Source: Euglena gracilis
Lineage: Eukaryota
Assembly (NCBI GenBank): GCA_039621445.1
Contig: CP154954.1
Location: 40,231,572-40,295,571, forward strand
Direction of reading: 5' to 3'
DNA length: 64,000 nucleotides
Positions 1 through 64,000 of this stretch are shown one piece after another. The notes below the pieces were generated by a model, which saw nothing but the letters and a program-made list of their open reading frames with translations, was not told the origin of the DNA and ran no database searches. The position numbers and the translations under genes were made by a program. Position 1 is the stretch's first letter; each line of letters starts with the position of its first letter.

Positions 1-120
1 TGTCTGCTGCCCATGCCAGCCCAGCACCCACCCCCACCTGCCTGCCCAGTGCCCGATGCTACCTCAACAGTTGTGCATGTTGTTCGCAGATCGCAGATGT
101 GCATGTTTTTGGCAAACGCT

Positions 121-162
<42 letters not shown>

Positions 163-2352
163 GAAGGTTCAGCGTCCAACGCACGGCACATGCAGTCCAC
201 CAGGGTTCGCATTTTTTCCCCAGTTGGGTATGTTGCCAAGGAGCACTGAAGGCAGCGGCAACCACAGGAGCGCAGAAGCAGCAGCAACAGGAGCGCAGGA
301 GCAGCAGCGCCTCCGGCCTGGCGTCCCCATCATTTTGGGGTTGGTTTGATTTAGCAGAGGTGTGGTGAAGGCTACAACGGGTTGGGCCAGCGGTTAATTT
401 AAAGAAATTTATCACCAAGATGCAGGGGGGGGGCACTTTTTTTTGTCTTTTGAAAACGCCACCGATCCCTCAGTTTGTACCATCCCACCGATGCCCTCGG
501 GGCAGGTGAATTTGGTGTGTTCATAGAGAAGCCATGTGGCTTGTTCCTGTTGCCAATTTCCTGTGAAATTTCCTGTGAAATTTGTTCTCAGTTTTGTGAT
601 ATTTGATTTTCATTTTTAAGATTTGTGAAAATTTTTTGATTTTTTCCCATGTGGGCGGGGTTGCAGCCTGCCCATATGCCTCCCCACCACCAGACACATG
701 ATGTCCCGAGGCATTTATGATCCCCAGCCAGACAATGGGTGAAAGGTGGTTAGTGGTGGCCAATGGTCAACTGCTTCTGGCCGTGTTCTTGGCCTGCTTT
801 CCTGCTCTTTCTGCCCTTCTTCCTTCGTTCACCCTGGCCACCTCCTTTTGACGCGGTCTTGCGTCGTTCTGCAGCGCTTCAGCAGCTTTGAAGCAGTTTT
901 GCCACCTTGGACCTGTCTTGAGGGCTTTGGTCTTGCACTTGCTGTGGTTCAGCTTTGGCTGCTTTGGACCTCTTTCCGCTTCGCAGTGGCCATCTTGGCC
1001 ACATTGGGCCCTGCTCACCGTGCTTTGGCTGCAAAGGCAGCCAAAAGGTTTGCTTTGGCCAGCTTGAGTTTCTACCAGTGCTCTATCTGCTCCTCACATC
1101 TTGTGCCTGTTTTCTTTGGCCACCCTGTTTGTTTCTTGGGTCGTGCCAGAAACAAGGCCATTGTATGAGGTTTAGGTTCAGGCATTGGATGATAAGTGCC
1201 TCGCCATGCCATGCATTTGATTTGATCCACTGACCAATGTTGATGTTGTCTCCTGATGTTTGGTGGTGGGTGGCATTGGGCCTGGGCAGACAATGCCGGC
1301 TGTGTTGACACACCACATGTGTTTTGTGTTTTTTTTTGCAGCAACACACTTCCAGAACAGAGCAGTTGGTTCCACCAGAACCCAACCCCCAGTGGGAAAG
1401 AACCTCTAAGTGGTGGCTGTGTGCTTAGTCTGGGCGCGCTTTTTTTTCAGTCTAATTAGTTCAAGTGCCCCCCCCCCCCTCCCCGTGCGATGAAATGGAC
1501 CCCTCCTCTGTGGGGACTGAACCAAAGGGTTGGCCGTCCGTTTTGGTGGGGCAGCATGGGTTGAAGCCGTACACAGAGAAACAGGCACCAATGCTTTGCA
1601 CTCTGGGATGGGCAACACCGGGGTCGCCAGAAGGCAGCCCCGCCGCAGCCGCTGGCAGAGTGGCGGAGGCGGGCGGGCCGGAGCAGCATGCGCCCAGCCG
1701 CGACGGCGAAGATGAGGCGTGCGCGTGTGGGGAGGTGTTTGGGTTTCCGTGTGAGGAGTTTTTTTTTTGTGGGGGGCTGGACTCCCCCCTCCGCTCCGGA
1801 ATTTTTTTGGGTGTTTTTTGGCCTAAATCCATTGCTTTTGAGGCAGTTTTCCCTCGGTGTCTCCAGAGGAAACGACGCCCCCCAGGTGGGGGGAGGGTGG
1901 GAAATGAGTGCTTGGTTGTGAAAAGTGGCTGACCGGATATTTTTTCTGAAGTAGATGGTGACCTCGTTTCAAATGAACGACAGTTTTTTGAACATCATTC
2001 TGGTCTCCCCGTGAGCCCCTGCAAATTGTCGGCACTTGACAGTGAAATTTTTTTTAAAAAAGGCCCAGCATATATTTTTCCTCCAAAAAAAGGGAAATCG
2101 TTTTGATGGGCAGGCAGTCATTGGTTGGGCTGCGGCCAGCTGTGGCCCAACCAAAACCGCAATCTTATCAAAATTTTCGAGTTTGTTGGGCTTCACTTGG
2201 CATTCTTTCATTCTCCCTCCTTGCCAATTCTTCTTTTTGCTGAAACGGAGGGCCTCACTTTCAGGGGGGTGTGGCTGTGCATGTGTTTGAATGTGTTTTT
2301 GATGGTGCCCCCCCCCCCACCGTTCATCTCCCCATTCTCCTCTCCCCCTCAG

Positions 2353-2403
2353 GGCTTCTCATACGCCCCTGCCACACTCGACGGACCGTTCTTCCCAGAG
2401 AAG
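2353..2403 (+). other. Candidate 51-nt exon (GFSYAPATLDGPFFPEK)
   Basis: Polypyrimidine tract plus CAG upstream, GAAG|GTGTGG downstream, length a multiple of 3. No homology recognised. Confidence 0.25.
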
Positions 2404-2899
2404 GTGTGGCACTGCTGTTATGCGGCCAAGGAGCGCTGACCTCACATATGGCAGGCGTTTTCCTTTTGAGGGCGATGCCAGTTGTGTGTTGCCCTGCTTG
2501 TTGGCCAAAGGAGCGGTTCGGCAGTCCAGGGCTCTAACAGGTGGGGAGAAGGGCCACTGGAGGCACCAATTCATCCCGAAAAATTTCTGAAATTTGCAAT
2601 TCGGGGGTGTGGTTCCGGTAATAATGGGGTTTCCATGACGGGGAACCCAGCTTGGTCCTTGGGGCGGGCACCCCCCCCCCCAGGCACCTCTCACCACCCT
2701 TGGCATTTTGCCATTTCGGCCCAAGATTTTTCCGGTGTGGAAAATGCTTTGCATTGATGATGTGGTTTTCTTTGAGAAGTTTGGTTGATCAAATTGGGAC
2801 CCCCAGTTAATCGCGGTTAATTGTTTATTCCCCGCTTCGGCCACCCTCTGTGGGGGTCCAGGCAGCACCTCTTTCCCAGCCGGTTCTCAAATTGGTGTG

Positions 2900-3578
2900 A
2901 AACCAAATTCCAGTAGTGGGCATGCCTGATTTTTGGAAAAAATTTTCCATATCTTGGGTTCGGTCGATTTGGCGACCGAAAATGTGGTGTTCCCCCGCTG
3001 GTCCAAACCACCCCCTATGCATGTGACGCTCCTTCCGCACCTTCTGCAGATCCATTGCAAGAAATGATGATTCATTGAGATTGAGCAATCACCATGCTTC
3101 GGACGAAACCTGATTTCGAAACAATTGAATATTTGGAAGACGATGACGCAGATTTGGATGACGGTTGTTATGAAGGTGACGTCTCTCACCACGTCAAAAG
3201 GGACAATATTGAGTGTTTTTGATTCAGCAAAAAAAGGCACAAGGTTTGTCGAAAGTCGAAAACAACCAGCCAATCTTGTTTTACCAATTTTTTGACCCCC
3301 ATTTTATTTTTGCCAGTCAATGGGAACCAAAATGTCGTAAAATGTGACACAAAGCTTTTGAAGCAGCCCTCGTTGGGGAACAATTGGAAAAGGACAACCC
3401 TGTGTTGGGGGATGCAAACAGGGAATTGGCAAACGGTGAATTGGATGAAATACTGGATCATTTTTTGAAGTGTGAGATTCAGGCAAGCTTTCCAGGAAAA
3501 GAACAGGAAAGATGTGTTTTAGAGAATTGGGAATGCCATCCACCACTAAGGTGTGTGTGGTCGACCACAAGCATTTGA
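2900..3578 (+). pseudogene. Dispersed repeat carrying a decayed coding-like segment of unknown product
   Basis: 2900-3385 is homologous to ~21180-21640. After TTCTGCAG it reads as protein-like text broken by frameshifts and stops (QFFDPHFIFASQWEPKCRKM*HKAFEAALVGEQLEKDNPVLGD...). Confidence 0.35.
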
Positions 3579-4015
3579 GTGGGGTATTTGAAATTCGATC
3601 GAAGGTTGGAGACAAAGTGCGACCAGCCCCCGGGACCAGGTCAGCTGGGTTCCCCACCCCCAAAAACCCCATTATAACTGGAACCAATGCCGAAAATACC
3701 CCACAATGGCAAAAGTTTGGCAATTTTTTGGTATAAATCGGGGCGGAAGGGGGGGGGGGGGCGTGGTTCTCGGGACCAACTGCCTCAATGCCAGGAATTG
3801 GGGGGTGCCAAAACGTGCGACCAGCCCCTGGGGCCAGGTCAGCTGGGTTCCCCACCCCCCAAAACCCCATAATGACTGAAACCACTGCTGAAAACACCCC
3901 ACAATAGCAAATTTTTGGCAATTTTTTTGGTATAAATCGGGGCGGAAGGGGGGGGGGCGTGGTTTCAAGGACCAGATTGCCTCAATGCCAGGAATTGGGG
4001 GGTGCTGAAACGTGC

Positions 4016-4231
4016 GGTACTTGTTCGCTGCACGACCGCCAGTGAATTATGGGGTTATTTGAAGGAGTAGGGTTAGGTGCGCAAATGGCCAGGTTGCGCA
4101 ACATGGCCATTTTGCGCACATGGCCATGTAGCGCAACATGGCCATTTGCGCACCTGACCCTACTCCTTCAATAACCCTAAAAAATCCGACTTGTAAAAAT
4201 TTCACTGGCGGTAGTGCAGCGAACAAGTACC
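4016..4231. mobile_element. 216-bp foldback MITE, Merlin-like (GG...CC termini, 8-bp TSD)
   Basis: TIRs GGTACTTGTTCGCTGCACGACCGCCAGTGAA / TTCACTGGCGGTAGTGCAGCGAACAAGTACC; flanks AAACGTGC / AAATGTGC; palindromic interior of TGCGCA and ATGGCCAT units. The superfamily is inferred from termini and TSD length only. Confidence 0.85.
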
Positions 4232-4886
4232 AAATGTGCGGCCAGCCCCCGGGACCAGGTCAGCTGGGTTCCCCACACCCAAAACCCCACAATAACTGAA
4301 ACCACTGCTGAAAACACCCTACGACAACAAAATTTTGGCAATTTTTTGGTATAAATCGGGGAGGAAGGGGGGGGTGCGTGGTTTCAAGAACCAGATTGCC
4401 TCAATGCCAGGAATTGGGGGGTGCCAAAACGTGCGTGGGACCAGGTCAGCTGGGTTCCCCACCCCCAAAAACCCCATAATGACTGGAACCAATGCCGAAA
4501 ATACCCCACAATTGCAGAAGTTTTGGCAAGTTTTTTGGTATAAATCGGGGCGGAAGGGGAGGTGGCGTGGTTCAAAGGACCAGATACCATTTTTTTTTGG
4601 TTTAAATCAGGGCAAAAGGGGGGGGGGGGGCCGTGGTTCTCGGGACCAGATTGCCTCAATGCCAGGTACTGGGGGGTGACAAAACGTGCGACCAGCCCCC
4701 GGGACCAGGTCAGCTGGGTTCCCCACCCCCCAAAACCCCATTATAACTGGAACAACTGCCGAAAATACCCTACAATGGCAAAAGTTTGGCAATTTTTTGG
4801 GAAAAAGGGGGGGGGAAGGGGGGGGGGGCGTGGTTTCAAGGACCGGATTGCCTCAATGCCAGGAATTGGGGGGTGCTGAAACGTGC

Positions 4887-4935
4887 GGTACTTGTTCGCT
4901 GCACGACCGCCAGTGAATTATGGGGTTATTTGAAG
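4887..4935. mobile_element. Truncated left end of the same Merlin-like MITE
   Basis: Matches the start of 4016-4231, in the same satellite context. Confidence 0.8.
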
Positions 4936-5901
4936 CCACTGCTCACACTGCCCCCCCCCAAAAAATCCCCATTTTTTTTTGGCATCTGCTGGGGGGGGGC
5001 GGGAGGGGGGGGGGCGTGATTTTTCGGGGCCAGATTGCCTCAATGCCAGGAAATTGGGGTGTGCCAAGCGTCCCAGCCCCCGGGACCAGGTCGCTGGGTT
5101 CCCCCCCCCCAAAACCCCACAATAACTGAAACCACTGCTGAAAACACCCAAATAGCAAAATTTTGGCAATTTTTTGGTATATCGGGGGGGGGGGGGTGCG
5201 TGGTTTCAAGAAGCCAGATTGCCTCAATGCCAGGATTGGGGTGCCAAAACGTGCGTGGGACCAGGTCAGCTGGGTTCCCCACCCCCAAAAACCCCATAAT
5301 GACTGGAACCAATGCCGAAAATACCCCACAATTGCTGAAGTTTTGGCAAGTTTTTTGGTATAAATCGGGGCGGAAGGGGAGGTGGCGTGGTTCAAAGGAC
5401 CAGATACCATTTTTTTTTGGTTTAAATCAGGGCAAAAGGGGGGGGGTGCCGTGGTTCTCGGGACCAGATTGCCTCAATGCCAGGTACTGGGGGGTGACAA
5501 AACGTGCGACCAGCCCCCGGGACCAGGCCAGTTGGGTTCCCCAACCCCAAATACCCCATAATAACTGAAACCACTGCTGGTGAACACCCGCAAAAAGCAA
5601 ATTTTTGGCAATTTTTTTGGTATAAATCCGGGCGGAAGGGGGGGGGGCGTGGTTTAAAGGACCAGATTGACTCAATGCCAGGAATTGGGGGGGGTGCCAA
5701 AACGTGCGACCAGCCCCCGGGACCAGGTCAGCTGGGTTCCCCACACCCAAAACCCCACAATAACTGAAACCACTGCTGAAAATACCCAACAAGGGCAAAA
5801 TTTTGGAATTTTTTTGCTAAAAATGGGGGGGGAAGGGGGGGGGCGTGGTTTCAAGGACCGGATTGCCTCAATGCCAGGAATTGGGGGGTGCTGAAACGTG
5901 C

Positions 5902-6117
5902 GGTACTTGTTCGCTGCACGACCGCCAGTGAATTATGGGGTTATTTGAAGGAGTAGGGTTAGGTGCGCAAATGGCCAGGTTGCGCAACATGGCCATTTTG
6001 CGCACATGGCCATGTAGCGCAACATGGCCATTTGCGCACCTGACCCTACTCCTTCAATAACCCTAAAAAATCCGATTTGTAAAAATTTCACTGGCGGTAG
6101 TGCAGCGAACAAGTACC
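5902..6117. mobile_element. Second full copy of the Merlin-like MITE
   Basis: Near-identical to 4016-4231, with the same flanks AAACGTGC / AAATGTGC. Confidence 0.85.
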
Positions 6118-9100
6118 AAATGTGCGGTCAGCCCCCGGGACCAGGTCAGCTGGGTTCCCCACACCCAAAACCCCACAATAACTGAAACCACTGCTGAAAA
6201 CACCCTACGACAACAAAATTCTGGCAATTTTTTGGTACAAATCGGGGAGGAAGGGGGGGGGGCGTGGTTTCTAGAAGCCGATTGTGTCAATGCTAGGAAT
6301 TGGGGGGGCCCTAAACGCCGTTGGGACCAGGTCAGCTGTGTTGCCCACCCCGAAAAACCCCAAAACGACACCCAAATAGCGAAATTTTTTAATTTTTGGA
6401 TTCGGGCGGGGGGGGGGGTGGGGGGCGTGATTTTCGGGGCCAGATTGCCTCAATGCCAGGAATTGGGGGGTGCCAAAACGTGCGGCCAGCCCCCGGGACC
6501 AGGCCAGCTGGGTTCCCCAACCCCAAATACCCCATAATAACTGAAACCACTGCTGGTGAACACCCGCAAAAAGCAAATTTTTGGCAATTTTTTTGGTATA
6601 AATCCGGGCGGAAGGGGGGGGGGGCGTGGTTTAAAGGACCAGATTGATTCAGTGCCAGGAATTGGGGGGTGCCAAAACGTGCGACCAGCCCCCGGGACCA
6701 GGTCAGCTGGGTTCCCCACCCCCCAAGGCCCCATTATAACTGGAGCAACTGCCGAAAACACCCTACGATAGCAAAAGTTTTGGCAATTTTTTGGTATAAA
6801 TCGGGGCGGAAGGGGGGGGGGGCGTGGTTTCAAGGACCAGATTGCCTCAATGCCAGGAATTGGGGGGTGCCAAAACGTGCGACCAGCCCCCGGGACCAGG
6901 TCAGCTGGGTTCCCCACCCCCAAAACCCCCATTCAGAAACACTGGTGGAAACACACCCCCAATAGCAAATTTTGGCAATTTTTGGTATAAATCGGGGCGG
7001 GGGGGGGGTGGGGCGTGGTTTTCGGGACCAGATTGCTTCAATGCCAGGAATTGGGGGGTGCCAAAACGTGCGGGGGGGTGGGTTTTTTTTTGGGTTTTTT
7101 TTCTCTGGGGGGGTTTTTTTTGAGGGGGGGGGGGGGGGGGGGCGGGGGGGGAATGCCAGGAATTGGGGGGTGCTAAAACGTGCGGCCAGCCCCTGGGACC
7201 AGGGCAGCTGGGTTCCCCACCCCCCAAAGCCCCCCATTAACGACGAACAATGCCAAAAAAACCCCACAGTGGCAAAATTTTGGCATGTTTTGTATTACAA
7301 ATCAGGGCGGAAGGGGGGGGGCGTGGTTCTCGGGACCAGATTGCCTCAATGCCAGGAATTGGGGGGTGCCAAAACGTGCGGCCAGCCCCCGGGACCAGGT
7401 CAGCTGGGTTCCCCACCCCCAAATCCCCACAATAATTGAAGCCACTGCTGAAAATACCCCACGATAGCAAAAGTTTTGGCAAGTTTTTTGGTATAAATCG
7501 GGGCGGAAGGGGAGGTGGCGTGGTTCAAAGGACCAGATACCATTTTTTTTTGGTTTAAATCAGGGCAAAAGGGGGGGGGTGCCGTGGTTCTCGGGACCAG
7601 ATTGCCTCAATGCCAGGTACTGGGGGGTGACAAAACGTGCGACCAGCCCCCGGGACCAGGTCAGCTGGGTTCCCCACACCCAAAACCCCACAATAACTGA
7701 AACCACTGCTGGTGAACACCCGCAAAAAGCAAATTTTTGGCAAATTTTTTGGTAAAAAACGGGGGGGAAGGGGGGGGGGGGCGGGGTTTAACGGACCAGA
7801 TTGCCTCAATGCCAGGAATTGGGGGGTGCCAAAACGTGCGACCAGCCCCCGGGACCAGGTCAGCTGGGTTCCCCACCCCCCAAAACCCCATTATAACTGG
7901 AACAACTGCCGAAAATACCCTACAATGGCAAAAGTTTGGCAATTTTTTGCTACAAATCGGGGCGGAAGGGGGGGGGCGTGGTTTCAAGGACCGGATTGCC
8001 TCAATGCCAGGAATTGGGGGGTGCCAAAACGTGCGACCAGCCCCCGGGACCAGGTCAGCTGGGTTCCCCACCCCCAAAAAACACTGCTCAACCCCCCCAA
8101 TAGCAAAATTTTCACAATTTTTTGGGTGCTAATCGGGGGGGGGGGTGGGGCGTGATTTTCGGGCCAGATTGCCTCAATGCCAGGAAATGGGGTGTGCCAA
8201 AACCTGCCACCAGCCCCCTGGACTATGTCAGCTGGGTTCCCCACACCCCAAAACCCCACAATAACTGAAACCACTGCTGAAAATACCCCACGATAGCAAA
8301 ATTTTGGCAATTTTTTGGTATAAATCGGGGGGGGGGGGCTTGGTTTCAAGGACCAGATTGCCTCAATGCCAGGAATTGGGGGGTGCCAAAACGTGCGGCC
8401 AGCCCCCGGGACCAGGTCAGCTGGGTTCCCCACCCCCCAAAACCCCACAATAACTGGAACCAATGCCGAAAACACCCCACAGTTGCAAAATTTTGGCATT
8501 TTTTTATTACAAATCAGGGCGGAAGGGGGGGGGCGTGGTTCTCGGGACCAGATTGCCTCAATGCCAGGAATTGGGGGGTGCCAAAACGTGCGGCCAGCCC
8601 CCGGGACCAGGTCAGCTGGGTTCCCCCCCCCCGAAAACCCCACAATAATTGAAACCACATGCGGAGAAAACCCCCCAAATAGCAAAATTTTGGCAATTTT
8701 TGGTATAATCGGGCGGGGGGGGGGGGGGGGGGGCGTGGTTTCAAGGACCAGATTGCCTCAATGCCAGGAATTGGGGGGTGCCAAAACGTGCGGCCAGCCC
8801 CCGGTACCAGGTCAGCTGGGTTCCCCACCCCCCCAAAACCCCACAATAACTGAAACCAATGCTGAAAACACCCCGCAATAGCAAAATGTTGGCAATTTTT
8901 TTGGTATAAATCGGGGCGGAAGGGGGGGGGCGTGGACCAGATTGCCTCAATGCCAGGAATCGGGGGGGGGGGGTGCCAAAACGTGCGGAGGGACCAGGTC
9001 AGCTGGGTTCCCCACCCCCAAAAACCCCACAATAACTGAAACCACTGCTGCTCAACGACCCCCAAATAGCAAATTTTTGGCAGTTTTTGGGTATAAATCG

Positions 9101-12100
9101 GGGGGCGGCGTGGGGGCGTGGGGGCGTGATTTTCGGGGCCAGATTGTCTCATTGCCAGGAAATGGGGTGTGCCAAAACGTCCCACCAGCCCCCGGGACCA
9201 GGTCAGCTGGGTTCCCCACCCCCCAAAAACCCATGAATATCAGCACCACTGCTGCTCAACGCCCCCCAAATAGCAAAATTTTCACAATTTTTGGGTGGTT
9301 ATCGGGGGGGGGGGGGGCGTGGGGGCGTGATTTTCGGGGCCAGATTGGCTCAATGCCAGGAAATGGGGTGCGCCAAAACGTCCCACCAGCCCCCGGGACC
9401 AGGTCAGCTGGGTTCCCCACCCCCCAAAACCCCATGAATGTCAGCACCACTGCTGCTCAACGCCCCCCAAATAGCAAAATTTTCACAATTTTTGGGCGTT
9501 AATCGGGGGGGGGGGGGGGGGGGGGGGGGGGTTTTGGGGGCCAGATTGGCTCAATGCCAGGAAATGGGGTGTGCCAAAACGTCCCACCAGCCCCCGGGAC
9601 CAGGTCAGCTGGGTTCCCCACCCCCCAAAACCCCATGAATGTCAGCACCACTGCTGCTCAACGCCCCCCAAATAGCAAAATTTTCACAATTTTTGGGCGT
9701 TGATCGGGGGGGGGGGGGCGTGGGGGCGTGATTTTCGGGGCCAGATTGGCTCAATGCCAGGAAATGGGGTGTGCCAAAACGTCCCACCAGCCCCCGGGAC
9801 CAGGTCAGCTGGGTTCCCCACCCCCCAAAACCCCATGAATGTCAGCACCACTGCTGCTCAACGCCCCCCAAATAGCAAAATTTTCACAATTTTTGGGCGT
9901 TGATCGGGGGGGGCGGCGTGGGGGCGTGATTTTCGGGGCCAGATTGGCTCAATGCCAGGAAATGGGGTGTGCCAAAACGTCCCACCAGCCCCCGGGACCA
10001 GGTCAGCTGGGTTCCCCACCCCCCAAAACCCCATGAATATCAGCACCACTGCTGCTCAACGCCCCCCAAATAGCAAATTTTTCACATTTTTGGGGCGTTA
10101 ATCGGGGGGGGGGGGCGTGGGGGCGTGATTTTCGGGGCCAGATTGCCTCAATGCCAGGAAATGGGGTGTGCCAAAACGTCCCACCAGCCCCCGGGACCAG
10201 GTCAGCTGGGTTCCCCACCCCCCAAAACCCCATGAATGTCAGCACCACTGCTGCTCAACACCCCCAAATAGCAAAATTTTCACAATTTTTGGGCGTTGAT
10301 CGGGGGGGGGGGGGGGGCGGGGGGGCGTGATTTTCGGGGCCAGATTGCCTCAATGCCAGGAAATGGGGTGTGCCAAAACGTCCCACCAGCCCCCGGGACC
10401 AGGTCAGCTGGGTTCCCCACCCCCCAAAACCCCATGAATATCAGAACCACTGCTGCTCAACGCCCCCCAAATAGCAAAATTTTCACAATTTTTGGGTGCT
10501 AATAGGGGGGGGGGGCGTGGGGGCGTGATTTTCGGGGCCAGATTGGCTCAATGCCAGGAAATGGGGTGTGCCAAAACGTCCCACCAGCCCCCCGGACCAG
10601 GTCAGCTGGGTTCCCCACCCCCCAAAACCCCATGAATATCAGAACCACTGCTGCTCAACGCCCCCCAAATAGCAAAATTTTCACAATTTTTGGGTGCTAA
10701 TAGGGGGGGGGGCGTGGGGGCGTGATTTTCGGGGCCAGATTGCCTCAATGCCAGGAAATGGGGTGTGCCAAAACGTCCCACCAGCCCCCGGGACCAGGTC
10801 AGCTGGGTTCCCCACCCCCCAAAACCCCATGAATATCAGAACCACTGCTGCTCAACGCCCCCCAAATAGCAAAATTTTCACAATTTTTGGGTGCTAATAG
10901 GGGGGGGGGGGCGTGGGGGCGTGATTTTCGGGGCCAGATTGGCTCAATGCCAGGAAATGGGGTGTGCCAAAACGTCCCACCAGCCCCCGGCACCAGGTCA
11001 GCTGGGTTCCCCACCCCCCAAAACCCCATGAATGTCAGCACCACTGCTGCTCAACACCCCCCAAATAGCAAAATTTTCACAATTTTTGGGCGTTGATCGG
11101 GGGGGGGGGGGGGTGGGGGCGTGATTTTCGGGGCCAGATTGGCTCAATGCCAGGAAATGGGGTGTGCCAAAACGTCCCACCAGCCCCCGGGACCAGGTCA
11201 GCTGGGTTCCCCACCCCCCAAAACCCCATGAATATCAGCACCACTGCTGCCAAACGCCCCCCAAATAGCAAAATTTTCACAATTTTTGGGCGTTAATCGG
11301 GGGGGGGGGCGTGATTTTTGGGGCCAGATTGCCTCAATGCCAGGAAATGGGGTGTGCCAAAACGTCCCACCAGCCCCCGGGAGCGGGTCAGCTGGGTTCC
11401 CCACACCCCAAAACCCCATGAATATCAGCACCACTGCTGCTCAACGCCCCCCAAATAGCAAAATTTTCACAATTTTTGGGTGCTAATAGGGGGGGCGGCG
11501 TGGGGGCGTGATTTTCGGGGCCAGATTGGCTCAATGCCAGGAAATGGGGTGTGCCAAAACGTCCCACCAGCCCCCGGCACCAGGTCAGCTGGGTTCCCCA
11601 CCCCCCAAAACCCCATGAATATCAGCACCACTGCTGCTCAACGCCCCCCAAATAGCAAAATTTTCACAATTTTTGGGCGTTAATCGGGGGGGGGGGGGGG
11701 GGTTTTTGGGGCCAGATTGCCTCAATGCCAGGAAATGGGGTGTGCCAAAACGTCCCACCAGCCCCCGGGAGCGGGTCAGCTGGGTTCCCCACACCCCAAA
11801 ACCCCATGAATGTCAGCACCACTGCTGCTCAACGACCCCCAAATAGCAAAATTTTCACAATTTTTGGGTGCTAATAGGGGGGGGGGCGTGGGGGCGTGAT
11901 TTTCGGGGCCAGATTGCCTCAATGCCAGGAAATGGGGTGTGCCAAAACGTCCCACCAGCCCCCGGGACCAGGTCAGCTGGGTTCCCCACCCCCCAAAACC
12001 CCATGAATATCAGAACCACTGCTGCTCAACGCCCCCCAAATAGCAAAATTTTCACAATTTTTGGGTGCTAATAGGGGGGGGGGGCGTGGGGGCGTGATTT

Positions 12101-15100
12101 TCGGGGCCAGATTGCCTCAATGCCAGGAAATGGGGTGTGCCAAAACGTCCCACCAGCCCCCGGGACCAGGTCAGCTGGGTTCCCCACCCCCCAAAACCCC
12201 ATGAATATCAGAACCACTGCTGCTCAACGCCCCCCAAATAGCAAAATTTTCACAATTTTTGGGTGCTAATCGGGGGGGGGGGGCGCGTGGGGGCGTGATT
12301 TTCGGGGCCAGATTGGCTCAATGCCAGGAAACGGGGTGTGCCAAAACGTCCCACCAGCCCGGACCAGGTCAGCTGGGTTCCCCACCCCCCAAAAACCCCA
12401 TGAATATCAGCAGCACTGCTGCACAACACCCCCCAAATAGCAAAATTTTCAAATTTTTTGGGGGCAAAGGGGGGGGGGGGCGTGGGGGCGTGATTTTCGG
12501 GGCCAGATTGCCTCAATGCCAGGAAATGGGGTGTGCCAAAACGTCCCACCAGCCCCCGGGACCAGGTCAGCTGGGTTCCCCACCCCCCAAAACCCCATGA
12601 ATATCAGAACCACTGCTGCTCAACGCCCCCCAAATAGCAAAATTTTCACAATTTTTGGGTGCTAATAGGGGGGGGGGCGTGGGGGCGTGATTTTCGGGGC
12701 CAGAATAGCTCAATTCTAGGAAATGGGGAGTACCAAAAAGTCCCAACACCCCCCGGGACCAGGAAAGATGAGATCCCCACACCCCAAAACCCCATGAATA
12801 TCAGAACCACTGCTGCTCAACGCCCCCCAAATAGCAAAATTTTCACAATTTTTGGGCGTTAATCGGGGGGGGGGGCGTGGGGGCGTGATTTTCGGGGCCA
12901 GATTGTCTCATTGCCAGGAAATGGGGTGTGCCAAAACGTCCCACCAGCCCCCGGGACCAGGTCAGCTGGGTTCCCCACCCCCCAAAACCCCATGAATATC
13001 AGAACCACTGCTGCTCAACGCCCCCCAAATAGCAAAATTTTCACAATTTTTGGGTGCTAATAGGGGGGGGGGCGTGGGGGCGTGATTTTCGGGGCCAGAT
13101 TGTCTCATTGCCAGGAAATGGGGTGTGCCAACGCCCCCCCAGCAGCCCCCACCAAAAGAAAAAAAAAAAAAAAACACACAAACAAAACAAAAAAAAACAG
13201 CTGGGAAAAAAAATGAACCACCACAACGAATAGCAAAATTTTCACAATTTTGCGTATTTGGGGGGTGGGCGTGTGCTGACATTCATGGGGTGGGGTGGGG
13301 CCAGCTGACCCCCCCGGGGGTGTGCTTTTCCCCACCCCCCCATTGAGGCAATCTGGCCCCAAAAACGCCCCCCCCCCCAAATAGCAAAATTTCTCACAAT
13401 TTTGCTAGGGGGGGGGCGTGGGGCGTACATGGTTTAGGGGGGGGGTGGTCATGCCCGCAGGGGGGGGGTCCCCACCCCCCCCCCCCATCAGGGGTTCCCC
13501 ACCCCCAAAAAACCCCCAAAAAGCAACCCTGGCGCTTCGCGCCAAAATGCAAAATTTTTCACAATTTTTGGGCCCAATGCCATGGGGGGGTGTGGGGGGG
13601 GCAAAAATTTTCGGGCGCTTGGCCGGGCCAAAACGGCCCCCCAGCGACCAGGTGGGTTCCCCACCCCCCCCCCCCCCCCTGTGCCACCATCACCACCCCC
13701 CCCCAAATAGCAAAATTTTCACAATTTTTGGGGGCGTTGAGCAGCGGGGGGGGGGGGGGTGGGGCGTGATTTTCGGGGCAGGTGGGACTTTTGCCACTGT
13801 GCCAAAACGTCCACCAGCCCCCGGGACCAGGTCAGCTGGGTTCCCCACCCCCCAAAACCCCATGAATATCAGAACCACTGCTGCTCAACGCCCCCCAAAT
13901 AGCAAAATTTTCACAATTTTTGGGTGCTAATAGGGGGGGGGGGGGGGGGGGGGGGGATTTTTGGGGCCAGATTGCCTCAATGCCAGGAAATGGGGGGTGC
14001 CAAAACGTCCCACCAGCCCCCGGGACCAGGTCAGCTGGGTTCCCCACCCCCAAAAACCCATGAATGTCAGCACCACTGCTGCTCAACCCCCCCAAAAAAA
14101 CAAAATTTTCACAATTTTGGGGTGTTAACGGGGGGGGGGGGGGCGTGGGGGCGTGATTTTCGGGGCCAGATTGCCTCAATGCCAGGAAATGGGGTGTGCC
14201 AAAACGTCCCACCAGCCCCCGGGACCAGGTCAGCTGGGTTCCCCACCCCCCAAAACCCCATGAATATCAGAACCACTGCTGCTCAACCCCCCCACAATAG
14301 AAAATTTTTAAAATTTTTGGGTGTTTAATGGGGGGGGGGGGGGGGCGTGGGGGCGTGATTTTCGGGGCCAGATTGCTCATGCCAGGAAATGGGGTGTGCC
14401 AAAACGTCCCACCAGCCCCCGGGAGCGGGGCAGCTGGGTTCCCCACACCCCAAAACCCCATGAATGTCAGCACCACTGCTGCTCAACGCCCCCCAAATAG
14501 CAAAATTTTCACAATTTTTGGGGGTTTATTCGGGGGGGGGGGGGCGTGGGGGCGTGATTTTCGGGGCCAGATTGGCTCAATGCCAGGAAATGGGGTGTGC
14601 CAAAACGTCCCACCAGCCCCCGGGACCAGGTCAGCTGGGTTCCCCACCCCCCAAAACCCCATGAATATCAGAACCACTGCTGCTCAACGCCCCCCAAATA
14701 GCAAAATTTTCACAATTTTTGGGTGTTAATCGGGGGGGGGGGGGCGTGGGGGCGTGATTTTCGGGGCCAGATTGGCTCAATGCCAGGAAATGGGGTGTGC
14801 CAAAACGTCCCACCAGCCCCCGGGACCAGGTCAGCTGGGTTCCCCACCCCCCAAAACCCCATGAATATCAGAACCACTGCTGCTCAACCCCCCCAAATAG
14901 CAAAATTTTCACATTTTTTTGGGTGTTAATCGGGGGGGGGGGGGGGGGGGGTGGGGGCGTGATTTTCGGGGCCAGATTGCCTCAATGCCAGGAAATGGGG
15001 TGTGCCAAAACGTCCCACCAGCCCCCGGGACCAGGTCAGCTGGGTTCCCCACCCCCCAAAACCCCATGAATATCAGAACCACTGCTGCTCAACGCCCCCC

Positions 15101-18100
15101 CAAATAGCAAAATTTTCACAATTTTTGGGCGTTAATCGGGGGGGGGGGGCGTGGGGGCGTGATTTTCGGGGCCAGATTGGCTCAATGCCAGGAAATGGGG
15201 TGTGCCAAAACGTCCCACCAGCCCCCGGGACCAGGTCAGCTGGGTTCCCCACCCCCCAAAACCCCATGAATGTCAGCACCACTGCTGCTCAACACCCCCA
15301 AATAGCAAAATTTTCACAATTTTTGGGCGTTGATCGGGGGGGGGGGGCGTGGGGGCGTGATTTTCGGGGCCAGATTGGCTCAATGCCAGGAAATGGGGTG
15401 TGCCAAAACGTCCCACCAGCCCCCGGGACCAGGTCAGCTGGGTTCCCCACCCCCCAAAACCCCATGAATATCAGCACCACTGCTGCTCAACGCCCCCCAA
15501 ATAGCAAAATTTTCACAATTTTTGGGTGTTAATCGGGGGGGGGGGGGAGGGCGTTGGGGCGTGATTTTCGGGGCCAGATTGCCTCAATGCCAGGAAATGG
15601 GGTGTGCCAAAACGTCCCACCAGCCCCCGGGACCAGGTCAGCTGGGTTCCCCACCCCCCAAAACCCCATGAATGTCAGCACCACTGCTGCTCAACGCCCC
15701 CCAAATAGCAAAATTTTCACAATTTTGGGGCGTTAATCGGGGGGGGGGGGCGTGGGGGCGTGATTTTCGGGGCCAGATTGGCTCAATGCCAGGAAATGGG
15801 GTGTGCCAAAACGTCCCACCAGCCCCCGGGACCAGGTCAGCTGGGTTCCCCACCCCCCAAAACCCCATGAATATCAGCACCACTGCTGCTCAACGCCCCC
15901 CAAATAGCAAAATTTTCACAATTTTTGGGTGCTAATCGGGGGGGGGGGGCGTGGGGGCGTGATTTTCGGGGCCAGATTGCCTCAATGCCAGGAAATGGGG
16001 TGTGCCAAAACGTCCCACCAGCCCCCGGGACCAGGTCAGCTGGGTTCCCCACCCCCCAAAACCCCATGAATATCAGCACCACTGCTGCTCAACGCCCCCC
16101 AAATAGCAAAATTTTCACAATTTTTGGGTGCTAATAGGGGGGGCGGCGTGGGGGCGTGATTTTCGGGGCCAGATTGGCTCAATGCCAGGAAATGGGGTGT
16201 GCCAAAACGTCCCACCAGCCCCCGGGACCAGGTCAGCTGGGTTCCCCACCCCCCAAAACCCCATGAATATCAGAACCACTGCTGCTCAACGCCCCCCAAA
16301 TAGCAAATTTTTCACATTTTTTGGGTGCTAATAGGGGGGGGGGGGCGTGGGGGCGTGATTTTCGGGGCCAGATTGCCTCAATGCCAGGAAATGGGGTGTG
16401 CCAAAACGTCCCACCAGCCCCCGGGACCAGGTCAGCTGGGTTCCCCACCCCCCAAAACCCCATGAATATCAGCACCACTGCTGCTCAACGCCCCCCCAAA
16501 TAGCAAAATTTTCACAATTTTGGGGCGTTAATCGGGGGGGGGGGGGGCGGGGGGGCGTGATTTTCGGGGCCAGATTGCCTCAATGCCAGGAAATGGGGTG
16601 TGCCAAAACGTCCCACCAGCCCCCGGGACCAGGTCAGCTGGGTTCCCCACCCCCCAAAACCCCATGAATATCAGAACCACTGCTGCTCAACGACCCCCAA
16701 ATAGCAAAATTTTCACAATTTTTGGGCGTTAATCGGGGGGGGGGGGGGCGTGGGGGCGTGATTTTCGGGGCCAGATTGCCTCAATGCCAGGAAATGGGGT
16801 GTGCCAAAACGTCCCACCAGCCCCCGGGACCAGGTCAGCTGGGTTCCCCACCCCCCAAAACCCCATGAATATCAGAACCACTGCTGCTCAACGCCCCCCA
16901 AATAGCAAAATTTTCACAATTTTTGGGTGCTAATAGGGGGGGGGGGGCGTGGGGGCGTGATTTTCGGGGCCAGATTGCCTCAATGCCAGGAAATGGGGTG
17001 TACCAAAACGTCCCACCAGCCCCCGGGACCAGGTCAGCTGGGTTCCCCACCCCCCAAAACCCCATGAATATCAGAACCACTGCTGCTCAACACCCCCCAA
17101 ATAGCAAAATTTTCACAATTTTTGGGTGCTAATAGGGGGGGGGGGGGGGGGGGGGGTGATTTTCGGGGCCAGATTGCCTCAATGCCAGGAAATGGGGTGT
17201 GCCAAAACGTCCCACCAGCCCCCGGGACCAGGTCAGCTGGGTTCCCCACCCCCCAAAACCCCATGAATATCAGAACCACTGCTGCTCAACGCCCCCCCAA
17301 ATAGCAAAATTTTCACAATTTTTGGATGCTAATAGGGGGGGGGGGCGTGGGGGCGTGATTTTCGGGGCCAGATTGGCTCAATGCCAGGAAATGGGGTGTA
17401 CCAAAACGTCCCACCAGCCCCCGGGACCAGGTCAGCTGGGTTCCCCACCCCCCAAAACCCCATGAATATCAGAACCACTCGGGGGGGGGGGGCGTGGGGG
17501 CGTGGGGGCGTGATTTTCGGGGCCAGATTGCCTCAATGCCAGGAAATGGGGTGTGCCAAAACGTCCCACCAGCCCCCGGGACCAGGTCAGCTGGGTTCCC
17601 CACCCCCCAAAACCCCATGAATATCAGAACCACTGCTGCTCAACCCCCCCAAATAGCAAAATTTTCACATTTTTTTGGGTGTTAATCGGGGGGGGGGGGA
17701 GGGGGGCGTGATTTTCGGGGCCAGATTGCCTCAATGCCAGGAAATGTGGTGTGCCAAAGAGCGCCACCAGCCCCCGGGACCAGGTCAGCTGGGTTCCCCA
17801 CCCCCCAAAACCCCATGAATATCAGAACCACTGCTGCTCAACACCCCCAAGTAATAGGGGGGGGGGGGCGTGGGGGCGTGATTTTCGGGGCCAGATTGCC
17901 TCAATGCCAGGAAATGGGGTGTGCCAAAACGTCCCACCAGCCCCCGGGACCAGGTCAGCTGGGTTCCCCACCCCCCAAAACCCCATGAATATCAGAACCA
18001 CTGCTGCTCAACGCCCCCCAAATAGCAAAATTTTCACAATTTTTGGGTGCTAATAGGGGGGGGGGGGGGGGGGGCGTGATTTTCGGGGCCAGATTGCCTC

Positions 18101-21100
18101 AATGCCAGGAAATGGGGTGTGCCAAAACGTCCCACCAGCCCCCGGGACCAGGTCAGCTGGGTTCCCCACCCCCCAAAACCCCATGAATATCAGAACCACT
18201 GCTGCTCAACACCCCCAAATAACAAAATTTTCACAATTTTTTGGTTGTAAACGGGGGGGGGGGGGGGGCGCGTGGGGGCGTGATTTTCGGGGCCAGATTG
18301 CCTCAATGCCAGGAAATGGGGTGTGCCAAAACGTCCCACCAGCCCCCGGGACCAGGTCAGCTGGGTTCCCCACCCCCCAAAACCCCATGAATATCAGAAC
18401 CACTGCTGCTCAACACCCCCAAGTAATAGGGGGGGGGGGGCGTGGAGGCGTGATTTTTGGGGCCAGATTGGCTCAATGCCAGGAAATGGGGTGTGCCAAA
18501 ACGTCCCACCAGCCCCCGGGACCAGGTCAGCTGGGTTCCCCACCCCCCAAAACCCCATGAATATCAGAACCACTGCTGCTCAACGCCCCCCAAATAGCAA
18601 AATTTTCACAATTTTTGGGTGCTAATAGGGGGGGGGGCGTGGGGGCGTGATTTTCGGGTCCAGATTGCCTCAATGCCAGGAAATGGGGTGTGCCAAAACG
18701 TCCCACCAGCCCCCGGGACCAGGTCAGCTGGGTTCCCCACCCCCCAAAACCCCATGAATATCAGCACCACTGCTGCTCAACACCCCCCAAATAGCAAAAT
18801 TTTCACAATTTTTGGGCGTTGATCGGGGGGGGGGGGGGCGCGTGGGGGCGTGATTTTCGGGGCCAGATTGCCTCAATGCCAGGAAATGGGGTGTGCCAAA
18901 ACGTCCCACCAGCCCCCGGGACCAGGTCAGCTGGGTTCCCCACCCCCAAAGACCCCACTGTTTCGTAAGTGAGGAAACAGACCTTGGCCTGAAAATCACA
19001 CCCCGGTGCCCCGGTTAACAGTTGAAAATTGTCAAAATTTTGCAATTCAAGGTGTTGCGAGCCCCCCCCCCCCCAGGGCTGGTATTTTGGGCGTTTTGCA
19101 TCATTTTTTTTGGCCATTTTTGGGGAAAGTGGTTGGGGGTGACCCCCCTCCCCCCCGGTCTTAAAAAAAAAACCCCTGCCTGGCCTGTGTGCGTGTGCGC
19201 TTTCCGCTTCAGCAAGTTTTTCTAGCAGTGGATTCCAACCACTCAGAATTTCTCTCTGGGTGTGAATTCATACTTGTTCATTGTGCATGGTTTTTGCGTG
19301 CTTTTTTTGGACGCACATTGTTTTTATTGCAGGGATTTTTGAACAACTTTGGCTGATGTTGGTGCACAGTGCCAAAGGAAATATTGTCCGGGTGAGACCC
19401 CCAGACCCCCCAGAGAGGGGGAGGGTCTAGCTCTGGCTGGTGGCTTTATCCGGTGTCTTCGCAAAATGCCGGTGGACCCCTGGGGGCCTTGAGCAGAAGC
19501 CTGCCTGGAACCCCCCTCAAGGGGAGCCAGCCAGCGCTTCGTTGATTTATGAGAAGTCTTTTCTGGGCAGCGGGCGAGACACCCCAGGCTGCTCACTGCC
19601 CCCCCTCCCCCAATCCCCCCCCCCTCATTGGTGTGCAGGGTGAGGAAGCTGCGCCCCAGACCAGACTTCGCCGCCGGAGCACCGGGACGGCGCGGCGGGC
19701 CGGCAGTGCGGCGGGGAAGGAGGCCAGCGCCGCCGCGGCGGTCTGCCTGGCCACCGCTTTGGGTGGTGCGGATGGTTTCGCACCCCAACCCACAACCCCC
19801 CCCCCCACAAATGCCGGTCCCACCACCACTGCTTGCCACCCCCCGGGATGAACGTGGATGACAGGCACTGTACGTCCGATTCGGCGCTTGCTGTTGCATT
19901 TTGTGAGGGCGGCTGAAAAAACGTGCAAAACCGTGGCCGGCAGTGCACGACAGGCCCCGTGGCACAGAATTGTGCCACAGGCCTAGGCAAATGCAGAGGG
20001 CAATGTTTTTGGCTGCCCGTTGTATTCTCCCCCCGGAACCGCAGAGCACGGGGTCCCGCCGGCCCATGTGCGGCCGCCACCAGGCACATGATGACCCCGC
20101 CAGGCACCTATAGTCGGAGGCCAGCAGGGGACGGGAAAGGGGTTCAGTGAGAACCGGTGTGATGGTCGCTCATGGCCAGGTCGGTGCTTTGGCCATTTGG
20201 GCCCCCCTTGCCTTTGCCGCCATCCTTCGACTGCCCTCGACCTCTTTCCTCCATAGGCCGCACAAGCCGACTAGGCCTCTTTTTTTTTGCTGTCTTGCTG
20301 CCCCTTTGCTTTGCTGCTGCAGCTCGCTGGGGCTGTCTAATGTGCTCCCCCATTGTGCTTCGCCTGCTTTGCTTGGAACTGTGCTCCTGCCATCTGCTTG
20401 CGACCTCTGCCCTGGGCCTGTTGTGGTCCTGCCCTGTTTCTTGGACCAATCGGGTCCGTGGCTGCACACCTGCAATGGCCAGCAGGCCTTCTGCCACCAC
20501 CTGCGTGAGGTTTCGGGCTGGACTATAGGCGCCTGGCCGTTGCGCGTGTCCTGATCCCACTGACTCATATGCCCCATGGGGTGCTGATGCTTGGTGGCGG
20601 CCAGCACTGGGCCGGGGCAAACCCAGAACGCTGCCGCTCCCAGAAACCGCCTCTGGCCCCAACCGGAGAAAGCCCCAACCCCCCCCCCCCAGTCTGGGAC
20701 GGGCCACCCCAGACACGGAAACGCACACACGCAGGGATGGAAAGGTCGAGTGTTTTGGCTTAATGAGGTTTAATAAGATGGCCATTCCAGTTGCTGAGGT
20801 TGGGTTTGGCGTGGTTGCCAGATGGCAGCTGCGGCTGCCAGGAGCGGTGGCGGCGGCGGCAGAGGCGGGCGGCAGCACAAGTGCGGGTGCTGGGGGCAGA
20901 GGTGTGCTCCTCTCTGCCATTTGCTGCATTTGCCCTGGCGTAGTTGTAGTAGACGGGAGTTGGGGGACAATTTTTTGGTGGCAGGGAAGGAGGGACACAG
21001 TGACACACCAACCCCCCAAATGGAGCGCCAAAGGTTCAACCCGTTCTTGTAAAGTCTTGTGGGACATTCTGTTTGAGTTGCTGGACACCATTGCTTCACC

Positions 21101-21909
21101 GCTTTGTTTTGTTTTTCCGGCAAGGTTCACGGCAAGCATTTTCATATTTCCATTCCCTCAAGCATGCAATCCCTCCGAATTTATGGGAGAATTTTTTCCA
21201 CATTTTGGGTGCGGTTTATTTGGCAACCGAAAATGTGGTGTTCCCCCGTGACCCGAACCACCCCCTGTGCATGTGACGCTTCTTTCCGCACCTTCTGCCG
21301 CACCTTCTGCAGATTCAAGTGCAAGAAATGACAATGCATTGAGATTGAGCAACTATTATGCTTTGGATGGAACCTGATTTTGAAACGACTTGGAAGATGA
21401 TGATGAAGGTTTGGATGATGGATGATAATGAAGGTGATGTCTCTCTAAAAATGACAGTATCAAAAGTGTATTTGATTCAGCAACGCAAAGCACGAGGTTT
21501 GTCGAAAATTGAAAACAACAGCCAATTTTGATTGTAACTGGTTTTTTGAACCCCATTTTATTTTGGCCAATCAACGGGAACCAAAATCTTGTGAAATGTG
21601 ACACAAAGCTGTTGAAACAGCCCTCGGTGGGGACAATTGGATTGACATTTGATATTGATTTTGATATTGGCAACCCGCTTTTCTGGACATTGACGCAATC
21701 TGGCCCCGAAAATTATTGCCCCCATGCCTCGATTTAACAGCCAAAAATTGTCAGAATTTTTGCAATTCGGGGGGTAGAGCGGCTGTATTCCCCCCTCCCC
21801 ATATGGCAAAATTTTGAATTTTTTTGTGCATCAGTCGGGTCTTTGCTAAAACTTGCCACCTGCCCCCGGGACCAGGTCAGCTGGGTTCCCCACCCCCAAA
21901 AACTCCCAA

Positions 21910-23420
21910 GAATTTTGTCTGGTTGTCCCTCCCCACACCTCTTGGCATTCAGGTGCTCTCCAAGGAGAAGGAGGAGGAAAATGAAGGAACAAGCTGAATG
22001 AAAAAGAAGGAGGAAGAGGAAGAAGAGGGAAGAAGAAAAAGGAAGAAGGAAGGGGAAAAAGAAGAAGGAGCAAGAAGAAGAAAAAGAAGAAGGAAAAAAA
22101 AAAGAAGAAGGAAGCAGGCGATGGAATACGAAGAAGGAAGGAGAAGAAAGAAGGAGTTGCAGAAGTTGAAGGTAGAAGGAATGATCAGAGAAGAAGGGAG
22201 ACAATGGAAGAGGAAGGTGGCCATTGCCAGCCCAACACCCACCTCCTCTCTTCCAGCCCAGTGCCCCGCACTACCACAAAATAGCTTGTGGTTGACGTTT
22301 TTTTTGTGAATTGGTCGCGTTGTTGTTTCCCCCACGTGGCTATGCAAAATAGCACCAGAACAAAGCTGAGTGTGTTTTTTTAAAGGAAGCTTGCATCCAC
22401 GCACGCGCGCGCGCACACACACACACATTCACACACAGGCACACACACACACACACGCACACAGCACACACACGCACTCACACACACACACGCACGCACA
22501 CACACGCACACGCACACGCACACGCACACGCACACGCACACACGCACGCACCGAGGGGGCAGCGAACACAGCGCATGCAGAGCAGGCAACATAGTTTGTT
22601 GTGGAGTTTGCATCGTTTGTGTGAGCTGGGGGCACTGACGGGAGGCAGCGGCGGCCAGGCGGCGCAGGAGCGGGGGCAAGCGAAGGAGCGGGGGCGGGCC
22701 ATCGAGCCATGGCCAGCCCCGATATCCGCCTCCCCCTGCCAGACCAGTGCCCCCTGCTATCACAGAACAGGTTGTGGTCAACATTTTTTTTGTGAATTGC
22801 ATTGCATTCCCCCCAGGTAGCAAAGCTGAGAATATTTTTTTGAGAATGCTTCCGCACACGCGCGCACACACGCACACACCACACACGAGTGAATGCGGGC
22901 ACGCATGCATGCGCGCACACATATGCATATGCATGCACAGAAGGTGTGTGGAACACATGCTTGCATCACATGCAGAGTGGACAACATAGTCTGTGGTGGT
23001 GTTTGAATTTGATTTGGACATGTTTGTGTGAGCAGGGGGACTGAAGGGAGGCAGCAGGCCAGGCAGCAGGAGCGGGGGCGCACTGTGCGGGCATGCTTCC
23101 CCCATCTCCACCTGCCCGCCAGTCCGCTCGCTGCCAGGTGTGTGCTGCTGCCTCAGCAAGAAGGGGGGCTGGGTGTGTGCAACTGTGCGTATTGCATTTC
23201 AGCAGAAAGGAACCGACAATGATGCCAAGAAAAATATGCGGATATGCATAGCGGATTGCCAGGTTGCCCATTTTTCAAATCAGAAATGTTGTGCCCTGGA
23301 CACTCTTTCGTTTTGTTTTTTTTTGCTGGCTTTTGGATTTTGTTGGTGTTATCAGCTTGTGGACAATGAATGGCAAAGATTGCAAGGCACAGCCGTGTTC
23401 CTGAGGCCAAAGATGATTTT
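21910..23420 (+). repeat. Dispersed composite repeat family X: GA-rich tract, CA microsatellite and conserved GC-rich core
   Basis: Shared blocks TGGTTGTCCCTCCCCA..GGCATTCAGG, GCCAGCCCAACACCCACCTCC and GGGAGGCAGCGGCGGCCAGGCGGCGCAGGAGCGGGGGCAAGCGAAGGAGCGGGGG are also found at ~29.1-30.2, 33.0-33.5, 37.3-38.4 and 39.0-39.6 kb. Confidence 0.85.
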
Positions 23421-24230
23421 TGTCATTTTCGGATTTTTCACCCAAGAAATTCCATATTTCCAGAATCAGCATGTTCCCAAAATGACAAAAGGCAAGCTTT
23501 TGGACTTTTCTTTTTGGAAAGGATGTGAAAAATGGCTCAAAGCTTGCGCCCATGTTGCAAAACGACCAAATTTGTGAAATTTTCCCAAGTCCCCTCCAGT
23601 ACATTCCCGACATCAATTTTTCCTCGGTTTCTCAAGGGCCTCCAACATCAATCCTCCCCCCCTGTGCACTGCACAGAAGCTGGTCTGTGTGCAGACGGGT
23701 CTTTGTGTCACCGGATGGCAGGGTGACAGGCATGTGGCTATTTGCTGATGTTTTGGTTTCATTGCTTGGCAGTTGGAAGTGCAGGAGTGAACTTTCTGAA
23801 CACCCACCCACCAGCACCTGGGAGAAAATGACCCAAAGTCAATGGGTTGGTAGCCCAAATCGGGGGGGGGGGGAGGTCTGGCGGGTCGAAAAACGCTCAT
23901 TTTCGGCCCAAAAACAGTTTTTCTGGGTCCGGGAGGCCAAAAAACATCGTTTTGGGCCAAAAAAATTCGGTTTTTATCGCTTTTTTTTGACCCGAAAATG
24001 GCCCAAGGGGATCCATCCACCTAGCAGCCTTTTTTTTTAAACAGATTCATGTTCTTGTCCATCCAGCTTTTCGACTTGGTGGATGGAACAGGTTTTTGGT
24101 ATTGCAGTTCACTCCACAGCCGAAAGCCTGTGGGACATTTTTGCTCATTTGGTGCTGAAGGCCCCAAATATGTGCATTATCTTTTCTGGTTTGCTTGCCA
24201 TTCGTTGATATCTGACGCTCTGGTTGGCGC

Positions 24231-24571
24231 CAGGTTGTTTTTTTACCAACCCCGGGGGGGGAGTGGGGGTCCGGAGTGCCTGTGAGTGCCTGCCCAGGCA
24301 GGCACCCCCCCCCATGCTCCTGGGGGGGTCAGATTCCGGCCTGTGCCCAGCACCATTCCTTTGAAAATAGGCCATTTTTGGCTCCCCGGCGCCTTGGTGC
24401 CGGGTCTGTGCTAGGGCATTTGGGCCATGTGCCCTACCCCCCCCCCCACCCCACCCCCCCCCACCCCCCCCCCACCTGGGGGGGTTGGATCAGGAGTGCC
24501 TCGGAGTACCTGCCCAGGCAGGCACCCCCCCCCCCTGGGGTGGGGTCGGCACCCGACTAAAATACGGCCTG
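24231..24571. mobile_element. hAT-like MITE
   Basis: CAGGTTG...CGGCCTG termini; 8-bp TSD GTTGGCGC / GTTGGCAC; inverted relative of 31166-31453. Confidence 0.8.
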
Positions 24572-25466
24572 GTTGGCACAGGAGGAGTTCTTTTTTGGAA
24601 TAAATATTACTTTTTATTGAAGTATATCATTTGATTATAATGCCACTCCTGCTCCTGAGGGGGGGGTTCTGCCAAAATGGCATTCATGTGGCCAGCCGGT
24701 CATGAAGGGTTTTCCGCTTGCCAACCGCCATGGTGGGTTCCCCACCCCCCTGCACCAGCGCCATGGACACTGCTCCCGTTCCTGTTCCACCGTCCCACTT
24801 TTTCAGGCTGCGCGACGCTCGGCAACCCCCAGCCCATCACCTGCAGAGCTGGCGATCCCTCCATGCCAGGGATCCAGTTCGGTTGGGTGTGTTTTTCGAG
24901 CGGTTCGGAGGGGTTGGCATGAAGGACCGGCGGGCGGCAAAAAAAATTTGGCAAAAGTGGCGTGGAAGAAATGGGCGTGCGAAATCCGGCCAGGCATTTC
25001 TTCCCATTTTTGGAGGAAGCCGCCAAATTTTTCCATTTTTTAAGAGTTTTTTTTTTTGAGCACTATCCTCCCCCACGCCCGATATTCCCTCCCAGCACCC
25101 CGATAACACACAAAAACGGCAAAGGTAACCGTTTTCATAACCCCCCCCAAAATCCTAATTTGGCTTCCTCCAATTTTTTCCCCCAAGTTTTCTTTGAGCA
25201 CCAACCCCCCCACCCCTTGTACTCCCTCCCAGCACCCCCAATTTAACACGTATAATTTCATAATTTCATAATTTCATTATAAACATATATACAATTATAT
25301 AGTTTCAGCCTGGGGCTTTTTTTGCAATTTTTTGCCAGGGTGCCAATGGGCCCACCTACTGCCACCACCAGACATGTGCTGTCCCTGCCAGGCATTCCTG
25401 ACCATTTGGACCAAGGTGGCTGGACCATTTAGTTGTACCTGTAGGTAGGCGGGTGGCAAGTCCGGC

Positions 25467-26350
25467 GTGGCCGAAGCGAGCAAATGGCCGCTGGCGTGGC
25501 CAAAGCAAGCAAATGGCCGCCGGTGTGGCCGAAGCAAGCAAATGGCCGCTGGCGTGGCCGAAGCAAGCAAATGGCCGCCGGTGTGGCCGAAGCAAGCAAA
25601 TGGCCGCTGGCGTGGCCGAAGCAAGCAAATGGCCGCTGGTGCGGCCGAAGCAAGCAAATGGTTGCTGGTGCAGCCGAAGCAATCAAATGGCCGCTGGTGC
25701 AGCCGAAGCAAGCAAATGGTTGCTGGTGCAGCCGAAGCAAGCAAATGGCCGCTGGTGCAGCCGAAGCAAGCAAATGGCCGCTGGCGTGGCCGAAGCAAGC
25801 AAATGGCCGCTGGTGCAGCCGAAGCAAGCAAATGGCCGCTGGTGCAGCCGAAGCAAGCAAATGGCCGCTGGCGTGGCCGAAGCAAGCAAATGGCCGCTGG
25901 CGTGGCCGAAGCAAGCAAATGGCTGCGAGTGCGGCCGAAGCAAGCAAATGGCCGCCGGTGTGGCCGAAGCAAGCAAATGGCCGCTGGTGCAGCCGAAGCA
26001 AGCAAATGGCCGCTGGCGCGGCCGAAGCAAGCAAATGGCCGCCGGTGTGGCCGAAGCAAGCAAATGGCCGCTGGTGTGGCCGAAGCAAGCAAATGGCCGC
26101 TGGCGTGGCCGAAGCAAGCAAATGGCCGCCGGTGTGGCCGAAGCAAGCAAATGGCCGCTGGTGCAGCCGAAGCAAGCAAATGGCCGCTGGTGCAGCCGAA
26201 GCAAGCAAATAGCCGCAGGTGCGGTCGAAGCAAGCAAATTGCTGGCTGCTAGCGCGGCCAAAGCGAGTAAATGGCCGGCGCGGCCGAATCAAGCAAATGG
26301 CTGCTTGTGCGGCAAATGGCTGCTAGCGCGGCCAAAGCGAGTAAATGGCT
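25467..26350 (+). repeat. 29-bp minisatellite, ~30 copies
   Basis: Unit GCCGAAGCAAGCAAATGGCCGCTGGCGTG with a variable last third; decays at the 3' end. Confidence 0.97.
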
Positions 26351-27000
26351 GGCGGTGCGGCTAAAGCGAAGAAGCAGGTGGCCAAAGTGCAGCAGCCACA
26401 AGCCACACAGCCAAAGCAATTGCTGTCTTCGGTGAGCAGGTTCAAACGGGTGGTGAACAAAATTCAGGGCAGGCTACAAGTGCCTGGCCGGCAGTTGCAT
26501 TATTGTGCGACGGCCCTGACCCATCCTGATAACCCTGCTGATGTTTGGTGGTGGTCAGCGTTGGGCCACAACTGGCTGCACCCACCGGTCGTGTGGTGGT
26601 TTGTGTGTTGCCTGCTTTTTGTTGTTTTCGGAGCTACCGATTCCCCCCCTGAAGGTTAGACAGGTTTGCCGGACGTCATTTACCCCATTTTGTTGGGGTT
26701 TTTGTGCGGTGTTGTGTTCCGTGGGACACATCCATCGGGGGTCGCCAGGCGGCAGTGGCGCCACCGCCGGCTGCTGGAGCCGCCGAAGCGGGCCCCGGCC
26801 GCAGGGGTCGACCCCGCAGCTCGGGGCCGCCGCGCGTCGGGACGTCACTGGCCCACAGCGCAGCGCAGCGGGCGAAGGAGCCCGCCGTGCCCATGGCGTT
26901 GCCCCCAGACGCCTGAAGACCTGAAGGTGTGGCACTGCCCCGAAACTCGATGCAGTCTTTGCTTCCATCCAACCCCAGGGTGCTGAGCGAGCGTTTAGGG

Positions 27001-27231
27001 CAGGGGTTTTTTTTAGTCGTGGGTAGGGTGGGTGGGTCCAGCCGAGCCCCCCCCCCTCGGGGGGGTGGGATATATTTTTCGGCGCCAAAGGCGCCGAATA
27101 AGTGCCATTTTTAGCATTTTCGCGATTTTCGGCCATTTTTTTTTGTGGGTCCCCCGGGACCCCCCCGTGGGGGGGGCAGGGGGTGGGTGGGTGGGGGTCC
27201 CCTCCCCCCCCAGTCTTGAAAAAAACCGCTG
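27001..27231. mobile_element. hAT-like MITE
   Basis: CAGGGGTTTTT...AAAAACCGCTG termini; perfect 8-bp TSD GTTTAGGG. Confidence 0.85.
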
Positions 27232-27678
27232 GTTTAGGGGCAACCACCCCCAACCCCTTCTCAGGGTGGGCGGGGAGGTCCGGAAACCCCTCTCAAAATT
27301 ACCAGAAAATTTTCTGCCCGGGCGCTTTGCACTGACAGATTTATGTTGCTATTGTCTGTTTTTGGGGGTTTCGGCGTTAAAAAAAAATCGACTTTTTGGC
27401 ATAATTGGCAGTTTTTTTTTTGGTTTTTTTTGTAGTTGTGATTGTTTTGATCCCCGGTTCGACGCTGTTTTGGCTTAGCTCCAGCCCGGGACCCCTACAG
27501 GGGGGGGGGTCAGCCAGCAGCGTTTTTTTTCCCGCCCAAATTTTCCAGCCTCTGTGCTGTGGACCCTGGGGGGGGGTGCATGAAACAACGTCCTGGTGGG
27601 AAGTTGTCAGGGCAGTCGACGTGTCAGGTGATAGATCCCTTTGGAGATTCAACTACGTTTTTTGCCTGTTTCTCTCAG

Positions 27679-27765
27679 GCATTTGCCAACAATGTGGAAG
27701 CGGCACATGATGTCCTTCGACAGATCCTGGAGGCCCTGGTCTTCATCCATTCTCCAGAGACACAG
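27679..27765 (+). CDS. Candidate protein-kinase exon or fragment (subdomain VIa / helix E-like)
   Basis: 87 nt following TTTCTCTCAG translate to AFANNVEAAHDVLRQILEALVFIHSPETQ, resembling the kinase motif QIxxALxxIHS. The donor would be GC. No adjoining HRD exon was found. Confidence 0.45.
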
Positions 27766-29089
27766 GCATTCGCCCCCTTCGGCTGTGTGGCTTTCCTTTT
27801 CTGTGTAGAACTCTCACCATTTTGGGTGTGGCAGCTGATATCTCCATCGGAGCCGCTGCAGCACCGTGAATCATCAACACCGCCGCACATCATCATCAAA
27901 CCTGCCCCCCCCCCTACTTTATACCCACCTTGGGCCACAACAATTGCAGGAACCCCAAAGCTGTCACGGCCCGTTGTTTTTTTTTGACGTTTCACTGATA
28001 TGCAATCTACAAGGATTGTTCTGTGGAGTAATGGCCAGCGATATATTTTATCTGAATTTCATGCCCCCACGCCCCGGCGTATGCCGAAAAATTGCTGAAA
28101 TTTTGGGGGTGTGGGTGTTGACTAGCAACGGTTCAGGGATTCTGGGGGGGTGGGGCCAGCGACCTGGTCCCGGGCTGGTTCACTTTTTGGATTTTCGCGC
28201 TGCCGAAAATCTTGAATTGCCAACGGGGGGGGGGGGGGGGGGTCGCCCCTGGGTGACCCCCCTCCCCCCCCCCCCCCCCAAAAAAACCCCAGTCTAAAAC
28301 CCCCCCCCACGCCCCCCGAAAAATCCCCCCCCCCCCCTGGGGGGGGGCCCCCCTGGGGGGGGGTGGTGGGGGGGGGGTCTTAAAAGAGCCCCATTGTGGC
28401 AATGGCCAAAATCCGGCACCCCCCCCCCCCCCCGGTACATTGTGTTGACACACCCCCCCCTCAAATGCACGAAATTGCAGGGGGTGTGAGAACCCCCCCC
28501 CGGGGGTGGTTGCGGTGGCGGAAAAAACCCCCAAGAGCAAAAAAAATAAAAAAAAAATTGTGCAAGAAAACCCCCCCCTCATACCACACGTCGCCCCCAT
28601 CTATGACCACCCCCCGGTCACAGGTTGCAGGTCATGGGTGTTATGACCACCCCCCCTCACAGTTTGCAGGTTGCGAAAAAATTTAACCCCCAGTCCCCCA
28701 CTGGCCGGTCCGTGCAAAAATCCATGAAATGGACCCCCAAAATAAGTTCCCCCTATGCGCGAAGCCGGATTTTGAAAAATGGGACATTTTAAAAATGCCA
28801 TTTTGACACTTTTCACACGCCTACGACCACCCCCCATCTATGACAGCCCCGGTCACAGGTTGCAGGTCATGGGGGTGTTATGACCACCCCCCCCCAGGGT
28901 TGCAGGAACCCGGTCATACGACAATTTTGTAGCCTGTTCCTCCAGTCCCCCGCCTTGATCTAAATCCATCCATCAAAATGTCATAAATGGCAAAAAATCA
29001 TATTTTTTTTGTTTTTCATCGACCTAGCCCAGACAGACCCGGACCCCCTGGGGAGGTTCTTAAGAAAACCCCTGACCTGGCCCGCAGCG

Positions 29090-30165
29090 CACTACACTTT
29101 CCCCAGAATCCTGTGCGGTTGTCCCTCCCCACACCCCCGCGACATTCAGATCCTCCCCATGAAGGAGAAGGAGGGAAACAAAGGAAAAGGAAAAAACGAA
29201 GAAGTCAAAAGAGGAAGGAAGAAGATGACGTAAGGAAGAAGGGGACGAATCAAGAAGGAAGAAGAGAAAAGAAGAAGAAGAAGGAAGCCGATGATGGAAT
29301 AAGTAAGAGGAAGATGAAGGAGGAGGAGGAAGAGCAAGGAATGATCGAAGAAGCAGGCAGAATGAGGAAGAAAGTAGGATGAGGAAGGAAGCCATAGCCA
29401 GCCCAACACCCACCTCCTCCCCGCCAGCCCAGTGCCCCGTGCTACCACAAAGCAGCTTGTGGTGGACGTTTTTTTTTGTGAATTGGACACGTTGTTGTTT
29501 CCCCCAGGTGGACGTTCATTACAGGAACAAAGCAGAGCATGTTTTTTTTTTGAGCAAGCTTGCGCGCGCACACACACACATGCACACACACGCACACACA
29601 CGAACGCACGCACGCACGCACGCGCGCACACACACGCGCATATGCACCCACAGGCAGAGCGGACAATAGTTTGTGGTGCAGTTTGGGGGAGTTTGGGGGC
29701 ATTTTGGGGGGCAGAGGGGCACTGAAGGGGAGGCAGCGGCGGCCAGGCGGCGCAGGAGCGGGGGCAAGCGAAGGAGCGGGGGGCGGGCTGCGGTCTTCCC
29801 CCACCTCCACCTGCCCACCGGTCCGCTCGCTGTCAGGTGTGTGCTGCTGCATCAGCAGGAAGGGGGGCTGGGCTGTGTGCAAGTGTGCGCCTTCCGCTTC
29901 AGCAGAAAGAAACCGACAACAGTGTCAAGGAAAAACACACGTAGCGGATTGCCTGGTTGCCTGGTTTTCAAATCAGAAATGCTGTGCCCCGCATAATCTC
30001 ATGCTGGCTTTTTGGATAACATCTTTGTCATTATTGGGGAGCTCCGGTGTTATTAGTTGCTTCCTGGAGCTTTGCACGGGAACACTTTTGTTTTTGTCAT
30101 CTGCTTTTGTCAATTTGGCGAAAATCCCCTGAAAATGCAATTTTGGGAGCTTTTCGAAGCCACCC
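29090..30165 (+). repeat. Family X copy
   Basis: Collinear with 37340-38445 and 21910-23420. Confidence 0.85.
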
Positions 30166-30479
30166 AAAAGATTGTGTGATCTGCTTTGGGCAGGGCTTTT
30201 CCCCCCAGGTCTGTTAATCCCCCTCCCCCCACCCGGGGGTAGGGGGAGTGGGGTGGACCTGGTTGCTGCCCCCCTTGAAAACCTCATCACAGGGTGGACA
30301 AAAATTATGGCGGACAAGAAGTTTTGGTAACCCCTCCCCCAATTTACCATACTCATTCTTGCCATAATGTTCGGCCGGTGCTGGTTTCTGACCAACGCTC
30401 AGCACCTGTGTGACCCCTCCCCCTGCCTCCAGTGGGTGGCTGAGTGGTTGACCCCACCGCGGGGATGGGGTAGGTTTTG

Positions 30480-30972
30480 CAGGGGGGGGGGGAAATGCGT
30501 TTCGCATTTTTTCGCACTTTTGCGCATTTTTTGCGCATTTTTCAAATTTTCCAAAAATGCGCATTTTTGCGCATTTTTTCGCATTTTTTGCGCATTTTTT
30601 CATTTTTTTCAGCGCATTTTTTTGCTTTTTGGCACATCGTGATTTTCCAAAATTTTCGCATTTTTTGACCATTTTTGCAATTTTTTGCAAAAATTTGAAA
30701 TTTTTCGAATTTTTTTGAAACTTACTTTTTTTTCTTTATTACATTTCTTTCTCTTCAAATTTGGTGCCATTTTTGCATGTTTTTGGGTAATTTTTGCATT
30801 TTCGTGATTTTTGAGCATTTTTCTCGGATTTTGCACATTTTTGCGCATTTTTTTTTTTCCAAAAATGCGGCATTTTTTGCGCCATTTTTTTGCGCATTTT
30901 TGCCGGCAGTTGTTGCGGCAGTTTGGCGACATTTTTTCCGAGGCCGGCGAGCGCACGTTTTCCCCCCCCCTG
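30480..30972. mobile_element. hAT-like MITE with low-complexity TTTTTGCGCA interior
   Basis: CAG(G)nAAATGCG ... CGCACGTTTT(C)nTG termini; GTTTTG on both flanks. A similar element lies at ~43607-44054. Confidence 0.6.
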
Positions 30973-31165
30973 GTTTTGCCTGGCTGAAGGCCAGCCGGAA
31001 AATTTTTCTGTGTTTGCGGCCGGTTTGACTGGTGGGCGGGTGGGTGGATGGGCGGTTGACCCGGGGGGGGGGTGTGGGTGGGTGGGTTTTCAAAAAAATG
31101 AAGGTGGGTTTGGTCTGTGTACGAGCCAAAGAATGTTCGACACATTGCAAAAAAGTGCTCAGAAG

Positions 31166-31453
31166 CAGGCTGTATTTTAGTCGGGTGCCGACCCCATCCC
31201 GGGGGGGGTGCCTGCCTGGGCAGGCACTCCAAGCCACTCCAAATCTGACCCCCCCGGGGGGGGGGTTGGGCACATGGCCAAAAGTGCCCTAGCACAACCC
31301 CGGCGCCGAAGGCGCCAGAGCCGAAAATGGCCTATAAAGGAATGTGCCTGGGCACAGGCCGAAATCCGACCCCCCCCCCTGGGGGGTAGTGCCTGCCTGG
31401 GCAGGCACTCCGGACCCCCCCTCCCCCCAGGGTTGGTAAAAAAAAACAGCCTG
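31166..31453. mobile_element. hAT-like MITE
   Basis: CAGGCTG...CAGCCTG termini; perfect 8-bp TSD CTCAGAAG. Confidence 0.88.
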
Positions 31454-32949
31454 CTCAGAAGTGGTTGAATACCAAATTTTACCAAAATATTTTTTTGTCC
31501 ACTCCTGCTTTTTTGTTTGCCTAGCAAGCTTTTTTGCAATTTTCAGGTGAAAATGAATATGAAGACGGGAAAACCCAAGACATTAGTTTTGGGTCTGTTT
31601 GAGCCTGAGGGGCCTGAGGACCTGAGGGGTTTGGAGGTTGTTGAGCGTTTTCCCATTGGGGGTTGGTGGTGACCGGATTTTTTTTGTTGAAAGGGGACTG
31701 CAGCACGCTGCAGTTTTCCCCAGAATTTGAAGTGTGCCAAGTGTGGCCTGTTGCCGCGGATGTCGGGCGCGATCGGGGTCCGTAAACTTGCAACTGCGGC
31801 AACGTGCGCACCCAGACTGTTTCGGGACGGCGGGGGTTGGGGGGCGGGTTTGGCAGGCAGATTGCAGCACCTGCCCCGCGGCATCAGGCCACCGCCAACG
31901 GAAAGGCCACCACCCCCCTTCCCCCCCCCCACCGCAGCAGATCCGCCGCGGCCGGGCGCCCCAATGGTGTTGTTGGGGTTGTTGGAATCCTCAATTTTGG
32001 TTACCTTGGCCTCTGCGGAGGCTCCGCGGAGGCTGGGTACCTGCGGAGGCAACCAATTTTGTGTGCGGGCCACATCTGGAAAAAAATAAATAATGTACCT
32101 CCCCCCCCCCCACAGGCCTCCCCCCTCCCCACCCCCCTCCCCTCTCCCCCCCTACAGCCCAACCCCCCTGCCCCACCCCGCTCCCCAATGACAGAATCCT
32201 TTTGTGTGGACAAAGTTTGATGGACGTGACGTAAATGGCAAACAGGTAAATGGTAAAAGCAAATTCAGGCGGACATGCTGTTTTTGTGGCAAACGGATAA
32301 ATGGTTTTCAACAAGGTTGGCGGGCATGGCGTTAATAGCAAAGGGATAAACAGTCTGCTCCACATCAGGCGGACATGGCGTATTTGTGGCAAATGGCAAA
32401 TGGCGTTTTTATGGAAGCATGTGAGATGGAAAAAGAAGGTTTTTTTTTTGTGGGGATGTGGGCGGTGGCGGGGTGAAAACAAAATTTGAATTTTTTTAGG
32501 GGATACAAGGGCAAAAAAAATGGGAAAAAATCCTCCTTTTTTCGGTGGGGTAGGGGGTGGGGGAGAAACCCCCCAAAATGTTTTTTTGTTTAATTGCTTT
32601 TCTTGCGGAGGGTTGGGGGTGCAAAAATTAGAAATCAATTCCTTCTGGGCGTTAGTGTGGGCCCCGGGCATTTCACGTGACAAATCCGCGTTCAGTTCTT
32701 TGTCCATAACATGCGGGGAATGGTGGGTGGGTCCAGCTGAGCAAAGTACACCCCCCGGGAGGGCATACTTTTTGGTGGGGTAAAATTTTCTGAAAAGGCG
32801 TTCTTTTTACCATTTTTTTCCGCGATTTTTTTGGCCATTTTCAAGGGCTTCCCCAAGGGGTGTAGGGGGGGGGGGAGCCTGAGCCCCTCCCCCCAGCTCA
32901 GGCTTCGCAGAAGCAACCCAAAAGTTAGGATTCTACTTGCGCGGTGGAC

Positions 32950-34590
32950 ACATGTGGTTGTCCCTCCCCATCCCCCTCGGCATTCAGGTCCCCTCCACCA
33001 TGCAGCGCCGCGTCGCCGCCAACGCCCACCTCCCCTTGCCAGTCCAATGCCCCCTGCCACCAGAAAGCAACCTGCGGTTGTGTTTTTTTTTTGTGAGCTG
33101 GATCTGTCTTTGGTGGCCATGTAATGCACTACAGGCAAAAAGTTGTGCATTTTTTTTGAGAACGCTTGTGCACATACACACACATACACACACATACAAA
33201 CACATGTACACGCAAACACACATACACGCAACCGCACACCCACACCCACACCCACACCCACCCACACCCACACCCACACATGTGCACACGTACGCACATG
33301 CACACATACCCACATGCACATATGCACAGTGCAGGGGGGACAACACAGTTTGTGGTGGTTTTGGCTTTCCTGGTTGGGTTTGTGTGAGCAGGGGGCACTG
33401 AAGGGAGGCAGCGGCGGCCAGGCGGCGCAGGAGCGGGGGCAAGCGAAGGAGCGGGGGTGCTCAGACCACCTTTTCAACGGTCATCTTGGGGAGGTATATG
33501 TTGTGTGCGTTTTTTAGAATTTTTTTCGAAATATTCGAAACTTCGGAGAATTTCTGAAGCCTGGTTCGGCGAAATATTGACGCTGCGCTGGTTCTTACCC
33601 ACATTTTGGCAAAGTGGGTACCTCCCCCCCCCCCCAGTGCTCACCCATCTTTTCCATTGATTAGACAGGGGGGGGTAAAACCGGCCAAGGTCATTGCTGA
33701 AAAAAATAATGCTTCCCCTCCCCCCCCCCAAAACCAAGAAGGGATTGCAGGCAGCCCATGGGCCACGCCACTGGGCATATGATGCCATTGCCAGGCACTC
33801 AACAGTCCCACGCCACGCCAAGCTGGAAAGAAGCCAGCGTGGGCGACGGAGGGTTGAAAGTCCGTGTTGAGTTTGTTTCCTCCTGCTTACCTTGCTGGGC
33901 TTCACGCTTGCCTTGCCACCTTGGGTCCTTTGCAACCTTGCCACGCTGCAACCTTTCAACGCTTGCATTGGGCCTCTTTGAGTGGCCCTCTTTCTGCGGT
34001 GCTCCCGTGCCGCGCCCGTTTCTATTGCCTTTCCAACCGTGTGGTTGGCCTCCCTCTACCATGCCGTTGTTGGCATTTGCCTGCCCTTCAACCCGGTTCC
34101 TCTTGCCACCTCTTGCCACCCCCTGCCATCTGCCACCTTGGGCCCAGCCAGCAATGGGTGAGTGCAAGAATGAATAATGGTAATGAGGAAGGGAACAATA
34201 AGGGTAAGCAGCGGGGGGTTAGCCAGTTCGGTGATTTGCCCTGGCATATGTTGTCTGTTTGATCCGACTGACTGATGCTTGGATTGCCTGCTGACAAAAT
34301 GTTTTGGGGGTGGCATTGGCCCAGGGCTGCAATCCCGGCTGCACCCACAGATGTTTGCTGAAGAAAAGTTGTTGTTTAAAGGGCAGAGCACCCCCCGGGG
34401 GGTAATGCCTGCCTGGGCAGGCACTCAAAGGCCCCCCGGCCCCCCCCCCCCCCCCGGGGTTGGTAAAGAACAACCTGGCGCCCCCGGCGTTGATGACTGC
34501 AGCCGGAGGCGGGCAGCGGCGGCCGCATATCACAAGCTGATGGCAGCCCAGAGGTGCGTGTGTGCGTGGGGCCCATGTCTGTCAAAACCT
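32950..34590 (+). repeat. Local segmental duplication, copy 1
   Basis: Nearly identical to ~39020-40693. The ORF track gives identical translations (e.g. 33799-34167 and 39899-40267). Confidence 0.95.
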
Positions 34591-34811
34591 TATACCAGGG
34601 TTCTTTCTCACCTTCAGACGGATTTTCTGGGTTGTGCTGCCTTCCTTTCAGAAATTTCTGCTTTTTTATAGATGTTGTCCCCCGAAGCGTCAAAATTTTC
34701 TTTTCCGGCGCTCTGCACGGAAACTTTTTTGGGGGCATTTTTCGGGAAAATTTGCCCCAAAATGTGCCCCAAATAATATTTTTGGGTCAATTTGGGGTGA
34801 CATCCCCCCAT

Positions 34812-35111
34812 CAGGCTTGTGCTTAGTCGGGTGCCTACCCCACGGGGGGGGGGTGCTAGGGGCAGGCACCCCATAGCACCCGATCCGACCCCCCCGGGGG
34901 GGGTAAGGTTTTGGGGGTGCCTGCCCCTAGCAGGCACCCCCCTCCGACCCCGGCGCCTTCGGCGCCGGGGGCCCGGAAACGGCCATTTTCAATCAAAATT
35001 TTCTGGGTCCGGCCCGGACCCCTATCCCCCCCGGGGGGGGTGTGCCTGCTAGGGGCAGGCACCCTATAGCATACCCCCCCCTCCCCCCCCCGGTTGGTAA
35101 GCACAAGCATG
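34812..35111. mobile_element. hAT-like MITE with an empty-site paralog in the window
   Basis: TIR CAGGCTTGTGCTTA / TAAGCACAAGCATG; TSD CCCCCCAT on both sides. The uninterrupted site is at ~40935-40960. Confidence 0.9.
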
Positions 35112-35419
35112 CCCCCCATCCCTTCTCGCCAGGCGAAAGATCAGTCTGTTTGGCCGCCCCATTGTTCAGGTTGGGGATTGATCATTTTGTCCCGGGTGCT
35201 TGCGGATGGGGGGAAAACGGTGGATATCCTGTGAAAGAGTTGGTGTCCGTCTCCAAACGGTTTTACACCAGGGGGTGGGGGCACTTTCAGAACTGCTGGG
35301 ATCAGCTTCTTTTCCATTTCTTCGCACCTTCAGACGGATTTTCTGGGTTGTGCTGCCTTCCTTTCAGGAAATTCTGCTTTTTTATACATAAATTTTTTGA
35401 AACTTTTTCAAGGGAGTTT

Positions 35420-35600
35420 CAACAGAGCTGGGTTGGGAAATGCACCTTTCCCTGCCAGCAAACCAGACCTGTACACGTCTTCTGGGTTGCACTTGGGAAA
35501 TCATCTTGAGTCCATTTGCTTGTTTATTGGGGAATCTGCTCCCTTGGTGAAATCAGTTGCTTTCTTGAAAGAAATGAATCGATGAAAGAAAGCTTACAAA
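35420..35600 (-). pseudogene. Possible remnant of a Polinton/Maverick-type family B DNA polymerase
   Basis: Manual translation with one frameshift and one stop: KLSFIDSF...FPKCNPEDVYRSGLLAGKGAFPN. This echoes the FIDS and LLxxKGxFPY motifs. Confidence 0.35.
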
Positions 35601-37339
35601 TTTGGGCCGAGCCCATTTTGATCCGCAACCCAGCCATTTAGGGGGTGATGAGTCATCAGGCAAAGATCTTCAGGAGTAGCTTTTTTATGTTGTTTTTTTT
35701 GAAGGGTTTTTTGAGGGTTTTTAAGGCATTACCAAAATTTGAAGAATTTTTCAAGGCGTCTGTTTTTCAAATGTCAAAGTGCTTTTCGGACATCGAACCA
35801 ACGTGGGGCCAGGTTGAAGAGCATTTTTTTTTCGAGCTTTGAGTGGTTGTACAATGTTCCAGCGATGCCAAAAAGCATTTTTTTCCCCGCAGTTGACCTG
35901 TTTCTGCCGAGTTTTTGCAATTTCTTTTTTGCTCAAAATTCGAAAATTTTTTCCCTGGCCAATTTTTTTTTTCAGGTTTCTGAGGTTTTTGAAGGGTTTT
36001 TGAAGGGTTTTTTTAAAGGTTTTTTGAGGCGCTTTGAAAAAAATTTCATGGAGGTGGTGCCACCACAACCGCTTCTCAATGCTCTGAAGAGCAACGTTGC
36101 CAATTTTCAAAGATAACTTGGGGGTTGGTGCATTATTTTGGATAAAATTTCAGGCATTTTGCTTGGTGCAATTTTTGCGGTTTCGGTTCCCTGGTTCCCG
36201 GTTCGACCCCGGTCAGGCTTAGGTTGGTGACCAGCTGGCAGCTTTTTTTTTTCCACCGCCTGCCTTGCTTGGCCAAAGGGGTGGCAGGACCATAGGTTCG
36301 TTTAATGCCCGCGCGACCTCACCTCCCCCCCCCCCGCTTTCCCAAAAGGGAAGGGGGGGTGGACAGGAGAGCTGGCGTCAATCTGGCCCAGCTGAAGCAC
36401 CCCCATCAAGTTTTAGCTTTTTCAAGCGCTTAGCTTTTGGAGGCGCAAAAAAAAAAAGAAACAGGACCAAAATGGGCCAGCAAGGTCAAATTATGGTCAT
36501 TTTTTCTTGCATAATTGGCATTTTGCAGGGGAGGGGGGTGCAAGTGCCACTTTGCGGTTTGTGGCTTTCAATTTTGGCAAGAATTGTGTGTGCTTTTTTC
36601 CCGGCCATTTTTGGGATTTTTGTTGGTGAAATTTTGGCACCATTCTGTCTCTGAAAACAAAGAATTTTGTTAATTTGGCGGTTTGCCTGCCCCCCCCCCC
36701 CCCCGTTGGTGTGAATGGTTTCGCAACCCAACCAACCCACCACCGGCCCACCACCAGCCTCCCACTGCCCCACTGCTCCCCCGAATGCACGTGGATGCAT
36801 TGGGCTGAGCGCTCAATTAGGTAATTTGGTGTCCCAGGGCCCTCACAAACGATCTGGACGGCTGCCAGCCAACCGGACCCGCTTGGCTGGGGGTCCAGCC
36901 AAGCGTGCCTGCACTTTTTCCAGCCAGGAGCTCCCAACCGGTCTGTGGGCCCACCCCAAGGTCCGATGACACAATCTATTGTTTCGGCTGTTGCTTGTGG
37001 AGAGGCAACGTTCCGGTGATGCCAGGAAGCTTTTTTCCCCCAGGAGTTGGCTTGTTTGTGTTCTGTTTTTGCCGAGATTTTGTCAGAGAAAAATCTTCCA
37101 GAATGCATTTTTAAAGGTCTTTTAAATGTTTTTCTGCTGTGTTTTAAGGCATTTCGGCCAAATGTGGTTCATCATTGAAAGCTTTTTTTAAATCATTTTC
37201 TGAAGACATTTTGGCTAAACAACTTTTTAAAAGGGGGTTTCAAAGTTTTCCAAATGATCATGAGAAGGAAAGTTGCGTGGCTTGGAGGCTAAATTTTTCC
37301 TGTTGGGGCTGGATGTGACTAGTTTCTTTTGAAGGCGAC

Positions 37340-38445
37340 GCTGCACTTTCCCCAGAATTTTGTGTGGTTGTCCCTCCCCACACCCCTCGGCATTCAGGTC
37401 CTCTCCAAGAACGAAAAGGAGGAAAACGAAGGAAAAAGAAGAAGATGACGTAAGGAAGAAGGTGATGAAATGAGAAGGAAGAAGAAAAAGGAAGAAGAAG
37501 AAGAAGAAGAAGACGGAAAAGGAAGAAGAAGAAGGAAGCAGATGATGGAATGAGAAAAGGAAGGTGAAGGAGGAGGTGGAAGAAGGCAGAAAGAAGACGT
37601 TGAAGGAAGAAGAAGAAGGAGAAGGGGAAGGAGAAGGAGAAGGAAGAAAGAAGAAGTTGAAGGAAGAAGGAATGATTGAAGAAGCAGGAGGAAGAAGAGG
37701 GAAGAAAATCGGATGAGGAAGGAAGCCATTGCCAGCCCAACGCCCACCTCCCCCCCAGCCAGTGCCCCGTGCTACCCCACAACAGCTTGTGGTTGACGTT
37801 TTTTTTTGTGAATTGGACGCGTTGTTTTTTCCCCCAGGTGGACATTCATTACAGGAACAAACACACACGCGCACGCACACGCGCACACACACGCGCGCGC
37901 ATATGCACTTTCAGCAAGGTGCGTGGAACACACACCACATGCAGCCCGGACAAGTTTGTGGTGGAGTTTGTGCTTTTGGTTTGTTTGTGTGAGCTGGGGG
38001 CACTGAAGGGAGGCAGCGGCGGCCAGGCGGCGCAGGAGCGGGGGCAAGCGAAGGAGCGGGGGCGGGCTGCGCTGTTCCCCCACCTCCATCTGCCCACCGG
38101 TCCGCTCGCTGCCAGGTGTGTGCTGCTTCATCAATGGGAAGGGGGGCTGGGCTGTGTGCAAGTGTGCGCATTCCGCTTCAGCAGAAAGAAACCGACAACA
38201 GTGTCAAGGAAAAACACATGCAGCGGATTGCCTGGTTGCCCGGTTCTCAAATCAAAAATGCTGAGCCCCGCATAATCTCATGCTGGCTTTTTGGATAATA
38301 TCTTTGTCATTATTGGGGAGCTCCGGTGTTATTAGTTGCTTCCTGGAGCTTTGCACCGGAAAACTTTTGTTTTTGTCATCTGCTTTTGTCAATTTGGTGA
38401 AAATCTCCCTGAAAATGCAATTTTGGGAGCTTTTCGAAGCCACTC
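37340..38445 (+). repeat. Family X copy
   Basis: Collinear with 29090-30165. Confidence 0.85.
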
Positions 38446-38457
38446 AAAACATTGATC

Positions 38458-38705
38458 CAGGCTTGTGCTTAGTTGGGTGGCTACCCCACGGGGGGGCCCA
38501 CCCATCCAACCCCCCCGGGGGGGTCGCGGTTTTGGGGGTGCCTGCCGTAGCAGGCACCCCCCTCCGACCCCTGCGCCTTTGGCGCCAGGGGCCCGGAAGA
38601 GGCCATTTTCAATGAAAATTTTCTGGGTCCCCCCTACAAACCCCCGGGGGGGGGGGTGTGCAGCGCCCGCCCACCCCCCCCCCCCAGTCGGTAAGCACAA
38701 GCCTG
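38458..38705. mobile_element. hAT-like MITE, same family as 34812-35111
   Basis: TIR CAGGCTTGTGCTTA / TAAGCACAAGCCTG; degenerate TSD CATTGATC / TTCTGATC. Confidence 0.8.
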
Positions 38706-39019
38706 TTCTGATCTGATGTGCTGATCCCCCAAATGTTTTTGTTTTGGTCTGTTTCTTTTTTTGCGGAGGGTTGGGGGTGCAAAAATTAAAACTAAAAATT
38801 TATCTCTTTCTGGGCGTTAGTGTGGGGGTCGTGGGGAGGGTGTGCCTCCCCCCGGGCAAGGGTCCCCCTGAACCCTGGAACCCCCCAGGGGGTGGGTGTG
38901 GGGGGACCCCCGGTTCTTTTTTTTTGAAAAAGCCCGCTGAGGCTCCGCGGAGGCTGGTAACCCTGGGCTCTGCGGAGGCGCGGAGGCTACCAAAAAAAAG
39001 TCAGGATTCTGCGCGGTAG

Positions 39020-40693
39020 ACCCCTGTGGTTGTCCCTCCCCACCCCCCTCGGCATTCAGGTCCGGTCCACCAATGCAGCGCCGCCGCGCCGCCCATTGCC
39101 AGCCCAACGCCCACCTCCCCCCGCCAGCCCAGCGCCCCCTGCCACGGGAAAGCAACTCGCGGTTGACGTTGTTTTTTTTTTGTGAGCTGTACGTGTTTTT
39201 GGTGGCCATGCAAGGCACTGCAGGCAGAAAGCCGAGCATTTTTTTTGAGAACGCTTGTGCACATACACACATATACACACACATCCAAACACATGTACGC
39301 GCAAACACACTTACACGCATCCGCACACCCACACCCACACCCACACCCACACCCACCCACCCACACACACACCCACACATGTGCACACGTACGCACATGC
39401 ACACATACCCACATGCACATATGCACAGTGCAGGGGGGACAACACAGTTTGTGGTGGTTTTGGCTTTCCTGGTTGGGTTTGTGTGAGCAGGGGGCACTGA
39501 AGGGAGGCAGCGGCGGCCAGGCGGCGCAGGAGCAGGGGCAAGCGAAGGAGCGGGGGTGCTCAGACCACTTTTTCAACGGTCATCTTGGGGAGGTATATGT
39601 TGTGTGCGTTTTTTAGAATTTTTTTCGAAATATTCGAAACTTTGGAGAATTTCTGAAGCCTGGTTAGGCGAAATATTGACGCTGCGCTGGTTCTTACCCA
39701 CATTTTTGGCAAAGTGGGTACCTCCCCCCCCCCCAGTGCTCACCCATCTTTTCCATTGATTAGACAGGGGGGGGTAAAACCGGCCAAGGTCATTGCTGAA
39801 AAAAATAATGCTTCCCCTCCCCCCCCCCCAAAACCAAGAAGGGATTGCAGGCAGCCCATGGGCCACGCCACTGGGCATATGATGCCATTGCCAGGCACTC
39901 AACAGTCCCACGCCACGCCAAGCTGGAAAGAAGCCAGCGTGGGCGACGGAGGGTTGAAAGTCCGTGTTGAGTTTGTTTCCTCCTGCTTACCTTGCTGGGC
40001 TTCACGCTTGCCTTGCCACCTTGGGTCCTTTGCAACCTTGCCACGCTGCAACCTTTCAACGCTTGCATTGGGCCTCTTTGAGTGGCCCTCTTTCTGCGGT
40101 GCTCCCGTGCCGCGCCCGTTTCTATTGCCTTTCCAACCGTGTGGTTGGCCTCCCTCTACCATGCCGTTGTTGGCATTTGCCTGCCCTTCAACCCGGTTCC
40201 TCTTGCCACCTCTTGCCACCCCCTGCCATCTGCCACCTTGGGCCCAGCCAGCAATGGGTGAGTGCAAGAATGAATAATGGTAATGAGGAAGGGAACAATA
40301 AGGGTAAGCAGCGGGGGGTTAGCCAGTTCGGTGATTTGCCCTGGCATATGTTGTCTGTTTGATCCGACTGACTGATGCTTGGATTGCCTGCTGACAAAAT
40401 GTTTTGGGGGTGGCATTGGCCCAGGGCTGCAATCCCGGCTGCACCCACAGATGTTTGCTGAAGAAAAGTTGTTGTTTAAAGGGCAGAGCACCCCCCGGGG
40501 GGTAATGCCTGCCTGGGCAGGCACTCAAAGGCACTCCGGACCCCCCCCCCTCCCCCCCGGGGTTGGTAAAAAACAACCTGGCGCCCCCGGCGTTGATGAC
40601 TGCAGCCGGAGGCGGGCAGCGGCGGCCGCATATCACAAGCTGATGGCAGCCCAGAGGTGCGTGTGTGCGTGGGGCCCATGTCTGTCAAAACCT
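39020..40693 (+). repeat. Local segmental duplication, copy 2
   Basis: Nearly identical to 32950-34590. Confidence 0.95.
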
Positions 40694-41683
40694 CAGACCA
40701 GGGTTTGCTGTAGGGTGTCATGGCTTCGGTTTTGCCGCTACCACCCCTGACTGCAGGGAGGATGCCCATCACCCCACCCACCTGCCAAGGGAAGGTGTCC
40801 AGACCGACCCCAGAGGGGCCCCCAGAGCGTCGTAATTTTCTTTTTCGGCGCTCTGCACGGAAACTTTTTTTTGGCATTTTCGGCAAAATTTGTCCCAAAA
40901 CGTGCCTGAAATAATGTTTTGGGTAGATTTGGGGTGACATTCCCCCATCCCTTCTCGCCTGGCTAAAAGTCAGTCTGTTTGGCCGCCCTGTTGTTCAGGT
41001 TGGGGATTGACCATTTTGCCCCGGGTGCTTGCGAATGGGGAGAAAACGGTGGAAATCCTGTGAAAGAGTTGGTGTCCGTCTCCAAACGGTTTTAAACGTT
41101 GTAGGGGGCTCTCCCCACCCACCCACTCGCTGGGGCCCGGGGGACGGGGAACCCACTCACTTTTCCCCGAAAATGGCCAAAAATCGCGAAAAATGCTAAA
41201 AATAGCACCTTTTTCAAAAACTTTCAGCGCCGAAAAGTATAGCCAAACCCCCCCCTGCCAAGGGGGTCCAGCCAATGTGCCTGCATTTTTTCCAGCCAGG
41301 AGCTCCCAACCAGGCTGTGGACCCACCCTCGGGGTCCGCTGGGGAACACCCCGCTGTGGACCAGCCCGGCAAAGACCGAGAAAAAAAGCCCTTGCGTTTT
41401 CTCCCTCATCCGTCCCCCCATTCTCAGGTGATAGGACATTTGCCTGCAAGGAGCTGTGCCTGGCCCTGGGTGGCCGCAGTTGCATTTCTTCAAGCCCCCT
41501 GGGAATTGGGAAGGTCTTCCAGGTGTTCCCCAACAAGAAGGCGCAGTGTTTGCAGCCGAAGGACGGTTGTCTTGAAGGTGTGGCAATGCTGCCGTCTTTG
41601 GAGTGGTTGTGTTCTAAAATGAGTCTTTTTTTAAAAAAAAGTGATGTAACCCCCCCATTTCCCCCCCCGTTTTTGACCCCAAC

Positions 41684-41891
41684 CAGGGGTTTTTTTTAGC
41701 CTTGGATCCTGGGGGGGGGGAGGGGGGGTGGGTCCCCCCCCCTCACCCGGGGGTGGGATATACTTTTTGGTGCCGAAAGTTTTTGAAAAGGTGCCATTCT
41801 TAGCATTTTTCGCGATTTTTTGGCCATTTTGGGGGGAAAGTGAGTGGGATCCCCCCTCCCCCACTCCTGGTCTTTTTTAAAAAAACCCCTG
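41684..41891. mobile_element. hAT-like MITE
   Basis: CAGGGGTTTTT...AAAAACCCCTG termini; TSD ACCCCAAC / CCCCCAAC. Confidence 0.8.
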
Positions 41892-42943
41892 CCCCCAACC
41901 ACCAAATTGTGATTTATGACTCCCCCGAAGGCAAAAAAAAAAGGCAAAAAATGCTGAGGAATCAAAAGGCAAAAATGTGCCAAAATTGCTGTGCCGAGAA
42001 AAAACAGGTGTGGGGTAGCCTGGCACTGAGGGGTTTTGGCAAAATCCCGTGAAATTGCCCAAAATATTTTGTTTTACCCCTCTGGTGCACAAGTCAGGGG
42101 TATTTTTGGGACGGCTTTTTTGGCCACACACCAAACCTCGACTTATAACCCCCCCTCCCCGCTTTGGACCGACGAAGAAAGTTAGTGGGGGATTCAGATT
42201 TCCTAAAATGTCCAAAACAGCGGTTGTAGTATTTTTTTTTATTTTTGTTTGCCGTTTGTTTGCCCCCCTCCCCCATCCGGCATTCTTGTGTTTCCGGAGG
42301 CGCTGATTTTGGGCCAAGCTTTTGTTTTGGCGCGGACGGAATTTTTCTTGTCCGCGGTCCCAACTCACTCACTTTTCCCCGAAAATGGTCAAAAATCAGG
42401 AAAAATGCTTAAAATAGCACCTTTTTCAAAAAATTTCGGCGCCGAAAAGTATATCCACCCCCCCCCTGCCAAGGGACCAGCCGGCAAAGGCCGAGAAAAG
42501 AAACCTCATACCCTTGCATTCTCTCCCTCATCCATCCCCCCATTCTCAGGTGACAGCCGAGAGGACAGCCATGTGTGGGTGTGGCACCCAGATCTGCTGG
42601 CCATGGGGAGATGGATGGAATTACGTTGTTTTTTTAAATGACGGCGGCAGCGGCACCATGCAATGCCCAGATGGCCTGGCCATGTGGTGGGTGGTGAGGG
42701 TGCGGTGTGGTGCGGTATGGGTGTGGGGTGGGTGTTGTTGCCGAGTGCCAATGTGCGAGCAGAGCAGAGTTTAATAACCATTTTTGGGATTCAATCCCCC
42801 CAACCCCAAGCCCTCCGATTGAGTGACCCCCATGATCATCTTGTTGTGGTCAATATGGCCCCCTCTGACGTTGCCTTTGGTTTTGGCTTTGATGACCAGA
42901 GCTGCTGACAGCCACCTGGGCCAGGGCTGGGCTTTTGGATTGC

Positions 42944-43147
42944 CTGTGTGTGTGTGTGTGTGTGTTGTGTTGTGTGCGTGCGTGCGTGCGTGCGTGTGTG
43001 TGCGTGCGTGCGTGTGTGTGTGTGTGTGTGTGCGTGCGTGTGTGTGTGTGCGTGTGTGTGTGCGTGTGTGCGTGTGTGTGCGTGTGTGTGTGTGTGTGTG
43101 CGTGTGTGTGTGTGTGTGTGTGCGTGTGTGTGCGTGTGTGCGTGTGC
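42944..43147. repeat. (GT)n/(GCGT)n microsatellite
   Basis: About 200 bp of alternating purine-pyrimidine sequence. Confidence 0.95.
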
Positions 43148-45172
43148 CCCTGTGTGGGTTATGTGTGTGGGTGAGTGGGTGGGTGGGTGGGGGGTTTGGC
43201 TGGGTGGTTGTTGTGTGGTTGTGTGTGCACCAACAGCCCGCATGGCCTTGTGGCAAGCGAGGCGATCCGCATCCACAACGCAACACCACCAGGGCTTTTG
43301 GGGCGTTGGGTTGTTGGTTTGGGTCGTTGGGTTTTTGGTTCCCTGTTCCCCCCCATTGGCCAACAATGAGCAAGCCATTGAGTGGTTTTGTGGTGTTGCC
43401 AATGGGCCGAATTTTGTGCTTGTAGTAGGTGTAGTAGGTGCTTGGGCATTCGGCCAAAGCATTTCCGGAACCAAAATCCCCGCAACCCCCTGGATGGGGG
43501 TCGACCCCATTTCCGGTGGCGCCAGTTTTTTTTGGGTCAAAATTTTCCTTTGTCGCCCTCGGAAGGAATTTCCTTTGGGCGGTGCCAAGGTGGGTGGGGG
43601 GGGATCCAGGGGGGGGGGAATGCAACTTGCATTTGCGTTTTTTTTTTTTGCATAATCAGGTTTTCCCGAAATTTGCATTTTTTGCATTTTTTTGCATAAA
43701 ATATTTTGCCCCGGAAAATTTTTTTGTAGTTGGTTGCCGTATGTTGGGATTTTTTTGCATTTTTTTGCATTTTTTACATAAAAAAATATTTTGCCCTTGA
43801 AAAAAAGTTTGTAGTTGGTTGGCATATGTTTGGATTTTTTGCATTTTTTTTGTTTTTTTTTTGCATAAAATATTTTGCCCTGGAAATTTTTTTTGATTTT
43901 AGGCAGCAAAGCTCTGTTCCAGCTTTTCATATTTCAGCTTTTTCTCAAGGTTTGCATGCAAGTTGCATTTTTTTTTTTTGCATTTTTTTTTTTTTTTTGC
44001 ATTTTTTTGACTTTCATAATTTTAAGGGCCAATTTGTATCCCCCCCCCCCCCGGTTGATCCCCCCCCATCAAGCCTTCCAGCACAGCCCTGCCAAAGTCC
44101 AGAAAAGCCCATTTTTTGGCTTTTTTGGCCCATCATTGTGGACCCCCCTCCCCAGGCAGGGCAGAACGGGAATCGGCCGAACAGCCAGGGTGGTGGGGTG
44201 GGGGGGGGTCGTCCCCCCCCCCACCCCCTGTTCCCGTATTTCCAGCAGCACCAATTTTTGGACCCGAAAAAAATTTTCCGGCGCCGGGTGTTTTTTTTTT
44301 ACCCATTTGGGACCCATATGGGGGGTCCCCCCAAAAACCACCCAAAACCCCATTTTTTCACACCTTCCAAAAATTCACCATTTTCTCAAAATGTCGATTT
44401 TGAGAGGTTTTTGACGCAAAAAAAATGCCGTTGAAAGTCCAAAAAATTTCAAAGAGAAAAAATGTCAGTAAAATTTGATTGTGCCAAAATTTGGTCCACT
44501 TTTTTTGACCTTTGCTTTTCTCACCCCCCTCCTAAAAACTACCAATTTTCAACCCTGAAATTTTTGAGATTTTTTTTGTGAAAAAGTGTGGTTTTCCATC
44601 AAAAATCATGTGTTTTGGGTTCATTTTTCAAAAAAAATTCAAAATTTTTTCTGGCCAAAATCCCCATTTCCCCGAAATCAGTGAAAATGCTGTGGAGGTG
44701 AGGGGGGGTCGACCCCCCCCACCAGGCCTTCCCGTTCTGCCCAGGGCACCCCAAGCCCCCCCCCCCCCCCCCCCCCCCCGGTTGGTTGAATTCATCCTGA
44801 TTGCCAATGCTTTATGCCCCAAAGGTCCAAAAAAAACGTTGCTGTTGTCGTTGTCGTTGTTGTTGTTGCTGTTGCTGCTGTATCATAACGCCGCACGCAT
44901 TTTTGTTAAAAAATGATAATACAAATGAAATAAAAGTGAAAGTTGATATAATCAACAAATGATGAAAGGTATCTTCAATGTGAAATATTGTCTATTGCCC
45001 CAAACTTTGATCAGGGCAAGTGCTGAATTGAACCTTGTGTAATAAAGCAAGTGCATGGAAGAAGTATAATGTATTTTTGGAGGGTTCCAGGTTCTCAGGA
45101 AAGGTGTTGGCTCGATGCTTGAAAGTTTTGGGGAACCGCCAACAACTTTTGCAAATTTTTCCAGCTGGACAC

Positions 45173-45309
45173 CAGGGTTTTTTTGTCTTGGACTCCTCGG
45201 GGGGGGGTTGGTCCAGCCGAGCCCCCCCCCCCCCTTCAGGGGGAGGAGTGGGGTATATTTTTCGGTGCCAGGGGTGGGTGGGTGCCCCCGGGCTTAAAAA
45301 AAACCCTGC
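45173..45309. mobile_element. hAT-like MITE
   Basis: CAGGGTTTTT...AAAAACCCTG termini; perfect TSD CTGGACAC. Confidence 0.88.
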
Positions 45310-48249
45310 TGGACACCTACCGGAAGTTGCCCCAACGGAAAGCCGTTCGCACTGCAATTTTGTCGCCACAGTTGCACACTGGCACAATTTTCTCTGTCCA
45401 AACAGAGGCGGAGCTTTTAGATCCATATTTTATCCCAAATGAGAGTTGGATCACCCCCCTGATTTTTTGATTTTTTTTCTGCGGGTGTTCGCATTCAAAA
45501 GTTGGCATTCAAGAAGGATTCAAGTAGGGGGCCCTTGCTTTTTAAAGAAAAGAATTCATTTAAATTTCTATTTCACAGAATCCGGAGAAAGGGTTAGCAT
45601 TACCTCGAGTGAAAACGGCGGAATCGTGGCCACCAGTGACCCTGCGAATTTTGACCAGACCATGGCTGGGGGGGGGGGGGTAGTTTCGTCGGCCGACTAG
45701 GCTTGGTCGGCGAGACGGGCATGGCGTGGGGGGGGGAATCGGCCGACCAACGGGCCAAGTTCGGAAACTTTTTAAACCCTCCTCTTTGAACAATTCCTGA
45801 GCAGAATTCCTGACCAAAATCAAAATTGGGCCAAATGGTCACCCTGCGCAAGTGTGGTCACCCATAGATGAGAAATGCACGGCCAATTTTGGCAAAGCAC
45901 CTCGGGTAGTTACCAATGGCAGTGCTTTGTTTCTCAGGGGTAAGAAAACCAGTAGCCCAACCGAACCCACCCGGGCCTCAGCTCGGGTTTCCCAAAGAAA
46001 CAAACGATGCTAACCCCCCCAAAAAAATTACACCATCCCTACCTGTGGCAAAAAAAAATCGGGCAAAATTTCGCCCCCCCACCTTTAATTCATCAAAGGC
46101 GCGCTTAGTCGACCCGCGGCCTCCTCCAGGGGGGTGGCCACCGCCCCCCCCCCCGCACCCCCTCAAATAACAAAATCCTTTTATGCTGGCAAACTTCTTT
46201 GGAGAGGGGCTGCTTTTTTTTCAGCGGGGTCATTTTGATGGGGTTTTCCGAAAAGGTAATTTTTTGACCCAACCAGGCTTTTTTTTTGGTTTTGGACCCC
46301 TGGGGGGGTAGGGTCGATCCACACCCATCCAGAACCCCCCTGTCTCATCCCCCCCCAAAGGTCTGCCCACGCCAATGCTGAATCCCCCGTTGGAGCCCGG
46401 GGGCGGGGCAGGGACCCCCTGTTCACTTGCGAAGTGCATTGCGGGGTCCCGAAGTGTACTCCTAGCCTCCATTGCCCCCCCACAGTCGGGAAATTAAAAT
46501 CGTGGGATGGTCTAGGGAAACAAAATAAACCCCCCCCCCAAATAATAAACCCCCCCGGTTTATTATTTGGACACCCGAAGTCGGGGTCCAGGGGGGGTTT
46601 TATTATTTGGGGGGTTTTATTATTTGGGCAAAATTTTCGAAGTCAAAAATTGACCCGAAAACCCCTCCACAGGCTCCAATGGTCACTTTTTTGGCATTTT
46701 TGGGCTTTTTTGAAAATTGGTTGCTTTTTTTGGCATATTTTCTGCACCAATTTGATCCATTTTTGTGTTTTTTTTTTTTATCTTTTCTGCTAATTTTTTA
46801 CTCTTTTTTTCTTTGCCCTCACACCTGCCAGAGGGGGGGGTTTATTATTTTGGCGGGCGAAGTTGGTCCTCAGGGGGGGGTTAGTATTTGGGGGGGGGGT
46901 TAGTGGGACACCCCCAAAAAATTCCATCACCCGGAGTTGGTTGGTCCGGCCGAGCCCCCCACCCGGGGGGGGGGGGGGGGGGATATACGTTTCGGCACCG
47001 AAAGTTTTTGAAAAAGGTTCCATCCAGCATTTTTCACGATTTTTTTTGGCCATTTTTGGGGGAAAGTGAGTGGGACCTCTTCTCGCACCCTCCCGGTCTT
47101 TTAAAAAGAAAACACTGCCCCCAACCACCAAATTGTGATTCATGACCCCCCGGCAAAAAATGGCAAAAAATGCTGAGGAATCAAAAGGCAAAAATGTGCC
47201 AAAATTGCTGTGCCGAAAAAACAGGTGTGGCACTGAGGGGTTTTGGCAAAGTCCCGTGAAATTGCCCAAAATATTTTGGTTTTCCCCTCTGCTGCACAAG
47301 TCTGGGGTATTTTTGTGACGGCTTTTTTGGCCACGCACCAAACCTCGACTTATAACCCCCCCTCCCCGCTTTGGATCGACGAAGAAAGTTAGTGGGGGAT
47401 TTAGCATTCCAAAAATGTCCTTTTGTTTCTCAAGGGGGCAGAAAATCATTAACCCAACTGACCCCACCCGTGCCTCAACTCGGGTTTACCCTGAAACAAA
47501 GGATGCTAAGTCCCCCAAAAATGACAAAATCCCTTCCTGTTGCCAAAAAAATTTGGGCAAAATTTCGCCCCCCCCCACCCCCTGTACCCCCCAACTTTCA
47601 ATTCAGCAAAGGCGAGCTTAGTCGACCTGCGGCCTCTTCGGTGGGGGGTGGCCATCGCCCACCCCCCCCCCCCGCACCCCCTCAAAATCCTTTTGTGTTG
47701 GCAAAATTGTTTGGAGGGGCTGCTTTTTTCTCAGGGGTCACCTTGGCGGGGTTTTCCTGGCCACTGCAAAGGTAAGAATTTGCCGGAACATGGCTGAAAA
47801 CGGGAATTTTTCTTCCGAATTTTTGTTTCTTCACCCCCGAGTCGGCGAACGTGACCGGCTAGTAAACCCTCCGAAATATAAAGCCCCCATGGCTTTGCAT
47901 TTGGACGGGATTTCAAGATCCCCAAGGGGGGCTTTTTATTGGGTGGGTAATCAAACTTTTTTGGCTGCCCCAGTGGCCTTAGGCGGCCATCATTTGCGGC
48001 CAAATACCAAATTTTATGCCAAATTTTCGTTGTGTGCTTTCAATGTCGACTGTCAAAGTTTGAAGGTGGCCGGTGGGCTCCAGATCAAGAGGGCCAGTTG
48101 GGCCAGAACTGATATCTAGGCCACTGGGGCCTGCATTATTACATCCCCCCTCAAAACTCTTCTCCAATGCCCATGGCAGGAGCAAGCTAAATCAAGGGGA
48201 GACCCTCTATGGGAAACATATGTCACTTGACAACACCAATGGCAAAGTG

Positions 48250-48960
48250 GAGGATCAGAGAGCCTGTGAGCAGAGCACACCCCCCACCCAGCATCCAGAA
48301 TTACAGAATGCTCTATCCCCCAGGGCATTAAGGCCAACACTCCCAACCCAGCCCACAGAAAATCAGGTCATTGGGGAAAAAAACTTCATGGAGGAAAAAT
48401 GGGGAAACACCACCCTACACCAGAGACCAAAAGAGTCTAATATGGTGGCAGAAAAATCACCCCCCCCTTCAAACTGCAAGCTAAGCAAAAATGGAATCCA
48501 AACCCCTGGGAACGGTCCCCAAAATTTTCCACGAATCCAAAAACCGGAGCCAATTTGGCCCTGAAACAGGCAGAAAAAATTGTGCTGGATTACGAGAAAC
48601 CCGGTTCAGCCAATAAGGTGGTGGATTCAGACACCACACATAATTCCATGGTTTCTGATTTCCAAACCAGAAGAGGGACCAACAAAGTGGAGAATGATCT
48701 GCAGCTGCAGAGAACTGAACCAACATTTTACTGTGCAAACCTTCAAGCTTGATCACATCCAGCAAATATTTCCTGTCCTGGCAAAAGACCACTGGTCACC
48801 CAAAATATGTTCAGTTTAGAATGGAAAAGGATGCCGACTTTCACATCCCCGTCGACCAGCCCCTAAGAACTTTTTAAGACATCAACTGGGGGGGGGGGGG
48901 GGCAGGCCTTGTAATTCCAGGAAGGCTGTTTTCGCCTAAACACCATGCCCCAGATTTCTG
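48250..48960 (+). pseudogene. Decayed DIRS pol 5' fragment (RT N-terminus)
   Basis: PWFLISKPEEGPTKWRMICSCRELNQHFTVQTFKLDHIQQIFPVL is homologous to 49868-50062; frameshifted and truncated. Confidence 0.8.
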
Positions 48961-49334
48961 CATTTGTCATTTCTGCCGTCCAAGGTGTCCAGAAGGAGTT
49001 TGATTTCCTTGAACTGATTTTTTCGGTGAACTGGCTTGCCGAAATGATTTCAGCTTGGGTGCAGCCAAGGGCAGTCGTCCCCGGTTCTTGGACCCCGCTG
49101 GGGTCCGGTGGTATCCGGTGGTATCCGGGCCCAGCCAGGCGCTCGGGATCTTTTTCCCCGTCGCCATGTGGGTTCACGACATGATGTGATGTACTCATTG
49201 CTCACTCTGCGGTCGTTGGCTTCATCTATGCAAATGGCCACCAAATATTTGCCATTGCGAATCACATCCTGTAACTTTTTTTGACCTGATGGAACGCACA
49301 TTTTTTGAAAAAAATCGCAAACCTTTCGCACTGC

Positions 49335-49654
49335 CTCGAGGCAAACCGAAAAAAGATGAAGGGACACCGAGGGCAAAGCACAAAGACCTTGTGAGGCCAT
49401 GCTTTGCTCGCCGGCTGTTTGTTGTTTTGGATTGTGCTCCGCTGGGATAGGAGTCCTTGCTTAGTGCCGCCTTGCCGGAGTTGGCGGATGATGCTCCGAC
49501 GTGGCGACGTGGCTTCTTGCCCCTTGCCCCCCACCCTGCGCTGCCCCCCCTGGCCCCCATTTTCTTCCGACCGCTTTTGAAAACAAAATTTTCTGTCGAG
49601 GGCTTTTGAACACAAAATTTAATTTACGGGTGGCGCGGTCGGGCTCACAAGGTC
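49335..49654 (-). mobile_element. Isolated 3' end (ICR tail plus right ITR) of a DIRS element
   Basis: Diverged reverse complement of 52492-52795, ending in CCTCGAG. Confidence 0.8.
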
Positions 49655-51600
49655 ATTTTGCTCAAAGGTTGCAAAAAAGCTTGAAATGGTGGACAAAAAG
49701 TGCCTCCCCCCCCCCAACAAGATGTCAACTCATAAGGGGTGGCATTCAACCCCCCTGGGTCAGCCCACCAAAATTGTCCACCCACCCCAAAAACAGAGCA
49801 AATTTGAACCTACCCCAAGCAGAAAAAATACTGCTGGAATACGAAAAATCTGGATCCGTAAAAGAGGGTGAGGGATTCAACCACCCAGCACCTGATCCCC
49901 TGGTTTCTGATTTCAAAACCAGAGGGGGGGGGGCAGACAAAATGGAGATTAATAAGCGATTGCAGGGAAATAAATAAAAGGTTCCAAGTGAAACCCTTCA
50001 AGCTGGATCACATCCAACACATTTTTCCAGTTTTGGAAAAGGCCACTGGGCAGCAAAAATAGACATGAAGGATGCCTATTTTCATATTCCAGTAAGTCCA
50101 TACCTAAGGCCATTTTTAAGGCATCAGGTGGGGGGGGGCAGACCTGGGAATTCCAGGCAGGCTGTTTTGGCCTGAATGTAATGCCCCAAATTTTTATGTC
50201 AGTAATGAAGACATTCGAAAAACTGTGGAGGAAAAGGGGCATCGAGGTATTTATTTGCCTGGACGACATTTTACTGGTGGCCCCGACGCAAAACATCTTA
50301 CAAAATCACCTGAACACAGTGGTCAGGGATTTAATCAAATCAGGGTTCAAAAAATATGTGAAAAAGTCCACCCTGCAGCCCACCAAAATCGTAAATCATC
50401 TTGGATTTCAGCTAAACTTCCAAGAGGGAAAATTACATGTGCCCCCCCAGAAAATAAAAACAGTAAAAAAGCAGCTGGGAAAAATGGTGAAAAAAGCTTG
50501 CATGTCAAAAAAGCAACTGGCTGCCATTTTGAGCCAAATCAGATGCAATCTAATCGCCTTGCCCTTTCTAAGGGCCTTTACGGGTGCCCTGGCAGTTTTT
50601 TTGGTGGAAAATTCCACTGACCCCTGGGACTCAAAAGACCCCATTTCCCAAAGAATAAAGGACCAATTAAGAGAAATAAAAAATTCTGCTGGACACCTGG
50701 GGGTGCAGACCCTTCCCCCAAAGTGCAACCAGGGAGTTGCACTCAGACAGCAGTACCCATGCCCGGGGGGGGGGGGGGGGGGGCTGGACTTTGGAACAGG
50801 CAAAATTGTGCAAGAATTTTGGAGGGAAAACTCCATTTTGCACATAAATGCAAATAATTAAGTGCAGCAATAAGCACAGTTCAAAGCCTCAGCCAGCCAG
50901 GGGAAACTGTGTCCCTATCCGTGGACAATCAAGTAATTTTACTATTACTTAACAAAGGGGGGGGGGGCAGAAAAGGCCCTTTCAATTCCACGCTAAGACC
51001 TTTCTTCAAATGGTGCATGGAGCACAACATAAACCTGCAGGTAAAGTGGGTCCCCTCCAAGGAATGCCTGGCAGACCCCATAAGCAGGTGGGAAATGGAC
51101 AGAGGGGATCATTCCGTGGACCCCAACTTTTTCAATGGCTAAGGCGGCAGTTCAAAAATTGCATCAACCAAAAAACAGACCTCTTTGCCTCACCAGGCAA
51201 CAAAAAACTGCCACAATTTGTGGCCAGGTGGCCACACTGGGGAGCCACAGCAGTAGATGCATTACAATGTCCACTGGACAACATGGGTGATCTTTATGCA
51301 AACCCCCCTGGTCTGTAATCCAAAAATTTCTCCCCAGATTAAAAACGTTTCCACGGGCCAAAGTTTTGACGGTCACCCCCTACTTGGTTTCAGCCACATG
51401 GTGGTCCCAGTTAATAAAAATGAAAGTTCCAGGGACCCCCTGCCTGAAAATCACCCCCTACATGGGTATGTTCACCAATTGCAGGGGAGAAAAAATGCCA
51501 CCCCCAGGTGGCCCCTGCTTTGCATGATTTGCTCAGGCAAATTCTGGAGGGGAAACAAACACAAAATACAACCAATAATTATTTCTGGGAAGAAACTCCA
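49655..51600 (+). pseudogene. DIRS pol (RT-RNase H-adenine methyltransferase), multiple frameshifts
   Basis: Pieces in ORFs 49868-50062, 50181-50861, 50909-51142 and 51010-51318 align with the pol of the minus-strand copy. Confidence 0.88.
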
Positions 51601-52440
51601 GCTTAAAGCCTTATCAAAGCGCTTTTACGCTTTTATGGGTGATTTTGGACAAAATGGGGGTACCCCCCCCCCCGCCACCACTCCCCAGTGGTTGACGCTT
51701 TAATTCAAATGTTCCAGTTTTCAAAGGCTCAAGCACGCAATGCATACAGTGCTATGCTTTTGATCCCTGGCTTTGGTGGCCTAAGGTTCCGTGCCACGTT
51801 GGCACCTTATAAAAGGCTTTGGAACCAAAACCTGGTGAAATATGGTGCATTCTGCGATCCCCTCCCAATCCTCCTGGGGCTGGCACAGTCCCCCCTGCCC
51901 TCTGATATATATACATTGTGTACACAACTCATTTTCTGTTCACGAATCCTCTGTTTATACAGAAGCTCATATTTGGCACAGGTCAAAAGGACCACCAGTG
52001 TGTTTGGGGGGGGGGCACCCTATATCAAAATTCAACTTAAAGGTCAAAAACTCCATAAGTGGGAGCGAGTTGTATCCATTCCCGAATGCCCCCAAATCAG
52101 TCCCTTTCATTTAATGATGTCTTATGGGGAGCAACACGTTCCTTTATGATACCTGAGGGCCCCCTGTTAATTACGTTAAAATCCCCCTACAAAGCCATTA
52201 AGGCAGATACCATTGCTTCTATCACCAAGAATTTTTGACCAACAGGGGGTACCCCCCCAGATTTAGGGATCCCACTCCACCAGAGGAGCAGGGGTTGGTT
52301 TATTCAAAAAATTGGGCCTTTCTGCCCAAGAAGTTTGTGAAATTGGTCGATGGAAGGGGTGGAGGCTTTCACAGCCAAATATCAAAGAGGGTGCTTTGGA
52401 AGGTGCCCTGGCCCCCCCTTTTTCAGTGCACAATCTGACC
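51540..52440 (+). pseudogene. DIRS tyrosine recombinase, frameshifted
   Basis: ORF 51688-52149 (QARNAYSAMLLIPGFGGLRF...KRLWN) matches the minus-copy recombinase (TARNAYAAVLLLPGFGSLRF...KRKWN). PHSTRGAG lies at ~52270. Confidence 0.88.
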
Positions 52441-52917
52441 TCACAATGGCAAAGTGCGGAGCCCGAGGTGTCACCAAGGGCGAAGCACAAAGACATTGTG
52501 AGCCCGACCCCCCCCCCACCCATATGCAAAAATTTGTCTTCAAACGCCCTCGGTCAGAAGAGGGGGCCAGGGGGGGGGGGGAGGTGGGGGGGAACCCCCC
52601 AGGGAAAAAGAAAGCGCCATGGTCGCCACGTCGGAGACAATGCAGCCAACTCCGGCGAGGCGGCACTAACCGGGACCTCCTAACCCAGCGCAGCGAACAA
52701 TCACACAACAAAGCGCCGGAGAGCAAGGCATGGCATCACAATGTCTTTGTACTTCGCCCTCGGTGTCCCTTCCTCCCCTTTCGGCTTGCCTCGAGGGAGT
52801 ACAAAGGCTTGTGCTTTGTCGGGCAGGCACCCCATAGCACCCGATCCGACCCCCCCCCCCCCCGGGGGTGTGGTCATCATCAAGGGTAAAGTGCGGAACC
52901 GAGGTGTCTGGTACGCG

Positions 52918-54315
52918 CTCGAGGCAAACCGACAAGGCAGGAAGGTGCACCGAGGGCGAAGTGTCACCCCATTTTTCTTCCATGGAATTTATTTCCTGGA
53001 GAAGCTGATTTTGGGAGAGCTGGGCTGGGGGTGATGGACATTTTTGGATTTTTTGCAACCTTTGATGGAGGTGGGTGTCTCCCTTTATTTCCTCCATTGA
53101 ATTTATTTTCTGGATAAGGTGATTTATGGGGTGGGCTGGGCTGGGGGTGTTGGACATTGCACCCCTAGGTCCCCTAGGGCTTGGGCCCTTGGGAAAATAT
53201 TTTTTTTTCTGTGGGGATGTGCATGCATTCTCTCCCTCTCTGCTCACCTCTCTGGAGGATCTGGTTTTTGGAAGACATACCATAGGGCTTAATGCCCCTG
53301 TTTGGCCTATCTGGTCTTCTCCATGTTAATGTGGTTGGTTGACATACCATAGGCGGGCCTCTGTGGGTTCCCCCCTTGATTGAATAATTGGGAATTGAGA
53401 AATAATTGTTGGAGGGGTTCCTGCCCCTCCCTCCATAAGGGCCACTGTTGGTCCCTTTTCCTCCTGGGGCTGGGTCATTGAAAGGGCCACTGTTGGTCCC
53501 TTTTTCCCCCATTTTTGGCAGACGGACTCTGTGGGTCCCTCGGGAGATTTTACCAGCAGCTTCCTTAGCTCCTTTGTGGCCACTGTGGGTCCACCCTGCT
53601 GGTCTCCAAGGTTTTCATGTATATTTTTTTCCCCCATAATCCATCTGTTTGTCTTTGTGGTGTTGACTCCTTGGCCTTGATTCCATCTCCCCCTCTTCTG
53701 GCCAATTTGTGCGACAGGCGACTGGATATGCCCCTGATGTGTGGGCTTTGATTGTCCAAATGTGTAGTAATTTGGGCCTCCATGGCCCATCCTTTGCCCA
53801 CCAAGGGCTGGGGCTGACCTCTGTCTTCTGGACCTTCTTGCCACAGTGGTCCAAGGACCGTGGCCGTCACTGGGGGCGGGGTTGGGCTGGGAAATTTTTG
53901 GGGTGGGGGTCTGGGGGGGAAAACGGCCACGGTTTGCCACGTGTCGACCGCGTCTCCAAGCTCTCCAGCTTCTGCGGACACTGCTCCAGGACGTCCGTGG
54001 CCATGCAACTCAAATTTCTTTTCCACTTCATTGCTCATTGAAGTCAACATTGAAAATTGAGTTCTCAATTGATATTCGTCTGGTTCGTGTCCTTCTGGAT
54101 ATTTTATTGAAAGCGACTTCTTTTCTCGGGTCTTCTTCGTTCGTGAACTCTCTCCTTTCTTCTGGGTGTCGAAGGGCAAGTTAGGAGTCAGCCAGCTCCG
54201 GCGAAAAAAGGCACCAAGCGGGACCTCCTAACCCAGGGCAGCTAACAATAACACAACAAAGCGCCGGCGAGCAAGGCGTGGCCTCACAATGGCAAAGTGC
54301 GGAGCCCGAGGTGTC
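52918..54315 (-). mobile_element. Internally deleted non-autonomous DIRS (family 2) retaining both termini
   Basis: Left ITR 54191-54315 starts GACACCTCGGGCTCCGCACT. The 5' ORF has DGHGPWTTV, shared with family 1. At ~52965 it joins directly to the right-ITR terminus ending CCTCGAG. Confidence 0.8.
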
Positions 54316-54510
54316 GGGTGGGATCCGGTGGCTGTTCTTGCCTGCTTGTGTGGAAAATTCATGAATAAGCCAAGCATGGGGCTCGGACTCCCACGACAGA
54401 GGAAGGGGGAGGAAGGGACCAAGAGGGCGAACACAAGAAGATGGTGAGGTCCTGCTTTCCTTGCCGGCTGTTCTGTTCTGGTGTGTTTGTGCGTGCGCGG
54501 GGGGTGCTTC

Positions 54511-55857
54511 TTACTGCGCCTTTGTTGCCGGAGTTGGCGATGATGAGGCCTCCTCCGACACCTTGGCGAAGCTGAACCGTCGTGGCCCCGCCCCCCCCCC
54601 CCCCTCCCATGGTCGCTTGGTGGGGGGCCCCCCCCTCGATGGGGATGGTTGTCTCTTTTTTGTGTGTTTCTGGGTGGGTGGTTGGGGCTGCTTGGTCGGG
54701 GGTCCCCTTTCTGGTTGGGATGTCTTTCTTTTTCTGCTGATTTTTTGGGTGGGAGGGTTGGGCTCACCATCTTCTTGTGCTTCGCCCTCTTGGTCCCTTC
54801 CTCCCCCTTCCTCTGTCGTGGGAGTCCGAGACCATTCGGGCTCCGCACTGCGAGATGGTGAGGTACTGTGCACCCCTTTTTGGGCCATAATATTTTGAAT
54901 TTTTGATACGACCCCAAGTCGCAAATAATGGGCTTGGAAGGCCCCAAAATTTTTCCACTGACCCAGCTGCTGGACTTCTTCCACTTGCAAACCAGCATTT
55001 TTCCACCATAAGACCCCAGCCCCTCTGGTGCTGTGGGGTTTCCAATGGGTGGTGTCCACCCCCCCCTCTTGCAGAATTTCTTTGGTAAGGGAATTCACCC
55101 TTTCTGATGTCAAAGGTCTTTTACCATCCAAAGACCATAACAAATTATTTTTGTGTCCAACCATGTGGGCTGTCCTTTCCACATATTCTTTCAATAAATG
55201 CCAGGGGCTGATGAGGGGGGTGTGTGGCAAATTCAAAATCTCCTCCCATCTTGGGAATTGCCACCCTTTCCTTTGTACTAAAATGAAAATTTTTTCTCCC
55301 ACGAAACTGATTTTTCGCTGTGTTCTGGCTAAATCAACCCCCCTGTGGAGGGCTAACAGCCTCCAACAGATGATGAGTCTGTTTCTGAGCTCTTTCACAG
55401 ACAGGTCGGAGAGGGGTTTGGATTTCCTGATGATGTTTTCTAAGAAATCAGTGGGGTCCCAGAAATGGGCATACTTGCAGACATTGGAATTCCACTTCCT
55501 TTTCAATGGAGACAAAAGAGGGGAAAACCTCAATGACCCAAACCCTGGGAGTAATAACACTGCTGCATATGCATTTCGTGCAGTGTTGAGGCTGTGGGCA
55601 GCCAAATCAAGGATGGCCTCGGCCATCTTGTGGACTGTGCAGTCCTGCAGGGGCACCCCTTTGTGCAACAATTGGCCCACCAATGTCCTGAAGGCTGAAT
55701 CATATCTCTTGACATTTCCCAGATTTTTTATGTAAGTGTCGATACTGGACATCGAAACTTCCTGGGATTGTAATATTTGCCTGACACAATCAAACAGGCC
55801 AATTTCCACCTTGGGGGGGGCATCTCCTCCCCCCAGCAGTTGGTGAATAGACCCCAT
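54511..55857 (-). CDS. Tyrosine recombinase of the DIRS element (probably the C-terminus of a much longer ORF)
   Basis: Catalytic pattern LHRGVDL (R), KPHSTRGAG (HxxR), GQW and AHYLR (Y). Confidence 0.93.
   Translation of the reverse strand: MGSIHQLLGGGDAPPKVEIGLFDCVRQILQSQEVSMSSIDTYIKNLGNVKRYDSAFRTLVGQLLHKGVPLQDCTVHKMAEAILDLAAHSLNTARNAYAAVLLLPGFGSLRFSPLLSPLKRKWNSNVCKYAHFWDPTDFLENIIRKSKPLSDLSVKELRNRLIICWRLLALHRGVDLARTQRKISFVGEKIFILVQRKGWQFPRWEEILNLPHTPLISPWHLLKEYVERTAHMVGHKNNLLWSLDGKRPLTSERVNSLTKEILQEGGVDTTHWKPHSTRGAGVLWWKNAGLQVEEVQQLGQWKNFGAFQAHYLRLGVVSKIQNIMAQKGVHSTSPSRSAEPEWSRTPTTEEGGGRDQEGEAQEDGEPNPPTQKISRKRKTSQPERGPPTKQPQPPTQKHTKKRQPSPSRGGPPTKRPWEGGGGAGPRRFSFAKVSEEASSSPTPATKAQ
54763..54864. 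other. DIRS internal complementary region (ICR)
   Basis: 54763-54830 is the near-exact reverse complement of 54382-54448. 54830-54864 is the reverse complement of 59044-59078. Confidence 0.95.
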
Positions 55858-58719
55858 TGGGGGGGGGTACCAACAAAACTTTGCTGCCTGGCTTTCTGAT
55901 TGCCATTAATTGGCGCCACCATGATGTTGAAGCCCAGTGGGGTACGATCAACAGACAAGTCAGGTCTGGGTTTACCATTAATCTCTGAACCCATTGGGGA
56001 ATGATGCTCCAGGGGGGGTTTGCATAAACTGGGGGGAGGCCCCTCAAATCTGCCTTCAAGGCATCCACCAGCCAAGCCCCTTGGTGGGGGTATCGACAAA
56101 CAAACTTGGGGAATTTTTTGTTGCTGGGTGTGCAAAACATGTCCACCTCTGGGGTGATGTCCTGTCTGAAAAATTTCAGTATTTGGTGAAAGATGTTTAG
56201 GTTTAGGGTATAATCCCCTGGGTCCTTTTGCCCCCTGGTCAGGGAGTCTGCCAATTGCTCTTTTGTGGGAACCCAAACCACCTGCAAATTGATTTGCTTT
56301 TCTTGGCAATGATACAGCAGGGGTTTTAAAATGGAATTTAGGTAGGGCTTTTTGCCTCCCCATTTTGTTAGATAACTTACAGCCACTTGGCTGTCCACAT
56401 GAAGCATTATGGTTTGTTTTGGTTTTGCCAGACTTTTTACTGTCTCCACTGCTGACATCAATTCTTTTTGGTTGATGTGAAGGATGTGCAGGTCCCTCCA
56501 AAAATCCTGCACTTTTTGGCCTGAGTTTTTGTCCAGCCCCCCCCACTGCCAGGTGCTGCTGTCTGAAAACAGATCCTGAGAGGCCTGGGATTGAAAGGCT
56601 CTGCCCACACCTGGCTGCAAAAACGCTTTTAACTCCACAATTTGATCTTTGACCCCCTGGGGAATGGTTAGGGTGTGGTCCCAACCCCACTTTGTGTGCA
56701 AATCCACCATTTTGCAAAGTTGATCTGTCAGAATTCTGAGAAATGGCATGGAGACTAAATAGCTTCTGACCTGCCCCACAATAGAGCTGAGTTTTCTGCA
56801 GCTCATTTTTTGTGCTGTGAGCACTTTCCCAGCTCCTTTCTTAAGGATTTTAGTTTTTCCTGTGGGATTTCCAGCTGGCCCTTTTTCAAATTGACCCACT
56901 GGCCCAAATGTTTTATCTCCTGTGTGGGTTCCAGACAGGATTTGGGGAGGTTTAATCTGAAACCTGCCAATAAAAGGTCCTGCTTTATTTCTGCCAAATG
57001 TTGGGCTGCAGTCTTTTTGCTGGGGGCTAACAGCAAAATGTCGTCTAGGTAGATGAAAACTACCTTTCCCTCCTTTCTCCACTTCCTTTCCCAGACTCTC
57101 ATGAGAGTCATAAACTTTTGTGGCAGGCTGCTGATGCCAAAACATGCAGCTTGAAACTGCCAAGTTTCCCCCCCCACTTGCATGCAGACATGTTTTTCCA
57201 GGCTGCTGTGCAGTTTTAGGTGAAAATAAGCATCTTTCAGATCTATTTTTCCACAGAACCATCCTTTTCTTAGGTATGGGAAAATGTTTCCCATGTGTTC
57301 CAGTCTGAACTTCTGGGGGGTGAAGTGGAGATTTAACTGTCGACAATCTGAGATTAATCTTTCTTTTGTCTTTTCCCCCTCTTTTTTGGAAAGGATGAAA
57401 TAAGGGACAAAATGTTTTGCCTCCTCTGGGGTGATTTGCCTGGTTGCCCCTGCACATTCGTATTCCCTCAGAATTTTTTGGGCAGTCATTATTTCTTGGG
57501 GTGTCTTGAAGGGAACTTTTAATGACATCTGAGGGGGGAGGGGGAGATCTGCCATAACCCCTTCCCTTATCAGGTTTAATACCTCTCTGCTGGCTCCTGC
57601 CTTGACCCAATGGGGGATACTGGCCTGCAGGGCCTTGTAGGGGGGCACCCCTGGGTGTAATGTATCTGGGGATTCCACAGGCCCCATCACAGGGGTCCTT
57701 CCCCTGGGCTGCCCCATCACTGGGGGCCCCTCTGGGTGCCCCATCACTGGGGCTGCAGCTGGCCCTGCCATAGGGCTTTTCAAAGACAGGCTTTCCCCCT
57801 GTTTTGGAATGATGGGGGAAGGTCTGTGGTGGGGTGGTACATATAATGCTGGGCTGATTATCTTCTGGGGGGGGCCTGCCTGAGCCAATCTTGGGCCTCC
57901 CCCCCAAGGGCTGATGTGGTCTTGATGGTTTTGGCCACCACTTGCCTTCAGGGCCCTTTGGCCTCCAGAGGCACTCAGGCCTGCTTGGCCCCCATTGGCC
58001 TTTTCTCCAGGACTTCTCTGTCCATTTGCCTCCATCTGGCTGCCAGTGGCACACAGGCCTGCTTGGCCTCCATTGGCCTTCTTTCCAGGACTTTCTCTTC
58101 TCTGTCCTTCTGGGTTCCCAGTATAGGCCACCATGGCCTGTATTTGGCATTGGCTTGCTGCTCCTGGGAGGTTTGTGTCTGAAATTGCTGGGGGGAAAGT
58201 TGGACATACCTTTCCCCAATGGGATCTCTCCAGGCTGGGGTACTGGCTGCCATAGCCTTGCCCCTGGGCCCACTGCCCTCTTGAATAATGGCTGCCATAG
58301 CCTTGATTCTGGGCCCCAGGCCCTGTTGAATGATGGCTGCCATAGCCTTGATTTTGATTTGATTCCTTTGGATTTCTGATCTCCCTTGAGAGGCTGCCAT
58401 AGCCTTTGCTTCCTCCCCTGGAAGGGGAGGAACTGAGAAAAAGGGGTGGAGTCTGTTGGACCTGTGATGGTAGTCTCCCTGTGTCTTCTCTTCCTGACCA
58501 CAGTTGTCCATGGTCCATGGCCATCATTTTGAATGGGGGAGTTTGAAATCTTTGATTTGCTGGGGGGTGGGGGGGTTGCGATGGCCACGGACTGACGTGC
58601 TGCTGCCGCCTCATCTCCTTCTGCAGCTGCTGCTGTGACTTCACCTTCCCCAGCTTCAGTTGACTTCTTGGAAGTTCTTTGCAGTTCTTCTTGAAATTCA
58701 GAGTTTCTTTGAAATTCAT
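55728..58719 (-). CDS. DIRS pol: reverse transcriptase - RNase H - N6-adenine DNA methyltransferase-like domain; two 1-nt frameshifts (~56825, ~55862)
   Basis: RT: KIDLKDAYFH, CFG, YLDD. RNase H: FSDSS, HINQKEL, VDSQVA, LADSLTR. MT: VDMFC, YANPPW, LIVPHW. The frames switch at GGGAAAG and at a C9 run. Confidence 0.93.
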
Positions 58720-59249
58720 TCTTCATGGAAGTCCTTTGTTGATGTCTGTGTTGCTGTTCTTTGAATTTCTTGTTCCAGTTGAACTTGAGGCGTTGAATTC
58801 TTCCTTCAGGAAGTTGAAGTTCCGAAGAAAGTTTGGTCCACCAGTTGGTAAAAGTATTGGTTCTCGGGAAGGTAGTACTCCTCGAAAAGCAATTCCACTT
58901 GAACTCGTGGTAGTAAAACTCTTTCTCCTTGAGGTCGAAGGGCAGAATTAGGATCAGCCAACTCCGGCAACAAAAAGCAGTAAGAAGCACCCCCCGCGCA
59001 CGCACAAACACACCAGAACAGAACAGCCGGCAAGGAAAGCAGGACCTCACCATCTCGCAGTGCGGAGCCCGAATGGTCCTCCTATCCCTCTCCACCGGAG
59101 GGGCAGGGTTGGGTAGGTCCCTTTTTTTCTTCCCATGGGTAGGAAATAATGATTTTCCTTGTCTCCCATAAAAAAAAAGACTGTTGAAGGTTTGGAAAAG
59201 AACGTGCAGGAATTGGAACTGAGAATGTTGGGTTCTGAAAACAGTGGGT

Positions 59250-59510
59250 TGAAAACCCTGATCCTTTAATAGTTTGCAGGTTTTATGATATCCGCATGTT
59301 TTTCAAACCCGAAGGCACTAATCCGGCTGCCACACTGGAATGCCCATCCACACATGAGGGCCATCTGACTGTTTCAAATGGGCCCAGGTCAGCAGGTGCA
59401 GGGGTACCCTCATTTCGGTTTTTGAAGACACAAACTCCTTCATCAGTCACCAAATCGTAGTGATAGTAGGCTGTAAAAAAGCCTCCACCCCCTCCAAATA
59501 GTTCTCTGAA
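59250..59510 (-). pseudogene. Possible Sola-type transposase C-terminal remnant
   Basis: Manual translation FRELFGGGGGFFTAYYHYDLVTDEGVCVFK...LVPSGLKNMRIS*NLQTIK resembles, from memory, the YHHFxF...PxGLxxxRxxxL pattern of Sola-like transposases. Not verified by search. Confidence 0.3.
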
Positions 59511-59756
59511 TCAGTGCCTAAACACTCCAAAGCTGAGACGGCATTGAAAACACGTTTTGCGCAGGCACGGAGCAAAGACCCGGGTCAAATCCTCTAAAGC
59601 GTTCGCGTCGCCGTCCGTTTTCAAAAACAGAGTCCAAACCCTGCTTGGGGTGAGTTGCGCCGGCAAATCGGTGGCCTCAGCGCATCGACGGCAGGGCGGC
59701 CACACAAACCGACACACAACAGAGAACGCAAAAGACTTTTCCACCAAACCTCCACG

Positions 59757-59769
59757 NNNNNNNNNNNNN
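59757..59769. other. Assembly gap (13 N)
   Basis: Run of N. Confidence 1.
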
Positions 59770-60235
59770 GGTTTAGGGTTGGGTTTTGGTTTAGGTAAAC
59801 CCTAACCCTAACCGTAACCCTTACCCAAAACCCAAAACCCTAACCGTAACCCCCCCCCCCCTAGTCGTACGACCACCCCTCATTTACGACCACCCCCCAG
59901 CCACAGGTTGCAGGTCATGGGGGTGTTATGACCACCTCCCCCGGTCACAGGTTGCAGGTTATGGGGGTGTTACGACCCCCCCCCCCCGGTCACAGGTTGC
60001 AGGAACCCGGTCGTACGACTAGGGGAGGGGGGGTAACCCTAAACCGTGACCCTAACCCTTACTCTCTAGACAACCCTCTCTGTGCCGACACCAGCCGTAT
60101 CTTCTGACCCTTTTTTTTGTGCTTTCCCTGTCCATTAGTGACCCAAAGAGGGCCAAAAATAGGGTTAGGGATAGGGTTAGGGAAAGGGTTAGGGTTATGG
60201 TCACATTGCCCTAACCCTAAACCTAACCCTAACTC
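59770..60235. repeat. Degenerate interstitial telomere-like repeats (TTAGGG / CCCTAA)
   Basis: GGTTTAGGG... followed by CCCTAACCCTAA at 59770-59850, and again TAGGGTTAGGG...CCCTAACCCTAA at 60160-60233. Confidence 0.75.
59850..60033. mobile_element. 184-bp MITE with C-rich TIRs inserted in telomere-like repeat
   Basis: TIR C12-TAGTCGTACGACC / GGTCGTACGACTAGGGGAGGGGGGG; flanked by TAA (or GTAA). Internal CACAGGTTGCAGG repeats also occur at 28600-28925. Confidence 0.8.
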
Positions 60236-61900
60236 GGTACTTGTTCGGTAAGGGACCGCCAGTGAAATTTCTCTAAGTCGGTTATCATGGGGTTAATTGA
60301 AGGAGTAGGGTTCAGACATTCATTTAGTGTGGTACACCAAGGTTGTCATTTTGTGGTTCACTGTGGACACCACAAAAATTTTTGTGGTTCACCTGTGGAC
60401 ACCAAAAATTTTTTTGTGGTTCACTTGTGGACACCAAAAAATTTTTTGTGGTTCACCTGTGGACACCAAAGTAATATTTGTGGTTCACATGTGGACACCA
60501 AAAAATTTTCCTCCGCCTGCTGACATTTGCATCATTTTCTTTCTCATCAACAGCAATGAAGCAATCTTCTTTGAACATGTTTGACTCAGGCGGCGTAAGT
60601 TGGCCAAAAATTCTGGTGCTCTAAAAACAGAACAGGAAGCGGAAAACCACTTCCAAAAAGGGTCATAGTTTTCGATTTTTTTGAAGAGGTTCTGATTTTA
60701 CCTATACAGTCGAAAACAGACCTAAGAAGGCCAATTTACTTTCGAATTCTAGTAATCAACAAAACCAATCAAGAAATACATGAACAGGAGGAACCGACAA
60801 AAACAAGCGTTGTTTCTGCTGCCGCAGGCCCCGAAGGAACGAAACAGAAAAATTAAAAAATGGAAGCGGTAAATATTGCATTCCGCTTCAAAAGCAGGAG
60901 ATGTGCAACGAAAACTGAACGCAATGAATCATACATAATGTAATGTAAAAAAATATGCATAATGTTTGCACACCAAAAAGGAAGCGTAAAACCGCTTTGA
61001 AAGAATCCGTAAAAAAAATAGTATAAATTGAAATGATCAACAATGATCACCAAACGACATTCCAATCCCAATAACAATGAAGAACGTTAACATTTATGAA
61101 ATTTATGAAGATAACAGAAACTGAACAAACTGAACAGAAATTAAATGTCACTATCCAAAGTGCATAATGCAAATACGTCAAACCACGTGGAGACAATTGC
61201 ACAATTTACGAAGGGTAGAACAGGCGAAACGATACAGACCTTCTGTTCATTTCCTCGTGCTTCACTTGTAAGGACATTTCGACATGACATTGGCGCAAAA
61301 CCTGCAAAAAAAAACAGAGCAAATATGAAGCGGTTATCTGTCGCCTGTTTCTGCTTGCATGAAGCGGAATTCCGCTTCATCGACGCCAGTACTTAACTTT
61401 TTGATGGTATCCTTGTTGGGTAAGTTGTCTATACAGCACGTCTGCTTGAGAACTGCCACGCTTCGTGGATTGAGCCGGGGCCAAGGCTCAGAATGTGGCT
61501 GAGGTGTCAATCCGCCTTTAGGTGCAAATTTTTTTTTGATCCTCAATCAATTTTTGTGGACCACAAAATTTTTTGTGGACACCACAAAAATTTTTGTGGT
61601 TCACCTGTGGACACCAAAAAATTTTTTGTGGTTCACCTGTGGACACCAAAAAAAATTTTGTGGTTCACCTGTGGACACCAGAAAAAAATTTGTGGTTCAC
61701 ACGTCTTTTGTGAACCACACTAAATGAATGTCTGGTAGGGTTAGGTGCGCACAAGGCCATTTTGCGCTACATGGCCATGTTGCGCAACATGGCCATGTAG
61801 CGCAAAATGGGCATGTGCGCACCTAACCCTACTCCTTCAATAACCCTAAAAATTCCGACTTAGAGAAATTTCACTGGCGGTCCTTTACCGAACAAGTACC
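60236..61900. mobile_element. Merlin-like MITE (relative of 4016-4231) interrupted by a nested insertion
   Basis: TIR GGTACTTGTTCGGTAAGGGACCGCCAGTGAAATTTCTCTAAGTCGG and its near-perfect inverse; perfect 8-bp TSD CCTAACTC. Confidence 0.9.
60313..61734. mobile_element. 1.42-kb non-autonomous hAT-like element nested in the MITE
   Basis: Perfect 21-bp TIR CAGACATTCATTTAGTGTGGT; perfect 8-bp TSD GTAGGGTT; ~30-bp subterminal repeats TTTTGTGGTTCACCTGTGGACACCAAAA at both ends. Confidence 0.92.
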
Positions 61901-62072
61901 CCTAACTCTGCAGACCCTGTGCCGACACCAGCCGTATCTTCTGACCCTGTTTTGTGCTTTCCCTGTCCCTCAGTGACCCAAAGTAGGCCAAAAATAGGAG
62001 TAGGCCAAAAATAGGTGTGGATCGACTAACAGACTTGATGCACTGCCGTGGATCGACTAACAGACAAGTACC

Positions 62073-64000
62073 CCAAAACGTCCCACCAGCCCCCGGGACC
62101 AGGTCAGCTGGGTTCCCCACCCCCCAAAAACCCCAGAATCAGCTGAGCCGCTGCTGGTCACCACCCCACAATCACAAAATTTTGCCTTTTTTTTGTGTGT
62201 AATTTGGGACCATCATTCAATCTGGCTTTGAAAACCACACCCCCGCCCCTCTTGAACAGCTGAGAATTGTCAAAATTTTGCAATTCGGGGGGGGGGTTGA
62301 GCAGCGCTGTATCCCCCCAAAATTTGACATTTTTTTGAATCAATCGGGGCATGGGGTGTGCCAAAATGTCCCACCGGCCCCCGGGACCAGGTCAGCTGGG
62401 TTCCCCACCCCCCAAAACCCCCATGAATATCAGAACCACTGCTGCTCAACACCCCCCCAAATAGCAAAATTTTCACAATTTTTGGGTGCTAATCGGGGGG
62501 GGGGGGGGCGTGTGGGGGCGTGATTTTCGGGGCCAGATTGCCTCAATGCCAGGTAACGGGTTGCGCCAAAACGTCCCACCGGCCCCCGGGACCAGGTCAG
62601 CTGGGTTCCCCACCCCCCAAAAACCCATGAATATCAGCACCACTGCTGCTCAACACCCCCCAAATAGCAAAATCTTCACAATATTTGGGCGTTAATCGGG
62701 GGGGGGGGGGCGTGGGGGCGTGATTTTCGGGGCCAGATTGCCTCAATGCCAGGAATTGGGGGGTGCCAAAACGTGCGACCAGCCCCCGGGACCAGGTCAG
62801 CTGGGTTCCCCACCCCCAAAAACCCCACAATAACTAAAACCACTGCTGGTGAACACCCCACAATAGCAAATTTTGGGCTTTTTTGTGGTATAGGGGGGGG
62901 GGGGGGGGGGGGGGGCGTGGTTTCAAGGACCAGATTGCCTCAATGCCAGGAATTGGGGGGGCCAAAACGTGCGACCAGCCCCCGGGACCAGGTCAGCTGG
63001 GTTCCCCACCCCCAAAAACCACACAGTAATTGAAACCACTGCTGAAAACACCCCACAATTGCAAAAGTTTTGGCAATTTTTTGGTATAAATCGGGGCGGA
63101 AGGGGGGGGCGTGGTTCTCGGGACCAGATTGCCTCAATGCCAGGAATTGGGGGGTGCCAAAACGTGCAACCAGCCCCCGGGACCAGGTCAGCTGGGTTCC
63201 CCACCACCAAAAACCACACAGTAATTGAAACCACTGCTGAAAACACCCCACAATTGCAAAAGTTTTGGCAATTTTTTGGTATAAATCGGGGCGGAAGGGG
63301 GGGGGGGCGTGGTTCTCGGGACCAGATTGCCTCAATGCCAGGAATTGGGGGGTGCCAAAACGTGCGACCGGCCCCTGGGACCAGGTCAGCTGGGTTCCCC
63401 ACCCCCCAAAAACCCATGAATATCAGCACCACTGCTGCTCAACACCCCCCAAATAGCAAAATCTTCACAATCTTTGGGCGTTAATCGGGGGTGGGGGGGC
63501 GTGGGGGCGTGATTTCGGGGCCAGATTGGCTCAATGCCAGGAATTGGGGGGTGCCAAAACGTGCGACCAGCCCCCGGGACCAGGTCAGCTGGGTTCCCCA
63601 CCCCCAAAACCCCACAATAACTAAAACCACTGCTGGTGAACACCCCACAATAGCAAATTCTTGGCATTTTTTTGGTATAAGTCGGGGCGGAGGGGGGGGG
63701 CGTGGTTTCAAGGACCAGATTGCCTCAATGCCAGGAATTGGGGGGTGCCAAAACGTGCAACCAGCCCCCGGGACCAGGTCAGCTGGGTTCCCCACCCCCA
63801 AAAACCACACAGTAATTGAAACCACTGCTGAAAACACCCCACAATGGCAAAATTTTGGTAAATCGGGGGGGGGGGGGGGGGGGGGGGCGTGGTTTCAAGG
63901 ACCAGATTGCCTCAATGCCAGGAATTGGGGGGTGCCAAAACGTGCGACCGGCCCCCGGGACCAGGTCAGCTGGGTTCCCCACCCCCAAAAACCCCACAGT
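62073..64000 (+). repeat. Second array of the same ~200-bp satellite (mixed A/B monomers), running off the window end
   Basis: Same core motifs and spacing as 3610-18955. Confidence 0.95.

What the first reader, a model, noticed from the sequence alone, without database searches (positions are those of the whole stretch)
54511..59053. DIRS element with ~3 kb of fully double-coded DNA: pol nested inside an ITR-to-ITR recombinase ORF
Seen: the four long minus-strand ORFs (55790-59095, 56803-58719, 55728-56717, 54511-55857) are pieces of two frames offset at the same two points. Adding one A at GGGAAAG (~56825) and one C in the C9 run (~55862) gives (i) an unbroken 998-codon RT-RNaseH-MT frame at 58719-55728 and (ii) an unbroken 1515-codon frame from the ATG inside the left ITR (59053) to the stop inside the right ITR (54511), ending in the tyrosine recombinase. 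I checked 56825-56717 by hand and it has no stop in the second frame. The decayed plus-strand copy also keeps long open alternative frames (50225-50620). Known: YR/RT overlap occurs in DIRS-1. Inference: there is no separate gag ORF, and a single N-terminal-domain/YR polyprotein spans the whole element, which looks like an unusual architecture.
Basis: partly seen in the sequence, partly recalled or inferred. Interest (0 to 1): 0.8.

Follow-up and report, generated by a model that had tools for sequence, protein, structure and literature searches.

The report
DIRS retrotransposon with known ORF overlap
This is a slightly damaged copy of a tyrosine-recombinase (DIRS1-type) jumping gene whose recombinase reading frame runs without stops across the whole polymerase gene; the overlap is real and kept by selection, but it is an already described hallmark of this transposon class.

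Summary
On the minus strand, about 59107-54379, lies a 4.7-kb DIRS1-like retrotransposon with inverted terminal repeats, an internal complementary region, an RT-RNaseH-methyltransferase pol and a tyrosine recombinase (YR).

Pol is split into three frames by two single-site frame breaks (56824-30; C-run 55859-67). The frame one base upstream (-1) shifts at the same two sites and has 0 stops over 952 pol codons. Synonymous-codon shuffles expect about 28, and the third frame has 60.

Piednoel et al. 2011 record a "long ORF overlap" in 14 of 28 DIRS1-like elements. Among 27 clusters of metagenome relatives, 14 have no -1 stop across pol. In five of these a gag homologue, the bridge and YR form one ORF with pol nested inside. 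Proteins P0094 and P0104 (1345 and 1452 aa) do the same and align colinearly with the three window pieces.

Third-base conservation shows that openness is conserved, not the sequence. What is particular here is that the 5' region matches no relative's gag. This scan reached the same verdict on other DNA (Naegleria).

The parts
54379..59107 (-). Whole DIRS1-like element, about 4.73 kb. The ends are approximate.
   Evidence: The outermost stretches complementary to the internal complementary region end at about 59107 and 54379.
58957..59107 (-). Left terminus. The conserved inverted repeat is about 58957-59055. The outer part, 59040-59103, is about 80% complementary to the ICR. It contains the first ATG of the long frame at 59053.
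   Evidence: I1, I3; 97% over 100 nt.
54379..54538 (-). Right terminus. The conserved inverted repeat is 54439-54538. The outer part and extension, 54379-54431, are 98% complementary to the ICR. It contains the stop of the long frame at 54511-54513.
   Evidence: (I1, I2), and (stop at 54513).
54781..54868 (-). Internal complementary region. It is complementary to both termini and lies inside the C-terminal tail of the long ORF.
   Evidence: (I2 54781-54833; I3 54805-54868). The tail motif (SAEPEWSRTP...GG..QEGEAQ) is shared with P0091, P0094, P0104 and P0105.
56827..58719 (-). Pol piece 1: a low-complexity N-terminal extension followed by reverse transcriptase (YLDD).
   Evidence: Pfam RVT_1 E 7.9e-14. 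67% identity to P0005.
55865..56826 (-). Pol piece 2: RNase H and the methyltransferase-like domain (NPPW).
   Evidence: C-terminal third of P0001. tblastn of P0005, P0026, P0032, P0037 and P0015.
55728..55864 (-). Pol piece 3: the last ~45 residues of pol (GLFTNCWGEEMPPPRW...) and its stop.
   Evidence: 62% identity to P0005 697-748.
56824..56830 (-). First frame break. Pol and the long frame both change frame here.
   Evidence: P0005 and P0006 read ELGK-V/I-LTAK across it. Length variants and loose ends occur at 56827 in other copies (tables 4 and 7).
55859..55867 (-). Second frame break, in a run of nine C.
   Evidence: P0005 reads through it. A length variant at 55859 occurs in other copies (table 4).
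56828..59053 (-). Long-frame piece 1. It holds a family-specific N-terminal domain (motif DGHGPWTTV), tandem repeats, and then the bridge over RT in pol's -1 frame.
   Evidence: P0094 462-647 and P0104 457-625 align to it. The N-terminal part is conserved with 54314-53842.
55863..56840 (-). Long-frame piece 2: the bridge over RNase H and the methyltransferase-like domain.
   Evidence: P0094 741-963 (33%), P0104 789-1015 and P0009 329-578 (37%) align to it.
54511..55905 (-). Long-frame piece 3: the tyrosine recombinase (HSTR ... HY) with a tail that runs through the ICR into the right repeat.
   Evidence: Pfam Phage_integrase E 3.6e-5, which is below the gathering score. 1094 relatives at E<=1e-3.
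57954..58093 (-). Two copies of a 78-nt (26-codon) tandem unit in the 5' double-open region.
   Evidence: D5, 85%. Joints that skip 69-300 nt here, and lower depth at 58014-58171 in other copies (tables 2 and 5).

Best explanation
This is a frame-broken copy of a very abundant DIRS1-like tyrosine-recombinase retrotransposon of the two-ORF type. In intact members, one long ORF fills the space between the terminal repeats. It has an N-terminal domain, then a roughly 950-codon bridge written in the -1 frame of pol, then the recombinase. The RT-RNaseH-methyltransferase ORF is nested inside it.

Shown:
- the anatomy of the element;
- the two frame breaks;
- the stop depletion in the -1 frame;
- conservation of that depletion in distant relatives;
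- the lack of consistent constraint on the bridge sequence.

Inferred (about 50%): selection keeps the bridge open because the recombinase domain has no entry of its own. On this view ribosomes that start upstream must read through the bridge to reach it. The bridge would then be a Gly/Pro/Ser/Arg/Lys-rich linker whose sequence is free. Pol would be made from its own AUG, or by a +1 shift out of the long frame.

This copy itself can make neither full product.

The confidence of 0.8 is for the identity of the element and the selected open frame. The translation mechanism stands at about 0.5.
For: Identity as a DIRS1-like element:
- RT hit and YLDD motif.
- RNase H and methyltransferase-like region colinear with P0005.
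- YR with HSTR and HY motifs and 1094 relatives.
- Inverted repeats plus an ICR complementary to both ends.

Stop depletion in this copy: 0 stops observed against about 28.5 expected. None of 2000 shuffles reached 0, and the third frame has 60 stops.

Conservation of the open frame in relatives:
- Of 35 metagenome loci with a pol match of at least 1300 nt (27 clusters at 80% identity), 14 clusters have 0 stops in the -1 frame and 27-81 in the +1 frame.
- Five clusters have 1-4 -1 stops, and these also carry stops in pol itself.
- Eight clusters have 20-41 -1 stops.
- Shuffles of five zero-stop loci expect 11-34 stops.
- Where the recombinase domain is matched in these zero-stop loci it lies in the -1 frame, except in L010.

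One ORF with pol nested:
- L060 has a long ORF at 794-4882 (1362 aa) around pol at 1764-4073.
- L003, L043, L044 and L045 have the same arrangement.
- Their N-terminal parts are homologous to the separate gag ORFs of L020 and L004.
- P0094 and P0104 align colinearly with the three window pieces.

Bridge sequence is free:
- Identity of the third base at four-fold sites in the overlapped pol is higher than in the non-overlapped YR in 5 of 10 pairs and lower in 5 of 10. Only the closest pair shows an excess (0.58 against 0.48 and 0.36).
- Bridge composition is 54-56% G+P+S+R+K+Q and 19-20% hydrophobic. The real domains have 39% and 31-35%.

Literature: PMC3266345 and PMC6681497.
Against: - There is no evidence of translation. 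RNA-library contigs (X17 covers 30 of 30 bins, X15 27 of 30) may be DNA carry-over.
- The start codon is uncertain. The ATG at 59053 sits in the repeat, and the neighbouring related fragment has no Met at that place. The next in-frame ATG is near 58735.
- A database search with the bridge found nothing among proteins of 643-2048 aa. That search has a word-based prefilter.
- The YR Pfam score (24.1) is below the gathering score (27.1).
- An open frame with free sequence would also fit explanations that need no fusion protein.
- In the contigs laid, the alternative length forms at the two break sites make up only 11% and 15-31% of the spanning depth. The broken form may therefore be common in the family, which the simple picture of one dead copy does not predict.
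Confidence: 0.8

Rival explanations
1. The open second frame is a by-product of base composition or codon usage, not of selection.
For: GC is near 50%, and the 5' third is low-complexity and repetitive, which can lower stop frequency.
Against: Shuffles that keep the protein and the codon usage expect 18.2 + 10.3 stops, and none of 2000 reached 0. The RT segment alone (258 codons) expects 7.3 and has 0. The third frame has 60 stops. Eight relative clusters of similar composition carry 20-41 stops in the same frame.
Confidence: 0.01
2. The two frame breaks are assembly errors at short homopolymers, and the genomic copy is intact.
For: Both breaks sit in homopolymer runs. Copies with other lengths at exactly these places exist in the read sets (table 4).
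Against: The same short-read-derived contig sets also carry the window's length at both places, as most of the spanning depth. The copy also differs from the family majority at many single bases (table 3: 40 shown, 378 more not shown), as an aged copy would. Contigs from a repeat family cannot be assigned to this locus, so the question stays open for this one copy.
Confidence: 0.15
3. The recombinase is reached by a -1 ribosomal frameshift from pol near its 3' end, giving a Pol-YR fusion. The openness further upstream is incidental or has another cause.
For: YR is in the -1 frame of pol in this element and in nearly all relatives scored. For Ngaro elements, Poulter and Butler proposed frameshifting in the short -1 overlap. 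I saw this only as a quotation in PMC13003380. The eight clusters with many -1 stops still overlap pol by 330-685 nt where it could be measured.
Against: It does not explain why the -1 frame stays stop-free for 1.8-3.3 kb upstream in 14 clusters. It also does not explain why that frame begins with an ATG 0-34 codons after the upstream stop and carries gag in five of them.
Confidence: 0.15
4. The bridge is an overprinted gene product with a function of its own. One possibility is a basic, disordered nucleic-acid-binding region that stands in for the missing gag. It would be selected for composition rather than sequence.
For: The composition is strongly biased and low in hydrophobic residues. 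The closest pair, L045/L060, shows some excess third-base conservation in the overlap. This element lacks a recognisable gag.
Against: There was no consistent synonymous constraint in the 10 pairs. The bridge gave no Pfam family and no database relatives. Bias of this kind is also what overprinted frames show by default.
Confidence: 0.15
5. One reading: a repeat-to-repeat N-terminal-domain/recombinase polyprotein with pol nested inside is a new, unusual DIRS architecture.
For: Reviews describe three ORFs. I found no sentence in the papers I could read that spells out a fused gag-YR ORF.
Against: The same two-ORF layout occurs in five distant clusters and in two database proteins. The long overlap itself is tabulated in Piednoel 2011. 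[quoted passage not shown]
Confidence: 0.05

Closest known systems
DIRS1-like retrotransposons scored 'long ORF overlap: Yes' by Piednoel et al. 2011 (for example AcDIRS2, XtDIRS2/3, GaDIRS1/2, TnDIRS1a, DIRS1-2)
   Same: Inverted terminal repeats plus an ICR. An RT-RH-MT pol. A YR ORF that overlaps pol extensively, with the catalytic domain in the non-overlapping 3' end. Size is within the published 3974-6283 nt range. (PMC3266345, Background and section 10 with Table 3.)
   Different: No gag-like ORF or domain was recognisable here. The long frame is open from inside the left repeat to inside the right repeat. I could not see Additional File 3, so the exact ORF limits of those elements are unknown to me.
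Metagenome relatives L060, L045, L044, L043 and L003, and proteins P0094 and P0104 (unnamed records)
   Same: Two ORFs only, with one ORF of 1313-1452 aa ending in YR and pol nested in its +1 frame. In L060 and L044 the long ORF fills the space between the repeats. P0094 and P0104 are colinear with the window's three pieces.
   Different: Their N-terminal 250-450 aa are gag homologues of two types. The window's 5' region matches neither. Pol identity to the window lineage is only 25-50%.
Dictyostelium DIRS-1, the founding member
   Same: ITR and ICR structure, an RT-RH-MT pol, and a YR ORF overlapping pol (Figure 1 legend and Background of PMC3266345).
   Different: It has a separate gag ORF, so three ORFs. 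Sequence relatedness to DIRS-1 was not measured here.
Ngaro-like elements, including newt Bou1 and Bou1Like1 (PMC13003380, passages)
   Same: A DIRS-type RT with the recombinase in another frame. Bou1 is reported without gag. The longest ORF of Bou1Like1 ends in a recombinase.
   Different: Ngaro elements have split direct repeats and no methyltransferase domain. The window element has inverted repeats, an ICR and the NPPW domain.
DIRS1-type elements of Naegleria noted earlier in this scan (e1-673409, e1-684469, e1-636573, e1-684256)
   Same: A stop-free -1 frame across pol leading to the recombinase. Openness is conserved but not the sequence.
   Different: A different host and family. Some of those have gag followed by a single same-frame stop, as L026 does here.

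Membership tests
DIRS1-like retrotransposons (DIRS order) | Reverse transcriptase of the DIRS/Ty3-related type with a Y(L/I)DD motif | tested here: met
   FIYLDDILL in P0002. Pfam RVT_1 E 7.9e-14, 52.3 bits against a cut-off of 29.6. 85 relatives, the best at 68-73% identity.
DIRS1-like retrotransposons (DIRS order) | RNase H followed by a methyltransferase-like domain in the same pol | tested here: met
   The C-terminal third of P0001 plus the end of P0003 is colinear with intact pol P0005 to its last residue. The NPPW motif is present. Pfam itself gave no family for this part.
DIRS1-like retrotransposons (DIRS order) | Tyrosine recombinase instead of a DDE integrase | tested here: met
   HSTR and HY motifs. 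Pfam Phage_integrase E 3.6e-5, but 24.1 bits is below the 27.1 cut-off. 1094 relatives at E<=1e-3 and 129 at E<=1e-30.
DIRS1-like retrotransposons (DIRS order) | Inverted terminal repeats | tested here: met
   79-nt arms 100% complementary, about 100 nt at 97%.
DIRS1-like retrotransposons (DIRS order) | Internal complementary region matching the outer ends of both termini | tested here: met
   54781-54833 is 98% complementary to 54379-54431. 54805-54868 is 80% complementary to 59040-59103.
DIRS1-like retrotransposons (DIRS order) | A gag-like first ORF | tested here: not met
   There is no separate ORF upstream of pol. The gag parts of P0094, P0104 and P0032 give no match in the element. There was no blastp hit to either gag type at E<=1e-3, no Pfam family and no Atlas lead.
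DIRS1-like retrotransposons (DIRS order) | Terminal trinucleotide complementary to the 3-bp circular junction, and no target-site duplication | not tested
   The exact ends were not fixed, and the left outer terminus is only about 80% matched to the ICR.
DIRS1-like subgroup with 'long ORF overlap' | A YR ORF open across most or all of pol, with the catalytic domain in the non-overlapping 3' end | tested here: met
   0 stops over 952 pol codons, read piecewise across the two breaks. The YR domain lies downstream of the pol stop at 55730.
Ngaro-like retrotransposons | Split direct repeats (A1 ... B1 A2 B2) and no methyltransferase domain | tested here: not met
   The repeats found are inverted with an ICR. 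The direct-repeat families belong to a neighbouring fragment. A methyltransferase-like region is present.

The most novel reading that the evidence does not exclude
This hugely amplified family may be a gag-less DIRS1-like lineage. On this reading the only upstream product is one protein of about 1,500 aa: a short family-specific N-terminal domain, a freely evolving disordered bridge read from pol's -1 frame, and the recombinase. A large share of its copies may also descend from a master that already carried both frame breaks, moved in trans by intact relatives. That would make it a natural test case for whether the conserved stop-free bridge of DIRS elements is truly translated.
Probability: 0.2. 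Interest if true: 0.5.

Novelty: new member of a known kind. Interest (0 to 1): 0.25.

Why it matters
Overlaps of 2-3 kb kept open across lineages that share only about 25% pol identity are among the longest double-coded stretches in eukaryotic DNA. In the papers I could read, nobody has shown how the recombinase of DIRS elements is translated.

This locus adds no new principle. With its relatives it does give a clean comparative statement:
- The -1 frame is either fully open (14 clusters) or ordinary (8 clusters).
- Gag may be fused to that frame or stand as a separate ORF.
- Only openness is conserved, not the sequence.

For annotation, it warns that the four ORFs here are one broken element and not four genes. 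The longest ORF (1170 codons stop to stop) is a chimera of the bridge and RNase H/methyltransferase.

Tried and rejected
- Own genome. None is held, so no census of copies was possible.
- Bridge search. Residues 84-825 of P0001 searched against proteins of 643-2048 aa gave no hit. The prefilter needs shared 5-mers, and P0094 and P0104 were later found through the YR domain. The blank therefore says little.
- Pfam. No family for the long-frame pieces (P0001, P0003) or for the 451-aa 5' region.
- ESM Atlas on the 243-aa N-terminal region. No usable hit.
- Other long ORFs in the window. Eight of the nine tested had no Pfam family.
- Synonymous-site test for constraint from the second frame. No consistent signal: 5 of 10 pairs were higher and 5 of 10 lower.
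- RNA evidence. X17 (metatranscriptome, 154 contigs) and X15 (74 contigs) cover most bins. Contigs cannot show strand or level, and DNA may be present. This is not counted as expression.
- The 'leaf litter' label of X17, at 24% of words, is no evidence of habitat.
- Papers. Goodwin and Poulter 2001 and Poulter and Butler 2015 are not held.
- Supplements. They are closed. Piednoel's Additional File 3 and the Xenopus paper's Tables S1-S2 may list ORF limits that bear on whether fused gag-YR ORFs are already in print.
- Structure prediction, complex prediction and RNA-family tools were not used. No claim here rests on a fold or an RNA.

Full report
WHAT IS THERE

I name frames by the top coordinate mod 3.

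- Frame 0 is open 58722-56806 and again 55905-54514.
- Frame 1 is open 59302-55793.
- Frame 2 is open 56840-55731.

The translations and Pfam place the domains as follows.

- The RT (YLDD; RVT_1 E 7.9e-14) is in frame 0.
- The RNase H and methyltransferase-like region (NPPW) is in the last third of the frame-1 ORF.
- The last ~45 pol residues are at the end of the frame-2 ORF.
- The recombinase (HSTR ... HY) is in the second frame-0 ORF. Its Phage_integrase match has E 3.6e-5, which is below the gathering score.

So pol runs frame 0, then 1, then 2. The other open frame runs 1, then 2, then 0, always one base upstream of pol. Both shift at GGGAAAG (56824-30) and at a run of nine C (55859-67).

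An intact relative, P0005 (748 aa, 68% identical in RT), reads straight through both places. They are therefore breaks in this copy and not features of the family.

Inverted repeats are present, with 79 nt at 100% and about 100 nt at 97%. An internal complementary region at 54781-54868 matches both outer termini. Together these complete a DIRS1-like anatomy of about 4.73 kb.

IS IT MORE THAN CHANCE?

Over the 952 pol codons outside the last piece, the -1 frame has 0 stops and the +1 frame has 60. Shuffling synonymous codons among positions keeps the protein and the codon usage. Under that shuffle the -1 frame had mean 18.2 and 10.3 stops for the two segments, with minima of 9 and 3. None of the 2000 shuffles reached 0. 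The RT core alone (258 codons) expects 7.3 and has none. Composition does not explain the result.

RELATIVES

No whole genome is held for this window. A scan of metagenome contigs with an RT alignment returned 80 loci.

I dropped 45 loci whose longest pol match to P0005 spans under 1300 nt. The other 35 fall into 27 clusters at 80% identity.

- 14 clusters have no stop in the -1 frame across the pol match, and 27-81 stops in the +1 frame.
- 5 clusters have 1-4 stops there. These also have stops in pol itself and look like decaying copies.
- 8 clusters have 20-41 stops, which is ordinary.

Shuffles of five zero-stop loci expect 11-34 stops. Where the recombinase is on the contig in the zero-stop loci, it lies in the -1 frame in all but L010. 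That frame is open 1.8-3.3 kb back over pol.

LAYOUT IN THE 14 ZERO-STOP CLUSTERS

- Five clusters (L003, L043, L044, L045, L060) have only two ORFs. One ORF of 1313-1427 codons has an N-terminal part homologous to the separate gag ORFs of L020 and L004. Pol is nested inside it.
- L017 has a long ORF that starts 736 nt before pol, but without gag homology.
- L004, L020 and L026 have a separate gag. L001 has a gag remnant in a third frame.
- Four contigs (L010, L028, L038, L059) are too short to tell.

In L060 and L044 the long ORF fills the space between the repeats.

A full-library search with the recombinase ORF found 1094 relatives. Several are long proteins with the recombinase at the C-terminal end. 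I fetched three of them. P0094 (1345 aa) and P0104 (1452 aa) have a gag-like N-terminus, a bridge and YR. They align colinearly with the window's three pieces. For P0094 the matches are 462-647 to frame 1, 741-963 to frame 2 and 970-1335 to frame 0.

P0009, a frame-shifted prediction from another relative, also reads the bridge over RNase H and the methyltransferase-like region, at 37% identity.

The C-terminal tail through the ICR into the right repeat is shared with P0091, P0094, P0104 and P0105.

IS THE BRIDGE SEQUENCE CONSTRAINED?

Pol's third codon base is the bridge's first. Selection on the bridge protein should therefore raise third-base conservation in the overlap.

I scored four-fold sites at identical residues in ten locus pairs. 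The overlap scored higher than the non-overlapping recombinase part in 5 pairs and lower in 5. Only the closest pair (L045/L060, 75% pol identity) shows an excess: 0.58 against 0.48 and 0.36.

The bridge is 54-56% G+P+S+R+K+Q and 19-20% hydrophobic. The folded domains are 39% and 31-35%. Openness is conserved, and sequence hardly so.

WHAT IS PARTICULAR HERE

The 5' 1.3 kb matches no relative's gag, no Pfam family and no Atlas cluster. The first ~190 residues of the long frame are still conserved with a neighbouring decayed fragment at 54314-53842, at 28-58% identity and with the shared motif DGHGPWTTV. That stretch is therefore coding.

From 58722 on, both frames are open through a repetitive region with a 78-nt unit.

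The ATG at 59053 lies at the edge of the conserved repeat. The neighbouring fragment has no Met at that place, so the true start is uncertain.

THE FAMILY IN SEQUENCING RUNS

Fourteen DNA runs of one coded organism hold 74-84% of the element's sampled words. I laid four runs.

- 85,863 contigs of X1 and 76,701 contigs of X2 fit at 90% identity or above. In X1, 22% are at 99% or above, 41% at 95-99% and 37% at 90-95%. This is a very abundant family with young members.
- Copies of other lengths exist at both break sites. They hold 11% of spanning depth at the first site in X1 and X2, and 31% and 15% at the second.
- Both variants change the length by the amount, modulo three, that puts the pieces in register.
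- At the second site, the few RNA-library contigs that cover it all carry the variant.
- The rest of the depth appears to share the window's lengths. The broken form may therefore be a subfamily trait and not private to this copy. Contigs cannot settle this.

COMPARISON WITH WHAT IS KNOWN

- Piednoel et al. [quoted passage not shown] They score 'long ORF overlap' Yes in 14 of 28 annotated elements, including lizard, frog and fish elements.
- PMC6681497 (passages) says the YR and RT/RH ORFs are frequently extensively overlapped.
- PMC9210276 (passages) describes three ORFs with several levels of overlap in Xenopus.
- PMC13003380 (passages) reports a newt DIRS-group element whose longest ORF ends in a recombinase, and another without gag.

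I found no sentence that spells out a fused gag-YR ORF. The main reviews are not held and supplements are closed.

Earlier notes of this scan on Naegleria elements reached the same verdict. I re-derived it here independently.

HOW IT LIKELY WORKS

Shown: an element of known class, two frame breaks, and a selected, conserved, sequence-free open frame that links the 5' region to the recombinase.

Inferred (about even odds): ribosomes that start upstream read through the bridge to make the recombinase as the C-terminal end of a long protein, and pol is made from the nested frame. In its favour, the long frame starts with an ATG 0-34 codons after the upstream stop in the two-ORF relatives.

Rivals are a late -1 frameshift from pol, a function of the bridge itself, or a benefit of an uninterrupted ORF to the RNA. 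None is excluded.

VERDICT

This is a new member of a known kind, of modest interest.

Noticed in passing
window 48637-52800 (+): A decayed DIRS-like copy of a different family, 30-47% amino-acid identity to the main element. P0104 839-1366 aligns to it in a single frame at 50923-52473, so its bridge and recombinase were also one frame. That frame now carries stops.
   Followed up: partly
window 53842-54314 (-): The 5' fragment of a third DIRS-like copy abuts the right end of the main element. It shares the N-terminal-domain motif DGHGPWTTV and repeat-like stretches (direct repeats D4 and D6).
   Followed up: partly
window 59757-60233: A 13-N gap at 59757-59769 is followed by degenerate CCCTAA/TTAGGG-type arrays in both orientations. 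This is telomere-like repeat sequence just outside the left end of the element.
   Followed up: no
window 60362-60489: A 32-nt tandem unit that is itself palindromic (TGTGGACACC-A/T run-GTGGTTCAC). There are at least four units.
   Followed up: no
window 25295-26364: A stretch of about 1 kb is open in five of six frames. It is probably low-complexity repeat.
   Followed up: no
window 57929-58230: Other copies of the family skip 69-300 nt here, and depth drops about five-fold at 58014-58171. The number of 78-nt repeat units varies between copies.
   Followed up: no
L026 252-4172: Gag (335 aa) and the 970-aa recombinase ORF are in the same frame, separated by one TGA followed by CTA. This is either a stop read-through arrangement or a single mutation in a two-ORF element. 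An earlier scan note proposed the read-through arrangement for Naegleria.
   Followed up: partly
L001, L004, L020: In the three-ORF relatives each ORF lies in the -1 frame of the one before (gag, then pol, then YR). In the two-ORF relatives gag and YR share a frame and pol is +1 to it.
   Followed up: no
P0009 (protein of an unnamed contig) against window 56504-55755: In this 62%-identical relative the bridge frame also runs on into the last ~45 pol residues. Its contig therefore changes frame at the site homologous to the window's C-run break. Either the site is a recurrent indel hot spot or the coincidence is unexplained.
   Followed up: no
P0032 (1050 aa) and L001 2-397: P0032 carries the P0094-type gag fused in frame to pol rather than to the recombinase frame. 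Twenty residues of its gag are identical to an ORF at the start of L001. This is either a frame-shifted copy or a gag-pol form.
   Followed up: no
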